Positions 1-64,000 of a DNA stretch of 64,000 bases are shown here, piece after piece. Within the stretch, counting starts at the first letter, position 1; each line of letters begins with the position of its first letter. The position numbers and the translations under genes were made by a program. A model generated the notes under the pieces. It did no database searches. It saw only the letters and a list, made by a program, of their open reading frames with translations, and was not told the origin of the DNA. The DNA is taken from the IMG/VR virus record IMGVR_UViG_3300016674_000106. One strand, written 5' to 3'. Source of the DNA: a virus.

Positions 1-535
1 CATAATCTTGGTTTTGAAAATGAGTCGACTGTAATTCGCCATGGTCTGGCATCTGAACCATTGCATTCATATAAAACGACGGTAATTCAAAGTGTCCAAA
101 GATGTATTTGCTTTTGATCTTCTGAATGTTTTTCCACTCGTCCCCGACAAGCCAGGGAACTAAAGTCACATCACCGACAGTGGTTACTTTGTCAACAATT
201 GTTACTCCTGGGATGTGTCGACCAAACGCAGTGCTATGAATGTCCCGTTTGTCTTTGTAAAACAAATCGTGATTTCCAGGGAACCAGAAGAATTGATCAA
301 ATGCTGCTCCGATCTTTTCTAGAGAACGAATGCTAGCATCCAGTGTTACTAGGTTCATGGTATTTCGATTGTGATGCCAGTCGCCTAAAAAAATACAGGT
401 ATCGCATCCTGCTGCTTTGGCTTCGCGAATAAACCAGTCTACAAAATCTTCGCAGTCTTGAAGGTGAACTAAGCTATTTCCTTTAAGCCCAAAATGGATA
501 TCTGTAAATGCAGCAACTTTTTTGAATAATTGCAT
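1..535 (-). CDS. gp47-like (Mre11/SbcD) recombination nuclease subunit, runs off the left edge
   Basis: Hand translation from ATG at 535: MQLFKKVAAFTDIHFGLKGNS...FLGDWHHNR...FPGNHD...FGHFE; metallophosphoesterase motifs DxH, GD, GNHD; sits next to gp55 as in T4. Not in the ORF track because there is no stop inside the window. Confidence 0.85.
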   Translation of the reverse strand, partial: MQLFKKVAAFTDIHFGLKGNSLVHLQDCEDFVDWFIREAKAAGCDTCIFLGDWHHNRNTMNLVTLDASIRSLEKIGAAFDQFFWFPGNHDLFYKDKRDIHSTAFGRHIPGVTIVDKVTTVGDVTLVPWLVGDEWKNIQKIKSKYIFGHFELPSFYMNAMVQMPDHGELQSTHFQNQDY

Positions 536-581
536 AAAAATAATCTCCTATAGCTAATATAGCATATAGGAGATTAGAAAA

Positions 582-1487
582 TCAAGTAATTTCTTCGTCT
601 TCTTCGAGCATTTCTGGCTCTTCGTTGCTCTTAGGCATTCGAAGAGTTTTGTATAGCTCGGCTTGCTTTGCAATTTCTTCGGCAAACTCTTGTTGGTTTT
701 GACGAGTAGAGCTCGGAGTTAACCCAGCTTCTTCGAGGAGATCGTCGCGAATATTTTGATTCTTTCGTTCGATGTTTAAAACTCTAGTAAACGAATTAGT
801 TACGGCTGCGGTGTAATATGCAAACGGGTTTTCACTCTTGCTTTCGTCGAATTGAAGACCAATTTGACTAAGTTGTAAAATTGCTTGGCCTTTCATTTCT
901 TCGATGTATGTGTAGCCTCTCCAGTTTGATCGCTGTGCATATCTTTCGGATAGTTTTATAAACATGCGACCGAGGTTCTCTGTAATTCTACCATGATCCT
1001 TGGAGAAATAACCAGTGTCTAAATCGCCTTTCCAGTGACTCTTTCCGACACATATTAACTCGTTAGATTCATTAAATTTGAAATGTTGAAACGGTGGAAA
1101 ATTTACTTTTTCGTGAGCATCGGCTACTGACTTTGTGGTCTTTTTTCTACCCGGTGCAACCGGAATATGATCGTATGTCATTACTCGAATCACAATGTCA
1201 GTTGTTAAAATAGTTTGAGGATCTGGAGTGCAATCTACTAGTTTGATTTTTTTATCGCCATCTTCTCTGGCTTTAATAAATGCTTCAACTCCGAGCCGCT
1301 TTGCTCGATTGATTTTAGCCTGAAGGATAATTTTATCGGTAATTTCTTTGATATCGGAAACAATAATATCATGTTGTTTGCATGTGTTGTCTAAAAACTT
1401 GCTAAAGCTGCATTTGCTTTTGTGTATCTCTGCTAGCAAATCTTTGTTGTTTAGATATTTTACTTTTCTTCCTGGTATAGTTGTCAT
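582..1487 (-). CDS. T4 gp55-like late-transcription sigma factor
   Basis: N-terminal YLNNKDLL and C-terminal NWRGYTY.EEM...FDESKSENPFAYYT...F.R.L..ERK resemble gp55; adjacent to gp47; longer than T4 gp55. Confidence 0.8.
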   Translation of the reverse strand: MTTIPGRKVKYLNNKDLLAEIHKSKCSFSKFLDNTCKQHDIIVSDIKEITDKIILQAKINRAKRLGVEAFIKAREDGDKKIKLVDCTPDPQTILTTDIVIRVMTYDHIPVAPGRKKTTKSVADAHEKVNFPPFQHFKFNESNELICVGKSHWKGDLDTGYFSKDHGRITENLGRMFIKLSERYAQRSNWRGYTYIEEMKGQAILQLSQIGLQFDESKSENPFAYYTAAVTNSFTRVLNIERKNQNIRDDLLEEAGLTPSSTRQNQQEFAEEIAKQAELYKTLRMPKSNEEPEMLEEDEEIT

Positions 1488-1506
1488 AGACTGTCCTTTT
1501 TAATAT

Positions 1507-1535
1507 ATTATAAACAAGAATTTTTCTAATGTCAA
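1507..1535 (-). promoter_or_regulatory. Consensus sigma70 promoter for the gp55-like gene
   Basis: Minus strand TTGACA (1535-1530), 17 nt, TATAAT (1512-1507); AAAAGGA SD before the ATG at 1487. Confidence 0.75.
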
Positions 1536-1560
1536 CCATTATCTGCATACAAAATATGCA

Positions 1561-1568
1561 GATAAATA
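1561..1568 (+). promoter_or_regulatory. Late promoter-like GATAAATA
   Basis: Variant of the T4 late TATAAATA box, 18 nt upstream of the first structural gene. Confidence 0.6.
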
Positions 1569-1585
1569 TTGTATAAGGATAAGGT

Positions 1586-2794
1586 ATGGCAACACAGGAC
1601 GAATTACTACAAACGATTACTGCATCGAAAGCAAAAATAGCAGAGTTAGAGGACACTGTTCAAAAGCAGATCGAGGACAGATCTGACTTAAATCAGGAAT
1701 ACTCTGCTATAAAAAATAGAATGTACGATGTTAATCAATTACTAAAGACCGCTAGCGTTACGAGTTCTGAGTATTATTCGTTAACGAATGAAATGTATTC
1801 ATTGATTAGCAGAGAATCTTCAGTTGGAACTAAACTTACCTCTGCAAGGGCCGCAACAACTGCTCTTCAAAATACTATTGACGAAGAACAAAAACTACTA
1901 GAACGAGCTGAGCGCTCATTAGCCGGGTTAGCACAAGAGTCCACTGTTAAGACTACTGAATCGACAAATGTGTCGTTGTCGGATGCAGAAACTACAGAAA
2001 AATACGCAACAAGTGGTGTTGTTTCGAACACTACTGATAATGATGGTTCGACTGGCACTGTAGGCGCCGAGCCGGGTACAATGAGCGTTAAGGCGTTCCT
2101 TAATGTGTCGAAGGCTTTTGAGACCAAGTCTTTCCGCAACACTCCTAGTACCGAGTCAAAAAAAATTACCCCAGCATATCCTACAGTGAACGAAAAAGTA
2201 GATCGAAGAGTTAGAATCAAGGTACCGAGTTCTTATCTCGTTGGACAAGCAGCAGGTCCGAACAATGAGTTAACTATAAACGGCGGAATAGTGTTTCCAT
2301 ATACGCCTGACATTAAAATAGAAAATTCTGCAAGTTACAGTGCTGTCAATGTAACCCATTCTAATTACACTCAATATTTTTATAAGAATAGCTCCGTTGG
2401 CGAGATTGTAATTACTGGAAAGTTTACAGTGCAAAACGAGACCGAAGCAGGGATATTTTTAGCAACTGTCCATTTGTTAAGAGCATTGACTAAAATGAAA
2501 TTTAGTGACGATCAGAACGCCGGCGCCCCGCCGCCTGTTTGCAGACTTTTTGCATACGGAAATTACGTATACGATAATACACCGGTGGCAGTTAAACAAG
2601 TATCAATCCAGTTACCGCAAGATGTAGATTATATAGATGCAGGCAAGGTTGCGAAGTTCTATGGAAACTCAATGGCCCCGACGGTATCAACAATTACAGT
2701 AGCTTTAATACCGATATATAGTAGAAAAGAAATGCTCGAAGCATCGGTTACCGGTTGGCTAACAAAAGATCAAAGATCAAAAGGCTTTATTTAA
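1586..2794 (+). CDS. Baseplate tail-tube initiator/cap (gp48/gp54-like) with N-terminal coiled coil
   Basis: C-terminal half G.VFPYTP.I...THSNY...I.ITG.FTVQN...PPPVCRL.AYG...P.AV..VSI.LP.DVDYI is typical of tube-fold baseplate proteins; first gene of the baseplate cluster. Confidence 0.6.
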   Translation: MATQDELLQTITASKAKIAELEDTVQKQIEDRSDLNQEYSAIKNRMYDVNQLLKTASVTSSEYYSLTNEMYSLISRESSVGTKLTSARAATTALQNTIDEEQKLLERAERSLAGLAQESTVKTTESTNVSLSDAETTEKYATSGVVSNTTDNDGSTGTVGAEPGTMSVKAFLNVSKAFETKSFRNTPSTESKKITPAYPTVNEKVDRRVRIKVPSSYLVGQAAGPNNELTINGGIVFPYTPDIKIENSASYSAVNVTHSNYTQYFYKNSSVGEIVITGKFTVQNETEAGIFLATVHLLRALTKMKFSDDQNAGAPPPVCRLFAYGNYVYDNTPVAVKQVSIQLPQDVDYIDAGKVAKFYGNSMAPTVSTITVALIPIYSRKEMLEASVTGWLTKDQRSKGFI

Positions 2795-3093
2795 TGACTA
2801 CATACTCGAAGCTAAGTCCGTATTATCATACTCCGTTAAATGGATCGTATCTTGATATCTTATCATTGAGAAATCTTACCGGAGAAACCGATGATGTAAG
2901 ATACGAAATAACAAGCCAATACGAATATAGGCCAGATTTGTTAGCATACGACTTGTATGGCGATTCGAATCTTTGGTGGGTGTTTGCTGTAAGGAACAAG
3001 GATGTCATTAAAGATCCAATTTACGATTTTTATGCAGGACAGGTAATTTATCTTTTAAAGTTGTCTTATCTAAAAACCACATTAGGTATCTAA
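2794..3093 (+). CDS. gp53-like baseplate wedge protein (LysM-like)
   Basis: YEYRPDLLAYDLYGDSNLWWVFA.RN motif; start moved to the ATG at 2794, which overlaps the upstream TAA (TAATG). Confidence 0.75.
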   Translation: MTTYSKLSPYYHTPLNGSYLDILSLRNLTGETDDVRYEITSQYEYRPDLLAYDLYGDSNLWWVFAVRNKDVIKDPIYDFYAGQVIYLLKLSYLKTTLGI

Positions 3094-3095
3094 TA

Positions 3096-6000
3096 ATGGC
3101 CGATATTGAAAGCAAAACGTCAAAAAAATCAGATCAAATAAGTTATAAAATCGTAAAGGCAAATAAAAGAAACACGCTCGATTCCTATCGGTCTTATACC
3201 TACTTGTTTACTCTCGCGTCTCTTAAAAAAGATTCGTTAAAGAATCCTATTAGTTATCGAGAGCAACAAGATTATTTTGTCATTGCAAAGTCTGCCGGAA
3301 AAGGCACTCAGGGTATGAGTGTGTCGAACGTTGTATCAACTAATAAAGATTCGGTCGACTTTGTGACTAGTTTTAACAAGAACAGCCCTGGCAGATTTGA
3401 TTTTTATCTTGACAACGTATCAATAGATACGATTATGGGATTCGACAATCGAACGAGCCTTAGCGTGGCCACGAATATTAAATTCGACATTGTTGAACCG
3501 TATAGCATGTCTGGATTTATTGAGGCATTACAGGCAGCAGCAGTGGCCGCAGGTTACGAAACTTACGCTACTACGCCTTTCCTTCTGAAGGTTGAGTTTA
3601 TAGGGTATCCAGACGATGCCCGACTCCCGGACCCGGTGATTGTTCCGAATGCAACTAGATACTTTGTATTTGCGTTTACAGGGCTTGAAGTAACCGTAAA
3701 TGAATCAGGTGCAAGATACACATGCAGCGGAGTTCCGTTTAATGAGAGAGGATTCGGCGAACCGTCCTTACTAAAGTCAAACGTGCAAATTCACGGAACC
3801 ACAGTGCAAGAGATTTTGAAATCACTTGAAAGCGAAATTAATAATTCGATACAAACCGATAAAGAATCTGAAAAAAAGTCTTCTGAGCAAAAAACAGGAA
3901 GAGATATTTACGAAATTGTAATACCAAAAGTCACAGAAACCGGGTTCGATGTATCTGATATTAATAAAGATATTGCAGATAAAAAACTTCTTGAGGTGTT
4001 GAAAGACAGAGCAGTTTATAAATTTGCAAAACCAAGCGACGATAAAGAAAAAACTGTAAAATACGACCCAACGACACCAGTAGTATCTTTTGCAGAGCGT
4101 GCAAACATTCACGAATGTATTATTGCTATAATTCGAGATAGTGAATACACAAGGGATATTCTCAAAAATTATCCTAAGTGTGTCGACGACTACGGTTATG
4201 TAGATTATTTTATTGTTAATTTAGAAGTAGAAGAACTACCAGAGTTTGATAAAACTAGGAATAAGCCGTTTTACAAATATAGATATATTGTTCTCCCGTA
4301 TAAAATTCATTATACTCGAATCCCTTTGGCACAAAGCGATGCAGTCGATGTGACAAAATTAATTTCAGTGTTAAGTAGAGAATACGAATATCTGTATACC
4401 GGAAAAAATGTCGATATTAAACGGCTAGAATTAAAGTTTAACACTCTCTATTTCCAGGCAATTCCTCACAAACTTGGTAATAAAGAAGATAATCCTTCAC
4501 AGGTAGACGGAATTAAACCAGCAGACACTACTCTTCTAAGAGCAAGTGATCAAACTGGTGCAGGCGATAAAGCAGAAAATCGATCGCAGGTGCGAACAGA
4601 TATTCGCCAATCGCAAATCCATGTCGGTAACTCTTTAAATGCGATTCCTCCGCAGGTAGACCCGTACGCTACTATGGCAAAGAACTTGCATCAGGCAATT
4701 CTCGATAATGTCGATCAGTGCCAAGTTGAGATGGAAATACTCGGAGATCCTTTTTATCTAGTAACAGCCGGCATAGGTAATTATAGACCTCCTAACAACT
4801 CAGATAATACAGTAGGATCGGGCGAAGCACCATATCTAAATAAAGATGTTATTATTTCAATAAAATTTAGAAATCCAGTAGACATAGATCCTGTTACAGG
4901 CGAAGCAATTTTTAACGATGCGTTGTCGATTTATAGTGGCGTGTTTAGAGTGATTACAGTATTGAACGTGTTTAAGGACGGGGTGTTCTCTCAGACATTA
5001 AAAACAATTAGAATACCGGCACAACTGCCGAGAGATCTAGCAACACCTGTTGCGTCAAAGACAGCATTAGTTGATACTGATGTTGATCCTACAAACCTTA
5101 CAACACCTATACCTGCAGAGATTGCAAACCCAACTCGTAAATTAACTAGCGCGTTGTTATCTGACATTCTAACAACTGCTATCCCAACAGCTAGTTTACC
5201 TGGAGAATTATCGAACTTCGTAAGCAACGCAAGCAACGCGTTTTCAAGCGGAATTACATCGGTAACTGGTCAAATTAACAATGTTGTTCAGTCTGCCACT
5301 AGCGCCGCCGGCGCACTCAACGACTTAACAGGAGTTAGCTCAGCAGTTCGGTTGGCACAGTCAGGTTTATCGGCAGTATCAACGAATATTAATTCAGCTG
5401 GCGCAACTATTAATCAAATTACAAACACAGCACAAAAATTAGGTATTTCTGGCACAGATAAGATAGCATCAGAGGTATTAAAAGCGACAGACTTATCTAA
5501 TAAAATAACAACCGCTGTAGAAACTAATTTAACATCGTTAACAGCAAAAGCAGATCAGTTAAGTTCGTCTGCAATGTCGGCGATCGGTAATTTAGAAAAA
5601 AATGCCGCCGGGTTAGTATCAAACGTGCAGTCAAAGATAGATGCATTAAAAGGCGCACAAGATGCAATTTCATCGCAGCTAGGTGTCGAATTATCAAAGA
5701 TTGCGGGTCTAACGGGCGATTTAAAAACAAAACTTACAGATACTATTGCTAAAGCTGCTGAACAAGTTCCAACTAGTGTCGATTTAAATACAGCGATAAA
5801 AGACGGACTTCTTGTGAACAACATTCCGTTAAAGTCATTGGCAAATATACCTTCGACGTTTCCAACACTCACTGCTCCGGATGTTCAGTTACCGGATGTT
5901 TCGTCGACACTAGATAAGATATCTAGTTCCCCTCTTGGCAAACTAGCAACTACGCTAGGAGCAGATACAACAGCCTTAGCAGGAAAAGTAACATCGATGC

Positions 6001-6242
6001 AATCACAGATTAACAGTGTAGTTGGAGATATTACAGAAAAAGTCAACACTGTGCAGTCAGGAGTTGTTTCGGTTGCAAATAAAGTTGCAAGTGTCGAAGC
6101 AACTCTAAATAAAGTAGCAGAAAAATTACCCGGAGATATCAAGATACCGAACGTCTCTGGAACAATAACATCTGTTGTTAACAAATACGGTAGCCTCTCA
6201 ACCGGCAGCCCATTAGATTCGATTATGAAAAAGGCAACATAA
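3096..6242 (+). CDS. Putative baseplate hub protein (gp27-like) with long Ala/Ser/Thr-rich C-terminal extension
   Basis: Lies between gp53- and gp5-like genes; hub-like motifs (F.I.EPYS...F, I.GDP.YL, YSGV.RV..V...F..G.F.Q.L); C-terminal ~380 aa low-complexity and helical. Confidence 0.5.
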   Translation: MADIESKTSKKSDQISYKIVKANKRNTLDSYRSYTYLFTLASLKKDSLKNPISYREQQDYFVIAKSAGKGTQGMSVSNVVSTNKDSVDFVTSFNKNSPGRFDFYLDNVSIDTIMGFDNRTSLSVATNIKFDIVEPYSMSGFIEALQAAAVAAGYETYATTPFLLKVEFIGYPDDARLPDPVIVPNATRYFVFAFTGLEVTVNESGARYTCSGVPFNERGFGEPSLLKSNVQIHGTTVQEILKSLESEINNSIQTDKESEKKSSEQKTGRDIYEIVIPKVTETGFDVSDINKDIADKKLLEVLKDRAVYKFAKPSDDKEKTVKYDPTTPVVSFAERANIHECIIAIIRDSEYTRDILKNYPKCVDDYGYVDYFIVNLEVEELPEFDKTRNKPFYKYRYIVLPYKIHYTRIPLAQSDAVDVTKLISVLSREYEYLYTGKNVDIKRLELKFNTLYFQAIPHKLGNKEDNPSQVDGIKPADTTLLRASDQTGAGDKAENRSQVRTDIRQSQIHVGNSLNAIPPQVDPYATMAKNLHQAILDNVDQCQVEMEILGDPFYLVTAGIGNYRPPNNSDNTVGSGEAPYLNKDVIISIKFRNPVDIDPVTGEAIFNDALSIYSGVFRVITVLNVFKDGVFSQTLKTIRIPAQLPRDLATPVASKTALVDTDVDPTNLTTPIPAEIANPTRKLTSALLSDILTTAIPTASLPGELSNFVSNASNAFSSGITSVTGQINNVVQSATSAAGALNDLTGVSSAVRLAQSGLSAVSTNINSAGATINQITNTAQKLGISGTDKIASEVLKATDLSNKITTAVETNLTSLTAKADQLSSSAMSAIGNLEKNAAGLVSNVQSKIDALKGAQDAISSQLGVELSKIAGLTGDLKTKLTDTIAKAAEQVPTSVDLNTAIKDGLLVNNIPLKSLANIPSTFPTLTAPDVQLPDVSSTLDKISSSPLGKLATTLGADTTALAGKVTSMQSQINSVVGDITEKVNTVQSGVVSVANKVASVEATLNKVAEKLPGDIKIPNVSGTITSVVNKYGSLSTGSPLDSIMKKAT

Positions 6243-6245
6243 CTT

Positions 6246-8267
6246 ATGCCAATTGATGCAAGACTTAGAAGCGTATTACCCGGTCCCGGACCTTACCTTG
6301 CAAGGATTACAAACCTCCTTGATCCAACCTACATGGGTTCAGTTGAAGTTGTGTTAGAAAAAGGGTATCTTCCGGGGAATGATCTGCAGAGTCAGACCTA
6401 TGTAGTTCAGTATCTGACACCATTTTACGGAATTACAAATGTTGCATTTGAAGGGAACAACCCTGCAGATTTTGATGACGTGCAAAAAAGCTACGGCATG
6501 TGGTTTGTTCCACCTGACGTTGGAACTCGAGTCCTGGTAATCTTTATCGACGGAGATGTAAACCAAGGATATTGGATAGGATGTATACCGGATAGATTCC
6601 AGAATCATATGATTCCTGGTATTGCAGCAAGTCAAAACGTTCATTTATCTCCAGAGCAGGAATTAAAATACGGAACAAAGTTGCTTCCGGTTGCAGAGTT
6701 CCATAAGAAAAGCGAAAAGAATCAGTTCTCTCCTAATTCTATTAAAAAACCAGTGCACCCATTTGCAGACAGGCTGTTAGCGCAAGGGTTGCTACTAGAC
6801 ACTGTTCGTGGTGTAACATCTAGCTCTGCGAGAAGAGAAGTGCCGAGTTCGGTCTTTGGTATCTCAACCCCTGGACCAATAGATCCTGTAGGAAAAAAAC
6901 GACAAATTGGATACTCTGATAGTAAATTATCGGTGCCTGTTAGTAGGCTCGGAGGAACGCAATTTGTAATGGACGACGGCGACGAGTCTGGGCAGAATGA
7001 ATTAGTCAGATTACGAACAAGAACAGGGCATCAGATTTTGATGCACAACAGTCACGACTTAATTTATATTGCAAATAGTAAAGGAACAGCATGGATTGAG
7101 CTTACCTCGAACGGAAAAATTGATATATTTGCAGAGGATAGCGTTAGCATACATACGGAAAACGACTTTAACTTCCGTGCGGATCGCGATATAAATCTCG
7201 AAGCAGGGCGAAAGATAAACATAAAATCTAACTCTAGTATGAATGTAAACGTTAGAGAAAATTTATCGTTGATCGTTGAACAAGACGGAAAATTAGCGTT
7301 TGCAGGGGATGCAAATATCTATGCGTCAGGTGATCTAAAGATTCAATCGGCAGGTTCTGCAAACGTATCAAGCGGCGATGCAGTAAGAATAACATCGAGC
7401 AGCAACATGAACCTTGGAGCCGGCGGAACTATTTTAGCGTCGGGTGGAGAAATTCATCTCAACGGACCTGCTGCTGAGGCTGCTACAGCGCCCGAGCAAC
7501 CAGAAACCCTCCCTATGTACTCGCTTCCTAACAGATCAAAGGAAGTCGGCTGGGCAAATGGTAACTTTTATAAAGCAGGAAACATTACTAGCATTATGCA
7601 AAGAGTTCCGACTCACGAACCGTGGGACCACCACGAAAATACTAATGCAGAACGGTTTACACAAGAAAAGACTGATGCCGCAGTTGGAACTACAAAGGCC
7701 GCAAGATCAGGAGAAGTGCCTACTGCGGCAGAACCGTTACCGGAACCAAACGGAAAGCAGCCCGCGAACTGGTCACGCGACGCAGATTTTATAGCCAAGG
7801 TCAAAGAAGTTGCCAATAAAATAGGTGCAGATTACATTGATTTACTAGCGTGCATGGCATTTGAAACTGGAAGAAAGTTCGATCCTTCACTAAGAAACTT
7901 TATCGGCGCAACAGGGTTAATACAATTCGTTCCGGTTGCGGCCAAGCAGATCGGAACAACGACAGACTTTTTAGCAACATTAACACGAACCCAACAAATG
8001 GACTGGGTATTAAAGTATTTCCAAGCAGGCCCGTTGAAAAAAGTGTCAAGTCCGACGCTTGAAGATCTTTATATGTCGATCTTGTGGCCCGCAGCGGTAG
8101 GAAAGCCCGACGACTATGTTCTTTTTAGAGCAGGATCAAAACAATATTCACAAAATAACGGCCTAGATGCTGATAAAAAAGGATACATTAGCAAAAAAGA
8201 CGCCGCAACAAAGGTGAGAGCCCAGATACCATATGTAAAACAGCAATTAGCAAACGCACAAGGATAA
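6246..8267 (+). CDS. gp5/VgrG-like central spike with C-terminal lysozyme-like (SLT-type) domain
   Basis: OB-fold YGMWFVPPDVGTRVLVIF..GD...GYWIGC; beta-helix repeats; C-terminal CMAFETG.KFDPS..N..GATGLIQF with a putative catalytic Glu. Confidence 0.75.
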   Translation: MPIDARLRSVLPGPGPYLARITNLLDPTYMGSVEVVLEKGYLPGNDLQSQTYVVQYLTPFYGITNVAFEGNNPADFDDVQKSYGMWFVPPDVGTRVLVIFIDGDVNQGYWIGCIPDRFQNHMIPGIAASQNVHLSPEQELKYGTKLLPVAEFHKKSEKNQFSPNSIKKPVHPFADRLLAQGLLLDTVRGVTSSSARREVPSSVFGISTPGPIDPVGKKRQIGYSDSKLSVPVSRLGGTQFVMDDGDESGQNELVRLRTRTGHQILMHNSHDLIYIANSKGTAWIELTSNGKIDIFAEDSVSIHTENDFNFRADRDINLEAGRKINIKSNSSMNVNVRENLSLIVEQDGKLAFAGDANIYASGDLKIQSAGSANVSSGDAVRITSSSNMNLGAGGTILASGGEIHLNGPAAEAATAPEQPETLPMYSLPNRSKEVGWANGNFYKAGNITSIMQRVPTHEPWDHHENTNAERFTQEKTDAAVGTTKAARSGEVPTAAEPLPEPNGKQPANWSRDADFIAKVKEVANKIGADYIDLLACMAFETGRKFDPSLRNFIGATGLIQFVPVAAKQIGTTTDFLATLTRTQQMDWVLKYFQAGPLKKVSSPTLEDLYMSILWPAAVGKPDDYVLFRAGSKQYSQNNGLDADKKGYISKKDAATKVRAQIPYVKQQLANAQG

Positions 8268-8272
8268 GTTAA

Positions 8273-8707
8273 ATGGCATATAAAAGCATTGAAATTACAG
8301 GACCTGCTACGGTAGTAAATCAAACCATCAAGCAAAATCAGTTTTATACAGGGTACAGCACTGTAGATCCGGCAGCAACTAGTGTTAGATTGTACGATTA
8401 CTCGTTGATTAAACAAGATATACTAAATCAATTTAACACCAGGCAAGGCGAACGTGTTATGAATCCAAAGTTTGGAACAATAATTTGGGATTTACTCTTT
8501 GAGCCTTTCACTGGCGAGGTAAGAGATGCAATAGTTGAGGATGTTAGACGAATATGTACATCTGATCCTCGAGCTGTGCCTATCAAAATGAACATCGATC
8601 AGCAAGAATATGGTCTTCTGTTAGAGATAACAATTCAGTATGTCGGCACAGATCAAACATCAAACATGGTATTGAATTTTAACAAGTCGATAGGGTTGAC
8701 ATCATAA
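8273..8707 (+). CDS. gp25-like baseplate wedge/sheath initiator
   Basis: LIKQDILN.F.TRQGERVMNPKFGTIIWDLLFEP motif. Confidence 0.85.
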   Translation: MAYKSIEITGPATVVNQTIKQNQFYTGYSTVDPAATSVRLYDYSLIKQDILNQFNTRQGERVMNPKFGTIIWDLLFEPFTGEVRDAIVEDVRRICTSDPRAVPIKMNIDQQEYGLLLEITIQYVGTDQTSNMVLNFNKSIGLTS

Positions 8708-8726
8708 TATACCAATATAATTAGCG

Positions 8727-8734
8727 TATAAATA
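8727..8734 (+). promoter_or_regulatory. T4-type late promoter TATAAATA
   Basis: Exact T4 late consensus in the intergenic gap, 22 nt before the gp6-like ATG. Confidence 0.7.
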
Positions 8735-8756
8735 CGGTATCAGAAGAGATAAAAGA

Positions 8757-11700
8757 ATGATACCATCAACTAATAATCGTTTACTTGTAGCAGAAGATTG
8801 GAAAAAAATCTATCAAAGTTTCCGCAATGCGGACTTCAAAAGTTATGATTTTGAAACACTTCGACGAAGCATGATTGCCTATCTTCGGGAAAACTATCCC
8901 GAAGAATTTAATGACTATGTCGACAGTAGTGAATACATTGCTCTAATCGATCTAATTGCATTTATAGGTCAAAATTTAAGTTTTCGTATCGATCTAAATG
9001 CTAGAGAAAACTTCTTAGAAACTGCAGAACGTAGAGAAAGCGTCCTTAGATTAGCTAGATTAATCAACTACAACCCAAAAAGAAACGTTCCGGCTAGTGG
9101 CTTCTTAAAAGTTACGTCGATTGCTACATCTGAGAACGTAATCGACTCGAACGGAATTAATTTAGCTAACTCTATTATTAGTTGGAACGATCCTTCGAAC
9201 CCGAACTGGTATCAACAATTTCTTTCTATCATCAATGCCGCAGTCTCTGAGCCCACAGCATTCGGGCGGCCGTATGCAAGCGCAGTTATTGGCGGAATTC
9301 AAACTGAGCAGTATAAGTTAAACACAAGAACTGCTGACGTTCCGGTGTATTCTTTCTCCAAGAATATTGGAGGAATACAAATGGAGTTTGAACTAGTATC
9401 TTCGACATTTGCAGGTAAAAATCAAATTTACGAAGAAACTCCGCTTCCAGGAAATCAATTTGGCATTATTTTTAAGAACGATAACAAAGGAAGCAGCAGT
9501 GCTAACACTGGTTTCTTTGTTCATTTTAAACAAGGTGTGCTATCGTCTTCAAATTTTAACGTAACAACTCCGGTGCCTAATGAATTAATTGGAGTTAACG
9601 TTACAAATATTAACGACGGCGATGTTTGGTTATGGCAGTTATCAGCTGATCAAAAGAGTCACCAAACGCTGTGGACTAAGATTCCTGCAATTACAGGAAA
9701 CAACGTAATCTATAATAGCTTGAATTCCAGTGAACGCAACATTTATGCGGTGTTAAGCCGCGAAAATGATCAGATCGATCTATCATTCGCAGACGGAAGC
9801 TTTGGAAATCTGCCTAATGGACCGTTTAAACTGTACTACCGTCAAAGTAACGGACTATCGTATGCAATAAAACCGGAACAAATGAACAGCATATCTGTTC
9901 AGCTACCTTATTTTAGCAAAACTGGGCAAGCTCACACGTTAACTCTAGTGTTAGGTCTACAATATACCGTTACCAACGCAGTTTCTGCCGAAAGTAATGA
10001 TGACATCAAGCTTAAAGCACCGCAAGCATACTATACACAAAATAGAATGGTTACTGCTGAGGACTATAACATCGCTCCTCTAACCATCGATGCGGACATT
10101 TTAAAAGTCAAGAGCATTAATCGAACTAGTAGCGGTATTAGCAAATATTTTGAGCTCAGCGATGTTAGCGGAAAATACAGCAAAACTAACATTTTTGCGA
10201 CCGACGGAATACTCTATAAAGCTGAAAGAGAATATAATTTCGAGTTTTCATTTACTACTCGTAATGAAATCTTGTCAATGACAAAAAATCAGCTTGCCCC
10301 GATAATGTTGTCTCCCGGGTTACGGTCGTTCTATCTTGACAAATACGAAACAATTGACATTTCTTCGTACAACTTAACTTGGAATCAATCCAATGTTACT
10401 ACTAATCAAACCAAAGGATATTTTAGCACCTCAGTCGGTCCTGCGATGATTGGAAACTACAGTAGTAGCGATCTAACATTTTTAAAACCCGGTGCCTTGG
10501 TTAAATTTGTACCACCAGTTGGGCATTATTTCTTACCCAATGGCACTATAACCTCTACACGAGGAGAAAACACCCGAACATATTTTTGGTCGCAAATTGT
10601 TAATGTAATTGGAGATGGGTCTAATCAAGGGCTAGGAAACCTTGCAGACAGTACCGGGCCGGTCATTCTTACTGGAAAAATTCCAGGAGACGCAACATTA
10701 CAAAACAGTGCAATTGCCGTTGAAATCATTCCAAAATTTCAAAATGTCCTTTCATACGGGTTAGAATCAGAAATTGTTAACCTTTCTTTATCAAGAAGAA
10801 ATTTTGGATTAAGTTTCGATGCGTCTACTAGAAGTTGGTACATTATAACGGATTCAAACCTAAATCTAGTTAGCCCATTTAGTTTAATCTTCCAAAAAGA
10901 TATTGCAAATCTAAATAGAGATTCGAGTTGGGCAGTGTCGTTCGAATGGACAGGAAAAAATTACAAGGTAAGATATCGTTTATTAGATTACGTGTTTGAA
11001 AGCGAAAAAGAAACAGCATTTTTTGTAGATCAGACGAAGAAAAATTACGATTTTGTAACAGATACGGTTGTTAAAGATAAGATAACTGTCTTATCGATTA
11101 ACGAGGCCCCTGTGTCTACAGTTTCTCAGGTAGCTGCAGAACCTGAATTTATATCGTTAACGGTAATTTCGTTGTCAATAGATAATACTGTTGAGTTTAG
11201 CGCGATACCAGGTACATTAACGTCGAGATTTGTAGCAATTCATCCTAACATAAGAACAGGAAGATCGACATTTACTATTGACGGAAATAAAGTTACATTT
11301 GATAGCTCGATTGTTCGTCCTATTCCTGCAGGAGATATCATTTCGTTTGTTTCGTTAGATACCGTTAAGTTTGACGCAGTAGAGATTAAAAATCTAACAA
11401 GTTTAGAAGTTGACTACAACTGGCAAATTGACTCGGCAGTTATTGGACTAGACGGATATATTGAACCAAAGAAGGTATTAGTAAGTTTTTACGATGCAAA
11501 CGAAGATGGGCAAATTGATGATCCGTTTATGTTTAAAAATATTGTCGAACCGGAAAGCTTAAATATACAAACTGGATACCGAGATAAATTTGTGTTCTTC
11601 CAGCAAACAACAGACGGGTTATCATACACAAAAGTGACAGAGATAGTTAAGTCATATCCGTCGGAAGCCGAAGTACCGCAAATTGAAAAGATCGAAGGTC

Positions 11701-12428
11701 AGCTTTATTATTTTTACAATAAAGATATTGATGTAGTAGTGAGATATATCGGCGACGAGTTTGTTGTAGAGCCATTAATTTATGCAAGAGAAGGAAGAGA
11801 TAAATTAAAATTCCATTATGTGCATAACAGCGGACAAGATAGAAGAATCGACCCAAGCAAGACTAACTTTATCGATGTTTATTTGCTAACAAAAACATAC
11901 GATTCAGAATATCGTCTATGGTTGTCAAGTGGTTCTGGGTCTGCGCCGTTACCTGCAACACCTCAAAGCTTAGAAGAGAATTATTCAAGCAGCTTAGAAT
12001 CTATTAAGTCAATAAGCGACGAAATTGTATTTCATCCAGCAAAGTATAAGGTTTTATTTGGAAGCAAGGCAACGCCGCAATTGCAAGCAGTGTTCAAGGC
12101 AGTTCGTAATCCTCTTAGATCGGTAAGCGACACTGATATTAAAACTAGAATTATTTCAGCAATTGAGGATTTCTTCAAAATTGAACATTGGGAGTTTGGC
12201 CAGACGTTTAATTTTAGTGAGTTGGCAACTTACGTTATGAACATAATGACACCGGATATAACTAATTTTGTTATTGTACCAAAAGCAGATGCAACGTTTG
12301 GTGACTTGTATCAAATTGTTAGCCAAAGTGATGAAATTTTTGTAAATGGTGCAACAGTAGACGATATTAAAGTGATTGATAGTTTAACATCTGCAGAACT
12401 AAAAGTGATCAGCACTACAAACAGCTGA
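8757..12428 (+). CDS. gp6-like baseplate wedge protein (baseplate J-like)
   Basis: DF..YDFETLR..MI.YL...YPEEFNDY..SSE..ALID..A..GQ.LSFR.DLNARENFLETAERRESVLRLA; later RMVTAEDY motif. Confidence 0.85.
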   Translation: MIPSTNNRLLVAEDWKKIYQSFRNADFKSYDFETLRRSMIAYLRENYPEEFNDYVDSSEYIALIDLIAFIGQNLSFRIDLNARENFLETAERRESVLRLARLINYNPKRNVPASGFLKVTSIATSENVIDSNGINLANSIISWNDPSNPNWYQQFLSIINAAVSEPTAFGRPYASAVIGGIQTEQYKLNTRTADVPVYSFSKNIGGIQMEFELVSSTFAGKNQIYEETPLPGNQFGIIFKNDNKGSSSANTGFFVHFKQGVLSSSNFNVTTPVPNELIGVNVTNINDGDVWLWQLSADQKSHQTLWTKIPAITGNNVIYNSLNSSERNIYAVLSRENDQIDLSFADGSFGNLPNGPFKLYYRQSNGLSYAIKPEQMNSISVQLPYFSKTGQAHTLTLVLGLQYTVTNAVSAESNDDIKLKAPQAYYTQNRMVTAEDYNIAPLTIDADILKVKSINRTSSGISKYFELSDVSGKYSKTNIFATDGILYKAEREYNFEFSFTTRNEILSMTKNQLAPIMLSPGLRSFYLDKYETIDISSYNLTWNQSNVTTNQTKGYFSTSVGPAMIGNYSSSDLTFLKPGALVKFVPPVGHYFLPNGTITSTRGENTRTYFWSQIVNVIGDGSNQGLGNLADSTGPVILTGKIPGDATLQNSAIAVEIIPKFQNVLSYGLESEIVNLSLSRRNFGLSFDASTRSWYIITDSNLNLVSPFSLIFQKDIANLNRDSSWAVSFEWTGKNYKVRYRLLDYVFESEKETAFFVDQTKKNYDFVTDTVVKDKITVLSINEAPVSTVSQVAAEPEFISLTVISLSIDNTVEFSAIPGTLTSRFVAIHPNIRTGRSTFTIDGNKVTFDSSIVRPIPAGDIISFVSLDTVKFDAVEIKNLTSLEVDYNWQIDSAVIGLDGYIEPKKVLVSFYDANEDGQIDDPFMFKNIVEPESLNIQTGYRDKFVFFQQTTDGLSYTKVTEIVKSYPSEAEVPQIEKIEGQLYYFYNKDIDVVVRYIGDEFVVEPLIYAREGRDKLKFHYVHNSGQDRRIDPSKTNFIDVYLLTKTYDSEYRLWLSSGSGSAPLPATPQSLEENYSSSLESIKSISDEIVFHPAKYKVLFGSKATPQLQAVFKAVRNPLRSVSDTDIKTRIISAIEDFFKIEHWEFGQTFNFSELATYVMNIMTPDITNFVIVPKADATFGDLYQIVSQSDEIFVNGATVDDIKVIDSLTSAELKVISTTNS

Positions 12429-12438
12429 AGGAAATGTA

Positions 12439-15400
12439 ATGTCTAAGAAAAAGAATATTGAAAAAAAGTCAGTAAATCTATTACCTGCGTTTTTTAGAAC
12501 AGAAAAAAATTCTAAGTTTCTGTCAAGCACGGTAGATCAGCTAATTAAGACTCCGGAGCTTACACGCCTTGACGGATATGTCGGTAGTAAGTTAAGTCCA
12601 AATTACAAAGTCACCGACAAGTATATTTCCGAAAGTTCAGCATTAAGGCAGAATTATCAGTTAGAGCCAGCGTTAGTTATTAAACAGTCTGATCAGTTAA
12701 TTAAAAAAGCATTTGGTTTCGATGATTTAGTAAATCAGGTGAGCTATTACGGCGGCAAGACTAACAATTTAGATAGGTTGTTTAGACCTAACGTTAGTTC
12801 GTACGACCCGCACATCGATTGGGATAAGTTTGTTAACTTTAGAGAATACTTCTGGATGCCAACCGGGCCGGACACTGTTTCTGTTACAGGAGCGCAGAAG
12901 AACACTGTTAGCACCTATACTGTGACCGAGTCGCCTGACGGGAAATTTTTTATTTTTACGCCTGATGGATTAACCTCGGATCCTTTAGTTTACCTCTATA
13001 GAGGAAACACATATGTCTTTAATGTGAATAACACAAGTAATACATTTTACATTAAAACTGCACCCGAGCTTGGATCTAATGCAAGTTATGTTGGGGCATC
13101 GGGTAACGGAACAAAAAATGGACAAGTAATTTTAGTTGTCGACGAAAACACCCCGAGCGTTCTGTTTTATCAAAGTGCAGAATCTCAAGAAGCGGGCGGA
13201 AGAATTGTTGTCCGACGCCCATCGGAAAATTCTGCAATCAATATCGACCGCGAGATTGTCGGAAAGGCAGAATATACATCCGGAAATGGAGTTAAATTTG
13301 TTAACGGACTTAAGGTTAAATTTTCAGGCAATGTAGAACCGATTCAGTATCGAGAAAAGGAATTTATTGTCGAAGGAGTCGGCCGGGAGATTAAACTAAT
13401 CGAATTTACTAAGCTAATTACCCCCGAAGACTTAGCAACATTGCACAATACAAGTTTTGATGGAACAGCATTTGATCAATATCCGTTTGACGATTTTAAG
13501 AACATTCCGATTGTTCCGGAGTATGTAACAATTAATCGGGCTAGCAAAGATCTCAACCCATGGTCAAGATATAATAGATGGTTCCACATTGATGTGTTAA
13601 CTATGGCAGCTGAGCTAAATGGCAGCGAGTTAAATCTTCCATTTGACAGAAGAGCCTCAAGGCCTATTGTCGAATTCCGCCCAAACATTCAATTGTGGAA
13701 TTTTGGAACCGCAGCAATCGAACCGATAGATTTAGTCGACGAAATAACAACTGACGCGTTCTCAGTAGTAGAGAAGTCGTCAGGGTACTACATTGACGAA
13801 ATTGCACTTGAGCAAGATTTTCGAGTAGTTTTTAGTGCCGACACTGACCCTGCAGTTAGCTCAAAGGTATATCGAGTTAATATTGCACAGATCGACGGTA
13901 AGAAGGTTATTGATCTAATTGAAGAGGCTACTCTTTCTTACGGTGATTCATTACTAGTTAAACAAGGTAAGAACAGACGAGGAACTGAGTGGTGGTACAA
14001 CGGATCTCGTTTGGTATTTGCCCAACAGCGCACCAAACGAAATCAGGCTCCGAGATTTGATCTGTTCGATAAAGACGGAATTAGCTATAGTGACCCGATA
14101 TACCAAACCTCTGAATTTCTAGGATCAAAAGTTTTCGGTTACAGTGTTAACGAAACAGGAGTATCTGATCCGGTACTTGGATTTCCGTTAAAATACAAAT
14201 CTGACACCATCACTGGTGTCGGTGCGTATCTATTTGAAAATTATTTTGATACTGAACAAATATCTTTAATTTCCGGAGATACTGTAGAACAAGTGTCAAC
14301 TACGGATACATATCTGAGAATCAACGACAACAATTATCGATTCGAGAATGTGTGGGTACCGGCTGAGTACTACAGAATACCAGTTCTTCAACTCGAGGTG
14401 TTAACAGAAAGTACTGATACAGTTGAGGTTGCCTGCTTCGACACCCCTGCATTAATCACCGATCTTGAAATTTCGGTATTTGTCGATGGCAAAAAGAAAA
14501 AACAAGGGAAAGATTATGTATTACAAACAGAGAATGCACGTCTGTTTGTTAAATTTTCAACAAATCTTGAATCAAGCCGAGTATTGCTAAAATGCTATAC
14601 TTTAGCATCACCAAACAACCGAGGATTTTACGAAACTCCTATTAACTTGACTAATAATCCGTTAAACAATAAGGTTACTGAATTAACCTTAAGCGAACTT
14701 ACCGACCATGTGTCGACAATGGTTAATCAAGCTGATGAGTTTATCGGAGAGTTTCCAGGAGTTAGCAATCTGCGCCACTTAACAGACATCACAAAATACG
14801 GATCTCGGTTAGTTAAGAATCAGAATTCTCTTGCATTTGCTCAGCATTTTATTACCGATGTCGAAAATAACGCAATTGATGCAATACGTGCCGCTGCGAC
14901 AGATTATTACAATTTTAAAATAAATTTAATAAACCATATTTCTAAGATCGGCAGCGCCGAGAGAACTATTGCAGAAGTGCTTGATGCAGCATTAACGGAA
15001 ATTAACACTAATAAAAATACAACGTTTCCTTATAGTCGGAGCGACATGCTAGGGTACGGAAGAAACACCGTAGAAAAAGTTTATAGAGTAACTGATCCTA
15101 GAAATAATGTCTACCCAGTATCGAATGCATTCTCTCTAGACAGTTTAAGCTCTCGCTCAGTGATCGTTTATCACATAGATGGAAATAACGGCAAAATTTC
15201 TCAGCTAGTAGTCGAAAAGGAGTATACCTTTATTCCGGAAGACAGTGCTGTTAGGATTAAACGATCGTTGTTAAGAGGCGACACAATTAAGGTAGTTGAG
15301 TATGTGTCTACAGCCGGATCGTATATTCCTCCAACTCCTACTAAGCTAGGAATCTATCCAAAGTTTGAACCTTCGATCTATGTCGATAACAGTTTTTCTT

Positions 15401-18400
15401 CCGGTCCGAAAAAAGTTATACAAGGACACGACGGCAGCATTACCATCGCGTTCTCTGAGTACGATCAACCGGACGAATTTAGAGATTTAGCATTGCTCGA
15501 GTACGAACTTAGAGTGTTTAACAACTTAAAAACGAAATTCAATACTGAATTTCTAAACATTCACGATGTTGTTCCGTCGGTTTTTAGGAAAACTGATTAT
15601 TCTCTTGATGAAATTAATGATTTAGCACGAGCAGACTTTATTAAGTGGGCAAGTGTGTACGGAATTGATGCAACTACTAACAGCGGATACGACAGAAACA
15701 ATTATACTACCTATAATTACGCGTCAACTAAGGACTATGTTTTTGATTGCCAATTACCGGGAAGCTGGAGAGCAATTTATAAATTTTACTTCGATACTGA
15801 TCGACCAAATACGCATCCGTGGGAAATGCTAGGTTTCACAATTATGCCAGAGTGGTGGGAATCGTATTACGGTCCTGCTCCGTATACCTCTGGTAATAAA
15901 ATTCTTTGGAACGACCTTGAAGAAGGGCGAATTAGACAAGGAAGTCGCCAGGGTATCGATGCAAAATATGCACGTCCAGGTTTGTCGACTATTATACCAG
16001 TTGACGACAGCGGAAACGTAGTTGATATTAGAGCCTGGCCGGGAATCGAGCAGAATCCTGCTATTGTTGATACAGACCAAGACTGGAGTTTTGGGAATAT
16101 CGGGCCAGCAGAGCTTGCATGGAGAAGAAGCAGTTTATGGCCATTTACTGTTCAGGTAATTCTGGCACTTTCGAAACCTGCCGATTTTGCAGCTCAATTT
16201 TTCGATCCGGCTAGATTAACAAAGGACATTGCAGGTCACTATACCTATGCAGAAGATAACGCATTTCTAAGCACCGATCGAGTAAAATTATACTCAGACA
16301 CTGACGCATCGGGGTCAACGGTGTTAGGATCTGGGTATCATGTTTGGGTTGTCGAAAGAGGATTACAACGATCTGTAAATTATACATCTACTTTAAAGGA
16401 CGAACTAAAGTTTGCAGGAGTTAATTTATTCTACAAATTCTCCGGATTTACTAGTAAAGATAAGATAGACTTAATAATTGATTCGGTTAATCCTACCTCG
16501 TCAAACCCGGGCGTGACGCTACCGACTGAAGATTATTCCTTGATTTTCAACGTTAGCAATCCAGTAAAAACAGCATCCATCTCTGGCGTTATTGTTGAGA
16601 AAAAAGACGGATATTTTGTACTCAAGGGGTATGACAAATATAGTCCGTATTTCACAATTTTAGAACCAATTTATAGATCGAGTAAATCGACTGTAACTGT
16701 TGGCGGAAAGTCTGAACCTTTTGTTTCGTGGACAGCAAACACTTTTTATCAAAGTTCTCAAGTGGTGTATTACGGAAGCAGATATTATCGAGTGACTATG
16801 AGTCATAACTCAGGAAACTCTTTCAATACAACAAACTATCAAACATTAAGAGAGCTTCCTATCATCGGCGGCGCAACGGTCCATACCACATCTGACTTTG
16901 AGAAAACAGAAACTGTTATTCCGTACGGGTCAAAGTTCTCTACAATTCAGGAAGTATACAATGTCTTAATTGGTTACGGTGCATGGCTCGAATCTCAAGG
17001 GTTTATGTTCAACCAGTATATACAAGAGCTAGGGCAAGTTGTCGACTGGAAGTTTACAGGAAAAGAATTTTTATATTGGACAACGCAGAATTGGTCTGTT
17101 GGCACAGTTATCACGTTGAGCCCGTTTGCTGATCAATTAGTTTATAAGTCTGTTGATTCCGTAGTTGACAACGTCCTCGACACCTTTTACGAGTACAGTC
17201 TGCTTTCGGCAGACGGTATGCCATTTCCGACAAAAAACTTTTCTCTTTCAAGAGAAGACTCAACTTGCACAATCACTACAAAGAACACAACAAGTGGATT
17301 ATTCTTTGCGAGACTTAATTTAGTTCAAAAGGAGCATGCAATTGTTCTAAATAATACTACACTGTTTAATGACATTGTGTATATTCCGGAATCTGGATAC
17401 CGTCAGAATCGATTAAAGATTAGTGGTTTCAAGACAGCTAATTGGCAAGGAGATTTTGTAAGTCCCGGCTTTGTGTATGATGCTGCACAAATTGTCGAAT
17501 GGGCACCTTATACAGATTATCCTGTTGCCGCGGTTGTTAAGTATGCAGGGAAGTATTATTCTGCTAATCAAAAAGTGTCAGCAACAGAAGAGTTCCAATT
17601 CGATCGCTGGTCCATTTTAAATGAAAAGCCGACCCCTCAGCTATTGCCAAATTTTGACTATAAAATTAATCAGATTGAAGATTTTTATAGCTTAGACATT
17701 GATAACTTTGATATCGGTCAGCAAAAAATGGCCCAACATCTGGTAGGGTACACTCCGAGAGAATACCTAGATAACATTTTTGTAGATCAAATTGCACAGT
17801 ATAAGTTTTATCAAGGGTTTATTAGAGAAAAAGGAACCAGAAACGCAATCAGCAAGTTGTCTAAGGCAAGCGTTCATAATCTGCACGGTCAGTTAGAGTT
17901 AACCGAAGAGTGGGCGTTTAGAGCAGGAGCATACGGTAGCTACACTACATTCAATGAAATTGAGTTTCCATTAAAAGAAGCTTCCTTTATTGAAAATTCT
18001 CAGGTAGTTACATTTGTAGATACAATTCCGGAACTTGCCGAAGATTCTGTAGCTTATACAACGTTATCTGACCTTGAAATCAAGCCTGCAGGGTTTAGTT
18101 CCTCGGCTGCTTTTGCAACAGAAAAATCTACATTTGATAACAACCCGAATGTTCTTCCTACTGCAGGTTATCCGATGATAACTGAAGTTACTGCTACAGC
18201 ATACAACAAAAATAGCCTGTTCGATATTGCTAATAATGGTAGTATTAAAGAAGGTGACACTATCTGGTTAGGGTTTAGAGATGACGGACAATGGGACGTG
18301 TATAGATATACAAAGCAATCCGCAAAGGTAGTTTCGTCTGAAGTAACAACACCCGGGTCTGTCTTACGATTTACTACTGATAGATTCCATGGGCTATCGG

Positions 18401-21400
18401 TTGGGGATATTGTATCTGTTTACGGTTTAGATAACGGAACAGACGGTGTGTATAGAGTGATAAATTTTGATACTCTAACTAGCTTTGATGTCGAGTCTGC
18501 CCTTAATACAGTTAACGTTAGTGAAACGTCGGCGTTAATGTATAAATTTGTAAGCGTAAGAGTAAATTCTTTTGACGATATCAATAAGTTACAAGAAGAT
18601 GTAGACTTTGTACCCGGAGATATTGTTTGGGCTGATTCTAACAATGCCGGAAAATGGGCAGTGTACCAGAAGATGCAGAATTACAAAACGGCATCTGTAA
18701 CTGAAAGTACGTCAGGAGCAAGAAATCAACAGCTCGGATCGACCATTTATGCGTCAAGCGAATCTAACATAGTGCTTGTTGGAGCACCGGGATACGTAAG
18801 CGGAACCGAAAAAGGTAGAGTATTTGTTTACGAAGTTGCCGAATCGGAGACTACTCTCTTGGTTAACTTTGGAATTAATTCGATTAAAAACGAACATTAT
18901 GTTGAAGGAACCGATACAGGATTTGGAACAGCAATTCACTTTGATGCAGCAAGTAATGCTATATTTGCTGGCGCACCGTTTGCAAGCAATGTGAATCATG
19001 GCGCAAATGCTGAGAATGAAGGGCTTGTGAAGATCTCAAAGATCAATCCCGAGTTGTATGATGAGATTCCTGTGACAGTTATCGCAAACCAGTATGCGCA
19101 ACCAAATGCACTTTTCGGGGCAAGCGTGCTAGTTGTTAATACAAAAGAACCGAAAAAACTTCTTTTAGTTGGCGCACCTGGGCAAAACGGCGTCGGATCG
19201 GTGTTTGTGTACTCTCTAGACGATAATTTAACCTCATCTTTAACAAAGATACTCGACAAGAACCCAGACTATTCTTCCAGATTCGGAGAATCGATTGTTT
19301 CATCAGGCGACGGTTCTCGTCTAGTAGTAACCGCCCCTGGCGCATATAATAAAACAGGATCCTTGTATGTTTACACATATCTCGGTAATTCGCAATTTTC
19401 GACACAGCCGATTGAAATATTAGCCCCGGAAAGTTGCAAGGATGGTGACGAATTTGGTAGCGTTATCAAGATGACAGCCGACGGCAAGTATTTGTTTGTA
19501 GGAACAACTAAGACAATATCTGGATCAAATCTATATGGAAAGGTATTTGTTTACAAGTGGAATAATTCTACTTACGTCTTAAATCAGACAATTAATAATA
19601 TATCTGCAAATACAGATTTAATTTTTGGTACGTCTATTGATGTTAATGATTCTGCTGATACGTTAATTATCGGAGCCAGGGGCAATAAATCCTTTGCCGG
19701 AGTAATATTAGACAATAACGATACAACCTTTGACGGAACAAACTGTACATTTGGAGATATAATTAGTGGTGTAGGTAGTGTATTTGTCTTTAACCGTTAT
19801 TCTGATAAGTTTGTGTACTCTGAGGAATTATTTGACAAGTCAGTAATTGCACGAAGTAAGTTTGGAGAAAGTGTTGCTATTAATGCAAACGCTATTATAG
19901 TCGGTGCCCCAGGATACAATGACAAAGGAGCATTTTATCAGTTCCAGAAAATTGACCCGTTAATTAACAGCTGGAATTTGTTAAGAAGCCAGCCCGATAG
20001 CGTCGACATTAAGAAAATTCGTCAGGTGTGTATTATTGATTCTCGAGATGAAGAAATCAAAGAATGGGTCGATACAATCGATCCAATAAAAGGAAAAATC
20101 GCCGGTATTGCTGATCAAGAAGTACGATACAAAACAGCTTTCGACCCTGCGGTGTATAGTATCGGTTTTCAAGGAACAGTAGTTGATACAGAAACAAGTT
20201 GGATTGATTCTCACGTCGGCGAACTATGGTGGGATCTCTCAAGCGTCAAATACGTCTGGTACGAACAAGGTGATTCGACGTATAGAAAGAACACATGGGG
20301 AACTATTTTTCCAGGAGCATCTATTGATGTTTATGAGTGGGTTAAGAGTGAGTATCTGCCAAGTCAGTGGAGTTCGATTGCAGACACTGTTGAAGGGTTG
20401 GCACAAGGCATCAGCGGACAACCAAAATACGTTGATAACTCTGCAATAAGTGTTCAGCAATACTACAACGCAACCACTGGAGCTACTACCAACGTTTATT
20501 ATTTCTGGGTAAAGAATAAAGTTACATTACCTTCGTCTGTAGATAGAAGAATTTCGGCTGCCGAAGTTGCTCGTATAATATATGATCCGGTTGCGTACGG
20601 ACTAAAAACACTATCTATCATTTCAGAAAATTCATTGGTTGTAAGTAATGTAAAAGATAGTCTGGTCGCAGATAGAATGCATCTGAATATTGCAGCCGAC
20701 GATATAAACTCATCGATTAACAAACACACCGAGTGGCTGTTAATTGAAGAGAACAGTAACACAAGTATGCCTTCTGATCAGTTAGAGCAGAAACTATTTG
20801 ACAGTCTTCTAGGAAGAGATATGCTAGGAAATCCAGTACCGGATCCGTCTCTTTCTAACCGAACTAAATTTGGTATCGATGTTCGACCAAGACAAACAAT
20901 GTTTAAAAATCGAAGATTAGCATTAAGAAATCTTATCGATTACACAAATTCTGTTCTACAGAAAAATGCAGTCACTGATGTAATTAGTTTTAACTGGTTA
21001 AACTCGAAGGAAGAAATTCCTAACGCCGATCTTGGGTATTACGATGTATTAGTAGAAACACTAGAAGAATTAGAGTCAGTGTCAACAACATCTGTTGATG
21101 TTGCAAAAATCTCTTGTGACGTAAAGTACGGTAAAATTACTGGGGTGATTATTGACACCCCAGGAAGAGGATATAAGATTCCTCCAGTTGTGACTATTTC
21201 GGATAACCTTTTTGGCGCAGTTATTAAAACAGAGATTAACAGTGTAGGAGAGGTAGTAGGAGCAACTATTGTAAATCCAGGAAAGAACTTTGTATCGGCT
21301 CCAGAAATAACAGTGAGACCATTTACCGCAGTGGTACAACTTGATTCTAGTTCTAGCAATAAGTGGGCAATGTATCAAGTAGTTAACAAATCTTGGGTTA

Positions 21401-24400
21401 AAATTAAAACACAAAGTTTTGATACTACAGCATACTGGGATTATGTTGACTGGGTTGATTTAACATATGACCCAGTGAAACCGCTTTCGGCAACTGTTAA
21501 CCAGCTTTATGAACTCGACACTATAACACCAAAGACTGGAGATTACGTTAAGGTTAAAAATCCAGGCAACGGTCGTTATTTAATTTTACAGAGAGTTGAT
21601 ACCGATGGAAACTTTAGCAATGATTACAACGTAGTATATATGGAAAAAGGAACATTGCAGTTCAAAGATACTGTTTGGAATACTTCAAATTCTAGATTTA
21701 ACTTTGATTACATTGCAACATACGATCAAACACAGTACGATCAAGCTCCCGACATTGAAATAGCAAATGTTCTTCGCGCAATTAAAGAAGATTTATTTAC
21801 CGGTTCTCTCAAAGGATACTGGAACAAATTCTTCTTTAAGGCAGTAAGATACGCACTTTCTGAGCAGAAGGCAGTAGACTGGGCGTTTAAAACATCCTTT
21901 GTTAGTGTTAGAAATAAAGCAGGAGAATTAGAACAGAGAACAAATTACAAGTTCCAAGATAGCCAATATTACGAACAATATCTCAACGAAATTAAACCGT
22001 ACAAGACTAAGATTAGAAACTTTACAGTAGATTATGAGGTAACCGAACCTACACAAACTTACACAACAGACTTTGATTTACCGGCGATCTACGATAAAGA
22101 AACTAAAACCTTTGTTTCTATTAATGCTAACGACCCTGTCTTAGAAGAGTACCCTTACAAATCATGGAGCGATAATTACAAGTTATCAGTTGAAAAGATA
22201 GTAATCGCACACGGAGGATCTGGATATACTACGGTTCCGAGAGTAGAAATTATTTCTGCGCAAGGAGACACCGGTTACGGTGCTACAGCCCAGGCATACA
22301 TTTCTGCAGGAAAGGTCTTAGAGATTACAGTAACAAATCCGGGACAAGGATATACATTAATTCCAACAGTGGTGATTGTTGGAGGGAACACTACCAACGA
22401 CTTAGCAGTAGCATATGCTCAATTAAAAAACAACAAAGTTAGAACTTCAGAAATTGGTCTAAGATTTGATAGAGTGTCTACAAAGAATACAATGCTGTCA
22501 AGATCGGCAACTGACAGTTTTGTAGCGAGCGGGGTTCAAAACGAATTTTCGTTATCATGGGCAGCAGAGTATAAAAAATCCGACATTGTTGTTACAATTA
22601 ACGGCATCCCAATACTTGCAACCGATTACGCAATTGATACATTTACAAAAGAATATACTCCATTTGCTGAAATTTCAGGATACACTAAGATGTATTCGAC
22701 CTTGATACTGAATTTTGTTCCCGAAAAAGATTCAATCATAAAAATTACATACAACAAGAATATAAATCTGTTTAATGCCGCAGAACGTGTAGCAGAGTTT
22801 TATAAACCGACTACCGGAATGCCAGGAAACGATATTTCTCAAGTTATGTCGGGAGTCGAGTTCCCAGGAACACAAATTCGCACCGCTCCACTAAGCTATT
22901 CGGTAACGTGGGATACAACCCCGTACGGGTCAGTTGACTGGGACAGCGACGATATCAACTTTGACACAATAATCGATGGCGGAAATCTTGAATATACACT
23001 AGCATCTGGTGTAAATCCAACAGACATTACTATCGACGGTGACAAATTTTTATCGAGCAACACACGGTATGCACCAGAAGAATTAGTACCCGGGGAAGTT
23101 TGCGAAAGTGTTGGAATAAGTGTGTACACACGCAACGTTAATACTACGCCAGCAATAACTAGCGTCATTGCTGAGGTGTCATCGACTGTTAATCCAACAA
23201 TTGTCCAGTTACCTTTAACTCCTCCGAGTACATCATCCTTGATGGTAATATTCGACAATGCATCGCTAATTTATGGTATAGATTATACAGTTAATTTTAG
23301 TCAAAATACCGTAGAGATTTTACCAAGAGGGACAACTGGCACGGTTGAAATAACAGTTATTGGTGTCGGTGGTAAGGAATTCTTGTCAGCAGATTTTGTA
23401 AAAGCAGAAAGCCAACCGACGATGTATGTCGAAACGACCGGTCCTATGTCCGAGGTAGGAAGTGTCTACGTCACTCTTAACGGAACACCGTTAACATCGA
23501 GCGATTACAAAACTTTAGATGTAGACGGACAAGGAAGAGTGGTAGTTGAAAATCTTCCTCTAGGAACTAACACCTTGCAGGCATGGTTCTTTAAAGCAGA
23601 GTACAAAGGATTTAGTGAAGTAAAAGAGCAAATTATTGTAGCATCGGGCAACGAAAATTCCACGTTCACTATTGATCAGGTTCCAGGAACTATGTGGTCA
23701 GCAGGATCCCAGATAATCGTTGAATTAAATGGAAACCGTTTAGTGCCGTATAGTAGTTCTTATTACATCGGCGTCCCTGAGCAAACTACTTACAAAATTG
23801 ATGCAAATCTATCTAGACCGGCAGGCGTATATAATCTTCTAAATGTCGAGGTATACGTTAACGGCAACAAGTTGAGTGCAGGAACAGACTTTATCATAGA
23901 TCAAGACGCTAACTCTGTAATACTAAACAACGCGGTTTCGGGAGATCAAATTGCAATTACTAATAGTGCATACAGTGAGTTTAAGATCACCGATAATCAG
24001 TTAGAAATTCTCAAACCTGTGTTAAGCGGCGATACTGTTAAAATTGTGACCTACACAAATCAGGATTCTTTAGGAATGCGCACAGAAGTATTTGTTTATA
24101 GCACTGCTCGTCGATTTAAGATTAGCAGAGAAATAATAAGCAGCAATTATGCATGGGTGTCTGTAAATGGGCATCAACTAATGAATCTAGCAGACTACTA
24201 TATCGACACTGATAATTCTACTGTGGTTATCAATGAATCGGTCGAACTGAATGTAGGTGACACAGTGGTTATCATTAGTTTGCAGAACACCACCGATGCA
24301 TCCGTAATTGGATATCGAATGTTCACGGATATATTTCAGAGAACTACGTATAAGCGACTGAGCAAACAAAATACCACCCGATTAACATCGCCGTTGTTAA

Positions 24401-25071
24401 TTACCGACACTGCTATCGAGGTTGAGAATGCAGAAGTGTTATCGCAACCTAACATTGAAAGTAACATTCCTGGGGTTATTTTAATAGCCGGAGAACGTAT
24501 TGAGTACCTGGAGATCGAAGGGAATACCTTAAAGAAGATTAAACGAGCAACTCTTGGCACAGGTGCAAAAGATTACTATTCAGCAGGGACATCTTTAGTA
24601 GACCAAAGCGCACGTCAGGAAGTTCCGCATACTGATGCATTAGTTGCCTGCTATACACAAACCGACGGTAGAACTTTTTACAATTTCTCCGATATGACAT
24701 TTAGAAAAGGTACGCAAATAGAAATTTTAGATAGTGCCGACTTACGAGATCAAGTCGAGGTGTTCTGCGGCGGAGTCAAACTTAACAAGATTGGTGTAGT
24801 AGTACACGATCCTGCTATTGCATACGATAGCGGAGAAATTACAGCTTCTGGCCAGTTGAGCGACGTTGTAATTCCTCCTCAGTTTACCGTCGAAACTGAT
24901 GGAATTTCTCTTTCTAACGATGTCGCTGATTTAAATCTTACAATTATTCAAAAGAAGACTGCATCGTGGAATAGTGAACCGGGCGTGTCTCTAATTAACG
25001 ATTCGACGCTTCCGGCTATATTTTTAAGAGATAAACCGGCCGTCCTGCCTGATAAATATCACTATGGATGA
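12439..25071 (+). CDS. 4210-aa giant baseplate/tail structural protein (gp7-like position), multidomain
   Basis: Uninterrupted ORF after gp6; contains FG-GAP-like repeats, two CBM5/12-like W..Y motifs and repeated G.GY...P.V.I..G modules typical of phage baseplate proteins. Confidence 0.65.
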   Translation: MSKKKNIEKKSVNLLPAFFRTEKNSKFLSSTVDQLIKTPELTRLDGYVGSKLSPNYKVTDKYISESSALRQNYQLEPALVIKQSDQLIKKAFGFDDLVNQVSYYGGKTNNLDRLFRPNVSSYDPHIDWDKFVNFREYFWMPTGPDTVSVTGAQKNTVSTYTVTESPDGKFFIFTPDGLTSDPLVYLYRGNTYVFNVNNTSNTFYIKTAPELGSNASYVGASGNGTKNGQVILVVDENTPSVLFYQSAESQEAGGRIVVRRPSENSAINIDREIVGKAEYTSGNGVKFVNGLKVKFSGNVEPIQYREKEFIVEGVGREIKLIEFTKLITPEDLATLHNTSFDGTAFDQYPFDDFKNIPIVPEYVTINRASKDLNPWSRYNRWFHIDVLTMAAELNGSELNLPFDRRASRPIVEFRPNIQLWNFGTAAIEPIDLVDEITTDAFSVVEKSSGYYIDEIALEQDFRVVFSADTDPAVSSKVYRVNIAQIDGKKVIDLIEEATLSYGDSLLVKQGKNRRGTEWWYNGSRLVFAQQRTKRNQAPRFDLFDKDGISYSDPIYQTSEFLGSKVFGYSVNETGVSDPVLGFPLKYKSDTITGVGAYLFENYFDTEQISLISGDTVEQVSTTDTYLRINDNNYRFENVWVPAEYYRIPVLQLEVLTESTDTVEVACFDTPALITDLEISVFVDGKKKKQGKDYVLQTENARLFVKFSTNLESSRVLLKCYTLASPNNRGFYETPINLTNNPLNNKVTELTLSELTDHVSTMVNQADEFIGEFPGVSNLRHLTDITKYGSRLVKNQNSLAFAQHFITDVENNAIDAIRAAATDYYNFKINLINHISKIGSAERTIAEVLDAALTEINTNKNTTFPYSRSDMLGYGRNTVEKVYRVTDPRNNVYPVSNAFSLDSLSSRSVIVYHIDGNNGKISQLVVEKEYTFIPEDSAVRIKRSLLRGDTIKVVEYVSTAGSYIPPTPTKLGIYPKFEPSIYVDNSFSSGPKKVIQGHDGSITIAFSEYDQPDEFRDLALLEYELRVFNNLKTKFNTEFLNIHDVVPSVFRKTDYSLDEINDLARADFIKWASVYGIDATTNSGYDRNNYTTYNYASTKDYVFDCQLPGSWRAIYKFYFDTDRPNTHPWEMLGFTIMPEWWESYYGPAPYTSGNKILWNDLEEGRIRQGSRQGIDAKYARPGLSTIIPVDDSGNVVDIRAWPGIEQNPAIVDTDQDWSFGNIGPAELAWRRSSLWPFTVQVILALSKPADFAAQFFDPARLTKDIAGHYTYAEDNAFLSTDRVKLYSDTDASGSTVLGSGYHVWVVERGLQRSVNYTSTLKDELKFAGVNLFYKFSGFTSKDKIDLIIDSVNPTSSNPGVTLPTEDYSLIFNVSNPVKTASISGVIVEKKDGYFVLKGYDKYSPYFTILEPIYRSSKSTVTVGGKSEPFVSWTANTFYQSSQVVYYGSRYYRVTMSHNSGNSFNTTNYQTLRELPIIGGATVHTTSDFEKTETVIPYGSKFSTIQEVYNVLIGYGAWLESQGFMFNQYIQELGQVVDWKFTGKEFLYWTTQNWSVGTVITLSPFADQLVYKSVDSVVDNVLDTFYEYSLLSADGMPFPTKNFSLSREDSTCTITTKNTTSGLFFARLNLVQKEHAIVLNNTTLFNDIVYIPESGYRQNRLKISGFKTANWQGDFVSPGFVYDAAQIVEWAPYTDYPVAAVVKYAGKYYSANQKVSATEEFQFDRWSILNEKPTPQLLPNFDYKINQIEDFYSLDIDNFDIGQQKMAQHLVGYTPREYLDNIFVDQIAQYKFYQGFIREKGTRNAISKLSKASVHNLHGQLELTEEWAFRAGAYGSYTTFNEIEFPLKEASFIENSQVVTFVDTIPELAEDSVAYTTLSDLEIKPAGFSSSAAFATEKSTFDNNPNVLPTAGYPMITEVTATAYNKNSLFDIANNGSIKEGDTIWLGFRDDGQWDVYRYTKQSAKVVSSEVTTPGSVLRFTTDRFHGLSVGDIVSVYGLDNGTDGVYRVINFDTLTSFDVESALNTVNVSETSALMYKFVSVRVNSFDDINKLQEDVDFVPGDIVWADSNNAGKWAVYQKMQNYKTASVTESTSGARNQQLGSTIYASSESNIVLVGAPGYVSGTEKGRVFVYEVAESETTLLVNFGINSIKNEHYVEGTDTGFGTAIHFDAASNAIFAGAPFASNVNHGANAENEGLVKISKINPELYDEIPVTVIANQYAQPNALFGASVLVVNTKEPKKLLLVGAPGQNGVGSVFVYSLDDNLTSSLTKILDKNPDYSSRFGESIVSSGDGSRLVVTAPGAYNKTGSLYVYTYLGNSQFSTQPIEILAPESCKDGDEFGSVIKMTADGKYLFVGTTKTISGSNLYGKVFVYKWNNSTYVLNQTINNISANTDLIFGTSIDVNDSADTLIIGARGNKSFAGVILDNNDTTFDGTNCTFGDIISGVGSVFVFNRYSDKFVYSEELFDKSVIARSKFGESVAINANAIIVGAPGYNDKGAFYQFQKIDPLINSWNLLRSQPDSVDIKKIRQVCIIDSRDEEIKEWVDTIDPIKGKIAGIADQEVRYKTAFDPAVYSIGFQGTVVDTETSWIDSHVGELWWDLSSVKYVWYEQGDSTYRKNTWGTIFPGASIDVYEWVKSEYLPSQWSSIADTVEGLAQGISGQPKYVDNSAISVQQYYNATTGATTNVYYFWVKNKVTLPSSVDRRISAAEVARIIYDPVAYGLKTLSIISENSLVVSNVKDSLVADRMHLNIAADDINSSINKHTEWLLIEENSNTSMPSDQLEQKLFDSLLGRDMLGNPVPDPSLSNRTKFGIDVRPRQTMFKNRRLALRNLIDYTNSVLQKNAVTDVISFNWLNSKEEIPNADLGYYDVLVETLEELESVSTTSVDVAKISCDVKYGKITGVIIDTPGRGYKIPPVVTISDNLFGAVIKTEINSVGEVVGATIVNPGKNFVSAPEITVRPFTAVVQLDSSSSNKWAMYQVVNKSWVKIKTQSFDTTAYWDYVDWVDLTYDPVKPLSATVNQLYELDTITPKTGDYVKVKNPGNGRYLILQRVDTDGNFSNDYNVVYMEKGTLQFKDTVWNTSNSRFNFDYIATYDQTQYDQAPDIEIANVLRAIKEDLFTGSLKGYWNKFFFKAVRYALSEQKAVDWAFKTSFVSVRNKAGELEQRTNYKFQDSQYYEQYLNEIKPYKTKIRNFTVDYEVTEPTQTYTTDFDLPAIYDKETKTFVSINANDPVLEEYPYKSWSDNYKLSVEKIVIAHGGSGYTTVPRVEIISAQGDTGYGATAQAYISAGKVLEITVTNPGQGYTLIPTVVIVGGNTTNDLAVAYAQLKNNKVRTSEIGLRFDRVSTKNTMLSRSATDSFVASGVQNEFSLSWAAEYKKSDIVVTINGIPILATDYAIDTFTKEYTPFAEISGYTKMYSTLILNFVPEKDSIIKITYNKNINLFNAAERVAEFYKPTTGMPGNDISQVMSGVEFPGTQIRTAPLSYSVTWDTTPYGSVDWDSDDINFDTIIDGGNLEYTLASGVNPTDITIDGDKFLSSNTRYAPEELVPGEVCESVGISVYTRNVNTTPAITSVIAEVSSTVNPTIVQLPLTPPSTSSLMVIFDNASLIYGIDYTVNFSQNTVEILPRGTTGTVEITVIGVGGKEFLSADFVKAESQPTMYVETTGPMSEVGSVYVTLNGTPLTSSDYKTLDVDGQGRVVVENLPLGTNTLQAWFFKAEYKGFSEVKEQIIVASGNENSTFTIDQVPGTMWSAGSQIIVELNGNRLVPYSSSYYIGVPEQTTYKIDANLSRPAGVYNLLNVEVYVNGNKLSAGTDFIIDQDANSVILNNAVSGDQIAITNSAYSEFKITDNQLEILKPVLSGDTVKIVTYTNQDSLGMRTEVFVYSTARRFKISREIISSNYAWVSVNGHQLMNLADYYIDTDNSTVVINESVELNVGDTVVIISLQNTTDASVIGYRMFTDIFQRTTYKRLSKQNTTRLTSPLLITDTAIEVENAEVLSQPNIESNIPGVILIAGERIEYLEIEGNTLKKIKRATLGTGAKDYYSAGTSLVDQSARQEVPHTDALVACYTQTDGRTFYNFSDMTFRKGTQIEILDSADLRDQVEVFCGGVKLNKIGVVVHDPAIAYDSGEITASGQLSDVVIPPQFTVETDGISLSNDVADLNLTIIQKKTASWNSEPGVSLINDSTLPAIFLRDKPAVLPDKYHYG
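25051..25058 (+). promoter_or_regulatory. Late promoter-like GATAAATA
   Basis: Inside the 3' end of the giant gene, 30 nt before the next ATG. Confidence 0.5.
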
Positions 25072-25088
25072 TTCTAAAATAATGAGAA

Positions 25089-25727
25089 ATGAATATGCAA
25101 ACAACTGACGAAACACCGTACAATCCTAAGGACAACGGCTCTGTAAAGATACAGGGCCATATAAAGATTTTTGACCCTGTATCAAACGAAGTTTTTGTTG
25201 ATAAAAGAAACGCAATACATTATGAAAATTTTAGTATTGCGTTAGCTAATAGTATTTCAAATGCCGGAAAGGGGTTTATCTCAGAAATGGCTTTTGGAAA
25301 TGGCGGCAGTAGAATAGACCCGGTCGGTCTTATTACATACCTGACGCCAAATACTGTAGGAAGAAATGCAACGTTGTATAATCAAACATATTACAAAGTT
25401 GTAGATGCCAACAACCCTTTTGATAAAGATCCGACCAGAAACTTTATGGAAGTTCGACACGTTGCAGGAACTGCGTACTCTGATGTCCTAGTAAGTTGTT
25501 TGCTTGATTTCGGTGAACCGAACGGTCAGGCGGCGTTTGATAATAGCATGTCTCAAGATGGTTCTTATGTGTTTGATGAACTTGGTTTACGAGGGTATAG
25601 CCCTGATGGGGAAGGAACCGGCCCTTTGCTAACTCATGTGATTTTCCACCCAGTTCAGAAATCTTTAAACAGATTAATTCAAATTGATTATACTGTTCGG
25701 ATTCAAAGCCTTTCAAACGGAATTTAA
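25089..25727 (+). CDS. Virion structural protein (baseplate/fibre attachment)
   Basis: Lies between the giant baseplate gene and the tail fibres; FDELGL...L.THVIFHPVQKS.NR.I.I.YT.RI resembles fibre-attachment domains. Confidence 0.5.
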   Translation: MNMQTTDETPYNPKDNGSVKIQGHIKIFDPVSNEVFVDKRNAIHYENFSIALANSISNAGKGFISEMAFGNGGSRIDPVGLITYLTPNTVGRNATLYNQTYYKVVDANNPFDKDPTRNFMEVRHVAGTAYSDVLVSCLLDFGEPNGQAAFDNSMSQDGSYVFDELGLRGYSPDGEGTGPLLTHVIFHPVQKSLNRLIQIDYTVRIQSLSNGI

Positions 25728-25730
25728 TAT

Positions 25731-26996
25731 ATGACAGTTTACATTGTAAATTACTCCGACCCTGGAAAAGGGTCAATTACAGTTAATACAGGAACCGTCG
25801 ATTACACCACGTCGATTGGCTTAGTTGGTCATAAATCGTATGATTACGGAACAGTAGTAGCCGAAGGGTTTTTGCATCTTTTAGAAAATTTTGCGTCGTC
25901 GACACCGCCTGCGAACCCTACGCAAGGGCAGCTATGGTACAGAACTACTGCCGAAAACTCGTCAAACATTTCATCGTTATTAGTGCACGACGGAGGAAAA
26001 TGGCTTCCTACTAACGGTGTACATCAGACCGGCGAGGCGCCGACTTCAGCAAAAGTCGGTGATTTATGGGTCGATACGTCAACTCAACAGTTAAAGATTT
26101 ACGATGGCGCCTCGTGGATTATTCCGTCGCCGGGGTTTAATTTTAGCGAACAAACTGGTGTGTACCCCGAAACAATTCGTGGAACTGACGGGAAAGATTA
26201 TTTTGTTATTAAGAATTTTCTCGGAGGAGAAGTAATTAGCATTCTAACAAAAGATGCATTTACTCCCTTAATTAGTATCGACGGGTTTGTAAATCTCGCA
26301 CCTGGACTTAATTTAACATCAAAGTCGTTCGATAACCAGTCGGTTCGTTTAAATGGTGTTGCTGCAGAAGCTGCTGCGTTGAGAGTTACATCGCCGATTA
26401 CTGAAACAGTATTGTCCAACAGCTTTTTTAGAAAAGATGTTCCACAAACTCTAAACTATTTACTAACAGTCAACAATGATGCAGGCGTTAGAGTTGGTGT
26501 TAATTCGCCTACATTCATCTTTGAAAAAATAGACAACAACGGAGTGATTACTAGCACTAAAGACAGCTCGAAGATTATCTTTAGAATCGAAAAAAACGGA
26601 ACCCGAAACGCAATTTTAACAGTCGATGGCGACCAACGGGGTGTGTCGATTAACAAATCTCTACCAGACTCGGGACAGTCACTTGATGTAGCAGGCAATG
26701 CACAAATATCTGGGAATCTTAAAATTAATGGGTCAGTAACCGTTACCGGAACAGTAGAGTCGACAAACTCATTTAAAACAGGTACGGTAGTACCGTTCGC
26801 TGGACCGACTCCGGCCGGTTGGCTGTTATGTAATGGCGCTTCGTATAACAAGATAGGAACATATTCTTCGTTGTTTGCAGTAATTCAACGCGCCTACGGT
26901 GGAGACGAGCAACCACAAGGGATGTTTAACGTACCGAATATTCCTCCGATTGCTACAATAAACGGCCCGAGCATAAATTATATCATTAAGGTCTAA
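25731..26996 (+). CDS. Tail fibre paralog 1 with C-terminal collar-like domain
   Basis: Shared N-terminus (GHKSYDYG...F.HLLENFA...PP.NP..GQLWY); C-terminal GTVVPFAG.TP.GWLLCNG...F.VP collar motif. Confidence 0.75.
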   Translation: MTVYIVNYSDPGKGSITVNTGTVDYTTSIGLVGHKSYDYGTVVAEGFLHLLENFASSTPPANPTQGQLWYRTTAENSSNISSLLVHDGGKWLPTNGVHQTGEAPTSAKVGDLWVDTSTQQLKIYDGASWIIPSPGFNFSEQTGVYPETIRGTDGKDYFVIKNFLGGEVISILTKDAFTPLISIDGFVNLAPGLNLTSKSFDNQSVRLNGVAAEAAALRVTSPITETVLSNSFFRKDVPQTLNYLLTVNNDAGVRVGVNSPTFIFEKIDNNGVITSTKDSSKIIFRIEKNGTRNAILTVDGDQRGVSINKSLPDSGQSLDVAGNAQISGNLKINGSVTVTGTVESTNSFKTGTVVPFAGPTPAGWLLCNGASYNKIGTYSSLFAVIQRAYGGDEQPQGMFNVPNIPPIATINGPSINYIIKV

Positions 26997-27001
26997 CTCA
27001 A

Positions 27002-28333
27002 ATGGCGTACACAATTAAAAAAACAGACGGATCTATATTACTAAATCTAGCCGACGGCAAGGTTGATCAGTTAAGCACAAGTATTTCACTAATCGGAAAA
27101 AATGTAGAACCGTACGGTCAATATTACAACAACAATTTAATAGGTCTGATAGAGAACTTTTCTTCGGTTGAGCAACCTCGTGCACCGTTGCATGGTCAGT
27201 TATGGTTTAACAAACTTGACGGAAGATTGTATGTATATGGGTTAGATAATTTGTTTAAGCCTGTTGCAGGTGCACAACTTTCTGCAACTCAACCGACGTT
27301 GTTCGGAAAAGGCGATTTATGGGTCGACACAGTTAAGAAGCAATTATGGTTTAGTGCCGATGGAGGAACATTTACATTAGCAGGACCGCAGTATTCGGCA
27401 ACCGAAGGCAAATCTGGGTGGGTTGTCGAAACTGTACCAGACTCAACGAATCACCCTCGAACCATTGCATCTTTATATAGCAACAATACACTCCTTGGAA
27501 TAGTATCAGTCGAAGCGTTCTCTTTTAACCCGATATACCAAGGTATGAGTTCGGTTTCTCCAGGATTTACATTAAATCCGTCGATTCCTAACAACAAATT
27601 TGTCGGAACAGCAACTAGTGCAGAAAGTGTAAATGGGTTTACTCCAGATCTTTACGTTAAGAGAAATGTCAACGAAACCACCTCTGGTACGTTTAGTGTT
27701 TTAAATAACAACGGTTTAAGTGTCGGTGCTGCGCAAGATGTGTCTATTATTACACCGTCGGCTGGGAATATTATTTCCAGCAACATTGCTAACAAATCTA
27801 TTAAAATCCGAGTAACAAATACTGCGAACGGGTATGTGTCTGCAATTTATGTTAACGCAAATCCGCCCATGGTAGGAATTCTCACCGAGACTCCGGCCGC
27901 AGAATTAGATGTAGCAGGGTCAGTAAATCTTTCCGGTGCTCTAAAAATCAATGGTGCATCGATACTAACTTCGCCTCAGCCAGGTGTTATTGATGCGAGC
28001 GATAATCGAATTACAGGTGTTGCTACTCCGTTGCAGTCTAACGATGTGGTTAATAAGCAATATGTTGATTTAGCAGTAGACAATCTGAGAAAGCAAACAT
28101 TTTCGGTCACTATTGACATTGAAACAATGACAACTCCGAATGCCGAAATTGTTCCGTTACTAGAGAAGCTTTTACCTATATTAAACCCTGCTGAAGACTC
28201 GCGCTTTAATTTACCAAACGACAGTCGAGCAAGAGTGTTGTGCATTACAACCCGTACTCCGACAATAACTTATATCGTGAAAGAGTTTAAGGTCGTTAGT
28301 GGAGCGTGGACCTATGTTAGAGATATTGCTTAA
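27002..28333 (+). CDS. Tail fibre paralog 2 (no collar domain)
   Basis: MAYTIKKTDG...IGKN...YGQ..N.N.I.L.ENF...P..P..GQLWF shared with its neighbours. Confidence 0.7.
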   Translation: MAYTIKKTDGSILLNLADGKVDQLSTSISLIGKNVEPYGQYYNNNLIGLIENFSSVEQPRAPLHGQLWFNKLDGRLYVYGLDNLFKPVAGAQLSATQPTLFGKGDLWVDTVKKQLWFSADGGTFTLAGPQYSATEGKSGWVVETVPDSTNHPRTIASLYSNNTLLGIVSVEAFSFNPIYQGMSSVSPGFTLNPSIPNNKFVGTATSAESVNGFTPDLYVKRNVNETTSGTFSVLNNNGLSVGAAQDVSIITPSAGNIISSNIANKSIKIRVTNTANGYVSAIYVNANPPMVGILTETPAAELDVAGSVNLSGALKINGASILTSPQPGVIDASDNRITGVATPLQSNDVVNKQYVDLAVDNLRKQTFSVTIDIETMTTPNAEIVPLLEKLLPILNPAEDSRFNLPNDSRARVLCITTRTPTITYIVKEFKVVSGAWTYVRDIA

Positions 28334-28343
28334 GGATTAGATT

Positions 28344-29948
28344 ATGGCATATGAAATTAGAAAATCAGACGGAACAGTTCTTTTAGATTTAGAAACAGGG
28401 TTTGTTGATGCAGGATCATCGAGTATTACGTTTATCGGCAAGAATGTTTCAAACTTTGGTGAGTACCAGAATAATAACTTTCTTCATCTACTAGAAAACT
28501 TTTCTGCAAATACCCCGCCGGCAAATGTAATCACAGGACAACTGTGGTTTGACAAATCATCTAGGCAGCTGAAAGTGTACGATATAAATTCGTGGAAAAC
28601 ACTTGCAACTGTATCTCTTGCACCTACCTCTGACAGCGCGCAGAGCGCAGGCGATTTATGGTTTAATACAGGTACTAAGCAACTATCTGTTAATACCGGT
28701 GACGAGTTTACAGTAATTGGGCCAGACGATACTCCCGGGTACGGGACTACTCGTTTAGAATCAGTAGTTGCAACGTCAACTAGTGGGACATTGCATCCTA
28801 TTGTAAAGTGCATTGTTGGCGCTGAAGTAATTTATATCGTAAGTCGAGTAGAATTCGATCTTGGACAAGATTCTTTAATTGAAGGGTTTACTCGAATATA
28901 CAGAGGAATCACTCTTAAATCTGAAAATGTTCAAATGTTCGGCCGTTCACGCACGGCTGATTTTGCAGATCAGTTAAAAAGCGAGAGCGGTATTTATGTA
29001 GCTGCAACATCATCGTTAACTCCAGACTCGATTGTTCAGCGCGACGGGTTAGGAAATACACAATTAAATTTGTTAGAAGTGTCGACACTAAATTCTGCAA
29101 ACGGGCATCTAACAGGATCTTGGACAGTAGGCAACACTTTTACTCCTGACACTACAACCGCGTATAGTTTAGGAACAGACGATTTAAAATGGTTAGCAGT
29201 TAACGCCCGGGACATAAACGTGTCGACTGGAAATATTAGTACGGTAAAGTTTTCGGCTCTTATTGACCCTAGCTTAACTGGGATAACAAAATTTGACACC
29301 GACCCCGAATTAACTGCAAATTCTCATAGTAACCTTGCTACTCAGCGTGCAATAAAGGAATACATTGATGCGGCGGTTGCTAGAGAGGTACAAGCAAGAA
29401 CTGCAGGAGATGCTAACTTACAGACGCAAATTTCTAACCTAGAAACTGTGCCTGCAGGAACCGTTTTCTATACCGCTGCAACCACCCAGCCCGAGGGTTA
29501 CTTAATTGCAAACGGTTCCTGGGTGCCGAAATCATCTTATCCGAGATTATTTCAAGCAATCGGCGGAACATACGGTGTAACTCCGACAACATTTAGATTA
29601 CCGGATCTAAGAGGAGAGTTTATACGAGGCGCGGATGTAGGGCGTGGAGTGGATGCAAACAGACAAGTAGGAACGTATCAGAGCTCAAACGCCCCTAAGC
29701 ACTTTCACGGAACTGGGCAATACACATATCGTGGCGACGATTGGCTACAAACAATTCTTCGACCGTGGGCTGGGCAGACATTTAAGGCTCGGTATTGTTC
29801 CGGTGACGAACGGTGGGGGGTTGCACCGGTAATGGATATCTCGGGTAGCAACGAGGAATATATTGCAACAGCAACAACAGACAATATTGATCAGCCAGGA
29901 GAAATTCGCCCACGAAACGTTGCTCTATTGCCGATTATTAAATTTTAA
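28344..29948 (+). CDS. Tail fibre paralog 3 with collar domain
   Basis: Shared N-terminus; VPAGTVFY.A....PEGYLIANG...FRLPDLRGEFIRG.D.GRGVD..R..GT.Q...E.RPRNVALLPIIKF. Confidence 0.8.
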   Translation: MAYEIRKSDGTVLLDLETGFVDAGSSSITFIGKNVSNFGEYQNNNFLHLLENFSANTPPANVITGQLWFDKSSRQLKVYDINSWKTLATVSLAPTSDSAQSAGDLWFNTGTKQLSVNTGDEFTVIGPDDTPGYGTTRLESVVATSTSGTLHPIVKCIVGAEVIYIVSRVEFDLGQDSLIEGFTRIYRGITLKSENVQMFGRSRTADFADQLKSESGIYVAATSSLTPDSIVQRDGLGNTQLNLLEVSTLNSANGHLTGSWTVGNTFTPDTTTAYSLGTDDLKWLAVNARDINVSTGNISTVKFSALIDPSLTGITKFDTDPELTANSHSNLATQRAIKEYIDAAVAREVQARTAGDANLQTQISNLETVPAGTVFYTAATTQPEGYLIANGSWVPKSSYPRLFQAIGGTYGVTPTTFRLPDLRGEFIRGADVGRGVDANRQVGTYQSSNAPKHFHGTGQYTYRGDDWLQTILRPWAGQTFKARYCSGDERWGVAPVMDISGSNEEYIATATTDNIDQPGEIRPRNVALLPIIKF

Positions 29949-29959
29949 GAGATTTACAC

Positions 29960-31567
29960 ATGGCTTACATTTTAAATAAAACAAACGGAACAGTTCTTGC
30001 TAAGTTAGAAGATGGTGCTATAAACCAATCTACTGATTTAATATTTGTTGGTAAAAACTACGCCGGCTACGGTGAGATCATTAACGAAGATCTACTAAAA
30101 CTTTTAGAAAATTTTTCTAATAAAACTGCTCCGACGAAACCTATAACAGGTCAGTTGTGGTATAATTCTGCATCTAAACAAATTAATGTTTACAACGGAA
30201 CAACCTTTAACAAGTTGCCTGCAGTTGAATACTCTACGACTCCGCCCGTAACATTATCGAACATTGGAGATTTATGGTTTAACACCACAGAAAAGAAATT
30301 GTATGTTAGGAGTAGCGGAAGCGCAGGCATTGCTGGATACACGTTAGTCGGGCCAACGTCATCGGGTAATGCAGCCGCAGTTATTCTTGCAACCGCAATT
30401 GATTCTGATCGTAACACCCGTTATGTACTCAAGCATACAATCAATGGGGCAGTAGTGGCGGTATCGTCAGCGGAAGAATTTACCTTAGCATCCGATGATG
30501 CACTTTACGGTAGTTTTACTGCCATTAAACGGGGGTTTACTGTATCGGGAGCAAATTCGTCAACTGGGGATTCAAGTGCTTCAGGATACTATTTTTGGGG
30601 AACCGCTGCAACTGCAAATCGTTTAGGGCAATATCTTCCAGAAGAATTTCTTCTAAAAACTGCATACGATGCAGGAATCGTAAACGGATTTAACATTGAC
30701 AACGATAACGGAGTTCTTGTAGGCACCGGCGGAATTTTTAAATTCCATGCAGATGCCGGAGCTCGCGAAGGAAAGATTACAGCAGTACAGGGAACAAAGA
30801 TTTCTTTTAATCTAAGATACCCAACAGCTAACGACAGCATTAAGCGAGTGTTAGTTATCGACGGCAACAAACTAGTACCGAGTGATGTGACGTTTAGTAT
30901 CGGAACTTCGGGAACTCGTTTTAGTGAATTGTATACATCAAATGGGGATATTACTAATTTTTCTGCGTATAATGCTACCGTTACTGGATCTTTAACTGCT
31001 CCTACAAAACCGGTTTCTGATTATTCTAATGCTGTTGCCACTACTGCATTTGTAAAAAATAGTTTGCCTGCAGGTGTAATAGTAATGTGGTCAGGAAATG
31101 CCGAAAATGTTCCGGCAGGATGGGTACTATGTAATGGTCAAAACGGAACACCTGATTTAAGAAATCGGTTCGTTATTGGGGCGCCTGCCGCCGGCGGCCC
31201 TGGGATGACACCGCACGGTATAGGCGGAGATTTTACTTCGTGGACAAGTAATAATGGCGGCCACTCGCACGGAGGGCGCACTGGAGAACACGCGTTAACT
31301 ATAACGCAGATGCCATCTCACTATCACTCAGTTGGAGTGAGAATTGAATCTACGGCCGCGGTACCGCCGCTCTATACGTCAGGGTCTGTTGTGCAGCCCG
31401 GCGACGGCCTCGATCACGTATATGGTCAATTCACCGCAATTCCAAACACCGGCATTGCCGGCTCTGGGGGGCCGCACTCGCACGTTATATCTGCAGACGG
31501 TACTCACGGACATTCTGTATATTCAGTTCCGCCGTATTATGCATTATGTTATATCATGAAACTATAA
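29960..31567 (+). CDS. Tail fibre paralog 4 with collar domain and His-rich tip
   Basis: Shared N-terminus; LPAGVIVMWSG....VPAGWVLCNGQNGTPDLRNRFVIGA; HSH/HYH/HGH motifs; ends PPYYALCYIMKL. Confidence 0.8.
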   Translation: MAYILNKTNGTVLAKLEDGAINQSTDLIFVGKNYAGYGEIINEDLLKLLENFSNKTAPTKPITGQLWYNSASKQINVYNGTTFNKLPAVEYSTTPPVTLSNIGDLWFNTTEKKLYVRSSGSAGIAGYTLVGPTSSGNAAAVILATAIDSDRNTRYVLKHTINGAVVAVSSAEEFTLASDDALYGSFTAIKRGFTVSGANSSTGDSSASGYYFWGTAATANRLGQYLPEEFLLKTAYDAGIVNGFNIDNDNGVLVGTGGIFKFHADAGAREGKITAVQGTKISFNLRYPTANDSIKRVLVIDGNKLVPSDVTFSIGTSGTRFSELYTSNGDITNFSAYNATVTGSLTAPTKPVSDYSNAVATTAFVKNSLPAGVIVMWSGNAENVPAGWVLCNGQNGTPDLRNRFVIGAPAAGGPGMTPHGIGGDFTSWTSNNGGHSHGGRTGEHALTITQMPSHYHSVGVRIESTAAVPPLYTSGSVVQPGDGLDHVYGQFTAIPNTGIAGSGGPHSHVISADGTHGHSVYSVPPYYALCYIMKL

Positions 31568-31569
31568 GT

Positions 31570-31597
31570 AAAAACCCGGGGTTACCCCGGGTTTTTT
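31570..31597. terminator. Bidirectional intrinsic terminator between converging blocks
   Basis: AAAAA-CCCGGGG-TTA-CCCCGGG-TTTTTT between the tail fibre stop (31567) and the thyA stop (31599). Confidence 0.85.
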
Positions 31598-31598
31598 A

Positions 31599-32471
31599 TT
31601 ACACAGCCATCGGTGCTTTAATAGTGTCGTGCGATTGATAATTATCAAGACGAATATCTGACATCTCAAAATCGGTAATAACGCTAACTTCGGGATTGAG
31701 ATATAGTGTCGGGTGCGGCATCGGTTCTCTCGATAGCTGCTCTTTAACTTGCTCGATGTGATTCTCGTAGATATGAGCATCACCGATCGCTAACACAAGC
31801 TCGTCAACTTCTAGGTTGCAGACTTGTGCAATCATATGAGTAAAGAGCGCATAGCTAGCAATATTAAACGGAATTCCAAGGAACATATCGGCGCTACGCT
31901 GGTACATTTGGCAGCTTAATTTTCCGTTATTTACATAAAACTGACTTAAAATATGGCACGGAGGAAGAGCCATTTGATCAAGTTCGCCTGGATTCCATGC
32001 AGAAATGATATGCCTGCGACCGTACGGATCTTCTTTAATACCGTTAATAAGTTCAATAAGTTGATCATGATTTTGTAAAACCACCTTATTTACTCTAACT
32101 AACGGCTTACGCCAGCGACGCCATTGAACTCCGTAAATGCGTCCTAAATCGCCAGGATGGCGCTGTAGTCGTTTATTGACCCAATAGTCGGCTTGTGCAT
32201 TCGCAGTCCAGATAGTTCCTTTTTCGGAGTATCTGTCCCCGTGTAACAGTTCTCGAAGCCGAAATTCATCACCACTACCTTCGATAAACCAGAGCAATTC
32301 GCTAACAACAGACTTCCACGCTAACTTCTTAGTTGTTACTGCCGGAAACCCTTCAGTAAGATCAAACCTCAGTTGAACCCCAAATTTAGAAATAGTACCA
32401 ACACCGGTACGATCGGGTCGCTTGTTGCCAGTTTCTAAAATATCTCTAAGTGCATCTAAATATTGTTTCAT
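31599..32471 (-). CDS. thyA: Thymidylate synthase
   Basis: DRTGVGT, LGRIYGVQWR, MALPPCH catalytic Cys, YQRSADMFLGIPFNIASY. Confidence 0.97.
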   Translation of the reverse strand: MKQYLDALRDILETGNKRPDRTGVGTISKFGVQLRFDLTEGFPAVTTKKLAWKSVVSELLWFIEGSGDEFRLRELLHGDRYSEKGTIWTANAQADYWVNKRLQRHPGDLGRIYGVQWRRWRKPLVRVNKVVLQNHDQLIELINGIKEDPYGRRHIISAWNPGELDQMALPPCHILSQFYVNNGKLSCQMYQRSADMFLGIPFNIASYALFTHMIAQVCNLEVDELVLAIGDAHIYENHIEQVKEQLSREPMPHPTLYLNPEVSVITDFEMSDIRLDNYQSHDTIKAPMAV

Positions 32472-32956
32472 CTTATGTATTCTTTAATTGTATAAGCCGG
32501 CGCTTCTTCTGTAGCACCGAAATGTCTTAGCTCGTGCGATTCGGATGTATTTTCTTTAACGTATTGAAGATCGAAGAATTTATCACATTCATAACTTGCA
32601 TCAATCTCGGTAACATAAAAGACATCAACTAAATGCTTAACGCTATCGTAAAGAGCCTGTCCTCCGATAATAAAGATTTTTTTAGTAGAAAATCTTAGTT
32701 TAAGATCGGTAATAGCTTCTACAGGGTCGCTATACGTAAGGTTAGCGCCCGGATACAAGTGCGAACTAATTACTACGTTTATTCGATTAGTTAACGGCTT
32801 TCCTAGGCTTTTAAAAGTAGTAGAGCCCATGACAACAACGTTGCCGGTGGTCAGCGATTGAAACCATTTCATATCGCCTGCAAGATGCGGCCAGGGCATC
32901 TGCCCTTTGAAACCAATTCCCTGGCCCTGCTCTACTGCGCAGATGCAGTAAATCAT
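32468..32956 (-). CDS. folA: Dihydrofolate reductase
   Basis: GIGFKGQMPW.HL.GDM..F...T.G.VVVMG..TF.SL..PL..R.N.V, IFIIGG, CD.FF. Confidence 0.93.
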   Translation of the reverse strand: MIYCICAVEQGQGIGFKGQMPWPHLAGDMKWFQSLTTGNVVVMGSTTFKSLGKPLTNRINVVISSHLYPGANLTYSDPVEAITDLKLRFSTKKIFIIGGQALYDSVKHLVDVFYVTEIDASYECDKFFDLQYVKENTSESHELRHFGATEEAPAYTIKEYIR

Positions 32957-33552
32957 TCAACCTCAACCGCAGTTGTCTTTTTCTTAGGCTTCGGAGGATC
33001 TAGCTGATCAGCTTCTCGTCTTAGTCGTTGAGCTTCCTTAAATAACGCGTCTGCACGACTACGCATCTCGGCAGGAGTGAGCTCAAATGTAACAGTTTCC
33101 TGAGAGGAAGTCTTTGCCGATTCAACAGGCACCTCAACCTTTGCAGTAGTCTTCTTAGCAGGTTCTTGTGAGCCGTCGCTAACTGCGAGTTCCTCGATAG
33201 TGCAACCACGTTGATCAGCAATCAGCTGATTAAGCTCGTCGAGCGGAATTTGAGTTTGACTATCCGGAGTCATTAGGACTAAATTAGTCGGAACCTTCTT
33301 CAAATGCCCATTTGCATGCAGATAGCCGAGCATCACGCTACCGTCCGGGAACTTGCGAACAGCGAGAATGTCTGCCAACTCGTTTGCTTGTTGAGCGCTG
33401 TCACTTTCGATGAGATTCATAAGAGAATCGTGATAGCTGTCGCCGAGCCCTTGTGTTCCGACTACTAGTGCGCTGCGAGCATCGCCGGGCAAGGTGCGAT
33501 AGATAATTGCAACTCTTGCTGAGTTATTTTTCATTTTACCAACGTGTTTCAT
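32953..33552 (-). CDS. Hypothetical protein
   Basis: 199-aa ORF with SD, translationally coupled to DHFR; no family recognised. Confidence 0.6.
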   Translation of the reverse strand: MKHVGKMKNNSARVAIIYRTLPGDARSALVVGTQGLGDSYHDSLMNLIESDSAQQANELADILAVRKFPDGSVMLGYLHANGHLKKVPTNLVLMTPDSQTQIPLDELNQLIADQRGCTIEELAVSDGSQEPAKKTTAKVEVPVESAKTSSQETVTFELTPAEMRSRADALFKEAQRLRREADQLDPPKPKKKTTAVEVE

Positions 33553-33566
33553 TTTTTATTTCCTTA

Positions 33567-33782
33567 TTATTCGGACTTGCTTTGTGTATTTTCGCCAGTA
33601 TCGGCATCGGGAGTTACTGCTTTAAGGAAAGCGGTAAGCTTATCAAACACTGTACCGACGCCGGTCATTTCGGCTGCACCAAATGCGCCTCGACGAGATG
33701 CAACGTCGATAATTGATCGAATATTTTGAAGATCGATTAGTGTTAGTTCTACGGCCGGTGAGTTGTTAGTGGTATCTGTCAT
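33567..33782 (-). CDS. Small hypothetical protein
   Basis: 71-aa ORF with AGGA SD, co-oriented with the operon. Confidence 0.55.
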   Translation of the reverse strand: MTDTTNNSPAVELTLIDLQNIRSIIDVASRRGAFGAAEMTGVGTVFDKLTAFLKAVTPDADTGENTQSKSE

Positions 33783-33790
33783 AAAATTTC

Positions 33791-34084
33791 CTATTTAGGT
33801 TGTATGTATGGACATGCTAAACTAAGCATGGTTAATTCTGCAGGGTCTTCGACCCCAATTTCGAAACATTCAATAATTTTTCGATTACTGTCGAGAATTT
33901 GTTTGGTAACAATGCTATATCGACTGTTTAAATTATTATAAATCCAGCGATCTACATTGTCAATATTACTTCTTGTCAACGACATTGAAGGGCAGACAAG
34001 TCTAGAAAAGTGAACCGGAATGTAGGGCAGCTTTCGCTGCCCTGCAAGGTTCAGAGGATTTGCTGTACCTTTTGCTAAAGCCAT
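33791..34084 (-). CDS. Hypothetical protein
   Basis: 97-aa ORF packed between co-oriented genes, TATAAATA just upstream. Confidence 0.55.
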   Translation of the reverse strand: MALAKGTANPLNLAGQRKLPYIPVHFSRLVCPSMSLTRSNIDNVDRWIYNNLNSRYSIVTKQILDSNRKIIECFEIGVEDPAELTMLSLACPYIQPK

Positions 34085-34096
34085 TATATACCTACT

Positions 34097-35338
34097 TTAT
34101 TTATAATAGGCAGTCTGACCAAACGGAGAAACAATAGTGTCGTTGCCGTGAATAATAAACAACGTTTCGCAGTAGTTTTCGTCACCCCAACTACCGCACG
34201 GATACCCGTCGGTAAACATGATAAACCGCTTAGGTTCGATACCTTGGTCCTTCATAAAATCAAAGTTAGCATCAAAATCAGTGCCGCCGCCGCCCTTAAC
34301 CTTGTAATGCATGATCTCGTCGGCGTTATCACCGCTAAACTTAGCATAATTATACACCTGGGTGTCAAAGCACCAAAGGTCGAGTTTAAAGTCAACATAC
34401 TCGTCCATGATGCCCTTAACTTCACTCAGGAAGTCCATGGCTTGGCGATCAGAGATGCTACCGGACATGTCGATTGCAACAGACACATCGATAGTTTCTT
34501 CGTTCATCATACCAGGCAACACTGCACCGCAGTGTTGGCTCTTACGGTTCGGCCGACTAAAGCTAAAGTTGCTTTTCAAAATGCTCTGAATGTTCATTCG
34601 CAGCATCTGACGCCAATCCATCTTCGGCTCAGTGAACTCTTGAATGAGCCGTGCAACGCCAGCCGGAGTCTTGCCCGCGCCCGCGCTTTGCATTGCAGAA
34701 ACCATCGCTTCTTTGATTTCGTCGCGAATGACCTTTTTTTCTGCTTCGGTTAGCTTCGGACGACCATTACCCTGCTTACCTTCTTCGTCACCACCGCCGC
34801 CTGAACCCTCGTCGCCATCGTCGTCAAGGTGTTCATCGAGCAGTTGCCCAAGTTGGTCCAGATCGATTTTGATTGCCGTTTTTTCGAGCTCTTCGTAAAT
34901 CTGCTCAAAGCTCCAGTTACGGTATTTGTCGTCTTGAAAGATTTTAATCTTTTTCGGAACTTCGCCGATTTTCTCGTCTTTGAGAATCTGATTCACCGCG
35001 TAGTCGGCTGCAATATTAGCCAGTCGCTTGTCGCGATGACCTGCGCGTCCAATATGGTCAAAAACGTTGTGAAGAACTTCGTGACCGAAGCCAAATTCAA
35101 TTTCTTTTGCGCTCAAGTCGAACACAAAGTTTGCATTGTAATAGAAGTTCCGGCCGTCGGTTGCAAGTGTGTCGCACCAATCGCTTGCATCAATAATTTG
35201 CATACGAGTAGCCATATTGCCAAAGAACGGATGGCGCAGCAGCAGACCGACCCGCGCAGTGGTCAGCTTTTCAACAATTCGATTGTGGTCTGCGGCAGTA
35301 AGTTCTCGAGCAGGGGCGTTGGGTTTTTTGGTTGCCAT
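34097..35338 (-). CDS. Metallopeptidase-like + VWA domain protein (DUF2201-type)
   Basis: HEVLH (HExxH) motif, acidic Gly-rich linker, MIDAS DMSGS, GGGGTDF; start moved to the ATG at 35338, downstream of its promoter. Confidence 0.85.
   Translation of the reverse strand: MATKKPNAPARELTAADHNRIVEKLTTARVGLLLRHPFFGNMATRMQIIDASDWCDTLATDGRNFYYNANFVFDLSAKEIEFGFGHEVLHNVFDHIGRAGHRDKRLANIAADYAVNQILKDEKIGEVPKKIKIFQDDKYRNWSFEQIYEELEKTAIKIDLDQLGQLLDEHLDDDGDEGSGGGGDEEGKQGNGRPKLTEAEKKVIRDEIKEAMVSAMQSAGAGKTPAGVARLIQEFTEPKMDWRQMLRMNIQSILKSNFSFSRPNRKSQHCGAVLPGMMNEETIDVSVAIDMSGSISDRQAMDFLSEVKGIMDEYVDFKLDLWCFDTQVYNYAKFSGDNADEIMHYKVKGGGGTDFDANFDFMKDQGIEPKRFIMFTDGYPCGSWGDENYCETLFIIHGNDTIVSPFGQTAYYK
34098..34105 (-). 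promoter_or_regulatory. Late promoter TATAAATA embedded in the VWA gene's last codons
   Basis: TAT AAA TAA (Tyr-Lys-stop) spells TATAAATA, 13 nt before the next ATG. Confidence 0.45.
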
Positions 35339-35366
35339 GTGTAAATCTCGCTGTGTTAGTGTGTTA

Positions 35367-35395
35367 ATTATACACAAGATGTAGGTAACTGTCAA
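35367..35395 (-). promoter_or_regulatory. Consensus sigma70 promoter (VWA gene)
   Basis: TTGACA (35395-35390), 17 nt, TATAAT (35372-35367). Confidence 0.8.
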
Positions 35396-35409
35396 TGCAC
35401 ATTTAGTCA

Positions 35410-35438
35410 AAAGTAAAGGGCCGGAGGCCCTTTACTTT
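35410..35438 (-). terminator. Hairpin/terminator between MoxR and VWA genes
   Basis: Perfect 13-bp inverted repeat AAAGTAAAGGGCC-gga-GGCCCTTTACTTT. Confidence 0.7.
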
Positions 35439-35451
35439 GAAAAAGTACCGA

Positions 35452-36534
35452 TTAGCCTTGCATTGCAGCAATAATGAACTTACCGTAACGCTGATGGAAC
35501 TCATCAAAGTTCTTCAGCTTAGACGGATCAAACGGCAGGTTATAGGTGCTAATCGCCACCTTTGCGCCCATAACGGTCATTTCCGTTTGGAAGTTATCCA
35601 TCATAAAGCGGAAGAAGTAGTCGGCCATTTCGTCCCAGTTATCGACTTTCTTCTTTTTTGCTGCCTGGAGCTCGTAGCACAGACTGATAGTCAGCGAGTA
35701 CATTGCCGAAATTTCCTTGATGTTACACTTAGTAACCTTGCCGGACAGCACATCTTCGGGCAGAGGCATTTGCTGTGCAACCTTGCGGTGAGCCATGAAC
35801 TTAACCGCAAGCCCTTCGCCGACTGCGCCTGCGATTAGGTCGGTAAGAGTAGATTCGGGAAGATTGTCATCTTCCAGCAGCTCGCTAACGAAGGACCAGG
35901 AACGCGGAGTAGCAAACGCGCGGCTAGTGCTCTTCGGGTCGAAATCATACAGATCTTGCTTGGCAAAGCCCAGATAACCGACTACTTGCTCGTGCACCTG
36001 ATTCAGGGTGGCCCACTTGAGCCAGTCGTCAAAGTCAGTGCGGAGTTCCAGATGCAGGAAACGGTTAGCCAGCGGAGCCGGCATACGATACGTAACGCCC
36101 TTGTCGGTCTCGCGGTTGCCAGCGGCAACAATGGACACACCATCGGGCAGTCGATACGTGCCAACGCGACGATTCAGAATCAGCTGATATGCAGCAGCTT
36201 GGGTTGCCGGAGCCGCAGAGTTCAGTTCGTCGAGGAACAGGATTGCGGTACTATTCGGATCGCTCGGCAGCTCGCTCGGCGCAGCCCAGGTCATCGTGCC
36301 AAGATCGGAGTTGTAATAAGGAATACCTTTGATATCGGTAGGCTCCCAAAGGCTCAAGCGCACGTCGATGACCTCACGACCTTCTTCGCGACCAATCTGA
36401 TGCACAATGTCGGACTTGCCGATGCCCGGAGGGCCCCACATAAACACCGGACGCTTCACATCGATACACTTGCGGATACCGCGGATAGCTTCGTTAGGGG
36501 TAACGGTGCGGTTGGTGGAGATCTTTTCAGCCAT
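35452..36534 (-). CDS. MoxR-family AAA+ ATPase
   Basis: Walker A GPPGIGKS, Walker B ILFLDE, AAGNR, PLANRF, TPRSW. Confidence 0.9.
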   Translation of the reverse strand: MAEKISTNRTVTPNEAIRGIRKCIDVKRPVFMWGPPGIGKSDIVHQIGREEGREVIDVRLSLWEPTDIKGIPYYNSDLGTMTWAAPSELPSDPNSTAILFLDELNSAAPATQAAAYQLILNRRVGTYRLPDGVSIVAAGNRETDKGVTYRMPAPLANRFLHLELRTDFDDWLKWATLNQVHEQVVGYLGFAKQDLYDFDPKSTSRAFATPRSWSFVSELLEDDNLPESTLTDLIAGAVGEGLAVKFMAHRKVAQQMPLPEDVLSGKVTKCNIKEISAMYSLTISLCYELQAAKKKKVDNWDEMADYFFRFMMDNFQTEMTVMGAKVAISTYNLPFDPSKLKNFDEFHQRYGKFIIAAMQG

Positions 36535-36594
36535 TGTATTAACCTTTCAGTGAGTGTGTTTAAAAACTGTTTTGTTGCTTGTCTAAGTGTCACT

Positions 36595-36623
36595 ATTATA
36601 CATAGTAACTGTGGTGATGTCAA
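36595..36623 (-). promoter_or_regulatory. Consensus sigma70 promoter (MoxR gene)
   Basis: TTGACA (36623-36618), 17 nt, TATAAT (36600-36595). Confidence 0.8.
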
Positions 36624-36636
36624 GCGTTTTTAGAAA

Positions 36637-37011
36637 TTATTTTGAGTTAGACTTAGCACGACCGAATTTTTCCAGGTCGCCGCCGAACAGGACTAGTTGA
36701 ACTGCCATCTTTTCTTTGGAGACAAAGATGGCTTTTTTGGTAAGAAAATACGGGCAATCAATATATCTATCGAGCCATATTAATAGCTGATTGGTAATTT
36801 TAAGGTCTACCGGCAGGTCAAGTTGGTAAAAATGCAAACCAACTTGACCTGAAATTACATCAAACCCTAGTGAGGTTAATGCAAAGCTTCTTTCACCCTG
36901 TAATCTCGGGTTTTTCCACCATAATGGAAGATACGCACTAACTGTTTTATCATCAGTTGGCAGATCTAGCGCCTCTAAAAATATTTTAGTTAGTAGTATC
37001 TTTGTGTCCAT
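36637..37011 (-). CDS. Hypothetical protein
   Basis: 124-aa ORF coupled to the upstream gene (TAATG overlap). Confidence 0.6.
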   Translation of the reverse strand: MDTKILLTKIFLEALDLPTDDKTVSAYLPLWWKNPRLQGERSFALTSLGFDVISGQVGLHFYQLDLPVDLKITNQLLIWLDRYIDCPYFLTKKAIFVSKEKMAVQLVLFGGDLEKFGRAKSNSK

Positions 37012-37295
37012 TAGGTAATTTTTTCCCCAGTTACAAGTTTATACACATCAAAATCGTTGCAATTAAACATCTTGTTTAGCTTTTCAGCTAAGTTGATGGC
37101 GTGTCCTTTGTTCGAAAAGCTAACTTTCTTATACTTTGGTCCGGATTCTTGTGCAAGAATCGAACTAGTTTTAAGATTCACAGGCATTCCTTTGTAAAAT
37201 ACCGCCCATATTGCATCAGCTTCGAGAACTTGCTCTGTTTTGAATGTTTTTTTATCAGTAATTTCCAACAATATTGTAGGTTTTGGTCTAGACAC
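37011..37295 (-). CDS. Hypothetical protein
   Basis: 94-aa ORF, GTG start with AAGGGAGAGG SD. Confidence 0.65.
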   Translation of the reverse strand: MSRPKPTILLEITDKKTFKTEQVLEADAIWAVFYKGMPVNLKTSSILAQESGPKYKKVSFSNKGHAINLAEKLNKMFNCNDFDVYKLVTGEKIT

Positions 37296-37482
37296 GATTA
37301 ACCTCTCCCTTAGTAATCATACCAAATGTTGCTCTTTGCTGAACAAGAGATTTTGTCTCTTGAGTGCAAAGTGATTTTTTAAAAGGGGAGTTCTGTGTAT
37401 ATAACCAAAGAGGTCTCAGATTCATATACATATTCCCATAGTTATTAGCAGGGATTTCCTACTAATTAAGTATATTTATCTG

Positions 37483-37490
37483 AGGCCTTA
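37483..37490 (-). promoter_or_regulatory. Late promoter-like GATAAATA
   Basis: At the start of a 196-nt intergenic region. Confidence 0.5.
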
Positions 37491-37491
37491 T

Positions 37492-37722
37492 TTATTTAAA
37501 TCCACCGCCGTCCATGTTAATTTTGAAAGTCGGAGGCTCTGCCTGAGTAGATCGCATTTGACTGTCAATTGCACCGGCTAACCGTGTCATGACTACAGCT
37601 AAACAGTCAGACAACGCCTTAACTTCTCTAGAATCGAGTATAATCTGTCGTTGATTACTGTTTATTGCAATTCGTGCTTTGTCTAAAAATTGCTCAATTG
37701 GTAAAGTATTAAGTTGTTTCAT
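37492..37722 (-). CDS. Small hypothetical protein
   Basis: 76-aa ORF overlapping the end of the upstream gene. Confidence 0.55.
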   Translation of the reverse strand: MKQLNTLPIEQFLDKARIAINSNQRQIILDSREVKALSDCLAVVMTRLAGAIDSQMRSTQAEPPTFKINMDGGGFK

Positions 37723-38197
37723 TGTTAACCTTTTGAAGTTCCTGTTTTAATTCTTTCTCAGTCTTAAACGGTCCTTTGAACTCATATCGTTCTACAGTGA
37801 TTAACTTTGGGCAAAAGGCCTTTGCCCAACCTTTTTTAAATCGAATTAAGTAATAACCGGCACAAAACAAACTCTTGCTTTTATCGTTCTTTGCATAAAT
37901 TGGAAGCCTTTGCTTGATGTTATATACTGGATTATGTGGTTTTCCCTTGCATGGATAGTCGTAGATGCTGTAAGTGCTTGCAATCAGTTTTTGGTTACGA
38001 ATAGTATCTAAGCTTTCTTTAAATAGCTCGTCGCCGAACTGTGCTTTTACTTCGTCGATGCTCGGCAACTCAACACGGTATCCTTTTTTAAAGAAAGAAA
38101 ACCCGTGTTCTTCTTTACTCAGTCCACCGAGTTTCGTTCCACCAGCTTCAACAATCCATTCTCTATCGGGAACTAATACTTTAGCTTTCGTTGTCAT
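37709..38197 (-). CDS. Hypothetical protein
   Basis: Likely start MTTKAKV at 38197, overlapping the RNase H C-terminus. Confidence 0.6.
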   Translation of the reverse strand: MTTKAKVLVPDREWIVEAGGTKLGGLSKEEHGFSFFKKGYRVELPSIDEVKAQFGDELFKESLDTIRNQKLIASTYSIYDYPCKGKPHNPVYNIKQRLPIYAKNDKSKSLFCAGYYLIRFKKGWAKAFCPKLITVERYEFKGPFKTEKELKQELQKVNNETT

Positions 38198-39188
38198 TTG
38201 ATGGATACCTTGCGTTAAGCGGTTCTGCAAACGAGTGTGCTTGCTCGGAAATTTTTACTAGATTATATTCTCCGCAAAATTTCATTAATCGAATACCGAC
38301 TTGACCTACGTTCTTGTTTGCAGTAACACTTGCATCGATTGTTTCTTTAATTACTTGCCGAATTTCTTCAGGTTGTGCAGAAAGATCGCAAAGAAGTTTA
38401 TTTCGCGTGTAATCGTCAAGAACACGATGTTCGACGCCCTCGTGGTCGACCCAGCGTTGCAACATAAGATTGTTCCATGCCCACCCCTTCGAATGTCGAT
38501 CTGCAAATGCTTCGAGCAAGCCGACTTTTTTGGAGGTGCCCTTAGTGCGAACTTTCGGATATGCGCTAAAAATGTTATCAGACGTATCGCCTCTCATGCA
38601 CTTTTCAAACAATGCCCATTCGGGCTGAGGTGCAGGCTTTGGCAACTTTGTTTTCTTGTCAATAACAGGCTTGCCTTTTTCGTCAAAATATCCTTCGTGA
38701 GTAATGGTTACTCCTGCTACCCCGTTATATTGACGAACATTCGGCGCAATTAGTTGTTCAAAGTCGCCGTCGGTTGAAATAATAACATGATTATCGTGAG
38801 GATGAGATTGTATAAACCCAGCGATTAGATCATCTGCTTCAAGTCTCGGATTATGCAAAACAGTACAATTAGTTCGTTCAATAACGAACTCCTTAAATTG
38901 ATCAAACGTTTCCCAAAAGACTCGATCTTCCTCAGCTTCTGAAGGGGATTGAGCAGCACGCGCTTCTGCTCGTTGACGTTTATACGGAGCATAATGATCT
39001 TTACGCCAGCTTCGGCCTTCGAGACAGAAAATTATATGATGCCCGTTAAACTCGCGCCAGGCTTTTCTAACACTGGTAAGTACAGTATGAATACTCATAC
39101 CGACTTTATCTTCAAGACTACCACGTACTACGTGCCTGGCCCTAAAAAACACATTTGCTAGATCGATTAATATGTATGTTTTATTCAT
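38181..39188 (-). CDS. rnh: T4 RNase H-like 5'-3' exonuclease
   Basis: LIDLAN.FFR, EADDLIAG, ISTDGDF.QL, MRGD.SDNI motifs. Confidence 0.88.
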   Translation of the reverse strand: MNKTYILIDLANVFFRARHVVRGSLEDKVGMSIHTVLTSVRKAWREFNGHHIIFCLEGRSWRKDHYAPYKRQRAEARAAQSPSEAEEDRVFWETFDQFKEFVIERTNCTVLHNPRLEADDLIAGFIQSHPHDNHVIISTDGDFEQLIAPNVRQYNGVAGVTITHEGYFDEKGKPVIDKKTKLPKPAPQPEWALFEKCMRGDTSDNIFSAYPKVRTKGTSKKVGLLEAFADRHSKGWAWNNLMLQRWVDHEGVEHRVLDDYTRNKLLCDLSAQPEEIRQVIKETIDASVTANKNVGQVGIRLMKFCGEYNLVKISEQAHSFAEPLNARYPSNDNES

Positions 39189-39193
39189 TGTTT

Positions 39194-39222
39194 ATGATAA
39201 CGCGTTTGGTCTGTTATGTCAA
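39194..39222 (-). promoter_or_regulatory. sigma70 promoter for rnh (probably leaderless mRNA)
   Basis: TTGACA (39222-39217), 17 nt, TATCAT (39199-39194); only 5 nt to the ATG and no SD. Confidence 0.6.
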
Positions 39223-39284
39223 ATAAATTACTAAATAAAAGTGCCGATCACGATGTACCACCATCTATCGGCTCTAACAGTTAA

Positions 39285-40007
39285 ATGGGAACTATCAGCA
39301 TGTCTATTTATTCTTACGGTAATCCGCCGCCTGGTTTCTATGTATATGCATATATTCGAAGTAAGGATTCGGTAACTGCTAACGCAGGAACTCCGTATTA
39401 TATCGGAAAAGGCTCCGGAAGACGAGCCTGGGAACAACACCGAAGAAAGAATAAAGGAGTGTGGACTCCTAAAAATAAAAATTTTATTGTTATAATTTCC
39501 TGCGATTTGACCGAAGTTGGGTCGTTTGCTATTGAGAGAAAGTTAATCAGGATCTGGGGCAGAAAAAATTTAGGTTCTGGAATTTTAGAAAATAAAACTG
39601 ACGGCGGCGAAGGAGCATCCGGAGCAGTTTGCTCAGAAGAGACCAGGCGCAAAATGAAACAGCCGCAGACTTTAGAGCATAACATGAATATTAGTAAAGG
39701 ATTACAAAGATATAACAGGACCGCCATTCATCAAGAAAATCTAAATAAGTCTCTGCAACGCCGCGGACCGTGTCCTGAACAGGTTAAAGACAAAATTCGA
39801 GAAACTTATGTGGAAAAATATAATAACGGTTACATTAATCCCGCTTCAAAGCAATGGCAGATTACAAACTTAGATGACGGTACAACTGTTGTAGTATTCG
39901 GGTTAAAAACATGGGCAGCTAAGAATAACTTTAACCCGAATACTGTTGATTGGTCAGCAAGAAAACATAAGAAATATAAAAATTTTTTAATAATTCCGAT
40001 GCTCTAG
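39285..40007 (+). mobile_element. Free-standing GIY-YIG/NUMOD3 homing endonuclease (Seg-like); likely start 39300
   Basis: YVYAY...TPYYIGKG...E..LI...G...G.L.N.TDGGEG, then NUMOD3-like SEETRRKM; opposite strand to all neighbours. Confidence 0.8.
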
Positions 40008-40507
40008 CTTATCTCAGACCTACCGTTTCCTAAATTATTAACGTTGATATAGCCGCTTCCGCGCCTTTCCATATCAACACCGGCTTCAGCACCCACTCCG
40101 CGGCACAAGTCTTGGAACCATTGATCAACAATCGCTTCATCAGATTCGCCGTCGTAGCCGGCAGTTTTTAATTGTAGCACAAAGTATTCGTTCCAGTCAA
40201 GCTCGAAGAACCCATTTCGGGGGTTCTGTTCGTTAACATGAGTTTCTAAAACACCAACCCATGGTTCCTTTTTTTCCGTTGCTCGCTCTTTTGGACTGAG
40301 CTTTGCTAATCGTTCTGCTTCTTTTGCAAGGTTTGCTGCATATTCAGCTGCTTCGCGTTCGACTTCGGCTTGAGCCTTTAATTTATTTGCCTCTAATGCA
40401 GCGGCTTCTGCCTCTCTTGCGGTTTTGATCGCTTCGGCTGCTTCTGCAATTGCTTCTTCTTTTAATTTCTCAAGACCAAGGGCTCGAGAAAGCCACTCTT
40501 TTAACAT
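40004..40507 (-). CDS. Hypothetical protein with Ala/Glu-rich coiled coil
   Basis: 167-aa ORF; its TAG overlaps the endonuclease TAG (CTAG). Confidence 0.6.
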
Positions 40508-40800
40508 TTAAATTGCCCCTTTTTCCAAACTTCTTCGAGAATTGTTATTGTAACTTGATCAGGATGATACGGAGAATAATCGATTCCGTCGACAATCTCT
40601 GGGTCCCAATCGAAGCTCCAGAGATTGTATTTGTTTCGGATATGCATTCCGAACCCTTGATGCAGAACCGTAAAGCTTATGTTGTTATATGGCATTCGGA
40701 AAAAATAGCTTTGTTCTTCTTCCGACATCTCTAAAATTTCCTTGTGCACTAAATCAACAATTTCGCTGAGCTTTTCGGTTATATGCATCACGTACCCCAT
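40501..40800 (-). CDS. Hypothetical protein
   Basis: 99-aa ORF overlapping the queE end and the next gene. Confidence 0.5.
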   Translation of the reverse strand: MGYVMHITEKLSEIVDLVHKEILEMSEEEQSYFFRMPYNNISFTVLHQGFGMHIRNKYNLWSFDWDPEIVDGIDYSPYHPDQVTITILEEVWKKGQFKC

Positions 40801-41639
40801 GCGTTCCTAAAAAGATCGACTTGAAGCCGCGGACTGTATCTAAGACCGTGTTGCATTGCTAACTTAGCTACGTTAGTGGTATTTAGATTATACACGTTAT
40901 CGGTCCCGCCAACTGGCATTAGATAAACGTGTCCGGTAAAGCCTGCCGATCGATATGCTGCAATTGCACATTCTGCGTCTGCAAAATCTTGATCAGTAGC
41001 GATTACAAACTTTAGATACGTATCGCCGACGGTTTGATAATCGCACACAACCTCGGGTTTGATCGCATGTTCCCATTTTTCGCCCGAACACGGTAGTTTC
41101 GCACTAACGCTAAACGTGATTTCGCCGCCTGCATGCGGATACCTTGCTGCGCGCCAACCTTTGAGATACTCTTTGAACTCGTCTGTTAGCGGTTGTGTGC
41201 CGTTAGTTTCGAACGTAATTTCTTTTAGTGCCTGCATTACAGGATGGTCGAGAAGTTCCGGGTATGCTCGTTGCCAGCCTAGCAGAGGCTCGCCACCGGT
41301 GATAATTAGGTGTTCATCCTTCCATTCTTTATTAGGAAGCAACATACAGATCTTTTCTGCAAGTTCGGTAGTACCAACCATCGGACTGAACTCTTTAAAC
41401 TTCGGGTGCCAAGATGCATACGAATCACAGCCAGTGGTTACAAGAGGAAGTTCCTCGTATGCTCGATACTGTTTCGGATCGATAAATTCTACTTCATTAG
41501 ATCGGCACCCTCGGTCCATACCAAACCCGGCACATGTAAAGTTACAACCGAACGTTCGAAGAAATACGCTCGGTACTCCGACATACTTGCCTTCGCCTTG
41601 GACGCTATAAAACAACTCTGCTACTTTAATTTTACTCAT
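40788..41639 (-). CDS. queE: 7-carboxy-7-deazaguanine synthase (radical SAM)
   Basis: ELFYSVQGEG...GVPSVFLR.FGCN..C, ITGGEPLL, FETNGT, VS.K, LKFV, YLMP, RLQV. Confidence 0.9.
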   Translation of the reverse strand: MSKIKVAELFYSVQGEGKYVGVPSVFLRTFGCNFTCAGFGMDRGCRSNEVEFIDPKQYRAYEELPLVTTGCDSYASWHPKFKEFSPMVGTTELAEKICMLLPNKEWKDEHLIITGGEPLLGWQRAYPELLDHPVMQALKEITFETNGTQPLTDEFKEYLKGWRAARYPHAGGEITFSVSAKLPCSGEKWEHAIKPEVVCDYQTVGDTYLKFVIATDQDFADAECAIAAYRSAGFTGHVYLMPVGGTDNVYNLNTTNVAKLAMQHGLRYSPRLQVDLFRNAWGT

Positions 41640-41664
41640 ATAATCTACCTTAATCTAAGTTACA

Positions 41665-41949
41665 TTATACACGATTGCTGTGAAATAATGTAGACCACGA
41701 CTTCAATTTGTTAACCTTTTTTGCCTTTGCTTGTTCTAACTCGCCCACAGTAATTACATTTTGGTCAATTAGATAGTCTACAATTGCAAGAATGTCGCCG
41801 ATTTCTTCGTTCAGTAGTTCTCTATTTTTAATACCTTCTTTAAGATGTAATTCGTCAATACCAAATCGACGACATTTACTAACTATTTGAATAACTTCGG
41901 CGCATTCTTCTTGTAAAATACCAAGGGCTTCGAGAATTTTATCGTTCAT
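41665..41949 (-). CDS. MazG-like nucleotide pyrophosphohydrolase
   Basis: LQEECAEV...L.EEIGD acidic motif; start MNDKIL at 41949. Confidence 0.75.
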   Translation of the reverse strand: MNDKILEALGILQEECAEVIQIVSKCRRFGIDELHLKEGIKNRELLNEEIGDILAIVDYLIDQNVITVGELEQAKAKKVNKLKSWSTLFHSNRV

Positions 41950-42478
41950 AACGGCAGTGACTTTTTTGTGTTTCCCAAAGCTCAACGGCAGAAACAGTAG
42001 CAATATCTTTGAGCTGAGATTGGGCGTAGTCGCTAAGAAACGCGCAAATGTTCTCTGAAGTGGGAACAAAGTTGACTAATACAAAACTATCTAAATGAAG
42101 CTTTCGAAACTCGCTAACCGCATAGATAGATGTGGTAACAAGTTCTCCTAGGTTGGTAAAGTTGTTAACATTTTCAGGAAGATCTAAAGGGTCAATGCTT
42201 GTAATCAATTCAAAGTTAGGATCATTGATGTCAATCATAAATTTATGATCTAACGTAGTATCGATAAACTGCTTCATGAAGTTTAAATTTTTAAAATCAG
42301 TAACCATGCTCGATTGATCGAGTTTTTCAGATTTTAAAAATACTTTAAGTGTGTAGCTATGCCCGTGTAGGTGTTTACAGGCACACTCGGTACTAATGCT
42401 CAGATGGGTGTGCTTGAGCTCCTGCGCCCAAACACGATGCCCCATTTCCCAATTAAACGCTTTATCAATGATCCACAT
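41939..42478 (-). CDS. queD: 6-carboxytetrahydropterin synthase
   Basis: GHRV...CKHLHGHSY...DFK...LDHKF...PTSENI...VELWET; start at 42478 coupled to the upstream stop. Confidence 0.9.
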   Translation of the reverse strand: MWIIDKAFNWEMGHRVWAQELKHTHLSISTECACKHLHGHSYTLKVFLKSEKLDQSSMVTDFKNLNFMKQFIDTTLDHKFMIDINDPNFELITSIDPLDLPENVNNFTNLGELVTTSIYAVSEFRKLHLDSFVLVNFVPTSENICAFLSDYAQSQLKDIATVSAVELWETQKSHCRYER

Positions 42479-42975
42479 TATTTTGCCCACCAGTCTTCGT
42501 ACGGAAAGTCAACCCAGACGTCATCTTCGTTTTTGTTGATAGTCATTCCTACGAAATCCATATCTACGTTTGCTCGACTAGACTGATTATCTACCACAAT
42601 GGCAAATTTAACGTTTTCATTCCACACATGCTTCCATCGATCTCGATCCGGAAGGCAAGACCCTTGCCAGTCTTCGATGATCCAATTGATAGTTGCTCCG
42701 GAATCGTTAATGTCGTCGACAATTAAGATTTTCTTACCGTCAAATGCATCCTCGCTCATCCATGCATTGGTTTCAGTTCCGCCGCCGTCGCGCAGGCTAA
42801 CTTTTAATGTTTCTAACGGTTTTTGAAAATACTGGCTGATCATTACAGCAGGAACAAGACCGCCTCGAGTAATGCCTACGATATAATCCGGAATCCAGCC
42901 CGATACAGCAATCTGCTGGCACAGGCTATTGATCAAACCTTTAAATTCGGTCTGATTAATAACAAGTTTTTTCAT
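42478..42975 (-). CDS. Type I (Gpt-like) purine phosphoribosyltransferase
   Basis: IVGITRGGLVPA and PRPP loop ILIVDDINDSGAT; ends WVDFPYE. Confidence 0.88.
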   Translation of the reverse strand: MKKLVINQTEFKGLINSLCQQIAVSGWIPDYIVGITRGGLVPAVMISQYFQKPLETLKVSLRDGGGTETNAWMSEDAFDGKKILIVDDINDSGATINWIIEDWQGSCLPDRDRWKHVWNENVKFAIVVDNQSSRANVDMDFVGMTINKNEDDVWVDFPYEDWWAK

Positions 42976-42976
42976 G

Positions 42977-43663
42977 TTAGCCCTTTGCAGTGTTAACGAT
43001 ATTCATAAACTCTGCACGAACTGCTGGATCAGTTTTAAATGCACCGCCGAGTTTGGAAGTAACAGTGGAACTACCGGTATCTTCAACGCCGCGTGCTGCA
43101 ACGCAATAATGTTTAGCATTAATTACAACGGCAATGTTATCGGTTTCGAGGATATATTGCAGTGCGTAATAAATTTGTTCGGTTAGCCGTTCTTGGATCT
43201 GAGGCCGCTTGCTAAAGTATTCGACAATTCGATTGATCTTAGAAAGCCCGAGAACCTTCTCGTTAGGAATATACCCGACAGTAGCGAAGCCGTCAATGAC
43301 CACAAAGTGGTGTTCACAATTTGATTGCACATTAACGTTTCGCTCTACGACCATTTCGTCGTAGTTCATTTTATTTTCAACAGTTGTGCACTTAGGAAAC
43401 GCGTCGTAATCGAGGCCCCAAAAAATTTCATTCACAAACATTTTCGCAACACGCTTTGGAGTTTCGACTAGACTATCGTCTGTTAGATCGAGTCCGAGCA
43501 CCTGCATAATCTGTCGGAAATGATTTTCGATGATATCGATCCGTTCCTTGCGATCACCGTAGCTTACGTCATTATTGACCGGTGTTTCTACACCGCACTT
43601 TACTAAATGTTCGTGGATTTGTTGACCTAGAGCCGGATCGGTTTTAGTTTTGTTGTATGACAT
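42977..43663 (-). CDS. folE: GTP cyclohydrolase I
   Basis: TPKRVAKM, CEHHFV, GLSKINRIV, RPQIQERLT, HYC..ARG; start MSYNK at 43663 after AAGGA SD. Confidence 0.95.
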   Translation of the reverse strand: MSYNKTKTDPALGQQIHEHLVKCGVETPVNNDVSYGDRKERIDIIENHFRQIMQVLGLDLTDDSLVETPKRVAKMFVNEIFWGLDYDAFPKCTTVENKMNYDEMVVERNVNVQSNCEHHFVVIDGFATVGYIPNEKVLGLSKINRIVEYFSKRPQIQERLTEQIYYALQYILETDNIAVVINAKHYCVAARGVEDTGSSTVTSKLGGAFKTDPAVRAEFMNIVNTAKG

Positions 43664-43725
43664 TTGATATCCTTCCTTACGCGGATTAATTTTGTAGATT
43701 GTTGTGTCACCGTTGTGTGACAAGA

Positions 43726-44829
43726 TTATTTATATGCTGCGATTTGCGAGATCAAATTATCTGCGCTAAAAAATTTCGATGTTAGTAACTGTTCAACTGT
43801 AGATAAGTCAACATTGTTATATGATTTAATTATACTGCGAATTTTGTCTACAATCAAATCTTTATGCGATTGATATGCATTGTAGTTAATTGTCCATTCG
43901 CTAGGGTACTTAAATTCTTCTGGATACATCTCAGTATAACTTAGACGGTCGGGCACAAACGGAATAGCACCAGCTAACACCCCCTCGTAAGGAGAAATTC
44001 CTAAAGTTTCTTGCAGGTTGGCACTAAAAACCATTTTTGCCTTGCCTAAGATTTGATGGTATTCGGTCTTAGTTAGCCGAGACTCTTGACATACAACAAA
44101 CTGATATTCCGGAATAGACTTTGCTAGATCTTTAAAAATATCTAGTTGTTTTTCTGGAGCAATACGGTGCGGAAATACGATTAGGTCTTCCTTTGTCGAC
44201 TTGTATCGTCTAATTTCATCTTTAAGATACTCCATCGGCCAGCCGGTTTGAATTACTTTTCCAGTGCGTTCGGCATTGTAATGCTCTGAGGGTCCTTCGT
44301 GTCCGAACAGATTTTTGAAGAACATACTGGTATGAAACTCGGTTGCAAAGTAGTTTTTATCAAGCGCATAAAAGAAACTTTTTTCAGTATGTCTGACCCA
44401 CGGAGCGTCACCGACAATTCTACCTAAGAAATCTTGCGGATCGTAGCTACCTGCATGCCAGAGCCCGTGCAATACCCAGTTCGTTCCTAGCAAATCCTTC
44501 ATATACTTAACTTGTAGGATTGTCGGGTTCCAAGCATCTGTAAACAGAATATGATCGTTCGGTTTGACTAGCCGATTATTAAACTTTTCTAAAAAGTTAA
44601 TAAGCTGCGAGCTTTTCCAATTGTTGGTGTCGGAGAAATTCAAAAATGCACCAGGAGTCGGTGCTGTGTTCAATTGTACACCGCTAATGTCACAGACATT
44701 GAACTTATCGGACAGTGCTTCTTTTAAAAGCAAAGGAATATGCACTTCCCACTGACCGGTGTATCTAGTTTCGATCGGTTCTAGAGACATTACCCAGATT
44801 GTGGGCTTTGAGAAATCCATTTCTATCAT
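43726..44829 (-). CDS. GT-B (GT4-like) glycosyltransferase
   Basis: VFPHR.APEKQ and E-x7-E motif ETLGISPYE, then GAIP.VP....Y.E. Confidence 0.8.
   Translation of the reverse strand: MIEMDFSKPTIWVMSLEPIETRYTGQWEVHIPLLLKEALSDKFNVCDISGVQLNTAPTPGAFLNFSDTNNWKSSQLINFLEKFNNRLVKPNDHILFTDAWNPTILQVKYMKDLLGTNWVLHGLWHAGSYDPQDFLGRIVGDAPWVRHTEKSFFYALDKNYFATEFHTSMFFKNLFGHEGPSEHYNAERTGKVIQTGWPMEYLKDEIRRYKSTKEDLIVFPHRIAPEKQLDIFKDLAKSIPEYQFVVCQESRLTKTEYHQILGKAKMVFSANLQETLGISPYEGVLAGAIPFVPDRLSYTEMYPEEFKYPSEWTINYNAYQSHKDLIVDKIRSIIKSYNNVDLSTVEQLLTSKFFSADNLISQIAAYK
43727..43734 (-). promoter_or_regulatory. Late promoter TATAAATA upstream of folE
   Basis: Formed by the final Tyr-Lys-stop codons of the glycosyltransferase gene. 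Confidence 0.45.
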
Positions 44830-44846
44830 TATAGATCCTTTAATGT

Positions 44847-44875
44847 AAAAAGCCCGGGTTACCCGGGCTTTTTTT
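44847..44875 (-). terminator. Intrinsic terminator (bidirectional form)
   Basis: AAAAAGCCCGGG-TTA-CCCGGGCTTTTTTT. Confidence 0.8.
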
Positions 44876-45062
44876 AGGCAGTTGCGTTGCGCTTCTTAGA
44901 CCTTGCCCAATCTTTGTATGCCTTCGATCGGTATAGATCTGCTTGGTTAAAGTTGATCAAGTTCAACCGACAGTGATCGTGCCACGCTTCAAGATCGTCA
45001 AAGATCTTGTTAACTTCGGGCTTCATCGTGAGGGTTTTTTGAATGTATCCAGGCAGTGCCAT
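44874..45062 (-). CDS. Small basic hypothetical protein with its own promoter
   Basis: 62-aa ORF, AAAGGA SD, promoter upstream and terminator downstream. Confidence 0.55.
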   Translation of the reverse strand: MALPGYIQKTLTMKPEVNKIFDDLEAWHDHCRLNLINFNQADLYRSKAYKDWARSKKRNATA

Positions 45063-45106
45063 TTATTGTCCTTTGTTTAGATTGTTTAAATTGTTACTAC
45101 AGTTAA

Positions 45107-45136
45107 ATATTACACGAGTTTGCTATTGTATGTCAA
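45107..45136 (-). promoter_or_regulatory. sigma70-type promoter
   Basis: TTGACA (45136-45131), 18 nt, TAATAT (45112-45107). Confidence 0.55.
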
Positions 45137-45513
45137 CTAATTTTTTTGGTATATTCGATCACACACCCGCATTCTCCGTCCTCGCTCACTTCCAGTGACA
45201 TATTTCTGTTCGGGTATCGCTTAACGACTTCGGCAGCAACGTCGTCTGCTAGCATTTCAACACTCTTGTGGTTGATGTCGATAACATTTGTTTCGAATAA
45301 AGACTCGCAAAAATTCAAAAACTGATGAAATTCAAGTTCACGATCGTCATGAAACACTTCGATCTTTACTTTAAATTTAAACAAATGTCGATGTCGGTTA
45401 GCAAGGTAGCTAACATCTTGTAAGGACGGGTCGGCCGCTGCCTGCGGGTAATAGTGGAAACCGGCCCGTTGAAACGTTACCCAGATCCAGCGAGAGGTAG
45501 TATGCGTATTCAT
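45133..45513 (-). CDS. Second QueD-like T-fold protein
   Basis: F...GFH.YP...LANRHRHLF.FKV...D.E.EF...S.E.LA...VSEDGE.G; HRH in place of the QueD HGH. Confidence 0.65.
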   Translation of the reverse strand: MNTHTTSRWIWVTFQRAGFHYYPQAAADPSLQDVSYLANRHRHLFKFKVKIEVFHDDRELEFHQFLNFCESLFETNVIDINHKSVEMLADDVAAEVVKRYPNRNMSLEVSEDGECGCVIEYTKKIS

Positions 45514-46040
45514 TTAATGATAGTATCCTTTCCGTACTTCTTCCAGTCTGTAAAAACTTTTCGATCCATTAAATCGTGTACATTGTGCACCCAAACTCCA
45601 GGATTAGTCCTATTAAAATCAATGTCATCGATCTTAATACACGCATTGTAGTTTAAATGCTTTATGTAAGGTATTTTAACACTAATTTGTGGAATAAACA
45701 AGTTGCTTTCTAACAAATGAGATTCTTGAAGTCCTTCTACCTCGGAAAGATCTAAGTCCAACGTGCACCAATATTTTTGGTCGATGCACGGTGTAATCAT
45801 TTTTTCCCACATAGACCAAGTGTCGTAGTCATCTGCTCCGTGCGTTTTAAAGCTCTGATTTGCACCGAAATAAATGTGTTCTACATTCCAGTCCTTGGCT
45901 AACTGTAAAATAGTTTCAGCATCGTGAACACCAGATACGAAAAGCGTCTTCATACCATATGCAGGCGTGTGCTCGATTTCGTCTCCTACGAAATACTGAA
46001 CATCTGCGTCAGATGTTCCTGTGTCGTAATCTCGTTTCAT
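45510..46040 (-). CDS. Hypothetical protein inside the deazaguanine island
   Basis: 176 aa, coupled at both ends (ATGA overlaps) to the TGT-like and T-fold genes. Confidence 0.65.
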   Translation of the reverse strand: MKRDYDTGTSDADVQYFVGDEIEHTPAYGMKTLFVSGVHDAETILQLAKDWNVEHIYFGANQSFKTHGADDYDTWSMWEKMITPCIDQKYWCTLDLDLSEVEGLQESHLLESNLFIPQISVKIPYIKHLNYNACIKIDDIDFNRTNPGVWVHNVHDLMDRKVFTDWKKYGKDTIIK

Positions 46041-47683
46041 TCTTTGACTCCTTCTTCAAGTGACCGCAGTGCATCGTCATCTGGGTCTTCGATATTAACT
46101 TCGTCAACTGACGTAACATCTTCGATATCAAACAGCGATGTAAACGTGTTTTGTGCGTTTCCGCCTCTAAGGCGAGCACCATCAAGACTACGTAAAAACG
46201 GCGATGCTTGCTCGATCATTGCAAATGCATCTTCTTTAGTGGTAGTCTCAAACAGCTCTTCCACGAACCGATCAAAATACAGAATATTACGAGGAACCCA
46301 ATCGCTATATTCGTCGCTGCCGGCTTGTTTAGCATTTAGCTTTCTCCAGTGACGCCAATCAGGCCGACCGTTAGGCTTTGCACGCTCAATGTCGACTAAG
46401 TTGTTTGCTCGTTGAACGGCCACGATGTGACAATAAACATTGTGCGCCATCATTAGTGCATATGCAAAACTATCCCAGCTTGTTCTTCCGATTTTGTTGA
46501 TCTTGTTCATCTTAGGAACAACCGTGTAATGCTCAGGATTTTCCGGATCAAACTTAATCTGTTTACCCGAGTCATCGACACCTAGTTCCGTATCAGTCTT
46601 TCGAACACCGGTATCATAGTAGCAAATGTCCCCTAGGGTCAATCGTCGGCCGATTTCGCTTTCGAATGGGAATGGGATGTCGCTTCCGGACAAGAGTTTG
46701 TTGTCTGGGGCTTTGTCCATAATAACGCTCCAACGCTTTGAAGTGTGTTGCGCGTTGGTGTAGACGAGGCCGTGCGCAGTTGCGATAAACGGTGAGGCGC
46801 AATCAAAAGATATGGTAAAGTTTTCATTAATGTGCTTTCTAATTTGACGTTGAATACTTGTTAAGTAACAGCTCCAGTCGAGTTGTGCAGTTCCTAGGAA
46901 GTGCATCCAATCTTTGCCTTTAAGTAGCCCATCTTCACGAAGAGTGATTAGTCGCTTTAGTGTAACGTCCATCTTACACATATTTGCGCCTCCCATTGCC
47001 CACCCTTCTGCGGCCTTATCGCCCCACACTGCAGGGTCGCTAAAGTCTTTTACCCCTTGATACCATTTTTCTGCAGTATCCCAGTCGCTACCTTGAAGAA
47101 CATTTAAGAACTTAGTTTGACCGAGACGATTTTTTAGAAAATATTCGTTGTTAAATCGAGTCTTGTCTAAGCAATCATCAAACGTTTTTAGACCAGTTTT
47201 TGGACTATGAATGTGATCGCACGCCCATGTAGGAACGTCGAGCATCATGGACCAATCTGCGGTTAATTCGAGCCATTCTAAAATCTGCTGACGAGTTTTG
47301 TTAGCTTCCGGACCTTCAAAGTTGAGCCAATCAAACTTTAGAACTCCTTTACCGATCTGATATCCACCAGAGTCGCCGAGGATCATTGTGTTTTCTCGAT
47401 CGCGCTGTTGAATCATCGATTCTTGGGTTAAGCTCTTGTTTAAGTCTAATTGTGCATGCCCTGCAGAATATAGACCGTACTTGTATGTAAAGTATCCTTC
47501 CTCGGCGTTTAAGAAATTCATGCCTTCGATGCCTCTATCAAAATCTGCAGGAATCCGATCTAAAGGCACAAATTCTTCTAATCGTTGTTTCGAAATATAA
47601 GTCCCGTAAAACGAACTAATGGCCGGAAGATACACAGCATAGTCTCGTTGTCCTGGGGTCAAGTTAACTGGTGGTTTTTTCAT
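46037..47683 (-). CDS. TGT-fold (DpdA-like) 7-deazaguanine transglycosylase
   Basis: TGT motifs in order: ILGDSGGYQ, MLDVP, VLQG, GWAMGG, HFLG, SFDCASP, HN. Confidence 0.8.
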   Translation of the reverse strand: MKKPPVNLTPGQRDYAVYLPAISSFYGTYISKQRLEEFVPLDRIPADFDRGIEGMNFLNAEEGYFTYKYGLYSAGHAQLDLNKSLTQESMIQQRDRENTMILGDSGGYQIGKGVLKFDWLNFEGPEANKTRQQILEWLELTADWSMMLDVPTWACDHIHSPKTGLKTFDDCLDKTRFNNEYFLKNRLGQTKFLNVLQGSDWDTAEKWYQGVKDFSDPAVWGDKAAEGWAMGGANMCKMDVTLKRLITLREDGLLKGKDWMHFLGTAQLDWSCYLTSIQRQIRKHINENFTISFDCASPFIATAHGLVYTNAQHTSKRWSVIMDKAPDNKLLSGSDIPFPFESEIGRRLTLGDICYYDTGVRKTDTELGVDDSGKQIKFDPENPEHYTVVPKMNKINKIGRTSWDSFAYALMMAHNVYCHIVAVQRANNLVDIERAKPNGRPDWRHWRKLNAKQAGSDEYSDWVPRNILYFDRFVEELFETTTKEDAFAMIEQASPFLRSLDGARLRGGNAQNTFTSLFDIEDVTSVDEVNIEDPDDDALRSLEEGVKE

Positions 47684-47915
47684 TGTTTGCTAGTATTATT
47701 GTTATTTTTAGGTGCTCTTTTGCTTTATTGAAGTTGTCTAATGCTGCCTGTACGGCAGCATTAGAATTCGCTAAGTTACGCATGTTAGCTTCTTCATGCA
47801 TTTTTTGTCTTGCCCATGACAAGATTGCAGATACCTCCGGCGTTAATCCGATACCGATCGCGTTGTCAGACGAATACACAACTAATTCAGGAGACATGCT
47901 GTTGCATGTGATCAT
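47664..47915 (-). CDS. Small hypothetical protein
   Basis: 83-aa ORF coupled to the clamp and TGT-like genes. Confidence 0.5.
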   Translation of the reverse strand: MITCNSMSPELVVYSSDNAIGIGLTPEVSAILSWARQKMHEEANMRNLANSNAAVQAALDNFNKAKEHLKITIILANNEKTTS

Positions 47916-48649
47916 TATGCTTGTGCCGGAATAATATATTTGTAAACAGCAAGGCCGCTATCGAGCGTGATCATAAGCGCACCGCTGTCAGAAATGCTAA
48001 GCTTAGAGTTATTGCCATCTGCAATCTTTAGAATGCTTAGAATTGCGCTCACAGGCCACGAGAACCGCTTAGATAAGTTACCGGTTACATTAGCAGCGAA
48101 TACAAACTCACCACCATGAGATGCTTGATCCCCGAAAATAAACTTCAGTGCGTTGTCTTCGGTCTTAGCGATAAAGGTAGTGTGTTCGGTGTTTGCACCT
48201 GCTTGAAATTGGAATCGTTGAATTGCTTGAATGCTAGGTTCAACTTCGACGTCCCAGTTAACTCCGCGGAACTTTACGGTCTTTAACTTATCATTGATGA
48301 TTTCGGTATTCATAAACCGATAGTCATTTTTAAAATCGCCGTCTGCATTTTCGAAGTGAATGCCAGTGGGCACTTCTTCGCCATTACGACTTGCGGTAAT
48401 GAGTTCAATCTTAGCGCCCGCTCTGTACTCCGAGCCGTCAACAAGATACTTCAACTTGTTAAGTTGCGGCATGCCGAACACGCCTTTAAGTTCTGGGTAC
48501 GGGGTAGCGGTTTCGGCGTACATAATCACCGTTCTGTCATCGGCCATAGAGTCGATTTTGGTAGACTCATCAGTTCCAGTAACTTTTACAATGTTTAAAA
48601 AGCCTAGGTTATGGGTGTGATAAACGATGTCTTGTAAGATTTCTTTCAT
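47915..48649 (-). CDS. Probable sliding clamp (gp45/PCNA-like)
   Basis: 244 aa, directly downstream of the polymerase, beta-rich two-domain pattern, C-terminal Y.YIIPA. Confidence 0.6.
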   Translation of the reverse strand: MKEILQDIVYHTHNLGFLNIVKVTGTDESTKIDSMADDRTVIMYAETATPYPELKGVFGMPQLNKLKYLVDGSEYRAGAKIELITASRNGEEVPTGIHFENADGDFKNDYRFMNTEIINDKLKTVKFRGVNWDVEVEPSIQAIQRFQFQAGANTEHTTFIAKTEDNALKFIFGDQASHGGEFVFAANVTGNLSKRFSWPVSAILSILKIADGNNSKLSISDSGALMITLDSGLAVYKYIIPAQA

Positions 48650-48673
48650 AGTATTTTCCTTGTTATAGTGTAT

Positions 48674-48702
48674 ATTTTATTTAGATTTTGTTGTTTAGTC
48701 AA
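48674..48702 (-). promoter_or_regulatory. sigma70 promoter for the clamp/TGT operon
   Basis: TTGACT (48702-48697), 17 nt, TAAAAT (48679-48674). Confidence 0.65.
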
Positions 48703-48709
48703 GAACTTT

Positions 48710-51379
48710 TTAATCAAAACTGAAAAGATTGTTGAACGTGTTGTCTTCGGTTGTAGACATCAGATCCCAGTCAAGGACTCCGATTAGGTTCTCAAGTTTA
48801 TTGTTGATAATTACGGACTCCATTTCGCTGTGGTCGAACGGTAATTCTTGAAACCACTTAGGCAATCGAAGTTCGTCGACGGGGTATGCAACTGACGTAA
48901 ACCCGATAGGGTTTTCTTTTAGCTTGCATACGATTACTTTCATGCCGTCAACAATCGGTTGGCTATACTTGTCCCCGTTCATGCGTCGCAGCGTGTTCCA
49001 ATTAATGCTTGCGCGCACATGTCCTGGCATAGTCGTTTTGCCATTCTTTTCTTCTTTAGCTTGGTACTCAGTAATGTTATTGGCCCGCTTCGGAGAACCT
49101 TTTTCCCAACCCGGCCTGGCCTTGAATAAAGTTCGAAATTCTTTAATCATTTCGAGGACTTCGGTCTCGCCGGCACCGTGTAGGACTTTATTTAGAACAT
49201 CGCTTAAGAAGTTCTGCATATATTCAGGCGTATCGCTGCGCTTTAGATCGAGCCCCATTGCCTTAATCTTTCCGTCTTTACCATTAACATCTTGACGCTT
49301 CCCGTCTTTGTCGTAATAAAGTACAGCATACCGTTTTTTGGTAATAAACAAGCCTTTAGAAGCTACGATTTCTCGCCCTGCTTTGATAACGGATCCGCGA
49401 CTCTTTGGACAATGAAATTTGTCTAACATCATCTGAGGGAAAGTGCTATTCACTTCTTCAGAGATGTTATCGTACAGATGGATTACAGTATCTTTATCCC
49501 ATTGAATAAGCCCTTTACTGATGTCATTCTTTAAGATAGGATACGCACTGAAATATGCAGAGTCAGTGTCACCGTAAATAATACTTTTACCCACATGATC
49601 GTACTCTCCGGTTATAAGTTCATTAACCTTTGCGGCCATATGCTTAGCAACTTGCCGGCCAGTGAGAGTTGTTGATTGTCCGATTCTGTTATCAAAGAAT
49701 CTGCATCCCGCGTTAAGAATTGCACCGTATAGCGAGTTTAGGTTAATCTTTTTAACTAGCTGTCGTTTGTCCCAGTACTCTTCTTCGATTGCATTTCCGG
49801 CTTCGATTGCTGCCTTTAACTTAGCCTGCATTTCTTTACGCTCTGAATACCATCGCTTTAGCAGACCAGGTATAATTCCTTCTTTTTCGTATGTAAAGAT
49901 TGTACCGTTGGCACTAATGGTCCATGGCTGGTTACTCTCGAATAACATTTCATAAATCTGAGCGCCCGACATTACGTCAGTTTGACCATTCTCCCAGTCA
50001 ATGATGATATCGTGAGTGCGATCCTTTGCCATTACAAACTCGTATTCGTTAGAACCGAATTTGCCTTCCCATGCTCCTGCAAAACTTGACCCTTTGGCCA
50101 TTTTTGCTTCGATTTCGGCCTTTGTGTATTCGGGTCTGAGCTGCCCGACAATGGTTTCTGGCCCCATGTTCAACGCGCGAATCGCAGAAGGATACAGAGA
50201 GTTAATGTCCATTGATCCGATCCAGTCGTGCAGCCCTTTCTTTGGATATGCAACATATGCACCCGCGGCCTGCGTATCTCCTTGTTCGCCTTTTCGTTGA
50301 CGACTTGGAACAATTAAACCGTGACTATGAGCTTCGTTAATAATAGCCTGCTCTGTAACGGCAACAGCTCCCATAATAGTCGGAAGAAGAACAGTGTTCT
50401 CGTGGGCAAGTGTGTTTGCAAGATCTAAGAACTTCAGCTTCTTATCTAGTCGATCCAACAGTGCTGTATCTTGCCGGTTGTATTCGATGAACTTTTTAAA
50501 ATCTCGATTGTAAAGCTGATCCAGCGTGCCTTCGTATTGAGTCTTTCTTTCACCGAGCTCGTAAAATGCAATAGCATCTAACGAATAACTATGCCGTTCT
50601 TCGTATGTGTATTTTCGATACAGTTCTAAGCTGTCCATGTGCACACGACCAACAAAGTCGTATGTAATTGCCGTTTTTCCGTACTTTTCGTACTCTCTCT
50701 TTTTCGGAAGCTGATTCCACAGGCAAAACCGCCGAGTATCATCTTTACTTAGAGTTTTTGTAACGCGATTAACAGTATACGGGATATCGAAACCTTCGCT
50801 GTTCCAGCCGCTTAATACATCAGCATCTTCGATAAGAGTTAAAAATGTATCTAACATCTCATACTCTGTTTCGAACAGGATAGTGTTAGGGAACTCTTTA
50901 ATTTCTTCTTGGGCCTGCTCCATTGTGAGCGTTTTTGGCGGAACTGCTAGACACACTAGAGTATCTAGCCATTGCATATGCACCGCAATCGAAGTAATCG
51001 GCATAAACGCATCCTCCGGCGATGCGTATCCGCGCTCTGGGTCAAAGTCAACTTCGATATCGAAAAACGCCACATTTAGTTTAGGCGCTTCTTTTCCAAG
51101 GTAACACTCTTCGAGCGCTCGGAACACCGGATTAATATCGCTTTCGAAGAGTTTTTTGCCAGAATGAATTCGTTGCTCTTTTGCGAACTCTTTCCAGCTT
51201 CGGCAACTAACCTTTGTAAGATTGTCGCCAAAAATGCTTTTATATTTTCCTTTCGGATCCGGATAATAGAACATATACCTTGCAGGTATATCTTGGTATA
51301 CGCGTTTTTGATCGGTGTTTCTTTCTACAACCCGTATAATATCGTCATCTCTTAACCAAATTGCATCTACGTAACTCAT
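48710..51379 (-). CDS. Family B DNA polymerase (gp43-like)
   Basis: Exonuclease FFDIEVD, GWNS..FDIPY, YN..D; polymerase DINSLYPS, K...NSLYG, YGDTDS, KKRY. Confidence 0.97.
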   Translation of the reverse strand: MSYVDAIWLRDDDIIRVVERNTDQKRVYQDIPARYMFYYPDPKGKYKSIFGDNLTKVSCRSWKEFAKEQRIHSGKKLFESDINPVFRALEECYLGKEAPKLNVAFFDIEVDFDPERGYASPEDAFMPITSIAVHMQWLDTLVCLAVPPKTLTMEQAQEEIKEFPNTILFETEYEMLDTFLTLIEDADVLSGWNSEGFDIPYTVNRVTKTLSKDDTRRFCLWNQLPKKREYEKYGKTAITYDFVGRVHMDSLELYRKYTYEERHSYSLDAIAFYELGERKTQYEGTLDQLYNRDFKKFIEYNRQDTALLDRLDKKLKFLDLANTLAHENTVLLPTIMGAVAVTEQAIINEAHSHGLIVPSRQRKGEQGDTQAAGAYVAYPKKGLHDWIGSMDINSLYPSAIRALNMGPETIVGQLRPEYTKAEIEAKMAKGSSFAGAWEGKFGSNEYEFVMAKDRTHDIIIDWENGQTDVMSGAQIYEMLFESNQPWTISANGTIFTYEKEGIIPGLLKRWYSERKEMQAKLKAAIEAGNAIEEEYWDKRQLVKKINLNSLYGAILNAGCRFFDNRIGQSTTLTGRQVAKHMAAKVNELITGEYDHVGKSIIYGDTDSAYFSAYPILKNDISKGLIQWDKDTVIHLYDNISEEVNSTFPQMMLDKFHCPKSRGSVIKAGREIVASKGLFITKKRYAVLYYDKDGKRQDVNGKDGKIKAMGLDLKRSDTPEYMQNFLSDVLNKVLHGAGETEVLEMIKEFRTLFKARPGWEKGSPKRANNITEYQAKEEKNGKTTMPGHVRASINWNTLRRMNGDKYSQPIVDGMKVIVCKLKENPIGFTSVAYPVDELRLPKWFQELPFDHSEMESVIINNKLENLIGVLDWDLMSTTEDNTFNNLFSFD

Positions 51380-51391
51380 TAAAGCCTTTCT

Positions 51392-51439
51392 GGTAATTTA
51401 TGGCTTACCTACCATCAAAAGTGTTGTTTATGGCCAACA
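51392..51439 (-). promoter_or_regulatory. Tandem hairpins with identical 8-nt loop in the polymerase leader (putative translational operator)
   Basis: mRNA: UGUUG-GCCAUAAA-CAACA and GGUAA-GCCAUAAA-UUACC directly before the AGAAAGG SD. Confidence 0.6.
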
Positions 51440-51444
51440 GAACC

Positions 51445-51741
51445 TTAAGCAAGAATTAGTCTAACTAACCCAACGCAATCGATAATAAACAAAATTGAAT
51501 AATTTGCTAGAAGACCGGTACTACCTCTTGTAAAAGCAGCCCACATCCATATAAGGCATCCAAACATCCATAGTGGATAGATGGTAAGAAGGGGCGGTGC
51601 GGGCACTGTTATCGCCATTGTTAGTGCGCAACCGATTGACAGTGCCCATGCAAACACTTCGGCAACAAATCTTACTGGATTAGCTCGATAATCTCTAGCC
51701 ATCCAGTTTATTACACCTCTTAATTTATAATGTAAACTCAC
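51445..51741 (-). CDS. Small membrane protein
   Basis: 98 aa, about three hydrophobic segments. Confidence 0.6.
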   Translation of the reverse strand: MSLHYKLRGVINWMARDYRANPVRFVAEVFAWALSIGCALTMAITVPAPPLLTIYPLWMFGCLIWMWAAFTRGSTGLLANYSILFIIDCVGLVRLILA

Positions 51742-52010
51742 TCGTCGTCCTTACGGTTAGCGTGGCCGCTGATATCAACAATTGTTTCGAGATCATCGAA
51801 TTCTCTAAACACTTGATCCCATCTGTCTTTCAACGCAATCTTAATAGCTCGTTTAATCACAGACGGTTTAACGTCTAGTTCTTCAGCAACTGCCTTGATA
51901 GTATCGTTAAGCCCTGCGTTTAGATCTTCAATTTCTTGCATTACCGTCACGCCTTCGGCGATAATTTGCTTGATTTTTGCCTGTTCAGGGGCACCATATG
52001 CTTTGCTCAT
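51738..52010 (-). CDS. T4 DsbA/GapR-like dsDNA-binding protein
   Basis: I..I..G...M.EI..L...L.D..K..AEEL.V....I.RAIKI pattern. Confidence 0.65.
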   Translation of the reverse strand: MSKAYGAPEQAKIKQIIAEGVTVMQEIEDLNAGLNDTIKAVAEELDVKPSVIKRAIKIALKDRWDQVFREFDDLETIVDISGHANRKDDE

Positions 52011-52031
52011 ACATATTCTCCTTAGTAATTT

Positions 52032-52061
52032 ATTGTATACAGATTAGATAGCAAGAGTCAA
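52032..52061 (-). promoter_or_regulatory. sigma70-type promoter
   Basis: TTGACT (52061-52056), 18 nt, TACAAT (52037-52032). Confidence 0.5.
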
Positions 52062-52090
52062 TATTTAATATACCGACTCATGCTGAGTGA

Positions 52091-52393
52091 TTATTTTCTT
52101 TTGAGGGCTTCGGCTAATACAGAGCCGAGATACGATAGGTAGGATTCGTTTTGTTTTTGTTTGCGTAATACTGGTTGATCGTGCAGGCTATGCCCGCCTT
52201 CCATTATTGCCATGTCTAAGGTAGAAAAACGGCGAGAGGCCTCGCCGAATTCGTTTTTCTTATGCTTTACTTCGCCGTTCTTTTGAGATTTCTTTTTGTC
52301 TTTATGTGCGCCAGCGCCGGATGTCTGTGCATTTTTAACAACAAAATTTCTCGGTTTCGATGGTGGTAGTGTTTTAGGTGTGTTTTTAGCCAT
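52091..52393 (-). CDS. Lys-rich hypothetical protein
   Basis: 100-aa basic ORF in the late cluster. Confidence 0.55.
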   Translation of the reverse strand: MAKNTPKTLPPSKPRNFVVKNAQTSGAGAHKDKKKSQKNGEVKHKKNEFGEASRRFSTLDMAIMEGGHSLHDQPVLRKQKQNESYLSYLGSVLAEALKRK

Positions 52394-52395
52394 AA

Positions 52396-53943
52396 TTACC
52401 TCTTAATAGCAGGTCCTCCGAAGATACTAGTGCCTTTCATGTTTAATGCGTTGTCTGTTGGTTTTTGTGATTTTGGTTTTGGTTGTGCCGGTGCCTTAGT
52501 TCCGCTTTTACCCGGAGAACCAGTGTATGATTTCTTACCTCTTGCTGCGCCCGGACTTACATGAGGGTTCGGAACCGTAGCGATATTTCCGCTCGATGTT
52601 GCACCTACTGTTGCCGATTCGTTATTAATTTTTACCAAATTTTTGTGAGCCAGTGCAGCGTCGAACATCGTTTCTTCGTCTTTGCCTCTAACGAGATACT
52701 TAGCTTTTCCTTGGCGCTTATCGTAGTATCTTTTTAGAACAACATAAGTTTTTCCTCTTTCTGGGGAGAAAATGATATCGTCTTTGTCCCACTTCCACTG
52801 GCCGGGGTTTGATGCAGATTGTATTGCCACGTCAGCATGCTTTTGCGCAACACCACTCTTAACTTGGTTTGATAAATTTTTTCTAAAATCGTCCAATGAC
52901 TCCGACAGCTTGATGTTTCTTTTCTTTAGTTCTAGTTCTAACGCCTGAAGTTTGTTCGGACTTCTTGCAATAGCGTTTCTCACATCACCTGCTACGTCTT
53001 TTGGTAGTCGCATTAATACTTGATTAATAATTGCTTCTACCTGCTGGTTTTGCTGAGCCGCAGCAGACATTTTGCTCTTCTCTCGCTTATCGTGTGCAGC
53101 AATTCTCGGATCGACGGTCGGTTCATCATCGTCATCGATTTCTCCGTATTCTGCCTCGAGGCTGACAATAAGAGCGCGGTACGCGGCTCGATCCGTAATC
53201 CACTTATTAGCATTTGTTATCATTAGTCTATGCTTGAAGTGTGTGCCTGCTTTTACTAATAGTTCCGGAAGGAACCTAGATATGTCTGAGAAACTTCTAA
53301 AATTTTTCGACAGATACTCTTTAATTTCTTTAGATGCGCCTGGCGCAAACTTTATAAGGTCATATAACTCTTTTTGAATCTTATTGAAGTAAAAGGTATC
53401 ATACCATCTGGAGGTATATCCTCCAGATACTAGTCCCCACTTTTCTAGATCACCGTGATGGGCAGCAGCATACTTTCTTAATTGAAAAGAGAGAGTGTCG
53501 TATAGTGCGGCAACTGGATCACCGATGTCGGTCGCAATAGCATCTAACGTTGTTTTTAAGCTAACACTTTCAGATAGAGTGGCTCTGTTTGGTACCGGAC
53601 TTGTTTTATGAACGTAATCAGGTTCTTTACTTTTATGTCTCTTATCTGCAATCTTGCCGTCAGTGGGTACAGTTTTCATCGCCGACTGAATCATTTTATA
53701 TTCTTCATCGGTATACGGCTGAGCGGTATTATATTTTTCGTACCAACTTGCTGAGTCCATGTCAACGGGCTTAGTTGACTTTCCATCGGCCATTCCGGCA
53801 GCCATCATAATTCTGTTAAGATGATAAGTTCTATCGTACCCGCCAGTGTCTCGCATTTTAATTGCGCCTTGAGACACTGTCTTGTGTGATTTTCTTATTT
53901 TTCCAGCGGGCTTTGACTCGCCGAGTATATCGTTGATTCGCAT
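52396..53943 (-). CDS. Putative head-internal modular protein
   Basis: 515 aa; starts MRINDILGES; modules separated by LSES/NNES; late box upstream. Confidence 0.5.
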   Translation of the reverse strand: MRINDILGESKPAGKIRKSHKTVSQGAIKMRDTGGYDRTYHLNRIMMAAGMADGKSTKPVDMDSASWYEKYNTAQPYTDEEYKMIQSAMKTVPTDGKIADKRHKSKEPDYVHKTSPVPNRATLSESVSLKTTLDAIATDIGDPVAALYDTLSFQLRKYAAAHHGDLEKWGLVSGGYTSRWYDTFYFNKIQKELYDLIKFAPGASKEIKEYLSKNFRSFSDISRFLPELLVKAGTHFKHRLMITNANKWITDRAAYRALIVSLEAEYGEIDDDDEPTVDPRIAAHDKREKSKMSAAAQQNQQVEAIINQVLMRLPKDVAGDVRNAIARSPNKLQALELELKKRNIKLSESLDDFRKNLSNQVKSGVAQKHADVAIQSASNPGQWKWDKDDIIFSPERGKTYVVLKRYYDKRQGKAKYLVRGKDEETMFDAALAHKNLVKINNESATVGATSSGNIATVPNPHVSPGAARGKKSYTGSPGKSGTKAPAQPKPKSQKPTDNALNMKGTSIFGGPAIKR

Positions 53944-53971
53944 GAGTAATCCTTAAAATACATGTTTTATG

Positions 53972-53979
53972 TATTTATC
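53972..53979 (-). promoter_or_regulatory. Late promoter-like GATAAATA
   Basis: 28 nt upstream of the ATG at 53943. Confidence 0.55.
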
Positions 53980-54514
53980 GGATTGATAAACCTTTTTTAA
54001 CTTCGTTAAAAAGCTCAGTTGAAAATTCGTTAAAATTAGTCAGTGTACAAAATTTATCAAAATTATTCTCTGCTACTGCCTGCCTAATTTCGGTTGATCG
54101 AATTGCCGGACTGCTGAATTCTACAAATTCAAAATCTAAATCATAAAATCCGTGAGCCGACATACAACCGTTATATTTTAACAGTAGTTCTTTAAACCCG
54201 CTAATTCTATCAGTTCCGGCAATAAATGTCGCTCGTTTGAATCCATGTTGATGCAGCCTTGCTGCGGCCTTGAGCACAGTATTAATTGTTCGGTCTGTGT
54301 TAACTCCTGATGCAATTTCAGGGAACATTCTTTTTATTAAATCGACCTTTGTTTCGAATTCAATTGGGTTAGTTTTCTTGTCCCAAGACGGACTTGCAAA
54401 TATTCTAAAATTAGAGCCGTGACTCATTACCTCTTGCATTAGTAAGCGGTGACCGTAATGCGGCGGCTGAAACCTTCCGAAACAAAAGCTAACATGTTTT
54501 GGATCAATAATCAT
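53975..54514 (-). CDS. HxGH (cytidylyl/adenylyl-transferase-like) nucleotidyltransferase
   Basis: FGRFQPPHYGH, FIAGTDR, IRSTEIR; start at 54514 from the ATGA overlap. Confidence 0.8.
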   Translation of the reverse strand: MIIDPKHVSFCFGRFQPPHYGHRLLMQEVMSHGSNFRIFASPSWDKKTNPIEFETKVDLIKRMFPEIASGVNTDRTINTVLKAAARLHQHGFKRATFIAGTDRISGFKELLLKYNGCMSAHGFYDLDFEFVEFSSPAIRSTEIRQAVAENNFDKFCTLTNFNEFSTELFNEVKKGLSIR

Positions 54515-55626
54515 TTTCTCGGAGCCCACTTTTCTTGATTAATAAGTTTAATAAATTGATCAGGAATATCGTATCGAAATTCCACATTAGGATGTGGCTG
54601 GACATAACCTTCAGGATTGACCATTTTAATATCTGTTAATTCGTCCTGATTGATTCTAGACATTACCTTATGTTTTAATGCTGTAATTTTTTCTATCGAG
54701 CGAAGTAGAACCACAAGGTCGTGTTGATGCTTATAGAGCACAGCTCGTCGCCGTTCTGACAAGTTTTCATTTGCCCAACCTTTAAATAGATGAATAATGT
54801 ACTCTTTTCGGTGAACGGCATTTAGAAATGTATACACGATTTCGCCTGGAGTTTTCATAAACGGTTTTGAATTTAAAAACGTATCAATAGCATCTGCGTT
54901 TTTCTTAATATATTCAGTAACCGTCATTGCATCTTTTAAGAGATCTAATTCCGTATCGGTAATGTTGGGCTGTATAATACCCGGAGCGGTTGATGTAACA
55001 GGTCCTTGGACAATAACTTGATTACTGCTCTTTGTATATTCAGGTCTTTTTTCGATAAAAGATCCTATACTATCGTAAAATCCTGTAGCAGAAATCATAG
55101 CTGTAGCGTTTTCAATTCGCTGACCTGTTAGAGATTCCATTTCTACTTCGAACCGAGTGATATTGGGTTGAAATTTAAACACATTTGTTTCTACCTCTTT
55201 TGGAGCCATAGGAGAGAACAAAAAGCTACCTTCAAAAAACCCATTATCGGGACTGACTTCTTCCATTAACGGCCAGAGAGACGACAACGCCTTTGCATAT
55301 GCAATTCTTTCGTCGGAAATTTTGCCGGTGTTTAAAATAAAATCTTGAAGATCTTTCGCTCGTGTAGGAACTACAGGAGTGCCGTCGGCTAACATTCGAG
55401 AACCTCGCTTGTAATAATCCCAGGCATTCTTAGTCATCATGGTAAACTGACCGTGTTGTTTACCCCAAAAGATTACCGGATTTCCGTCCCATTTTATTTC
55501 TAATGTAGACGGATCTCTTGCTATATGCACTAGTCGTTCCACTGCATGAAGCCCGCCAACGGCTCCGTGAGTAAGCAACAAGTCCTCGACATGCTGGTAT
55601 TTTCTACCAACTGAGTTAGTTTGCAT
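54511..55626 (-). CDS. Ligase-like (KxDG) nucleotidyltransferase-fold protein
   Basis: H.EDL...G, IKWDGNP..FWG (motif I), FEG...F, EGYV, IKL. Confidence 0.6.
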   Translation of the reverse strand: MQTNSVGRKYQHVEDLLLTHGAVGGLHAVERLVHIARDPSTLEIKWDGNPVIFWGKQHGQFTMMTKNAWDYYKRGSRMLADGTPVVPTRAKDLQDFILNTGKISDERIAYAKALSSLWPLMEEVSPDNGFFEGSFLFSPMAPKEVETNVFKFQPNITRFEVEMESLTGQRIENATAMISATGFYDSIGSFIEKRPEYTKSSNQVIVQGPVTSTAPGIIQPNITDTELDLLKDAMTVTEYIKKNADAIDTFLNSKPFMKTPGEIVYTFLNAVHRKEYIIHLFKGWANENLSERRRAVLYKHQHDLVVLLRSIEKITALKHKVMSRINQDELTDIKMVNPEGYVQPHPNVEFRYDIPDQFIKLINQEKWAPRK

Positions 55627-56269
55627 TATTGATATATTTTTCTTTAATGAAGTTAAGTTTATCTGGATACGGTCTCAGCGCCGCAAACAATGAGGTGATA
55701 GATGAAATATCAATCGCCGACGCTGTATTATCTATTATAGCACGAGCAATGACGTCTTTACTACTGGAGATTAACTCATTAGTTTCTCTAACTACTAATC
55801 CTTTGTAAGGACTAATTTTAAGATGAGGGTTAGATAGTTTTAATAAATCGGCCCACATTGCATGCAATGTTCCGCCATTCATAGTTGGATCGACCAAATA
55901 ATCGTGTGTATGTAGTGCTGCAATACTGCATGCGTTTTCGACAATCATAAGATCGCACTGTGAAACCCCGTTACCGTTTTCAATGCCAACATGAACTGAA
56001 ATTCCGTTTAAAATGGAATACAGTCCTTGAGAAATAAAGTGGTCTCTGAGTTTAGTTTTAGCATCAGCTAACGTATCTGCACTCAGCGCAGACATTAAGA
56101 GATTAGCGTCGATTAATGCATCGAGATCTGATGCTATTTCTTTCTTGCCTGCGGATCCGATAATAAAAAATGGAACAGTTGTTGGTAATGCTTTTTTTAG
56201 ATTAGATTCAATCGTGTGTATGTTACTGTATGTTACCGGACCTGCATCCGGTATAAGCTTTCCGCCCAT
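55616..56269 (-). CDS. Pol-beta superfamily nucleotidyltransferase
   Basis: IGSAGKK..ASDLDALID (GS-x-DxD) plus a third Asp in SQCDLM. Confidence 0.65.
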   Translation of the reverse strand: MGGKLIPDAGPVTYSNIHTIESNLKKALPTTVPFFIIGSAGKKEIASDLDALIDANLLMSALSADTLADAKTKLRDHFISQGLYSILNGISVHVGIENGNGVSQCDLMIVENACSIAALHTHDYLVDPTMNGGTLHAMWADLLKLSNPHLKISPYKGLVVRETNELISSSKDVIARAIIDNTASAIDISSITSLFAALRPYPDKLNFIKEKYINNAN

Positions 56270-56287
56270 TGAACACTTTCTTGAAGG

Positions 56288-56677
56288 TTAGATGCCTAAT
56301 TTATACTCGCCTTTACGGATATCTTCGTAACAATGATCACCGAGTCTGCAACATAGGCCTTTTCGAAGATCGAAGGAAAATTCGTCTCTCGGATCTCCGC
56401 TAAGTTCTTGTTCTTTGTAATAACGCAAACAGGCTTGATTTACCATCGGCATCCACTTAGGGTTAAACTTTTTTGCATCGAACTTGTTGGCCTTCATTAG
56501 TCTTGCTGCTTCTTGTGCAAGAGGAATGAAATACTTTTTATGAAGAGAATCGTCGTCGAGCATAAACCAAAAAATTTCATCGCCGAGCTTTTCTTGGTCT
56601 TTTTCAGTCTTGCCGGATAACTCGTCTGTCGAGTCGGTAGTCGGTTGATGTGCGCCAAAGAATTCAAATAGTTTCAT
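56288..56677 (-). CDS. Hypothetical protein, capsid-targeting-like N-terminus
   Basis: 129 aa, MKLFEFF start; AATAAATA box at 56709-56702. Confidence 0.55.
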   Translation of the reverse strand: MKLFEFFGAHQPTTDSTDELSGKTEKDQEKLGDEIFWFMLDDDSLHKKYFIPLAQEAARLMKANKFDAKKFNPKWMPMVNQACLRYYKEQELSGDPRDEFSFDLRKGLCCRLGDHCYEDIRKGEYKLGI

Positions 56678-56707
56678 TCTGTTTACCGTATTATAATAAC
56701 ATATTTA

Positions 56708-57136
56708 TTAGTGATTGTAATTAATAAACAGCACCGAACCGTTTGTTTGCTCGTCACTACGATGCACTTTTGCTCTAACCCATACAAAATTTCCGACGAA
56801 GTTTACATAGTTAGTCGTAGTTGATGCCGGAACGTTCGGTTGTATATATGTAACTTCAGTGTCTTTAACATTAAACCAGTCTGCTTCGGTCGGCTCGGTA
56901 GCTAACGATGCTTGCATTGTTAGCGTTCCAATAAACTGCGGAGTAACGGTGTATGTTACTGTATGTAGTCCATCAGCTGACCCGAAATATCCGTCCCCTT
57001 TTTCTTTAATTGAATTAAAGATGTTGCCCCCGCCCGGAGCATACGCAGCAGACGGGATAGCAACAGAAGTCGATGTAGTTGCGTTTGTTCCGGTAGATTG
57101 TATAACGAAATTGATTTGTTTACTCAATGCTGGCAT
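56708..57136 (-). CDS. Probable small virion beta-sandwich protein
   Basis: Thr/Ser-rich, ends NFVGNFVWVRA; GATAAATA at 57162-57155. Confidence 0.5.
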   Translation of the reverse strand: MPALSKQINFVIQSTGTNATTSTSVAIPSAAYAPGGGNIFNSIKEKGDGYFGSADGLHTVTYTVTPQFIGTLTMQASLATEPTEADWFNVKDTEVTYIQPNVPASTTTNYVNFVGNFVWVRAKVHRSDEQTNGSVLFINYNH

Positions 57137-57140
57137 ATTA

Positions 57141-57788
57141 TTATCCTGATTGAGTATTTATCTCCGTTCTTAGCTTAACTTCTTCGATTAACTTTATTGC
57201 ATTGCCAGCTGATAGAACTAACATCGAAAGTGTTTTATCGTCAATTACATATAGATAATACGATGGGTTCCACCGCCACTTGCCTGCATTTAACCACAGA
57301 TCGACTGCATGATTAGCCTCGCAGGTTTTTGCGTTGTTTTGCATCCAATTCTTAACAGAAAGTCGTTCGTTATCCGATGCAGTAGGTTTGAACGTAACTT
57401 TAAATCTGTACTTTCTTTTAAATAACTGATTTTTAATTACAAACTTTCTACCGTGATTGACTAGCGTTTTCAGCTCTTCGGCTGTACCTGGTCCCCAAAA
57501 TTGTAAACATCTAGATTTAAATACATCAACAAACTTGTCTTTTAACGCAATATCTTTAAAGAAGATTGCTAATCTAGTATGTTCTCCTCGGGTCGCATAC
57601 TCGGTACTGTCGAAAGATTCTAAAAGTTTTGCTACCGCCTTGACATCTTGTAAGTCGATTTTTGAATGCCAGGACGGGTTCTTTTGCACCATTTTAAGCC
57701 AAGAGGCTCGTTCAACTGATACTACTAGTTTGAACGGCCACTTGCCATAAAATAGCTTACTGGTTGTCAGTGTTGCTATTTGCGTCAT
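57141..57788 (-). CDS. Hypothetical protein
   Basis: 215-aa ORF overlapping the clpA 3' end. Confidence 0.55.
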   Translation of the reverse strand: MTQIATLTTSKLFYGKWPFKLVVSVERASWLKMVQKNPSWHSKIDLQDVKAVAKLLESFDSTEYATRGEHTRLAIFFKDIALKDKFVDVFKSRCLQFWGPGTAEELKTLVNHGRKFVIKNQLFKRKYRFKVTFKPTASDNERLSVKNWMQNNAKTCEANHAVDLWLNAGKWRWNPSYYLYVIDDKTLSMLVLSAGNAIKLIEEVKLRTEINTQSG

Positions 57789-60036
57789 TCGTCTCTAATT
57801 CCTGAACTGGCATTACTTCAATAAAGTTAAGAACCAGTTCGTTATTCTTAACCGATGCTTCTACTACTCCGCCGTTAACAAGCTTACCAAACAGCAATTC
57901 CTTACTAAGCGGCTTCTTGATGTATTCGTCGATTGTTCGCTTCAACGGACGAGCGCCCATCTTTGCGTCAAATCCCTTGTTGATCAAAAACTCCACAGCA
58001 TCGGCAGTAAGCTTAACATGCACATTCCGATCCTTGACAAGGACATTGAGGTCGTCGATAAATTTCTTCACAACCTTAATCATAGTGGTGTGATCAAGCT
58101 TAGAGAACTGAATGATGCCATCGAGACGATTGCGAAACTCAGGAGTAAAGAATCGTTTGATTGCATCACTAGTATCAGTGCTTCGTTCAAGAGTCCCGAA
58201 GCCGACTAGATTCTTCTCCGCATCGGCTGCACCAATGTTAGAAGTTAGAATTACGATTGCGTTACGCCCGTCTGCAACCTTGCCGTTGCTACCAGTAACT
58301 GCGCCGTTATCCATAAGTTGGAGCAGAACCGTTAACACGTCTGGGTGAGCTTTTTCGACTTCGTCGAACAGCAGAATGCAGTTAGGAGTTTCTTGGAGCT
58401 TGGTAATCAGCTGGCCGGCGTTATCGTCGAACCCGACGTAACCCGGAGGGCTACCGATAAACTTAGACACAGAATGCTTCTCTTGGTATTCACTCATGTC
58501 AAATCGAACCAGCGGAGTGCCCATATTTGCAGACAATTGCTTTGCGGCCTCAGTTTTACCAACTCCGGTAGGACCAGTAAACAAGAAGCTACCAATGGGT
58601 TTGTTGAGCTCTTTGAGGCCTGCTTGTGCAATAAAGATTTTATCCAGCAATGCAGTGATCGCGTTATCTTGTCCAAACACCTTTGCCTTCATGTTCTTGT
58701 CAAGATCACGCAGATTCTTGTTTTCCTTTGCAGCAATTTGATCATGCGGAATGTTAGTAATACGACTAACTTCGAACACAATCTGATCGTGATCAACAAC
58801 GCCGTTTTCTTCATCGCGTAGTTTGAATCGCGCGCACGCACAATCGATGAGATCCAGAGCCTTATCAGGCAACTTCTTATCGCTCATGTACTTAACAGAA
58901 TATTTCACTGCATCAGCAATTGCCTGGTTAGTAATCTTAACCTTGTGGTGCTTTTCGTAATACTTGCGAAGGCCCTTGATGATTTTGATAGTAACTGCTT
59001 CAGTAGGTTCGTTCACTGTTACCCGTTGGAATCGACGCATAAGTGCACGATCCTTTTCGAAGTGTTTGCGATACTCTTCCCAGGTTGTAGAGGCAATGAC
59101 CTTAATAGCACTCTTGGCCAACGCGGGCTTCAGCATGTTGCTCATGTCGTTAGCATTGCCACTTGCTGCGCCTGCACCGCTCATCATATGAGCTTCGTCA
59201 ATGAACAGAATGCAGTTTTGCTTCTTTTCGAGTGCAGCAAGAACTTGCTTAAGGCGCTCTTCAAAATCGCCTCGATACTTAGAACCAGCAAGCATGGCGC
59301 CGATATCAAGACTAAACACCTCGTGATTCTTAATAAAGGTTGGCACTTTACCTTCGTGAATCTTCCGAGCAACACCTTCGGCAATTGCGGTCTTACCAAC
59401 GCCAGGGTCGCCAACAAGCATCACGTTGCTCTTATGTCGCCGCGCAAGAACCAGCGTAAGTTCTTCGATCTCATTGTCTCGGCCGATTACAGGGTCAATC
59501 TGATTCGACGCCGCTTTAGCACTCAGATTAGTGCAATACAGGGAAAGTACCTTATCTTGTTTGGTCGAATCAACAGGTGCTTCGGTGGTGTCGTCGTTAT
59601 TTTGGTTGTCTTTAGTCATGTATTCAATAAATGCATCTCTATCAATTTTTGCCTTTTGCATGAAATAGTTTGCATAACTCTCTTTTTCAGAGAAAAGGCT
59701 AACAAAGCAGTCAACAGGTTCGATTGTTTGTCGACCAGTGAACAGAACCTGCGTAAAAGCACGATTCAGCATTCGCTCAACTGTGTTTGTTTTTTTAGGC
59801 GATTCTCCGGCTTGGAGGGTTGCAATGCCGGCATACTCGTTGTCGATAAAATTGACAAGATCGTTGCGAAGTTGGCTAACATCGGCACCAAATTCAGCTA
59901 AGAATTCACAAAATTCTTTGTCAAGAACCATACCATACAGGAAATGTTCAAGCGTAAGATACTCGTGATTTCGATTGATTGCTGCGGTCAGCGCAGTATC
60001 AAACATAGTTGCCAGTTGCTTATTTGGACTCAACAT
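57757..60036 (-). CDS. clpA: ClpA-type ATP-dependent chaperone
   Basis: Clp N-domain (HEYLTLEH.L); D1 [27 protein letters not shown]; D2 [32 protein letters not shown]; LVGF loop. Confidence 0.93.
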
Positions 60037-60039
60037 TGA

Positions 60040-60534
60040 TTATTTCCTTTTCTTCGATTGTTTGACTGCTAGTGCCCATTTTAAATCACTAATTCGATCT
60101 CGATACGTAATGCCTTCGAGATGATCAAATTCATGCAAGAAACATCTGCATGCATACCCGTAAAACTCACCCTCTTTTGTTTCGCCGGAACTGGTTTGCC
60201 AGCGGACCATAACTCCATTGGGTCTCTTAATTTTAGCATAGATACCAGGAAAACTCAAGCATCCTTCATCCATTTCAGAAAGCCGTTCTGTAGTGGCGAT
60301 AATATGTGGATTAAAGAACCCTTGGGCAGATTCTGGATCTTCCTTATTTCCCATAACAAACATTCTAACTCGTTTGCCAACCTGATTAGCCGAAAGGCCA
60401 ATGCCGCCGCTTGCAAACATTGTTTCGATCATGTCCTTTTCGAGTTGAACTGGGTCTTCTGACGGATTCAAAAAATCAAATTCTGGCATTCGTTCTTTTA
60501 AAATGTCCGCTGGGTGATGAATAATTTTTAGCAT
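60040..60534 (-). CDS. def: Peptide deformylase
   Basis: GIGLSANQVG, EGCLS, HEFDHLEG motifs intact. Confidence 0.95.
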   Translation of the reverse strand: MLKIIHHPADILKERMPEFDFLNPSEDPVQLEKDMIETMFASGGIGLSANQVGKRVRMFVMGNKEDPESAQGFFNPHIIATTERLSEMDEGCLSFPGIYAKIKRPNGVMVRWQTSSGETKEGEFYGYACRCFLHEFDHLEGITYRDRISDLKWALAVKQSKKRK

Positions 60535-61343
60535 AAGTCTCTTGCCTTTTTTAATAGTTCTTTTTGTTCTTCAGTTAGTAGGGTTGGAATTTTAATATTG
60601 ATTGGAATGATCAATCTACCTCGCTGTGAGGTATTATTTAGGATTGGCATACCGTAACCGGGCACAGATAAAGTCGTGCCCATTTGTATCCCGGCAGGCA
60701 CGTTTACGGATAACGTTTTTTTGTCAATTGTTTCTATTTCTACCGAAGTTCCAAGTAACGCATCAAACGCGCTAATAGTTACTTCTTTTACCAAATCGTT
60801 GTCTACTCTTTGAAAATCTTTATGATTTTCGACAATAATCGAAACATGCACGTCGCCTCGCGGAATTGACTGGTTTGAATCGTCGCCTACGCCTGATAAC
60901 TTTAGTACAGTGTTAGATCGCACACCTGCAGGTATTTTAATCGAAATAACTTCTTGTCTGCCGCTTGGCAATTTAATTGTTGCTACAATATCTTTTCCAG
61001 TAAAGGCTTCGTCGAGAGTTATTGAAAGATGTGCAGATACCGTTGCGTTTTTTGCAGGTGGGCGATGTTGCCACGCGTTTTGCCGTCTAAAGAATTCTGC
61101 AAATACATCGCTAAAGTCTCCTGCTGGCCCTGTCCAATGGTCAAAACTTGGAGGGTTATCGTACTCTTGTCGTTTTTTTGGATCAGACAAGATCTCGTAT
61201 GCGTGCTTAATTTGTTGGAATTTTTCCTGATCTCCGTCGGTTCGATCAGGGTGATATTTCATTGCTAACTTTCGGTATGCTTTTTTGATCTCATCAAGAG
61301 ATGCTGTTTTTTCGATACCGAGCGTTTTATAGTGATCATCCAT
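60528..61343 (-). CDS. dnaJ: DnaJ/CbpA-type J-domain co-chaperone without zinc finger
   Basis: J-domain with YHPD, then DnaJ C-terminal domains (IPAGV, GD..V.I); start MDDHY at 61343. Confidence 0.9.
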   Translation of the reverse strand: MDDHYKTLGIEKTASLDEIKKAYRKLAMKYHPDRTDGDQEKFQQIKHAYEILSDPKKRQEYDNPPSFDHWTGPAGDFSDVFAEFFRRQNAWQHRPPAKNATVSAHLSITLDEAFTGKDIVATIKLPSGRQEVISIKIPAGVRSNTVLKLSGVGDDSNQSIPRGDVHVSIIVENHKDFQRVDNDLVKEVTISAFDALLGTSVEIETIDKKTLSVNVPAGIQMGTTLSVPGYGMPILNNTSQRGRLIIPINIKIPTLLTEEQKELLKKARDLC

Positions 61344-61349
61344 TGTGTT

Positions 61350-61378
61350 ATTATAAATGATCACTTAGATAATGTCAA
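61350..61378 (-). promoter_or_regulatory. Consensus sigma70 promoter for dnaJ-def-clpA (leaderless)
   Basis: TTGACA (61378-61373), 17 nt, TATAAT (61355-61350), 6 nt to the ATG. Confidence 0.8.
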
Positions 61379-61567
61379 CTACTTTGGAGGAATTTTTGTT
61401 CCGTTTAACTTTTTGTGAACTTTAATAATTTTGCATTGTTTAACCGGTTTTTTCATCTTATCAAGACGGGTATAACAAACGGTTTTTGTTTTTATCGGTG
61501 CCGAAATTGCTGAAAGCGGCACTAATAAAAATGGTAAAATTAACACGAGCATTAAGGTTGTTTTCAT
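61379..61567 (-). CDS. Small secreted basic protein
   Basis: 62 aa, signal-peptide-like N-terminus, two Cys; last gene of the lysis cassette. Confidence 0.5.
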   Translation of the reverse strand: MKTTLMLVLILPFLLVPLSAISAPIKTKTVCYTRLDKMKKPVKQCKIIKVHKKLNGTKIPPK

Positions 61568-62058
61568 AACACAGGATCGTCCGTTAGAGGTGGGCCGTAT
61601 TTGCCTTTGATTTTTTCAACTGGTTCAGGAACCGGTTCTTCGAACACCGCCGGCTTTGATGGTTTTACAATAGGTGTAGGTTTTTCTTTAGTCACAACTT
61701 CAGATTGCAACGCTTGCACCGGCAGCGCCGGGCCTGGATTAGAAGGCATTGCGGCTTGTTGATAGGTAGTTCCCGGACCAAGAATACCATTAATTTTTTC
61801 TTGCGTTCTTCCGTAAGCAGCGATACCTAACACAGTTCCCATTGCAACATGGAACAGTCCTGCTCCTTGCAGAGTTAGCGGTTGCCACTGCGCAGTCACT
61901 TGACCATTAAACGCCGATTGCAACAAACTCCATAATATCGGAAATACAATGAAGTCGGCAATACACACTGCCATGTAGACCCATCCTACCATTGGCCTCC
62001 ATTTAGTGTTTAACCAATCGCTGTACTCGTCGGCATCTTGCAGTCTCCTTCGTTTCAT
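61564..62058 (-). CDS. Holin (GTA-type 3TM-like)
   Basis: W....WRP.VGW.Y...C..DF...P...L..G..AYGRT.EK; adjacent to the endolysin. Confidence 0.65.
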   Translation of the reverse strand: MKRRRLQDADEYSDWLNTKWRPMVGWVYMAVCIADFIVFPILWSLLQSAFNGQVTAQWQPLTLQGAGLFHVAMGTVLGIAAYGRTQEKINGILGPGTTYQQAAMPSNPGPALPVQALQSEVVTKEKPTPIVKPSKPAVFEEPVPEPVEKIKGKYGPPLTDDPVL

Positions 62059-62685
62059 TTATTCCCCCTTTGACAGCACAATAAGAGCGTTGTTGTATCT
62101 TACTATGCGATCGGCCATTCCGTGATCTCCGCCGTTGACTTTTTTAGAGATAGATACTATGTCACCTTTATCAGCCAGCGCGTTAAGATTATTTGATTCC
62201 CAGAACCAGCATGAGCCTTGCACGGCTCCTTCAAATGTCTCCAGGTATTCAGTAGCTTCATCGATTGAAATTTCTAAACTGTCGGCAAATTCTTGACAAT
62301 TGGTCTTTCCTGTTACCTGAATTAATCCTCGACCGCGATATTTCCATCCGTCTTGACTGGCTTCGTCGCCGTTTCCCATTCGATTTGCATAAACCTTACT
62401 TGCGATCGCTTGCGGGTTTCTTTCATACTTTTTTGCAGCGGCATCGGTTGGGAAATATTTCGGAAAAGTTTTTCTAAGTCCTTGCCAACTATAGTTTAAG
62501 TTCTCTCTAATAAACTTAAAATCGCCACTTTCGTGCCCGCATTGCGCTAAAAACGCAGCGATGCGTAATCGAGTATTAATTTCATATTCCGGAAGTAGCT
62601 TAATTAGAGCTGCATACCAATGATCAAGGTACGGTGCGCCTGGAACAATTTTCTTCAGTTGGGCAATAGTGAGTAATTCGGACAT
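62059..62685 (-). CDS. GH19 endolysin
   Basis: RIAAFLAQCGHES, ENLNYS, YRGRGLIQVTGK.N, KKVNGG.HG..DR. Confidence 0.9.
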   Translation of the reverse strand: MSELLTIAQLKKIVPGAPYLDHWYAALIKLLPEYEINTRLRIAAFLAQCGHESGDFKFIRENLNYSWQGLRKTFPKYFPTDAAAKKYERNPQAIASKVYANRMGNGDEASQDGWKYRGRGLIQVTGKTNCQEFADSLEISIDEATEYLETFEGAVQGSCWFWESNNLNALADKGDIVSISKKVNGGDHGMADRIVRYNNALIVLSKGE

Positions 62686-62945
62686 TACCTGTCTCCGTTA
62701 TAAATTTTTTGTTGGGTTGAATACCAAGTTTTCCACGCATTAACTTGTTCTTTGCATAAATGATACTCTTTGTAGTTCGAAACTACTACTTCAACTACAT
62801 CACTTAATTTTTCTGTGTCGGGCACTAATGCTAACTCGGGGCACTGAATTTCTAAACTTGGCGGAATGCTCGGAAAATCTGGGCGGATATTTGGAGGACA
62901 ACATCCAACAAGCCCAAATGCAGCGATAACAATTAAAAATTTCAT
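62685..62945 (-). CDS. o-spanin (Rz1-like lipoprotein)
   Basis: Lipobox-like LVGC, Pro-rich mature part, further Cys. Confidence 0.7.
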   Translation of the reverse strand: MKFLIVIAAFGLVGCCPPNIRPDFPSIPPSLEIQCPELALVPDTEKLSDVVEVVVSNYKEYHLCKEQVNAWKTWYSTQQKIYNGDR

Positions 62946-63385
62946 TTTTTATCACCTGGTAATTCGTTTTTTGCAGACGCATTTAACAAACTAATAGCTT
63001 CCGGAGATACCTTACAGTTTTTATCAATAGCAGATGCGTCTTTGATTACTCTTTCTTTAATTACAATCTGAACATCTTTAATTTTTTGTACTTTGTTAAC
63101 ATAGATGTATTCAATTTGTGCATTAGCTTCTGCTGCTTTTGCTTCTGCTTCGCTTGCTTTTTGAGACAACTCTGCTATTTTTAGTCGATATTCTGCATCT
63201 TTCGCTATGCCGCCTTCGTACCAGATGCTAACAATCAGCAACACAATTCCTGTAATTTGAATCAAGGGCGAGTGTGCTGCTAATGATGGAAACTTTTTTA
63301 ATACCCAGCCTCCTACTGTTCCGAGCAGGCCGATACACAGCATTAAATGAAAGACCCATTCCGGTAAGAAGCTAAGTACCCACAT
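62942..63385 (-). CDS. i-spanin (Rz-like)
   Basis: N-terminal TM segments, then a coiled coil and a C-terminal Cys; overlaps the o-spanin start. Confidence 0.65.
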   Translation of the reverse strand: MWVLSFLPEWVFHLMLCIGLLGTVGGWVLKKFPSLAAHSPLIQITGIVLLIVSIWYEGGIAKDAEYRLKIAELSQKASEAEAKAAEANAQIEYIYVNKVQKIKDVQIVIKERVIKDASAIDKNCKVSPEAISLLNASAKNELPGDKK

Positions 63386-64000
63386 TTACCAATCCTTTTT
63401 ACTACAAATCAACGCTTTGTTTCCGTTTCTGATTAGAAACTTTTCATTGATTTTGTAAATTTCGTAATTTCCTAAGTATTTCTCTAAGAACAACACCTGT
63501 CCTCTTGACGATTCATCTAATTGAATTCCACCGGGTATCTGATCTTTTAACTCGTCATATGTTCCGATATGCTCAATTTTAAGTTTTAAAGGAGATGCAA
63601 ACGGTTTCACTATAGTTGCTACAGAGTTTTCGTCAAGTTCGTCAACAGTTGTTGCACCTTGATCAAGCACACTGCTAATATCCGCCTTTCCTTGCTCCTT
63701 AACTCGGAGGTTATAGTCTTCGGCCGTTAACGGAATGTACTGTTGTATATTATCTTCAGTGGCGTCGTGAGACATTACATCTTTAAAAAACTTAAATTTC
63801 CAAGTTTTAATGTCACATAGCTGTCCTACACCTTGCAGCAGATCAAGCAACACCTTTGGCAACTCGTCGTTTCTTTCTAATTCTACAAAGACTGCATAAT
63901 CTCCGGTAGATTCTTCGCCTGCACTCATGTCAGCATCAAGGATGTCAGAATAACCCTTTTCGATAAACTCCATTAAATCTATTGCAGGAAACTTATCTTC
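63386..64000 (-). CDS. Hypothetical protein, probably 5'-truncated by the window edge
   Basis: The frame stays open from 63973 to 64000 (EDKFPAIDL-MEFIEKG). Confidence 0.55.
   Translation of the reverse strand, partial: EDKFPAIDLMEFIEKGYSDILDADMSAGEESTGDYAVFVELERNDELPKVLLDLLQGVGQLCDIKTWKFKFFKDVMSHDATEDNIQQYIPLTAEDYNLRVKEQGKADISSVLDQGATTVDELDENSVATIVKPFASPLKLKIEHIGTYDELKDQIPGGIQLDESSRGQVLFLEKYLGNYEIYKINEKFLIRNGNKALICSKKDW

Follow-up and report, generated by a model that had tools for sequence, protein, structure and literature searches.

A gene island on the minus strand of a 64-kb stretch of viral DNA (the window, meaning the whole stretch analyzed) is best read as a QueC-independent, DpdL-type module for modifying DNA with 7-deazaguanine, with a probability of about 0.78. 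Judged from its sequence, the core of this island is already known: it is the DpdL-type 7-deazaguanine (dDG) pathway. The part that goes beyond the known pathway consists of a glycosyltransferase (GT), a 176-aa protein, and a 62-aa open reading frame (ORF) that travel with DpdL, and is narrower than what an earlier note on this DNA proposed. The source is classed as a jumbo-type phage, a relative of phages PA5oct and Phosso, and the window polymerase is about 50% identical to the polymerases of both.

Gene content and the DpdL pathway

The modification island lies immediately downstream of a family-B DNA polymerase (48710 to 51379; Pfam DNA_pol_B, 128 bits, plus an exonuclease domain) and a gene for a 244-aa protein (47915 to 48649; PHROG 12062). 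The latter is assigned as clamp-like, with 38% identity to a Phosso gene annotated as a sliding clamp and 37% to EST35_0314 of PA5oct. An 83-aa ORF (47664 to 47915) separates the clamp-like and DpdA-like genes, and occurs at the same place in about half of related loci. The order polymerase, clamp, DpdA-like gene, 176-aa gene, DpdL, 62-aa ORF, GT was unchanged, as far as the loci extend, among 80 related viral loci, all of which were retrieved via their DpdA-like gene. All island genes that the earlier note had claimed were recovered, on the minus strand at the positions given here and below.

Three genes of the island would provide for conversion of GTP to 7-carboxy-7-deazaguanine (CDG), based on family assignment. 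FolE, or GTP cyclohydrolase I (42977 to 43723), matched Pfam at 214 bits and NCBIfam NF006824 at 321 bits (cutoff, 202), and QueD, or 6-carboxytetrahydropterin synthase (41939 to 42490; Pfam PTPS, 90 bits), contains the canonical CxxxHGH motif. The QueE-like radical SAM CDG synthase (40788 to 41639) matched PHROG 2076 over its full length (E = 2e-50), matched the Pfam and NCBIfam QueE models only below their cutoffs, and is 32% identical to PA5oct QueE. Among these genes is a MazG-like NTP pyrophosphohydrolase (41665 to 41949; PHROG 4856, E = 2e-23), which scored 19.9 bits against Pfam MazG, under the cutoff of 22, and shows acidic EExxE and EExxD motifs. Translation probably begins at the ATG at 41949 and yields 94 aa, a start that a reading of the sequence favored over that of a 134-aa TTG ORF. 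This enzyme could act to trim the (d)GTP pool.

The protein previously noted as a second T-fold enzyme is identified by sequence as DpdL (45133 to 45513; PHROG 17812). Its motif LANRHRHLF fits the published DpdL signature LxxxHRHxF, the protein is 63% identical to the protein of Acidovorax phage ACP17 named DpdL (PMC10516641), and BLASTP aligned it with CGPG_00067 of Cellulophaga phage phiST across the motif (E = 5e-10). DpdL is a QueD paralog and the proposed CDG decarboxylase (PMC10516641). Together with FolE, QueD, QueE, a DpdA, and MazG, and without QueC, it defines the dDG pathway of phiST (Cui, Hutinet et al., NAR 2023, PMC10516641). A QueC-less, CDG-based DNA modification, as the earlier note had read the island, is supported as a pathway, but the combination of no QueC, a second T-fold protein, MazG, and DpdA had already been published for phiST (PMC10516641). 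Among the bases it put forward, decarboxylated 7-deazaguanine is the best supported, and sugar decoration is a live possibility.

The likeness to phiST includes FolE, QueD, and QueE without QueC, a QueD paralog with LxxxHRHxF, a MazG-like gene at the equivalent place in the island, a distant TGT-fold transglycosylase, and modification genes that sit between the CDG genes and the polymerase. A homologous phosphoribosyltransferase (PRTase), CGPG_00045, is also present in phiST, but 17 kb away. Unlike the window, phiST lacks both a homolog of the 176-aa protein and any GT of this family, and its transglycosylase is a 259-aa DpdA3, to which the window's 548-aa family aligns only weakly (probability, 73%). 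The phiST product is established as dDG, whereas that of the window phage is predicted from its genes.

Genes that travel with DpdL

Two isolate phages carry much of the same gene set. In ACP17, a T4-like phage of 156 kb, a single gene block by the polymerase encodes DpdA2, a GT homolog, DpdL, a 176-aa homolog, FolE, QueD, and QueE, and the genome lacks QueC. Apart from DpdL, its GT is 39% and its 176-aa protein 30% identical to those of the window. ACP17 differs in having a 424-aa DpdA2 instead of the 548-aa type and no PRTase, and the literature treats only DpdL and DpdA from this island (PMC10516641). The Pseudomonas jumbo phage PA5oct (Wroclawvirus), also without QueC, has its polymerase, clamp-like gene, a small ORF, DpdA-like gene (540 aa, 44% identity), GT (45%), DpdL (41%), PRTase, and QueE in the same order as the window. 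It differs in that FolE, QueD, and the 176-aa homolog (48% identity) are encoded elsewhere in the genome, and in that its polymerase is interrupted by a homing endonuclease. PA5oct DNA withstands restriction enzymes at G-containing sites (PMC12191111); the chemical identity of its base is not reported in searchable papers.

The 367-aa GT (43726 to 44829) had no match in Pfam. Its Atlas model (pTM, 0.90) indicates a GT-B, GT4-like enzyme, with TM scores of 0.72 to 0.80 to GT4 enzymes, including clusters of the tRNA-queuosine mannosyltransferase (QTMAN; TM, 0.72 to 0.76). The donor-site motifs are intact, with E274-x7-E282 and R222-x4-K227 invariant in 40 members. A GT4-type enzyme of this kind could use an NDP-sugar to glycosylate the deazaguanine, either in DNA or as the free base. 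Taken on its own, we regard this step as tentative, at somewhat less than even odds. HuiG, a GT4 family enzyme of huimycin biosynthesis, attaches GlcNAc to the 2-amino group of the 7-deazaguanine base (PMC7439116; 10.64898/2026.04.15.718813), and both HuiG and QTMAN resemble the window protein as GT4-type GT-B enzymes that place a sugar onto a 7-deazaguanine derivative. The substrate of HuiG is the free base, however, and the acceptor of QTMAN is the queuosine cyclopentenediol, which is absent in the window pathway; no sequence-level relation to QTMAN was found, and neither enzyme acts on DNA. No explanation for the role of the conserved GT was found in the searchable literature.

The pathway could instead end at 2'-deoxy-7-deazaguanosine, with the operon GT acting elsewhere, for instance on a different DNA base, on a protein, or on a component of the host envelope; we consider this unlikely, but it deserves serious weight. 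In phiST, 100% of G is plain dDG (PMC10516641), and Vibrio phage VP1 fully replaces G with unsubstituted 7-deazaguanine (10.1101/2025.10.29.685425). Because 7-deazaguanine has no hydroxyl, it is not obvious which atom would accept a sugar. GT4 enzymes as a group vary widely in their acceptors, and this one could have another target. DpdL-bearing phages in which no homolog of this GT was found also exist (phiST, RHph_I1_18, and Ahp1). Against an unrelated target stands the position of the gene. GT homologs lie adjacent to DpdL or within about 3 kb of it in PA5oct, ACP17, Phosso, X1, BUDD, BCSR5, and BUCT-ZZ01 (hhalign, 97.8% for the last), seven isolate lineages with differing DpdA and virion types, and the GT follows DpdL and the 62-aa ORF in every related viral contig that extends that far. 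The window contains no other evident acceptor pathway. In addition, expression of DpdL and DpdA of phiST, and of ACP17, in E. coli yielded no dDG, leading the authors to suggest that further enzymes were missing (PMC10516641).

The 176-aa gene (45510 to 46040) overlaps each of its neighbors, the DpdA-like gene and DpdL, by 4 bases. It belongs to a family of 5077 proteins in which many acidic, His, and Lys residues are invariant, and its ACP17 homolog (E = 1e-21) lies directly before DpdA2. The AF2 model (pLDDT, 79.6) is an alpha/beta partial barrel for which fold searches gave no clear match (best Z, 7.7, to STAS). QueE appeared among the structural matches three times at Z scores of 5.3 to 6.0, twice in Atlas at a TM of 0.58, and weakly in AFDB, making it the nearest named fold, yet the 176-aa protein lacks the Fe-S cysteines. 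DpdL, possibly with the help of this QueE-like protein, would convert CDG to 7-deazaguanine. The 62-aa ORF between DpdL and the GT (44874 to 45062) is found at the equivalent place in almost every related viral locus extending that far, and had no homolog among the isolate phages examined.

The PRTase and the absence of QueC

A type I purine PRTase (Gpt/HGPRT-like, 165 aa; 42478 to 42975; Pfam Pribosyltran, 61 bits) carries the PRPP motif ILIVDDINDSGAT, and has homologs in PA5oct, phiST (CGPG_00045, E = 5e-14), and BUCT-ZZ01 (E = 6e-18). Listed in the earlier note as part of the island, it was not found in ACP17 or Phosso, whose genomes are complete, nor in about two thirds of the island-spanning related loci, and it is better classed as an optional accessory gene. 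When present, it may recycle guanine freed by base exchange or activate a deazaguanine base.

The packing of genes for a MazG-like enzyme and a Gpt-like PRTase among folE, queD, and queE would also suit a tubercidin-like, pre-replicative route. The PRTase would then couple PRPP to CDG or 7-deazaguanine, kinases and ribonucleotide reductase would carry the product on to deaza-dGTP, dGTP would be degraded by MazG, and modified DNA would be built by the phage polymerase, leaving the TGT-fold enzyme a secondary role or the repair of leftover G. In tubercidin clusters QueC is missing, and a PRTase acts on CDG ahead of a decarboxylase (10.64898/2026.04.15.718813), and the PRTase homologs include that of the dDG phage phiST. 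This route is improbable, as ACP17 and Phosso encode the rest of the module without a PRTase, as do most island-spanning relatives, while a DpdA is found in each isolate examined and is the gene by which all related loci were retrieved. According to the literature, the phage deazaguanines known to date all enter DNA after replication (PMC10516641).

No QueC, QueF, or PP-loop motif turned up when all six reading frames of the window were queried with a QueC profile, with the QueC and QueF of E. coli, and with divergent QueC-like proteins from relatives, and QueC was not found in the complete genomes of five relatives, including PA5oct, Phosso, ACP17, and BCSR5. The absence of QueC reported in the earlier note thus holds for the window and for these genomes, but in some metagenomic relatives, whose DpdA-like proteins are 76 to 79% identical to the window's, a divergent QueC-like gene lies about 90 kb away from the island. 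The encoded proteins (206 to 235 aa) have a PP-loop, SGGxDS, and a C-terminal CxxCxxC, and two exceed the Pfam QueC cutoff (30 to 32 bits). A QueC-type enzyme outside the window could on this basis yield a known product (preQ0, ADG, or a derivative), making the island part of an ordinary preQ0-type pathway. We hold this to be quite improbable: besides the complete genomes without a QueC match, two other long contigs of relatives (47 to 65% complete) lack a QueC-like gene, DpdL is described in the literature as marking pathways that lack QueC (PMC10516641), and the QueC-like genes are distant from the island and nonsyntenic.

A DpdA-like enzyme and DNA as its probable target

The 548-aa protein (46037 to 47683) had no match in Pfam, NCBIfam, or PHROG, no curated TGT or DpdA model fits it, and BLAST found no similarity to ACP17 DpdA2 at an E value of 0.01. 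For its AF2 model (pLDDT, 89.9; pTM, 0.90), the best 50 Foldseek PDB matches listed were all tRNA-guanine transglycosylases (E of about 4e-6; probability, 1.0), and BFVD matches included phage TGT/DpdA proteins. D104, S105, G107, and D294 are invariant among 95 members of the family, a very large one without a Pfam model. By hhalign, DSGGFQ, LD, QG, GWAMGG, and FDC aligned with E. coli Tgt, and 178 columns aligned with ACP17 DpdA2 (probability, 96.6; E = 7e-10). Model and motifs together predict a TGT fold with two catalytic aspartates and base-binding motifs, nearest to DpdA2. By Pfam, PA5oct has no other TGT/DpdA candidate.

DpdA2 of Vibrio phages nt-1 and VH7D has been shown experimentally to insert preQ0 or preQ1 into DNA. 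The ACP17 DpdA2 is 34 to 36% identical to these proteins, which share the TGT-fold core and catalytic motifs with the 548-aa family; the latter differs in that its C terminus is extended by a helical region of about 140 residues, from about residue 405, and in that it is encoded alongside DpdL instead of QueC, QueF, or ArcS. It is very improbable that the protein acts on host or phage tRNA, with the island supplying a queuosine-type precursor for translation. Its nearest solved structures are indeed tRNA enzymes, but the zinc site CxCxxC...H is missing from its sequence when this is aligned with E. coli Tgt. The protein is also linked by profile to an enzyme shown to put deazaguanines in DNA, is encoded directly after the polymerase and clamp genes, and has a counterpart in PA5oct, whose DNA is restriction resistant (PMC12191111).

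The earlier proposal that a TGT-fold enzyme places a deazaguanine in phage DNA is supported by the fold, the catalytic motifs, and the DpdA2 profile link. In the DpdL-type module, the DpdA-like enzyme would exchange guanine in newly made phage DNA for 7-deazaguanine, which fits the place of its gene directly after the polymerase and clamp genes. If the GT step is true, the product exceeds plain dDG, and the base that ends up in the DNA may be an as yet undescribed purine that carries a sugar. The proposed purpose of such a modification is to shield phage DNA against restriction and other DNA-targeting defenses.

Gene order and the published core pathway

The island at 40788 to 47683 lies within a single co-directional, densely packed array on the minus strand, headed by a family-B DNA polymerase (48710 to 51379; Pfam DNA_pol_B) and running through to a 167-amino-acid (aa) open reading frame (ORF) that belongs to no Pfam family (40004 to 40507). 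From the polymerase onward, the array encodes a 244-aa clamp-like protein, an 83-aa ORF, a 548-aa DpdA-like protein (46037 to 47683), a 176-aa protein (45510 to 46040), a 126-aa protein (45133 to 45513), a 62-aa ORF (44874 to 45062), a 367-aa GT-B glycosyltransferase (GT; 43726 to 44829), FolE (42977 to 43723), a phosphoribosyltransferase (PRTase; 42478 to 42975), QueD (41939 to 42490), a MazG-like protein (41665 to 41949), and QueE (40788 to 41639). FolE, QueD, and the PRTase passed Pfam curated cut-offs, and clear recognition of QueE and MazG came from PHROGs only. The QueE-like protein matched PHROG 2076 over its full length (E 2e-50), fell below the Pfam Radical_SAM cut-off (24.7 versus 29.5 bits) and far under the NCBIfam QueE cut-offs (41 to 51 bits), and has cysteines visible at positions 32, 36, and 45 when read as a single sequence. 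The MazG-like protein matched PHROG 4856 (E 2e-23) and scored 19.9 bits against a Pfam MazG cut-off of 22. Its most likely start is the ATG at 41949, giving 94 aa and an 11-base overlap with the end of queD; a 134-aa reading from an upstream TTG was rejected in favor of this start.

Several neighboring genes were also of note. The window encodes its polymerase in a single uninterrupted ORF of 889 aa, which can be aligned with both halves of the counterpart in the Pseudomonas jumbo phage PA5oct, where the gene is split by a homing endonuclease gene (L001:1605-6831). At the other end of the array, the 167-aa ORF follows QueE in most of 80 related viral loci, has homologs shortly downstream of QueE in PA5oct (EST35_0324) and in the isolate phage Phosso, and may be an additional module member. 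A 99-aa ORF overlapping the end of queE (40501 to 40800, minus strand) scored above the cut-off for Pfam DUF6794 (30.6 bits). Elsewhere, the structural half of the window contains a single 4210-aa ORF (12439 to 25071, plus strand), and a MoxR-type AAA ATPase (35452 to 36534) adjoins a DUF2201 metallopeptidase/VWA-like protein (34097 to 35410), both on the minus strand. This pairing is familiar from cellular genomes.

A second T-fold enzyme in an island lacking QueC was among the features that an earlier note on this DNA had pointed out. Its presence was confirmed, but the arrangement has been published. DpdL was described as a QueD paralog in which CxxxHGH is changed to LxxxHRHxF, found in phages that encode FolE, QueD, QueE, and a DpdA without QueC, and proposed to decarboxylate 7-carboxy-7-deazaguanine (CDG) to 7-deazaguanine (Cui, Hutinet et al., NAR 2023, PMC10516641). 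The 126-aa protein reads LANRHRHLF at residues 37 to 45, and the canonical QueD of the same island retains CxxxHGH. It is 63% identical to the protein named DpdL in Acidovorax phage ACP17 (E 1e-55) and 33% identical, over 58 residues spanning the motif, to CGPG_00067 of Cellulophaga phage phiST (E 5e-10). By its sequence, this second T-fold enzyme is DpdL, a putative CDG decarboxylase. In phiST, the island runs QueD, QueE, FolE, MazG-like, DpdL, an unknown gene, DpdA3, and a small ORF before the polymerase region, and every G in the DNA is replaced by 2'-deoxy-7-deazaguanosine (dDG) (PMC10516641). Since phiST already provides a published DpdL island with a dDG product, the core pathway is known, and the QueC-less DpdL configuration in the window is not new. 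Nothing further on DpdL was found in the searchable literature beyond the 2023 paper (PMC10516641).

The gene content and order described earlier were otherwise borne out, including the absence of QueC and QueF from these 64 kb, where no frame contained either protein or a PP-loop motif. Like the window, the complete genomes of PA5oct, Phosso, ACP17, and the isolate phage BCSR5 carry FolE, QueD, QueE, and a DpdA and gave no QueC match, and the genome of Xanthomonas phage X1 gave a sub-threshold match only. As judged by these sequence searches, the absence of QueC holds for the window and cultured relatives and may not extend to the whole genome of this phage. Of five long contigs from close relatives, three encode, at a distance of about 90 kb from the island, a divergent PP-loop protein bearing SGGxDS and CxxCxxC motifs, and two of these three proteins exceed the Pfam QueC cut-off. 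Such QueC-like proteins, with the CxxCxxC at the C terminus, were located in contigs of relatives G005 and G002, and in G002 the gene lies immediately next to a 451-aa ORF with many Cys motifs of radical-SAM type (regions L082:1180-1800, L084:1093-1800, and L084:1694-3049).

A predicted DNA transglycosylase and its small partners

The gene immediately following the 83-aa ORF had been described as TGT-like, with its place among the DpdA subfamilies left to be determined. Neither the 548-aa protein nor nearly all of its family is recognized by curated models: the protein matched neither Pfam TGT (PF01702) nor DpdA (PF23859) nor any other curated model, and a Pfam scan of 95 family members returned a TGT match in one (E 0.0045) and none in the other 94. 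This carries little weight, because two accepted DpdA proteins, DpdA2 of ACP17 and DpdA3 of phiST, go undetected by the same Pfam models. Phmmer and profile searches of PDB sequences with the protein and its family likewise returned no match.

Structure prediction and profile comparison were more informative. An AlphaFold2 model built from an alignment of 95 representatives (pLDDT 89.9, pTM 0.90) is predicted to adopt the TGT-type (beta/alpha)8 barrel of the DpdA superfamily; the best 50 PDB matches listed by Foldseek were all tRNA-guanine transglycosylases (E ~4e-6, probability 1.0, TM by target ~0.5), and viral structural matches included annotated phage TGT/DpdA proteins. Aligned by hhalign to E. 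coli Tgt (probability 89%, E 2e-6), the family places DSGGFQ, LD, QG, GWAMGG (of the form G-x-A-x-GG), and FDC on the matching Tgt motifs. In TGT enzymes, these motifs supply three aspartates: the general acid/base, the guanine-binding residue, and the nucleophile. D104, S105, G107, P151, H261, and D294 are invariant in the 95 family members. The CxCxxC zinc site is absent, and a helical extension begins near residue 405. The gene sits in one co-directional block with FolE, QueD, QueE, and DpdL, and is encoded with deazaguanine genes in the same way in PA5oct and the 80 viral loci.

The best profile match among phage enzymes was the 424-aa DpdA2 of ACP17 (hhalign probability 96.6%, E 7e-10, catalytic core only), itself 34 to 36% identical to the characterized DpdA2 of phages nt-1 and VH7D. 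BLAST detected no similarity between the two proteins, and the 548-aa protein differs from DpdA2 in length and in having an additional C terminus. DpdA3 was rejected as its subfamily: the hhalign comparison with phiST DpdA3 (CGPG_00065) reached a probability of only 73% (E 3e-5, 84 columns), and the Foldseek match in BFVD to the 259-aa phiST protein M4SLA5 had an E value of 8e-4, both weaker than the matches to DpdA2 or E. coli Tgt. Given a TGT fold and motifs, a profile match to DpdA2 that exceeds the one to DpdA3, and no BLAST-level similarity, we read the 548-aa protein as a predicted, separate DpdA2-related subfamily of DNA transglycosylases.

The 176-aa gene overlaps both the DpdA-like gene and the DpdL gene by 4 bases. 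Its family contains many invariant Asp, Glu, His, and Lys residues. A homolog lies directly before DpdA2 in ACP17 and elsewhere in the genome in PA5oct; the family profile detected none in Phosso, BCSR5, X1, the cyanophage BUCT-ZZ01, or phiST, where CGPG_00066 was considered as a counterpart and rejected as not detectably related (probability 2%). The structural model (pLDDT 79.6) had no clear structural match, with no PDB match by Foldseek at an E value of 0.001 and nothing from an Atlas feature search with the protein. QueE recurs among its nearest named matches, all of them weak: three solved QueE structures at middling Z scores of 5.3 to 6.0 by VIA-align, a pair of QueE clusters in the Atlas (TM 0.58), and a weak QueE hit from AFDB. 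The protein lacks Fe-S cysteines.

The glycosyltransferase beside DpdL

Of special interest is the 367-aa protein. The Atlas's own model of it (pTM 0.90) shows the two Rossmann domains of a GT-B fold and aligns to GT4 clusters with TM 0.72 to 0.80 over 315 to 339 residues, and its structural neighbors include tRNA-queuosine mannosyltransferase clusters. E274-x7-E282 and R222-x4-K227, which correspond to the E-x7-E and R-x4-K donor-binding signatures of GT4 enzymes, do not vary among 40 members of the family, so the GT is probably catalytically active. It matched no Pfam (Glycos_transf_1, Glyco_transf_4) or NCBIfam model at E 0.01 and no PDB sequence, and some related Atlas clusters carry PF00534.

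DpdL and a homolog of this GT are immediate neighbors in PA5oct, ACP17, and Phosso; in X1, BCSR5, and the isolate phage BUDD, the two lie no more than about 3 kb apart. In BUCT-ZZ01, the 388-aa gene directly 3' of DpdL encodes a member of the GT family (profile comparison, probability 97.8%). The 80 viral contigs were retrieved with the DpdA-like protein as the entry point; wherever one extends far enough, the order is constantly DpdA-like, 176-aa, DpdL, 62-aa ORF, GT, and FolE, PRTase, MazG, and QueE vary in presence. Among the accessory genes, constant co-occurrence across phages was seen for the GT, which accompanies DpdL in seven isolate lineages and in those of the 80 contigs that reach it, but not for the PRTase or MazG. 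The GT travels with DpdL in islands with a DpdA2 and in those with the 548-aa transglycosylase alike. No GT homolog was found in phiST, RHph_I1_18, or Ahp1; phiST, the only DpdL phage examined with a known base, has plain dDG. In X1, a 177-aa "PAPS reductase family" protein (L092:5837-6370) directly follows FolE within the same island as the GT, DpdA2, and DpdL, and may be a further tailoring enzyme of that lineage.

Proposed pathway and its implications

By family assignment, the island is predicted to encode the route to CDG (FolE, QueD, and QueE), together with DpdL and a TGT-fold enzyme whose catalytic motifs are intact. One way to use CDG would be through the nucleotide pool. In tubercidin clusters, a PRTase acts on CDG and a decarboxylase follows, so that PRTase use in a CDG pathway without QueC has a chemical precedent (10.64898/2026.04.15.718813). 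The island PRTase resembles Gpt/HGPRT enzymes, retains an intact PRPP motif, and has homologs in PA5oct, BUCT-ZZ01, and the dDG phage phiST. Yet ACP17 and Phosso, both represented by complete genomes, have no homolog, and only about one in three related loci spanning the island contains the gene. Because it is missing from both phages and from about two-thirds of these loci, a tubercidin-type route is ruled out as the general mechanism. The PRTase, which the earlier note had listed in the island, is therefore present in the window but not a constant component, and it is more likely an accessory. It might recycle guanine freed by base exchange toward GTP, the pathway's own substrate, or activate the deazaguanine base. 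The phiST PRTase (L096:28218-28646) is 30% identical to that of the window (E 5e-14) and lies 17 kb from the deazaguanine genes of that phage, near ribonucleotide reductase; the word "phosphoribosyl" is absent from the main text of the 2023 paper (PMC10516641).

DpdL, perhaps together with the 176-aa protein, would yield 7-deazaguanine, and the DpdA-like enzyme would swap G in replicated DNA for this base. The GT might then attach a sugar, a step to which we assign somewhat less than even odds. Sugar-on-deazaguanine chemistry exists, since HuiG, the GT4 enzyme of huimycin biosynthesis, transfers GlcNAc to a 7-deazaguanine base at its 2-amino group (PMC7439116). In the phage base, the sugar could be attached to the exocyclic 2-amino group, the position used in huimycin; more speculatively, it could be attached to C7, an electron-rich position that decarboxylation would leave free. 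The most far-reaching reading, held at a probability of roughly 0.35, is that phages with DpdL and the GT (this clade, PA5oct, ACP17, Phosso, X1, BCSR5, and BUCT-ZZ01) go beyond dDG to a sugar-bearing 7-deazaguanine in DNA, with the QueE-like 176-aa protein and the 62-aa ORF as part of the tailoring. PA5oct carries the same gene block beside its polymerase, and its genome has a single TGT-like candidate, the counterpart of the 548-aa protein. The authors who studied PA5oct concluded that its G is modified and pointed to the QueE and PTPS genes, without naming the base (PMC12191111).

The searchable literature yielded nothing relevant on glycosylated deazaguanine in phage DNA. Also absent from the searchable literature are the 548-aa DpdA-like subfamily, the constant GT4-DpdL association, and the 176-aa and 62-aa partners. 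The DpdA-like, GT, and 176-aa proteins have no curated family. The module is very abundant, with more than 6,900 DpdA-like, at least 8,000 GT, and about 5,000 176-aa proteins matching at 90% clustering (the 548-aa family has 884 representatives at 50% identity), most of them from metagenomic contigs of up to ~480 kb.

Deazaguanine DNA modifications protect phages from restriction enzymes and some CRISPR nucleases, and deazaguanine DNA is in turn sensed by new defense systems, such as END nucleases and antiviral DNA glycosylases. If the GT decorates deazaguanine, the product would be a new chemical class of DNA base, and its action could account for the failure of DpdL and DpdA alone in E. coli. 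The question is open to direct test because PA5oct and ACP17 are in culture. If true, a sugar-bearing 7-deazaguanine would be the first glycosylated purine in any known genome.

Follow-up and report, generated by a model that had tools for sequence, protein, structure and literature searches.

The window analysed here, the whole 64,000-nucleotide stretch of viral DNA in IMG/VR record IMGVR_UViG_3300016674_000106, encodes a Gpt-like phosphoribosyltransferase (PRTase) within a gene set for 7-deazaguanine synthesis, and relatives of this enzyme occur in four groups of phages that bear que genes. From its gene content, the surrounding block appears to be a 7-deazaguanine DNA-modification cluster of the phiST type (DpdA3/DpdL, without QueC) in a jumbo phage related to PA5oct. 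In the reading that we prefer, to which we assign a probability of about one half, guanine freed by base exchange in DNA would be recycled by the PRTase to GMP and onwards to GTP for FolE.

Organization of the cluster

The genes under study lie on the minus strand throughout, in the order FolE, PRTase, QueD, MazG-type and QueE (Table 1). All of them were found where the sequence-only reading had placed them, with the PRTase between folE and queD and the MazG-like gene between queD and queE, and the tight packing that it described was borne out by a 1-nt gap (FolE/PRTase), overlaps of 1 nt (PRTase/QueD) and 11 nt (QueD/MazG-type) and a 25-nt gap (MazG-type/QueE). Two starts were re-set from the DNA: QueD begins at the ATG at 42478, within a TAATG that overlaps the PRTase stop, and the MazG-type gene at the ATG at 41949, giving a product of 94 aa rather than 134 aa. 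The 25-nt stretch between the MazG-type stop and the QueE ATG holds an AAGG Shine–Dalgarno-like site. FolE carries out the first step from GTP. A scan of 40–52 kb for promoters and terminators did no better than chance, with counts of 20 where 24.1 were expected and 11 where 10.3 were.

Table 1 Features of the deazaguanine cluster and its flanks in the window
Feature	Coordinates	Strand	Evidence
QueE (CDG synthase, radical SAM)	40788–41639	minus	phrog_2076 2e-50; NCBIfam QueE models weakly
Putative all-alpha NTP pyrophosphohydrolase of MazG type, small (94 aa)	41665–41949	minus	phrog_4856 'NTP pyrophosphohydrolase' 1.8e-23
QueD (CPH4 synthase), 179 aa from ATG at 42478	41939–42478	minus	Pfam PTPS 1.2e-25; phrog_2389 2.1e-33
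Gpt-like 6-oxopurine-type PRTase, 165 aa	42478–42975	minus	Pfam PF00156 Pribosyltran 1e-16
FolE (GTP cyclohydrolase I)	42977–43723	minus	Pfam PF01227 GTP_cyclohydroI 1.2e-63; NCBIfam FolE 3.1e-96
Glycosyltransferase-like protein, adjoins FolE	43726–44829	minus	weak Pfam Glycos_transf_1
DpdL-like T-fold protein (proposed CDG decarboxylase)	45133–45513	minus	LANRHRHLF motif
Conserved 176-aa protein, between TGT-like gene and DpdL	45510–46040	minus	no family match
Candidate DNA transglycosylase with a TGT fold, DpdA3-like, 548 aa	46037–47683	minus	fold search
Family B DNA polymerase, heads co-directional block	48710–51379	minus	phrog_262 7.7e-202

No QueC was found in the window by tblastn with E. 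coli QueC (best E value 0.14), and family searches found no GMP-reductase, PurA/PurB, UbiD, Nudix or exporter genes in the block. A near-identity DNA search with the cluster across the phage collection matched nothing; the nearest record to the window is a 14.6-kb fragment, in which a TGT search was negative. PA5oct is a cultured relative of the window phage. Its DNA is reported to resist 5 of the 10 restriction enzymes listed, and modified G in a GA/GG context was inferred by the authors of that work (PMC12191111).

Fold and active site of the PRTase

None of the curated NCBIfam equivalogs is matched by the PRTase above its cut-off, the closest model being xanthine PRTase (42 bits, cut-off 138), and its best PDB sequence match is S. 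solfataricus HGXPRT (4z1o). The AlphaFold2 (AF2) model, with a pLDDT of 90.4, adopts the PRTase core fold with a hood and is nearest to purine PRTases: Foldseek matches it to 6-oxopurine PRTases with E values of 7e-11 to 1e-7 and TM scores of 0.65–0.79, and its top 50 matches are mostly 1vdm, S. solfataricus HGXPRT, and XGPRT and HGPRT chains, accompanied by S. solfataricus APRT, 5vog and two PyrR chains. The PRPP-binding motif is ILIVDDINDSGAT (general form DDxxD(S/T)GxT), in which D87, D88, D91, G93 and T95 are invariant across an alignment of 34 phage and cellular sequences; the RGG loop (R37-G38-G39) and the stacking W154 are invariant across phage and cellular members as well. A FPWE-type motif is present at the C terminus, and in the phage clade some 20 inserted residues follow the PRPP helix. 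On sequence and model, the protein is predicted to be a 6-oxopurine phosphoribosyltransferase with a canonical active site.

The invariant D91 aligns with the D of Gpt VDTGGT (E. coli Gpt D92, human HGPRT D137), a residue that we take to contact purine N7. A 7-deaza base is without the N7 that this Asp would contact. N130, an Asn that is invariant with cellular members included, aligns in a low-identity stretch with Gpt Lys115, presumably the Lys that binds purine O6, and is counted against guanine recycling.

Distribution of the PRTase

A tblastn search with the PRTase matched 21 of 50,697 phage records, falling into four groups (PA5oct-like, phiST-like, immuto-like and BUCT-ZZ01), and que genes were present in the one representative checked for each. 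The PRTase is EST35_0321 in PA5oct, CGPG_00045 in phiST and gp211 in immuto. Since the QueE type of the window matches just 198 of the 50,697 records, the association of the PRTase with que genes exceeds chance; in que-bearing phages the PRTase often adjoins FolE. The functional link to the deazaguanine pathway, proposed from the DNA letters, is supported. In the PRTase tree the four phage groups sit on long branches whose order is not settled, and independent capture of the gene by each group is suggested. A literature search found no paper describing the pairing of such a PRTase with deazaguanine genes, and none naming DpdA that mentions such a PRTase.

The nearest cellular relatives, at 30–40% identity, belong to Sphingomonadales, Ca. 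Actinomarina, Flavobacteriaceae and SAR324. FolE, QueD and QueE are absent within 8 kb of these genes and, in three sphingomonad genomes, the relative is the sole 6-oxopurine-PRTase-like gene found, which suggests that the subfamily serves ordinary purine salvage. A bacterial genome scan with the PRTase found relatives in sphingomonad and marine genomes and in MAGs; tub and toy clusters of Streptomyces were not among the matches.

The TGT-like enzyme and other neighbours

The identity of the 548-aa protein was settled by fold search alone. Pfam, PHROG and NCBIfam returned nothing for it or for the 176-aa and 126-aa proteins; a five-sequence profile found no match in the PDB, a 76-sequence profile reached TGT at an E value of about 1 only, and a Pfam scan of the 76 homologues, one by one, gave TGT once (E = 0.0045). 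The top 50 Foldseek matches of its AF2 model (pLDDT 89.5) in the PDB are all TGT or ArcTGT, with E values of about 2e-6. Residues D104-S105-G107 (DSGG), P151, H261 and D294 are invariant in the 76 homologues, and D104-S105-G107 and D294 are presumably the TGT catalytic residues. Comparison by hhalign aligned the protein with phiST DpdA3 over 84 columns (73% probability, E = 3e-5) and with a BUCT-ZZ01 cluster protein (94%, E = 9e-8). We regard it, on its modelled fold, as a candidate DpdA3-like DNA transglycosylase.

The TGT-like and DpdL-motif genes lie just upstream of the FolE–QueE set, as in Cellulophaga phage phiST. LANRHRHLF in the DpdL-like protein fits LxxxHRHxF, the DpdL signature that replaces CxxxHGH of QueD (Cui 2023, PMC10516641), and BLASTP matches the protein to phiST DpdL (3.6e-8) and BUCT-ZZ01 ZZ33 (8e-25). 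The TGT-like gene is kept in every PRTase-bearing cluster examined; among related loci reaching upstream of the PRTase it is present in all and DpdL in nearly all, and QueE is present in every related locus that extends far enough. The 176-aa protein, for which an Atlas search was empty, is 45–52% identical to its counterparts in relatives, and the glycosyltransferase-like protein, 44–54% identical, belongs to the conserved cluster. Sugar-nucleotide enzymes also occur in relatives.

The MazG-type protein

Against Pfam PF03819 (MazG) the MazG-type protein scores 19.9 bits, under the cut-off of 22, and several of its homologues carry a precomputed PF03819 match. Its length agrees with the 89–97 aa of most of 854 homologues, and 28 homologues keep without exception the metal-binding ExxE and ExxD, represented by QEECAEV (E14, E15, E18) and E49..D52. 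In PDB searches none of the solved pyrophosphatases was matched significantly by sequence, the profile search reaching E. coli MazG at an E value of 0.4 only; designed TIM barrels and CARD domains came up as matches judged spurious. By hhalign, its profile had no significant match to BUCT-ZZ01 ZZ38, phiST gp68 or immuto gp208; in Pfam, gp68 is MazG, gp208 is PRA-PH and ZZ38 has no match. Candidate substrates for such an enzyme are dGTP, stray deaza-NTPs and (p)ppGpp.

The PRTase and MazG-type genes vary independently among related loci. They occur together in the window, L005, L011 and L012; the PRTase is found without this MazG-type gene in L006–L010, L013–L018 and the PA5oct cluster; and in L107–L110 the MazG-type gene separates QueD from QueE, a PRTase being absent within 6 kb. 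This distribution ruled out an obligate pair, and among relatives the MazG-type gene is dispensable. Phages of Klebsiella, Caulobacter and Rhodobacter widely carry members of the MazG family, as do many phages without a known deazaguanine system.

Proposed recycling of released guanine

Around the gene identities, folds, motifs, synteny and distribution observed, we infer a recycling loop and all of its substrates as follows. FolE, QueD and QueE would convert GTP to CDG, from which the DpdL-like protein probably strips the carboxyl group, and the TGT-fold enzyme would put the deazaguanine base into replicated DNA, freeing guanine. The PRTase would join this guanine to PRPP to form GMP, which host or phage kinases would return to GTP, the substrate of FolE. 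Such recycling would halve the guanine cost, clear a poorly soluble product and drive the exchange forward. The 94-aa MazG-type enzyme would have an accessory role, trimming the nucleotide pool as an NTP pyrophosphohydrolase. Base exchange is the only source of free guanine in bulk, and this would account for the confinement of the PRTase type to que-bearing phages in the phage collection and for its frequent place beside FolE. The sequence-only reading had offered recycling as its alternative; the conserved TGT-like gene, the canonical PRTase and its cellular kin, its distribution independent of MazG, its absence from fully substituted CP220 and the reported restriction resistance of PA5oct argue for it, and we have made it the preferred reading at roughly even odds.

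Several observations count against recycling. A canonical PRTase active site is compatible with the use of CDG, since TubE is of purine type and yet CDG-specific (PMC6112128). DpdL and DpdA3 on their own failed to yield dDG in E. coli, and a possible need for further enzymes was suggested (Cui 2023, PMC10516641), a failed reconstitution that counts also in favour of the nucleotide route considered below. The recycling model also offers no clear job for the MazG-type enzyme. The absence of QueC together with the presence of DpdL in three of the four PRTase-bearing groups stands against it too (PF06508, QueC, is absent from the PA5oct, phiST and BUCT-ZZ01 genomes), as do the surroundings of two PRTases: that of phiST adjoins a dNMP-kinase-like gene and two ribonucleotide reductase (RNR) genes, and the immuto cluster includes a P-loop kinase and a PRA-PH-type pyrophosphatase. 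These neighbours suit a nucleotide route at least as well as recycling.

A possible pre-replicative nucleotide route and other alternatives

A doubtful but serious alternative, the one that the sequence-only reading had put first, is that the analogue is made as a nucleotide before replication. The PRTase would join CDG or 7-deazaguanine to PRPP, DpdL would decarboxylate the product to 7-deaza-GMP, and kinases and RNR would carry this to 7-deaza-dGTP; in its later steps, which we hold equally tentative, MazG would lower dGTP, the family B polymerase would insert the analogue genome-wide and the TGT-like enzyme would do no more than polish residual G. In its favour, 7-deaza-dGTP is a good polymerase substrate, and to replace every one of the roughly 10^5 G in a genome would be kinetically demanding for a TGT-type enzyme. 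TubE provides a precedent, as a purine-type but CDG-specific PRTase whose cluster holds FolE, QueD and QueE but no QueC, and where it is the nucleotide that is decarboxylated (PMC6112128), and the three PRTase groups without QueC resemble the tubercidin pathway, where the PRTase precedes decarboxylation. The PRTase is also present in two fully substituted phages, phiST, with dDG at 302,000 per 10^6 nt, and immuto_2-6A, with fdPreQ1 at 345,000 per 10^6 nt (PMC10516641), and an ADG nucleoside in CP220-infected cells is cited in a passage of Cui 2023 (PMC10516641). The phiST and immuto sets have nucleotide kinases within them or alongside, and MazG-clan pyrophosphatases are found in the window, phiST and immuto clusters.

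Several points stand against this route. Every cluster examined has kept the TGT-like gene; the PRTase retains the Asp that we take to be the N7 contact and has housekeeping-type cellular relatives; and a ribonucleotide route would put the analogue into RNA too. PRTase and MazG are not co-inherited, and the MazG family is widespread in Klebsiella, Caulobacter and Rhodobacter phages. A PF00156 gene is absent from CP220 and ACP17, in CP220 despite replacement of all G (Cui 2023, PMC10516641). The gene identities and the deazaguanine link of the sequence-only reading hold; these points weigh on its conversion of base to nucleotide, its depletion of dGTP and its insertion by the polymerase.

We consider it improbable that PRTase and MazG form a generic GTP-supply module, in which the PRTase would salvage purines from any source and MazG would remove (p)ppGpp and inhibitory nucleotides; in an equally improbable extension, GTP would be kept high for FolE and salvage freed from host stringent control. 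FolE does use GTP, the PRTase gene abuts folE, the PRTase-like PDB neighbour 5vog was deposited with ppGpp bound and the MazG family is broad in phages. (p)ppGpp inhibits the host enzymes Gpt, Hpt and Gmk and can be hydrolysed by E. coli MazG; cyanophage MazG is not known to hydrolyse ppGpp. Such a module predicts this PRTase type in que-less phages, but all 21 matches fall in the four groups, each with a que-bearing checked representative. Less probable still is that all or some of the cluster yields, in place of a base for DNA, a deazapurine nucleoside or nucleotide in free form, for instance an antimetabolite resembling tubercidin or a sugar derivative made with the neighbouring glycosyltransferase: PRTase with FolE, QueD and QueE and without QueC is the tubercidin core, and a glycosyltransferase in the cluster and sugar-nucleotide enzymes in relatives would fit, but the TGT-fold enzyme next to the polymerase and the restriction-resistant PA5oct DNA (PMC12191111) indicate DNA as the destination, and GMP-reductase, PurA/PurB, UbiD and exporter genes are absent from the block.

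Implications

Phage 7-deazaguanine DNA has so far been explained by post-replicative base exchange alone, and the DpdL/DpdA3 pair has not yet been reconstituted (PMC10516641). Complete replacement of G in PRTase-bearing phages through the nucleotide pool, by a TubE-like PRTase, then DpdL, then the dNTP, with dGTP lowered, is a rather unlikely course that, if true, would overturn post-replicative insertion as published for all such phages. The PRTase may supply an economy step that has been missing, recycling guanine so that complete substitution becomes affordable, or it may open a nucleotide route. Each of these roles would alter how these pathways are rebuilt in other hosts and how fully substituted phages are predicted, and cultured phages that carry the PRTase exist for direct tests (PA5oct, phiST, immuto_2-6A and BUCT-ZZ01).

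Comparison with known systems

The closest counterpart is the DpdA3/DpdL dDG system of phiST (PMC10516641), which shares with the window a polymerase-proximal TGT-like gene, an uncharacterized gene, DpdL, MazG-type, FolE, QueE and QueD, the absence of QueC and a related PRTase (30% identity); a phosphoribosyltransferase is not mentioned in that paper. In phiST some 20 genes separate the PRTase from this block, and it stands close to RNase H, the dNMP-kinase-like gene and RNR; that of the window lies between FolE and QueD. The TGT-like protein has 259 aa in phiST and 548 aa in the window, the MazG-type protein 195 aa and 94 aa with no likeness detected by BLAST, and a glycosyltransferase is inserted in the window cluster.

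TubE and ToyH, of tubercidin and toyocamycin synthesis, are small purine-type PRTases clustered with FolE, QueD and QueE, as in the window, and in the tubercidin cluster QueC is likewise absent and decarboxylation needed (PMC6112128). TubE is linked to the window PRTase solely through one common PDB entry, 4z1o (4Z10 in the PMC6112128 supplement), to which its authors align TubE and which is the best sequence match of the window PRTase. ToyH is cited there as ACF06639.1. The window differs in having a T-fold DpdL and a TGT-like enzyme in place of a UbiD decarboxylase, GMP reductase and Nudix. S. solfataricus HGXPRT (4z1o), P. horikoshii 1vdm and E. coli Gpt (1a95/1nul) share with the window PRTase the fold, PRPP motif, RGG loop, stacking Trp and C-terminal FPWE-type motif, at 17–23% identity, the window gene differing further in being embedded in a deazaguanine operon.

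Pre-replicative base replacement with a dNTP pyrophosphatase is represented by PurZ/MazZ/DatZ of S-2L and gp56/gp42 of T4, which work at the dNMP level and without a known post-replicative exchange enzyme. The window resembles these systems in placing an all-alpha MazG-type pyrophosphohydrolase beside enzymes for a non-canonical base, near the polymerase. It differs in that its one nucleotide-forming enzyme would yield a ribonucleotide, its MazG-type gene is dispensable among relatives and a candidate transglycosylase is present.

Organization of the deazaguanine cluster

Family searches define a single co-directional block on the minus strand at 40.8–51.4 kb of the window. Its tight packing from FolE through the Gpt-like phosphoribosyltransferase (PRTase), QueD and the MazG-type gene to QueE, claimed in the sequence-only reading, is borne out, because the spacings read from the DNA are, in turn, a 1-nt gap, a 1-nt overlap (TAATG, in which the QueD start overlaps the PRTase stop), an 11-nt overlap and a 25-nt gap. 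The corrected start gives the MazG-type protein the length of most of its 854 homologues. Promoter- and terminator-like consensus matches within the block were about as frequent as expected by chance.

Genes of the block and other genes of the window
Feature	Position	Strand	Basis or remark
Family B DNA polymerase	48710–51379	minus	family search
Glycosyltransferase-like gene	43726–44829	minus	upstream of FolE
176-aa conserved protein		minus	upstream cluster gene; no named function
FolE	42977–43723	minus	family search
PRTase, Pribosyltran domain	42478–42975	minus	family search
QueD	start ATG at 42478	minus	family search; start corrected from DNA
MazG-type gene, 94 aa	start ATG at 41949	minus	family search; start corrected from DNA
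QueE	40788–41639	minus	family search
4,210-aa open reading frame	12439–25071	plus	
Thymidylate synthase and dihydrofolate reductase genes, side by side	31599–32956 and 34097–35410		HNH endonuclease gene nearby
Cytidylyltransferase-like (HIGH-motif nucleotidyltransferase) gene	53975–54529		Pfam CTP_transf_like, 3.2e-8
ClpA-like ATP-dependent protease/ATPase, 759 aa	57757–60036		phrog_4871, 2e-250

Four further upstream genes belong to the same system as the FolE–QueE set: those for the glycosyltransferase-like and 176-aa proteins, a 126-aa T-fold protein and a 548-aa protein. The T-fold protein carries LANRHRHLF, which fits the signature LxxxHRHxF defined for DpdL, a proposed decarboxylase of the QueE product CDG, by Cui et al. 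2023 (PMC10516641), and matches DpdL of Cellulophaga phage phiST (BLASTP, 3.6e-8). The 548-aa protein is without a match in Pfam, PHROG or NCBIfam; the best 50 PDB matches of its AlphaFold2 model (pLDDT 89.5) are all tRNA-guanine or archaeosine transglycosylases (E about 2e-6), and D104-S105-G107, P151, H261 and D294 are invariant in an alignment of 76 of the 884 relatives gathered. Its profile matches the phiST transglycosylase DpdA3 with 73% probability (E 3e-5) and a 416-aa protein of the Synechococcus phage BUCT-ZZ01 cluster with 94%. QueC was not found within the window. Together, the DpdL assignment, the modelled transglycosylase fold and the lack of QueC point to a probable phiST-type, QueC-less DpdA3/DpdL cluster.

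The glycosyltransferase-like gene is a fixed member of the cluster, accompanied in relatives (L005:5321–6133, L006:3567–5317, L107:1–1961) by variable sugar-nucleotide enzymes (UDP-glucose dehydrogenase, GFO/IDH/MocA and ADH-type oxidoreductases, an epimerase and a DegT-type aminotransferase), a combination that hints at a sugar-bearing final product.

The PRTase and its cellular relatives

The PRTase model (pLDDT 90.4) is nearest to Pyrococcus horikoshii purine PRTase, S. solfataricus HGXPRT and the XGPRTs of Yersinia, E. coli and H. pylori (TM 0.65–0.79). Residues R37-G38-G39, D87-D88, D91, G93, T95, N130 and W154 do not vary among 34 sequences from phages and cells. The counterpart of D91 in E. 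coli Gpt is the Asp of the DTG motif, the residue in contact with purine N7, an atom absent from 7-deaza bases.

The closest cellular relatives (30–40% identity) occur in Sphingomonadales, Ca. Actinomarina, Flavobacteriaceae and SAR324, and in not one of 80 loci does FolE, QueD or QueE lie within 8 kb of them. In three sphingomonad genomes the only 6-oxopurine-PRTase-like gene detected is the member of this subfamily, with no canonical hpt or gpt above cut-off. The subfamily thus has the character of an ordinary salvage enzyme, apparently recruited by phages. Across Sphingomonadales it is conserved at about 140 aa, with an Asn aligned with Gpt Lys115 (bacterial loci L027–L106, for example L039, L070 and L029).

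Distribution among phages

The PRTase is tied to the deazaguanine pathway. When 50,697 phage records, only 198 of which carry the window's QueE type, were searched by tblastn, it was found in 21 records forming four groups. It adjoins QueE in PA5oct-like phages and FolE in Flavobacterium phage immuto_2-6A, and the order in BUCT-ZZ01 is QueE, PRTase, unknown gene, QueD, FolE. In phiST-like phages about 20 genes separate it from the que block, and its neighbours are RNase H and a dNMP-kinase-like gene (in phiST, L001:8378–13004, the latter with a weak DNMK and P-loop match), and in phiST it is two genes away from ribonucleotide reductase. The four groups are not united in the PRTase tree, which has long branches and weak support. 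By mass spectrometry, phiST (dDG) and immuto_2-6A (fdPreQ1) are among the phages that retain no dG (PMC10516641); the same paper, which defined these systems, nowhere mentions a phosphoribosyltransferase, and no paper was found combining deazaguanine, phosphoribosyltransferase, phage and DpdA.

Metagenomic homologues number more than 7,000, with 56–67% identity and 165–197 aa among the matches listed. The relatives' contigs that were read are phage contigs of 220–355 kb, sharing the order polymerase, clamp-like gene, transglycosylase-like gene, unknown gene, DpdL, variable sugar genes, glycosyltransferase, FolE (some loci only), QueD, PRTase, QueE, RNase H and MoxR-type ATPase. Pseudomonas phage PA5oct has the same synteny. 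Its DNA is reported to resist five of ten listed restriction enzymes, from which the authors inferred modified G in GA/GG context (PMC12191111), and a system for making and inserting deazaguanine had been recognized in it by Iyer et al. (PMC7824862).

In the relative L107, QueE is seemingly split (6266–7741): an initial stretch of 15 codons, with 93% identity to the window's QueE, precedes an Endonuclease_7 gene (6367–6918), and the remainder resumes at 6896, which looks like a homing-endonuclease insertion or intron.

The MazG-type protein

Its paired acidic motifs (QEECAEV and E49..D52) are invariant in 28 homologues; the PHROG match is strong, the Pfam MazG match sub-threshold, and no solved structure matched by sequence. 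Many phages of Klebsiella, Caulobacter and Rhodobacter have members of the family as well, so it is not peculiar to deazaguanine clusters. Its presence varies even inside the clade: PRTase and MazG occur together in the window, L005, L011 and L012; the PRTase occurs without this MazG in L006–L010, L013–L018 and the cluster of PA5oct (whose sole MazG is about 40 kb off); and L107–L110 combine QueD, MazG and QueE but show no PRTase up to 6 kb away. A HIT-family gene takes MazG's place in L006–L009, directly after the PRTase (L006:8498–8908) at the site occupied by QueD and MazG in the window, and a cytidylyltransferase-like gene precedes QueD and PRTase in L010 (7110–7556); these are additional nucleotide-handling genes. 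A different MazG-type gene adjoins DpdL in phiST, and a PRA-PH-type pyrophosphatase lies between FolE and DpdA in immuto.

Possible roles of the PRTase

We give a probability of roughly 0.5 to the PRTase recycling guanine exchanged out of DNA, through GMP and GTP, to FolE. Such recycling would account for the confinement of a canonical guanine-type PRTase to phages that swap guanine out of their DNA, for the position of its gene against folE, for the constant presence of a transglycosylase, for the separate inheritance of PRTase and MazG, and for the ability of CP220 and ACP17 to cope without a phage PRTase. The MazG-type enzyme is left unexplained by it.

More tentatively, the PRTase may feed a deazaguanine nucleotide towards the polymerase. 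TubE of tubercidin biosynthesis is a real precedent, being a purine-type PRTase specific for CDG that rejects 7-deazaguanine and operates in a QueC-less cluster, with decarboxylation following at the nucleotide level (PMC6112128); its authors aligned it to 4z1o, also the best PDB match by sequence of the window's PRTase, and the link runs via that entry only. QueC is missing and DpdL present in three of the four phage groups that have the PRTase, kinases and pyrophosphatases occur alongside it in phiST and immuto, and DpdL with DpdA3 without other enzymes failed in E. coli (PMC10516641). A generic role of the PRTase and MazG-type enzyme in GTP supply is improbable, and a free nucleoside product of the cluster very improbable.

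Comparison with known systems

The embedded PRTase with its MazG-type enzyme, found in no paper, is the new part; the system as a whole is a variant form of the DpdA3/DpdL kind already known.

Follow-up and report, generated by a model that had tools for sequence, protein, structure and literature searches.

A GT4-type glycosyltransferase in a phage 7-deazaguanine gene cluster: a candidate tailoring step of DNA modification

Results

Organization of the gene cluster

The glycosyltransferase (GT) gene was located inside a run of co-directional genes on the minus strand of the window (the whole analyzed stretch of 64 kb), with the following features listed in the direction of transcription:

46037..47683, minus strand: DpdA3-like DNA guanine transglycosylase of TGT fold, 548 aa, with a long C-terminal tail
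45510..46040, minus strand: conserved 176-aa protein, with 4-nt start and stop overlaps with its neighbors
45133..45513, minus strand: DpdL, a QueD-like T-fold paralogue (63% identity to the ACP17 homolog, E 2e-57)
44874..45062, minus strand: 62-aa ORF, in the same position in 46/80 sister loci
44847..44873, minus strand: hairpin (12-bp, GC-rich, plus U5) between the stop of the 62-aa ORF and the GT ribosome-binding site
43726..44829, minus strand: GT4-like GT-B glycosyltransferase P0001, 367 aa, assigned by fold and motifs
42977..43723, minus strand: FolE, GTP cyclohydrolase I (PF01227, E 1.2e-63; phrog_2197)
42478..42975, minus strand: purine-type phosphoribosyltransferase, PRTase (PF00156, E 1e-16)
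41939..42490, minus strand: QueD, CPH4 synthase (PF01242, E 1.2e-25; phrog_2389)
41665..42069, minus strand: MazG-like NTP pyrophosphohydrolase (phrog_4856, E 1.8e-23)
40788..41639, minus strand: QueE, radical-SAM CDG synthase (phrog_2076, E 2e-50; weak match to Pfam Radical_SAM)

This gene content corresponded to a DpdL/DpdA3-type system: a DpdA of TGT fold, the DpdL motif, and FolE, QueD and QueE without QueC in the 64-kb window, in which the SGGxDS motif did not occur in any frame and none of the scanned ORFs was identified as QueC. An oxygenase was likewise not recognizable within the 64-kb window. The DpdA3-like protein had no match to Pfam or PDB sequences, either by single sequence or by profile, and was identified from its AlphaFold model (pLDDT 82.5), for which all 50 of the top 50 Foldseek matches in the PDB were tRNA-guanine transglycosylases (E about 1e-6). 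It shared 44% identity with gp316 of PA5oct and was weakly similar to a 424-aa protein of ACP17 (24%, E 0.002) over a region spanning the conserved DSGG motif. The DpdL protein matched phrog_17812 (E 5e-34), and its sequence LANRHRHLF fitted the LxxxHRHxF signature that replaces CxxxHGH of QueD. DpdL, studied in ACP17, is a proposed CDG decarboxylase with the free base as its predicted substrate (PMC10516641).

The best NCBIfam matches of the PRTase were xanthine and hypoxanthine-guanine PRTases, all under the cut-off; the gene was present in 64/80 sister loci and also in PA5oct and BUCT-ZZ01. The MazG-like protein scored weakly against Pfam MazG (19.9 bits, cut-off 22), and its true start is probably located downstream of the overlap with queD. 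No family match was obtained for the 62-aa ORF in Pfam or NCBIfam, nor for the 176-aa protein in Pfam, NCBIfam, PHROG, Atlas or PDB profiles. The latter was present in 66/80 sister loci and, among sequenced phages, only in the GT-positive ones (48% identity in the PA5oct group, 30% in ACP17). It was also considered as a possible maker of an acceptor handle, but the searches of Atlas, of profile against PDB and of Pfam with 25 homologs were all empty.

The hairpin directly upstream of the GT gene had a minimum free energy of -21.1 kcal/mol (z -4.06), none of 200 shuffled sequences folding as well, and may act as a partial terminator or an mRNA-stability element. It was missed by a promoter/terminator scan of the cluster, in which the sites found were no commoner than in shuffled sequence.

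The source phage of the window was described as a giant phage. The nearest database record was a 14.6-kb fragment with an equivalent cluster, and the nucleotide matches to sequenced phages were restricted to the folE segment (about 65% identity).

Fold and conserved motifs of the glycosyltransferase

The GT gene started with ATG, was preceded at 7 nt by AAAGGA, and ended 2 nt upstream of folE. Searches of Pfam, PHROGs, NCBIfam and PDB with the P0001 sequence produced nothing above threshold, the score on Pfam Glycos_transf_1 being 15.1 bits at a cut-off of 26.4, with nothing at E 0.01; the protein was placed by fold and profile methods only. Its AlphaFold model (pLDDT 96.1, pTM 0.93) consisted of two Rossmann-like domains with an inter-domain cleft and had no membrane-association segment or signal peptide. 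All top matches of the model in PDB, Swiss-Prot and BFVD were GT-B glycosyltransferases, and Foldseek gave probability 1.00 to GT4/GT5 enzymes. With VIA, Z values of 20–26 were obtained for many GT4/GT5 structures across some 300 residues, including sucrose-phosphate synthase (26.0), BshA (24.6), GlgM (22.1) and PimA (21.1), and the nearest structures were retaining enzymes of these families. The DNA-bound alpha-glucosyltransferase (AGT) of phage T4 (1y6f) came only at rank 39 (Z 17.6, rmsd 4.5), below generic GT4 enzymes, and the glycosyltransferase of phage HY126 scored 18.1; in the PDB sequence search neither AGT nor BGT of T4 was matched. The model thus predicts, with high confidence in the fold, a glycosyltransferase of GT-B fold and GT4 type.

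The donor-site motifs of such enzymes were conserved among 64 relatives with 27–55% identity. In the E-x7-E motif (ETLGISPYE, residues 274–282), E282 was invariant and E274 at least 90% conserved, and the most distant homologs had Asp at one of the two positions; in the FPHRIAPEKQ motif both R222 and K227 were at least 90% conserved. In a comparison of the family profile with the PDB, both motifs aligned with those of solved GT4 structures (8xsg, E 1.6e-5): E-x7-E with the equivalent motif of 8xsg, 5i45 and 2f9f, and R222/K227 with GRLDHNKN of 6eji and RRKREE of 8xsg. By homology, the latter residues would represent the Arg/Lys pair after the first strand of the C-domain, which binds the donor diphosphate.

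Pfam Glycos_transf_1 was matched by 47/64 relatives, mostly weakly (best E 5.5e-9), and Pfam 'GT4-conflict' by 3/64. The sub-threshold score of P0001 and the weak scores of its relatives suggest a divergent sister family rather than a curated member of Glycos_transf_1. The family was viral, comprised more than 8000 clusters at 90% identity and 1169 at 50% identity, and was mostly acidic (median pI about 5.6). The initial annotation, which had described a GT-B enzyme with the ETLGISPYE motif between the T-fold/TGT genes and folE, was borne out on several points: the ORF is genuine, judging from its length, start codon and ribosome-binding site; the model, the structure matches and the motif conservation agreed with the GT-B assignment; and the gene is flanked by DpdL and the TGT-fold protein on one side and by folE on the other. 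Its term 'GT4-like' was upheld by fold and motifs, the score of P0001 itself lying below the gathering threshold of Glycos_transf_1.

Association with the deazaguanine genes in other phages

A single-protein search with P0001 yielded 80 sister loci from IMG/VR. In 75 of these, DpdL preceded the GT by less than 1.7 kb, and the order PolB-clamp-DpdA3L-p176-DpdL-GT-PRT/FolE-QueE was kept, the loci representing one phage clade and few independent events. In the one long exception (L047), DpdL was found elsewhere on the same contig, and the GT adjoined genes of ClpX, ClpS and Hsp20. Outside this collection, the GT was next to DpdL in Phosso, PA5oct, ACP17 and BUCT-ZZ01 and separated from it by a single gene, that of the TGT, in Xanthomonas phage X1. 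In metagenomic contigs with a GT of about 30% identity, DpdL was present within 1.3 kb in all five that were long enough to judge. In every lineage examined (the PA5oct group, ACP17, Phosso, X1, cyanophage BUCT-ZZ01 and the metagenomic contigs) the GT was accompanied by DpdL, FolE and QueE, the last being present in every GT-positive genome checked.

The association is one-way. RHph_I1_18, Ahp1, Bakedbeans and D479 had a DpdL but no GT, a pattern that fits the GT as a tailoring step. A GT was also not found by tblastn (E 1e-3) in the Cellulophaga phages, the group with measured dDG (PMC10516641).

The only ThyA-family gene of the window (31599-32471) reached 364 bits, the equivalog cut-off being 327, retained the dUMP-specifying PFNIASY motif and was adjacent to a DHFR gene. 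The complete GT-positive genomes of ACP17 and X1 had no ThyA-family gene at all. Searches for Tet/JBP in five GT-positive genomes gave no match; the controls were silent too, and this result carries little weight. The canonical ThyA of the window, together with the two genomes lacking this family, makes hmC, hmU or 5hoC an unlikely acceptor.

These results bear on the earlier proposals for this locus. The suggested check on whether homologs sit with folE, queD, queE and dpdA came out in favor of the proposal, with folE, queE, dpdL and dpdA alongside in every lineage examined, and the reading of the sole ThyA as canonical was confirmed; for the suggested check for a dCMP hydroxymethylase, ACP17 and X1 had no ThyA-family gene. 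The proposal of a modified guanine as acceptor stood in part: the synteny of the homologs and the two genomes without a ThyA-family gene lend good support to a functional tie with the deazaguanine pathway and not with hmC. The base in DNA as the acceptor, and more specifically the carboxyl of CDG, were unsupported; the neighboring DpdL, if acting as proposed, would remove this carboxyl.

Discussion

Proposed function

The best explanation as a whole, to which we give about as much credence as doubt, is that the GT tailors a QueC-less DpdA3/DpdL pathway of 7-deazaguanine DNA modification by placing a sugar on the deazaguanine. FolE, QueD and QueE would convert GTP to CDG, DpdL would presumably turn CDG into 7-deazaguanine, and the base might enter DNA by means of the TGT-fold DpdA3-like enzyme or by a nucleotide-pool route with the PRTase and MazG. 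The GT is predicted to be an active, probably retaining, nucleotide-sugar-dependent GT4-type GT-B enzyme of a large phage-specific family, and would add a hexose or an N-acetylhexosamine from a UDP- or GDP-sugar onto the deazaguanine moiety, most likely after the base is in DNA. The glycosylated deazapurine in virion DNA would then protect it against host nucleases.

Some points speak against this explanation. One is chemical: 7-deazaguanine, which DpdL would yield as a decarboxylase, offers neither a hydroxyl nor a carboxyl group at C7 for attachment, and with no recognizable oxygenase in the window the acceptor atom is left unexplained. Candidate acceptors would be the N2 amine (as in huimycin), C7 or C8 by C-glycosylation, or a CDG ester if DpdL acts differently. 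Another is the character of the protein itself: the family is mostly acidic, and the structures nearest to it belong to GT4 enzymes with small-molecule substrates and not to DNA glycosyltransferases.

With somewhat more doubt than belief, we further suggest that this phage and its many relatives (the PA5oct group, ACP17, Phosso, X1 and BUCT-ZZ01, along with uncultured jumbo and T4-like phages in their thousands) have a glycosylated 7-deazaguanine in their virion DNA. Its bond might be of an unusual type, N2-glycosidic on the minor-groove side or C-glycosidic at C7/C8, and its sugar clade-specific. The variable genes near the family members, which count in favor of the explanation above, suggest the last feature: a UDP-Glc/GDP-Man dehydrogenase directly after the GT in L008, ADH-like and GFO/IDH/MocA oxidoreductases in L042, a NodB-type deacetylase in L114, and GlmS with an LmbE-type deacetylase flanking the GT homolog of PhiXhv-12. 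From the dehydrogenase, deacetylase and GlmS genes the sugar would be expected to vary between hexose, hexuronate and hexosamine.

A live, though unlikely, alternative is that glycosylation comes before the DNA stage, the GT using a free 7-deazapurine base, a nucleotide or a pterin intermediate, with HuiG as the model; its product would be what the DpdA3-like enzyme or the PRTase really takes as substrate, or a soluble metabolite, such as an inhibitor or decoy, that never enters DNA. It is kept alive by the acidic family and by small-molecule GT4 matches (Z 22-26) above T4 AGT. The top structures were of soluble enzymes of this kind, namely sucrose-phosphate synthase, BshA, LmbT, GlgM, SenB and the pteridine glucosyltransferase 5zer, although T4 AGT is also of GT-B fold and a structural rank cannot settle the acceptor. 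The tight junction of the GT with DpdL, a predicted free-base enzyme (PMC10516641), and the presence of PRTase and MazG-like genes also point to chemistry at the base or nucleotide level, and HuiG is itself a GT (PF13439) assigned to N2 glycosylation of a deazapurine (PMC7439116; bioRxiv 10.64898/2026.04.15.718813). Against this, a TGT-type pocket would have to accept a bulky glycosylated base, the neighbors of the GT are replication genes and a DNA transglycosylase and not genes of export or secondary metabolism, and the clade-wise variation of sugar-tailoring genes resembles the diversification of DNA glycans (10.1101/2023.12.21.572611).

It is considerably less probable that the GT targets a glycan or lipid of the host envelope, with superinfection exclusion as the effect, or else a protein of phage or host or a component of a defense system, its place in the cluster reflecting early/middle timing only. 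Most GT4 enzymes do act on lipids, glycans and proteins, with PimA, WaaG, PglA, GtfA and TarM among the structure matches; the 'GT4-conflict' matches and the L047 GT, away from DpdL and beside ClpX, ClpS and Hsp20 genes, agree with such a role. On the other hand, seven or more widely differing phage lineages have kept the adjacency to DpdL amid extensive rearrangement around it, deazaguanine genes accompanied the GT in every positive genome checked, and the P0001 model has neither a membrane-association segment nor a signal peptide.

Finally, a T4-style transfer to 5hmC, 5hmU or 5hoC, with the genes for such a base lying elsewhere in the genome, is very improbable: the GT-B fold is common to T4 AGT and the HY126 enzyme, thymidylate-synthase homologs making 5hoC/5hmC are widespread in large phages (PMC13326640) and only 64 kb of the phage genome was in view, but the ThyA of the window is canonical by score, motif and DHFR neighbor, the complete ACP17 and X1 genomes have the GT without any ThyA-family gene, and the Tet/JBP searches, silent for the controls as well, were negative.

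Glycosylation of the deazaguanine could help to explain two published observations. The dpdL and dpdA genes of ACP17 alone did not produce dDG when placed in E. coli, and further enzymes may be needed according to the authors (PMC10516641); the DNA of PA5oct resists G-containing restriction enzymes and has a G modification of unsolved chemistry that END nucleases sense (PMC12191111). With a GT as a conserved member, the DpdA3/DpdL pathway would link DNA glycosylation to deazaguanine chemistry. Literature searches, with most subscription journals outside their coverage, returned no paper describing a deazaguanine that is glycosylated in DNA. To our knowledge, the glycosylated DNA bases known so far are all pyrimidines (glucosyl- and arabinosyl-hmC, base J, glycosyl-5hoC), and the deazaguanines known in DNA all have small 7-substituents. 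If true, DNA would here have its first purine with a sugar attached. Given the abundance of the GT family in environmental jumbo phages, such a modification, if real, would be common, and it would matter for sequencing bias and for the evasion of restriction and CRISPR, besides offering new DNA-modifying enzymes.

Comparison with known systems

The dDG system of Cellulophaga phage phiST (PMC10516641) likewise includes FolE, QueD and QueE without QueC, a QueD paralogue with LxxxHRHxF (DpdL) and a divergent DpdA of TGT fold, in a cluster beside a DNA polymerase gene. In contrast to phiST, for whose group no GT homolog was detected and in whose description no glycosyltransferase is mentioned, the cluster of the window has the GT as an integral and conserved member, together with the PRTase, the MazG-like and the 176-aa proteins, and its DpdA-like protein is larger (548 aa). 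The alpha- and beta-glucosyltransferases of T4 and other phage GTs acting on 5hmC/5hoC share with P0001 the GT-B fold, the phage origin, the location in a region of DNA metabolism and the variable sugar-nucleotide genes in sister phages. P0001 differs from them in having no source of hydroxylated pyrimidine (in the 64-kb window and in ACP17 and X1), in its acidity, in its presumed purine-analogue acceptor and in its closer similarity to small-molecule GT4 enzymes.

HuiG of the huimycin pathway in Kutzneria albida, compared here from its description (PMC7439116), is likewise of GT4 type and encoded beside FolE, QueD and QueE homologs, and is assigned to put GlcNAc on a 7-deazapurine (bioRxiv 10.64898/2026.04.15.718813). 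It differs in its acceptor, a free O-methylated preQ0 derivative, and in belonging to a QueC-containing secondary-metabolite pathway of an actinomycete.

The tRNA-queuosine alpha-mannosyltransferase QTMAN/GTDC1 is also of GT4 type and glycosylates a derivative of 7-deazaguanine that is part of a nucleic acid. This enzyme was among the structural neighbors of P0001 (Swiss-Prot rank 11; TM 0.72–0.76). A specific kinship was considered and rejected as unsupported: at E 1, QTMAN_N (PF12038) was matched neither by P0001 nor by any of the 64 relatives, and other GT4 enzymes are just as similar. The acceptor of QTMAN, the cyclopentenediol of queuosine, is beyond what the pathway of the window can make.

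BshA and MshA, the retaining GT4 GlcNAc transferases of bacillithiol and mycothiol synthesis, have about 10% identity to P0001 and differ in their acceptors (malate and inositol phosphate), and no deacetylase is present in the window. BshA was nevertheless among the best structure matches, and the logic of GlcNAc transfer followed by deacetylation recurs near the family members of PhiXhv-12 and L114.

Glycosyltransferase P0001

The 367-aa protein P0001 is encoded by an ATG-initiated ORF at 43726-44829 on the minus strand, with an AAAGGA ribosome-binding site 7 nt 5' of the start, and it gave no Pfam, PHROGs, NCBIfam or PDB-sequence match at normal thresholds. The AlphaFold model, based on an alignment of 64 relatives with 27–55% identity, was of very high confidence (pLDDT 96.1, pTM 0.93) and consisted of two Rossmann-like domains, all of whose strong structural matches were GT-B glycosyltransferases. 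Foldseek against PDB retrieved BshA, MshA, GlgM, SenB and glycogen/starch synthases, while exhaustive VIA-align comparison gave sucrose-phosphate synthase (Z 26.0), BshA (24.6), LmbT (22.6), GlgM (22.1) and PimA (21.1), followed by the phage HY126 glycosyltransferase (18.1) and the T4 alpha-glucosyltransferase with DNA (17.6). The GT-B assignment of the initial annotation, which noted the E-x7-E motif ETLGISPYE, was borne out: the motif occupies residues 274–282, and in the 64-relative alignment E282 was invariant, with E274, R222 and K227 each at least 90% conserved. In the family profile these residues matched two donor-site motifs of structurally solved GT4 enzymes, E-x7-E and Arg/Lys (8xsg, E 1.6e-5), and Pfam Glycos_transf_1 was matched, mostly weakly, by 47 of the 64 relatives (best E 5.5e-9). 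Taken together, the fold, the donor motifs and the matches of the relatives identify P0001 as a real glycosyltransferase of the GT4 type, which falls below the curated family threshold through divergence and, judging from sequence and model, is probably active. The same alignment showed the N-domain to be densely set with conserved residues, acidic and aromatic (E17, Y23, W27, F62, D98, W100, H125, D130, D133, E149), which would suit a guanine-like ligand, either on DNA or off it.

The deazaguanine gene cluster

The P0001 gene belongs to a co-directional, tightly packed cluster located just 3' of a family-B DNA polymerase gene and a conserved 244-aa gene.

Genes in and next to the cluster
48710-51379, family-B DNA polymerase, upstream of the cluster
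47915-48649, conserved 244-aa gene, whose homolog in Sinorhizobium phage Phosso is annotated as sliding clamp
46037-47683, minus strand, 548-aa DpdA3-like protein with TGT fold (Foldseek of the predicted model)
45510-46040, minus strand, 176-aa protein of no recognised family
45133-45513, minus strand, DpdL, 126-aa T-fold protein
between the DpdL gene and the P0001 gene, minus strand, 62-aa ORF
after the P0001 gene, minus strand, in this order: FolE, purine-type PRTase, QueD, MazG-like pyrophosphohydrolase and QueE (PRTase and MazG-like genes within 41665-42975, inside the que operon)

The placement initially described, between the T-fold/TGT genes and folE, was thus correct. All top 50 PDB matches of the 548-aa model were tRNA-guanine transglycosylases; the protein has 44% identity to PA5oct gp316 and weak similarity to a 424-aa protein of Acidovorax phage ACP17 whose gene adjoins dpdL. 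The 126-aa protein contains LANRHRHLF, corresponding to the DpdL signature LxxxHRHxF of Cui, Hutinet et al. (PMC10516641), and is 63% identical to the ACP17 homolog, itself a DpdL gene studied in that work. The QueC motif SGGxDS was absent from all frames of the 64-kb window. The TGT-fold protein, the DpdL signature, the que genes and the lack of SGGxDS mark the cluster as a predicted QueC-less DpdA3/DpdL deazaguanine system. In Cellulophaga phage phiST such a system results in complete replacement of dG by 2'-deoxy-7-deazaguanosine (PMC10516641); compared to it, the window cluster additionally includes the glycosyltransferase, the PRTase, the MazG-like gene and the 176-aa protein.

A hairpin with a U5 tail at 44847-44873 on the minus strand (−21.1 kcal/mol, z −4.06) parts the four upstream genes from the P0001 gene. 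It has a perfect 12-bp stem, AAAAAGCCCGGG-UAA-CCCGGGCUUUUU, and follows immediately on the stop codon of the 62-aa ORF, 17 nt 5' of the P0001 ribosome-binding site; it was absent from the list of a consensus terminator scan.

Recurrence of the glycosyltransferase with DpdL

Grouped at 90% identity, the family numbered over 8000 clusters (a lower bound), and at 50% identity 1169 clusters (E <1e-3), with many members on 200–480 kb contigs and Atlas clusters 95–100% viral. The order polymerase–clamp–DpdA3-like–176-aa protein–DpdL–glycosyltransferase–PRTase/FolE–QueE was kept across 80 IMG/VR loci, with DpdL in 75. Since these represent a single clade (50–56% identity, the window's own fragment aside), more distant lineages were examined. 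The glycosyltransferase directly adjoined DpdL in phage Phosso (46%), the PA5oct group (44%), ACP17 (39%) and cyanophage BUCT-ZZ01 (22%), and was separated from it by a single TGT gene in Xanthomonas phage X1 (24%). FolE and QueE were nearby in all five, as the proposed link to deazaguanine genes had anticipated. Among metagenomic contigs of judgeable length with a ~30%-identical enzyme, DpdL was within 1.3 kb in five of five. The sole long contig with a displaced glycosyltransferase encoded DpdL at another site of that contig. The PhiXhv-12 group, with the enzyme beside GlmS and a deacetylase, still encoded QueE.

The association is one-way: phages RHph_I1_18, Ahp1, Bakedbeans and D479 possess DpdL without the glycosyltransferase, and tblastn at E 1e-3 found none in Cellulophaga phages. 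Such a pattern is expected of a tailoring step atop a core pathway. In Vibrio phage Bakedbeans, gp176 (L110:5212-6363) has a DpdL-like domain (HPHRHMF) fused to a ~260-aa N-terminal region.

In sister or more distant clusters, different nucleotide-sugar or glycan-editing genes lay at the same position beside the glycosyltransferase, evidence that sugar chemistry is indeed part of the system.

Genes beside the glycosyltransferase in other loci
L008:10224-10997, UDP-glucose/GDP-mannose dehydrogenase, directly after it
L042:7004-8763, ADH-like and GFO/IDH/MocA oxidoreductases
L114:10303-11891, NodB-type deacetylase and methyltransferase
L005:4744-6872 (PhiXhv-12), GlmS and LmbE-type deacetylase

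Because these genes differ, they suggest a transferred sugar varying by clade. BshA, among the best structural matches of P0001, acts with BshB in an order in which GlcNAc is transferred and then deacetylated, and the deacetylase genes of the L114 and PhiXhv-12 clusters echo this order. The window, lacking any sugar-tailoring gene, has the minimal form of the cluster, and a nucleotide sugar of the host would therefore serve as donor.

Proposed pathway and acceptor

In the most likely scheme, FolE, QueD and QueE would produce CDG, which DpdL probably converts to 7-deazaguanine; the DpdA3-like enzyme would bring this base into DNA, and the glycosyltransferase would then decorate the deazapurine. 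Alternatively or in addition, the base may enter before replication at the level of the nucleotide pool, with the PRTase acting on it and MazG clearing dGTP, as the presence of these two genes hints; 64 of the 80 sister loci encoded the PRTase, as did PA5oct and BUCT-ZZ01. The weak point is the acceptor atom, because 7-deazaguanine has no handle at C7 and no oxygenase was recognisable in the window. One candidate, by analogy, is the N2 amine: its glycosylation has precedent in huimycin and dapiramicin, and HuiG of the huimycin cluster was assigned GlcNAc transfer to the deazapurine 2-amino group (PMC7439116; bioRxiv 10.64898/2026.04.15.718813). Other candidates are C-glycosylation at the electron-rich C7 or C8, and the CDG carboxyl. 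The modified-guanine acceptor of the initial annotation is supported in its pathway link by the recurrent DpdL/FolE/QueE pairing, while its CDG carboxyl variant would apply only if DpdL is no decarboxylase in these phages.

We give an even chance that the glycosylated deazapurine ends up in DNA. Action on the base or nucleotide is rather unlikely. In its favour, the family is acidic (median pI ~5.6) and the nearest structures act on small molecules; on the side of transfer on DNA, the T4 alpha-glucosyltransferase is likewise GT-B and within the same structural-similarity range. A pyrimidine acceptor, which shares the remaining probability with other explanations, is disfavoured by gene content. 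Known phage DNA glycosyltransferases act on 5hmC, 5hmU or 5hoC from thymidylate-synthase homologs or MT+TET pairs (PMC13326640; 10.1101/2023.12.21.572611). The window's only ThyA-family gene, already regarded as canonical, scored 364 bits against an equivalog cut-off of 327, kept PFNIASY and is followed by DHFR, and the complete genomes of glycosyltransferase-positive ACP17 and X1 had no ThyA-family gene, in line with the anticipated lack of dCMP hydroxymethylase. Tet/JBP gave no match in five positive genomes, in a search whose controls were silent as well. A target unrelated to deazaguanine is improbable.

Full-text literature searches found no report of glycosylated deazaguanine in DNA, and a 2023 survey of phage deazaguanines nowhere mentions a glycosyltransferase. 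The cluster is predicted to add a conserved and so far undescribed glycosylation module to an established DNA-modification pathway, a prediction testable in already cultured phages. Two published loose ends are consistent with a glycosyltransferase-bearing pathway. In E. coli, ACP17 dpdL and dpdA by themselves yielded no dDG, and a possible need for further enzymes was proposed (PMC10516641). The DNA of PA5oct, its chemistry being unsolved, is refractory to G-containing restriction enzymes and recognised by END nucleases (PMC12191111).

Candidate accessory and other genes

The 176-aa protein, with no detectable family or solved relative, had homologs among sequenced phages only in glycosyltransferase-positive ones (PA5oct group, 48%, ~27 kb from the cluster; ACP17, 30%, adjoining dpdA); it is a candidate for a further accessory enzyme in this pathway. 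A ~125-aa HIT-domain protein was encoded among the que genes 3' of the glycosyltransferase in 36 of the 80 sister loci (e.g. L008:15515-15904); none was seen in the window cluster, where the MazG-like gene occupies that stretch. The window also contains a phage-encoded MoxR-VWA pair at 34097-36534 on the minus strand:
35452-36534, minus strand, MoxR-type AAA ATPase
34097-35410, minus strand, DUF2201 putative metallopeptidase with VWA-like domain, after the MoxR gene

Finally, a family-A DNA polymerase, with a UDG domain fused or coupled to it, adjoined two distant glycosyltransferase/DpdL/FolE clusters (L104:5382-7958, L113:11734-14216); such polymerases were tied to T-modified phage genomes in a 2026 paper (PMC13697223).
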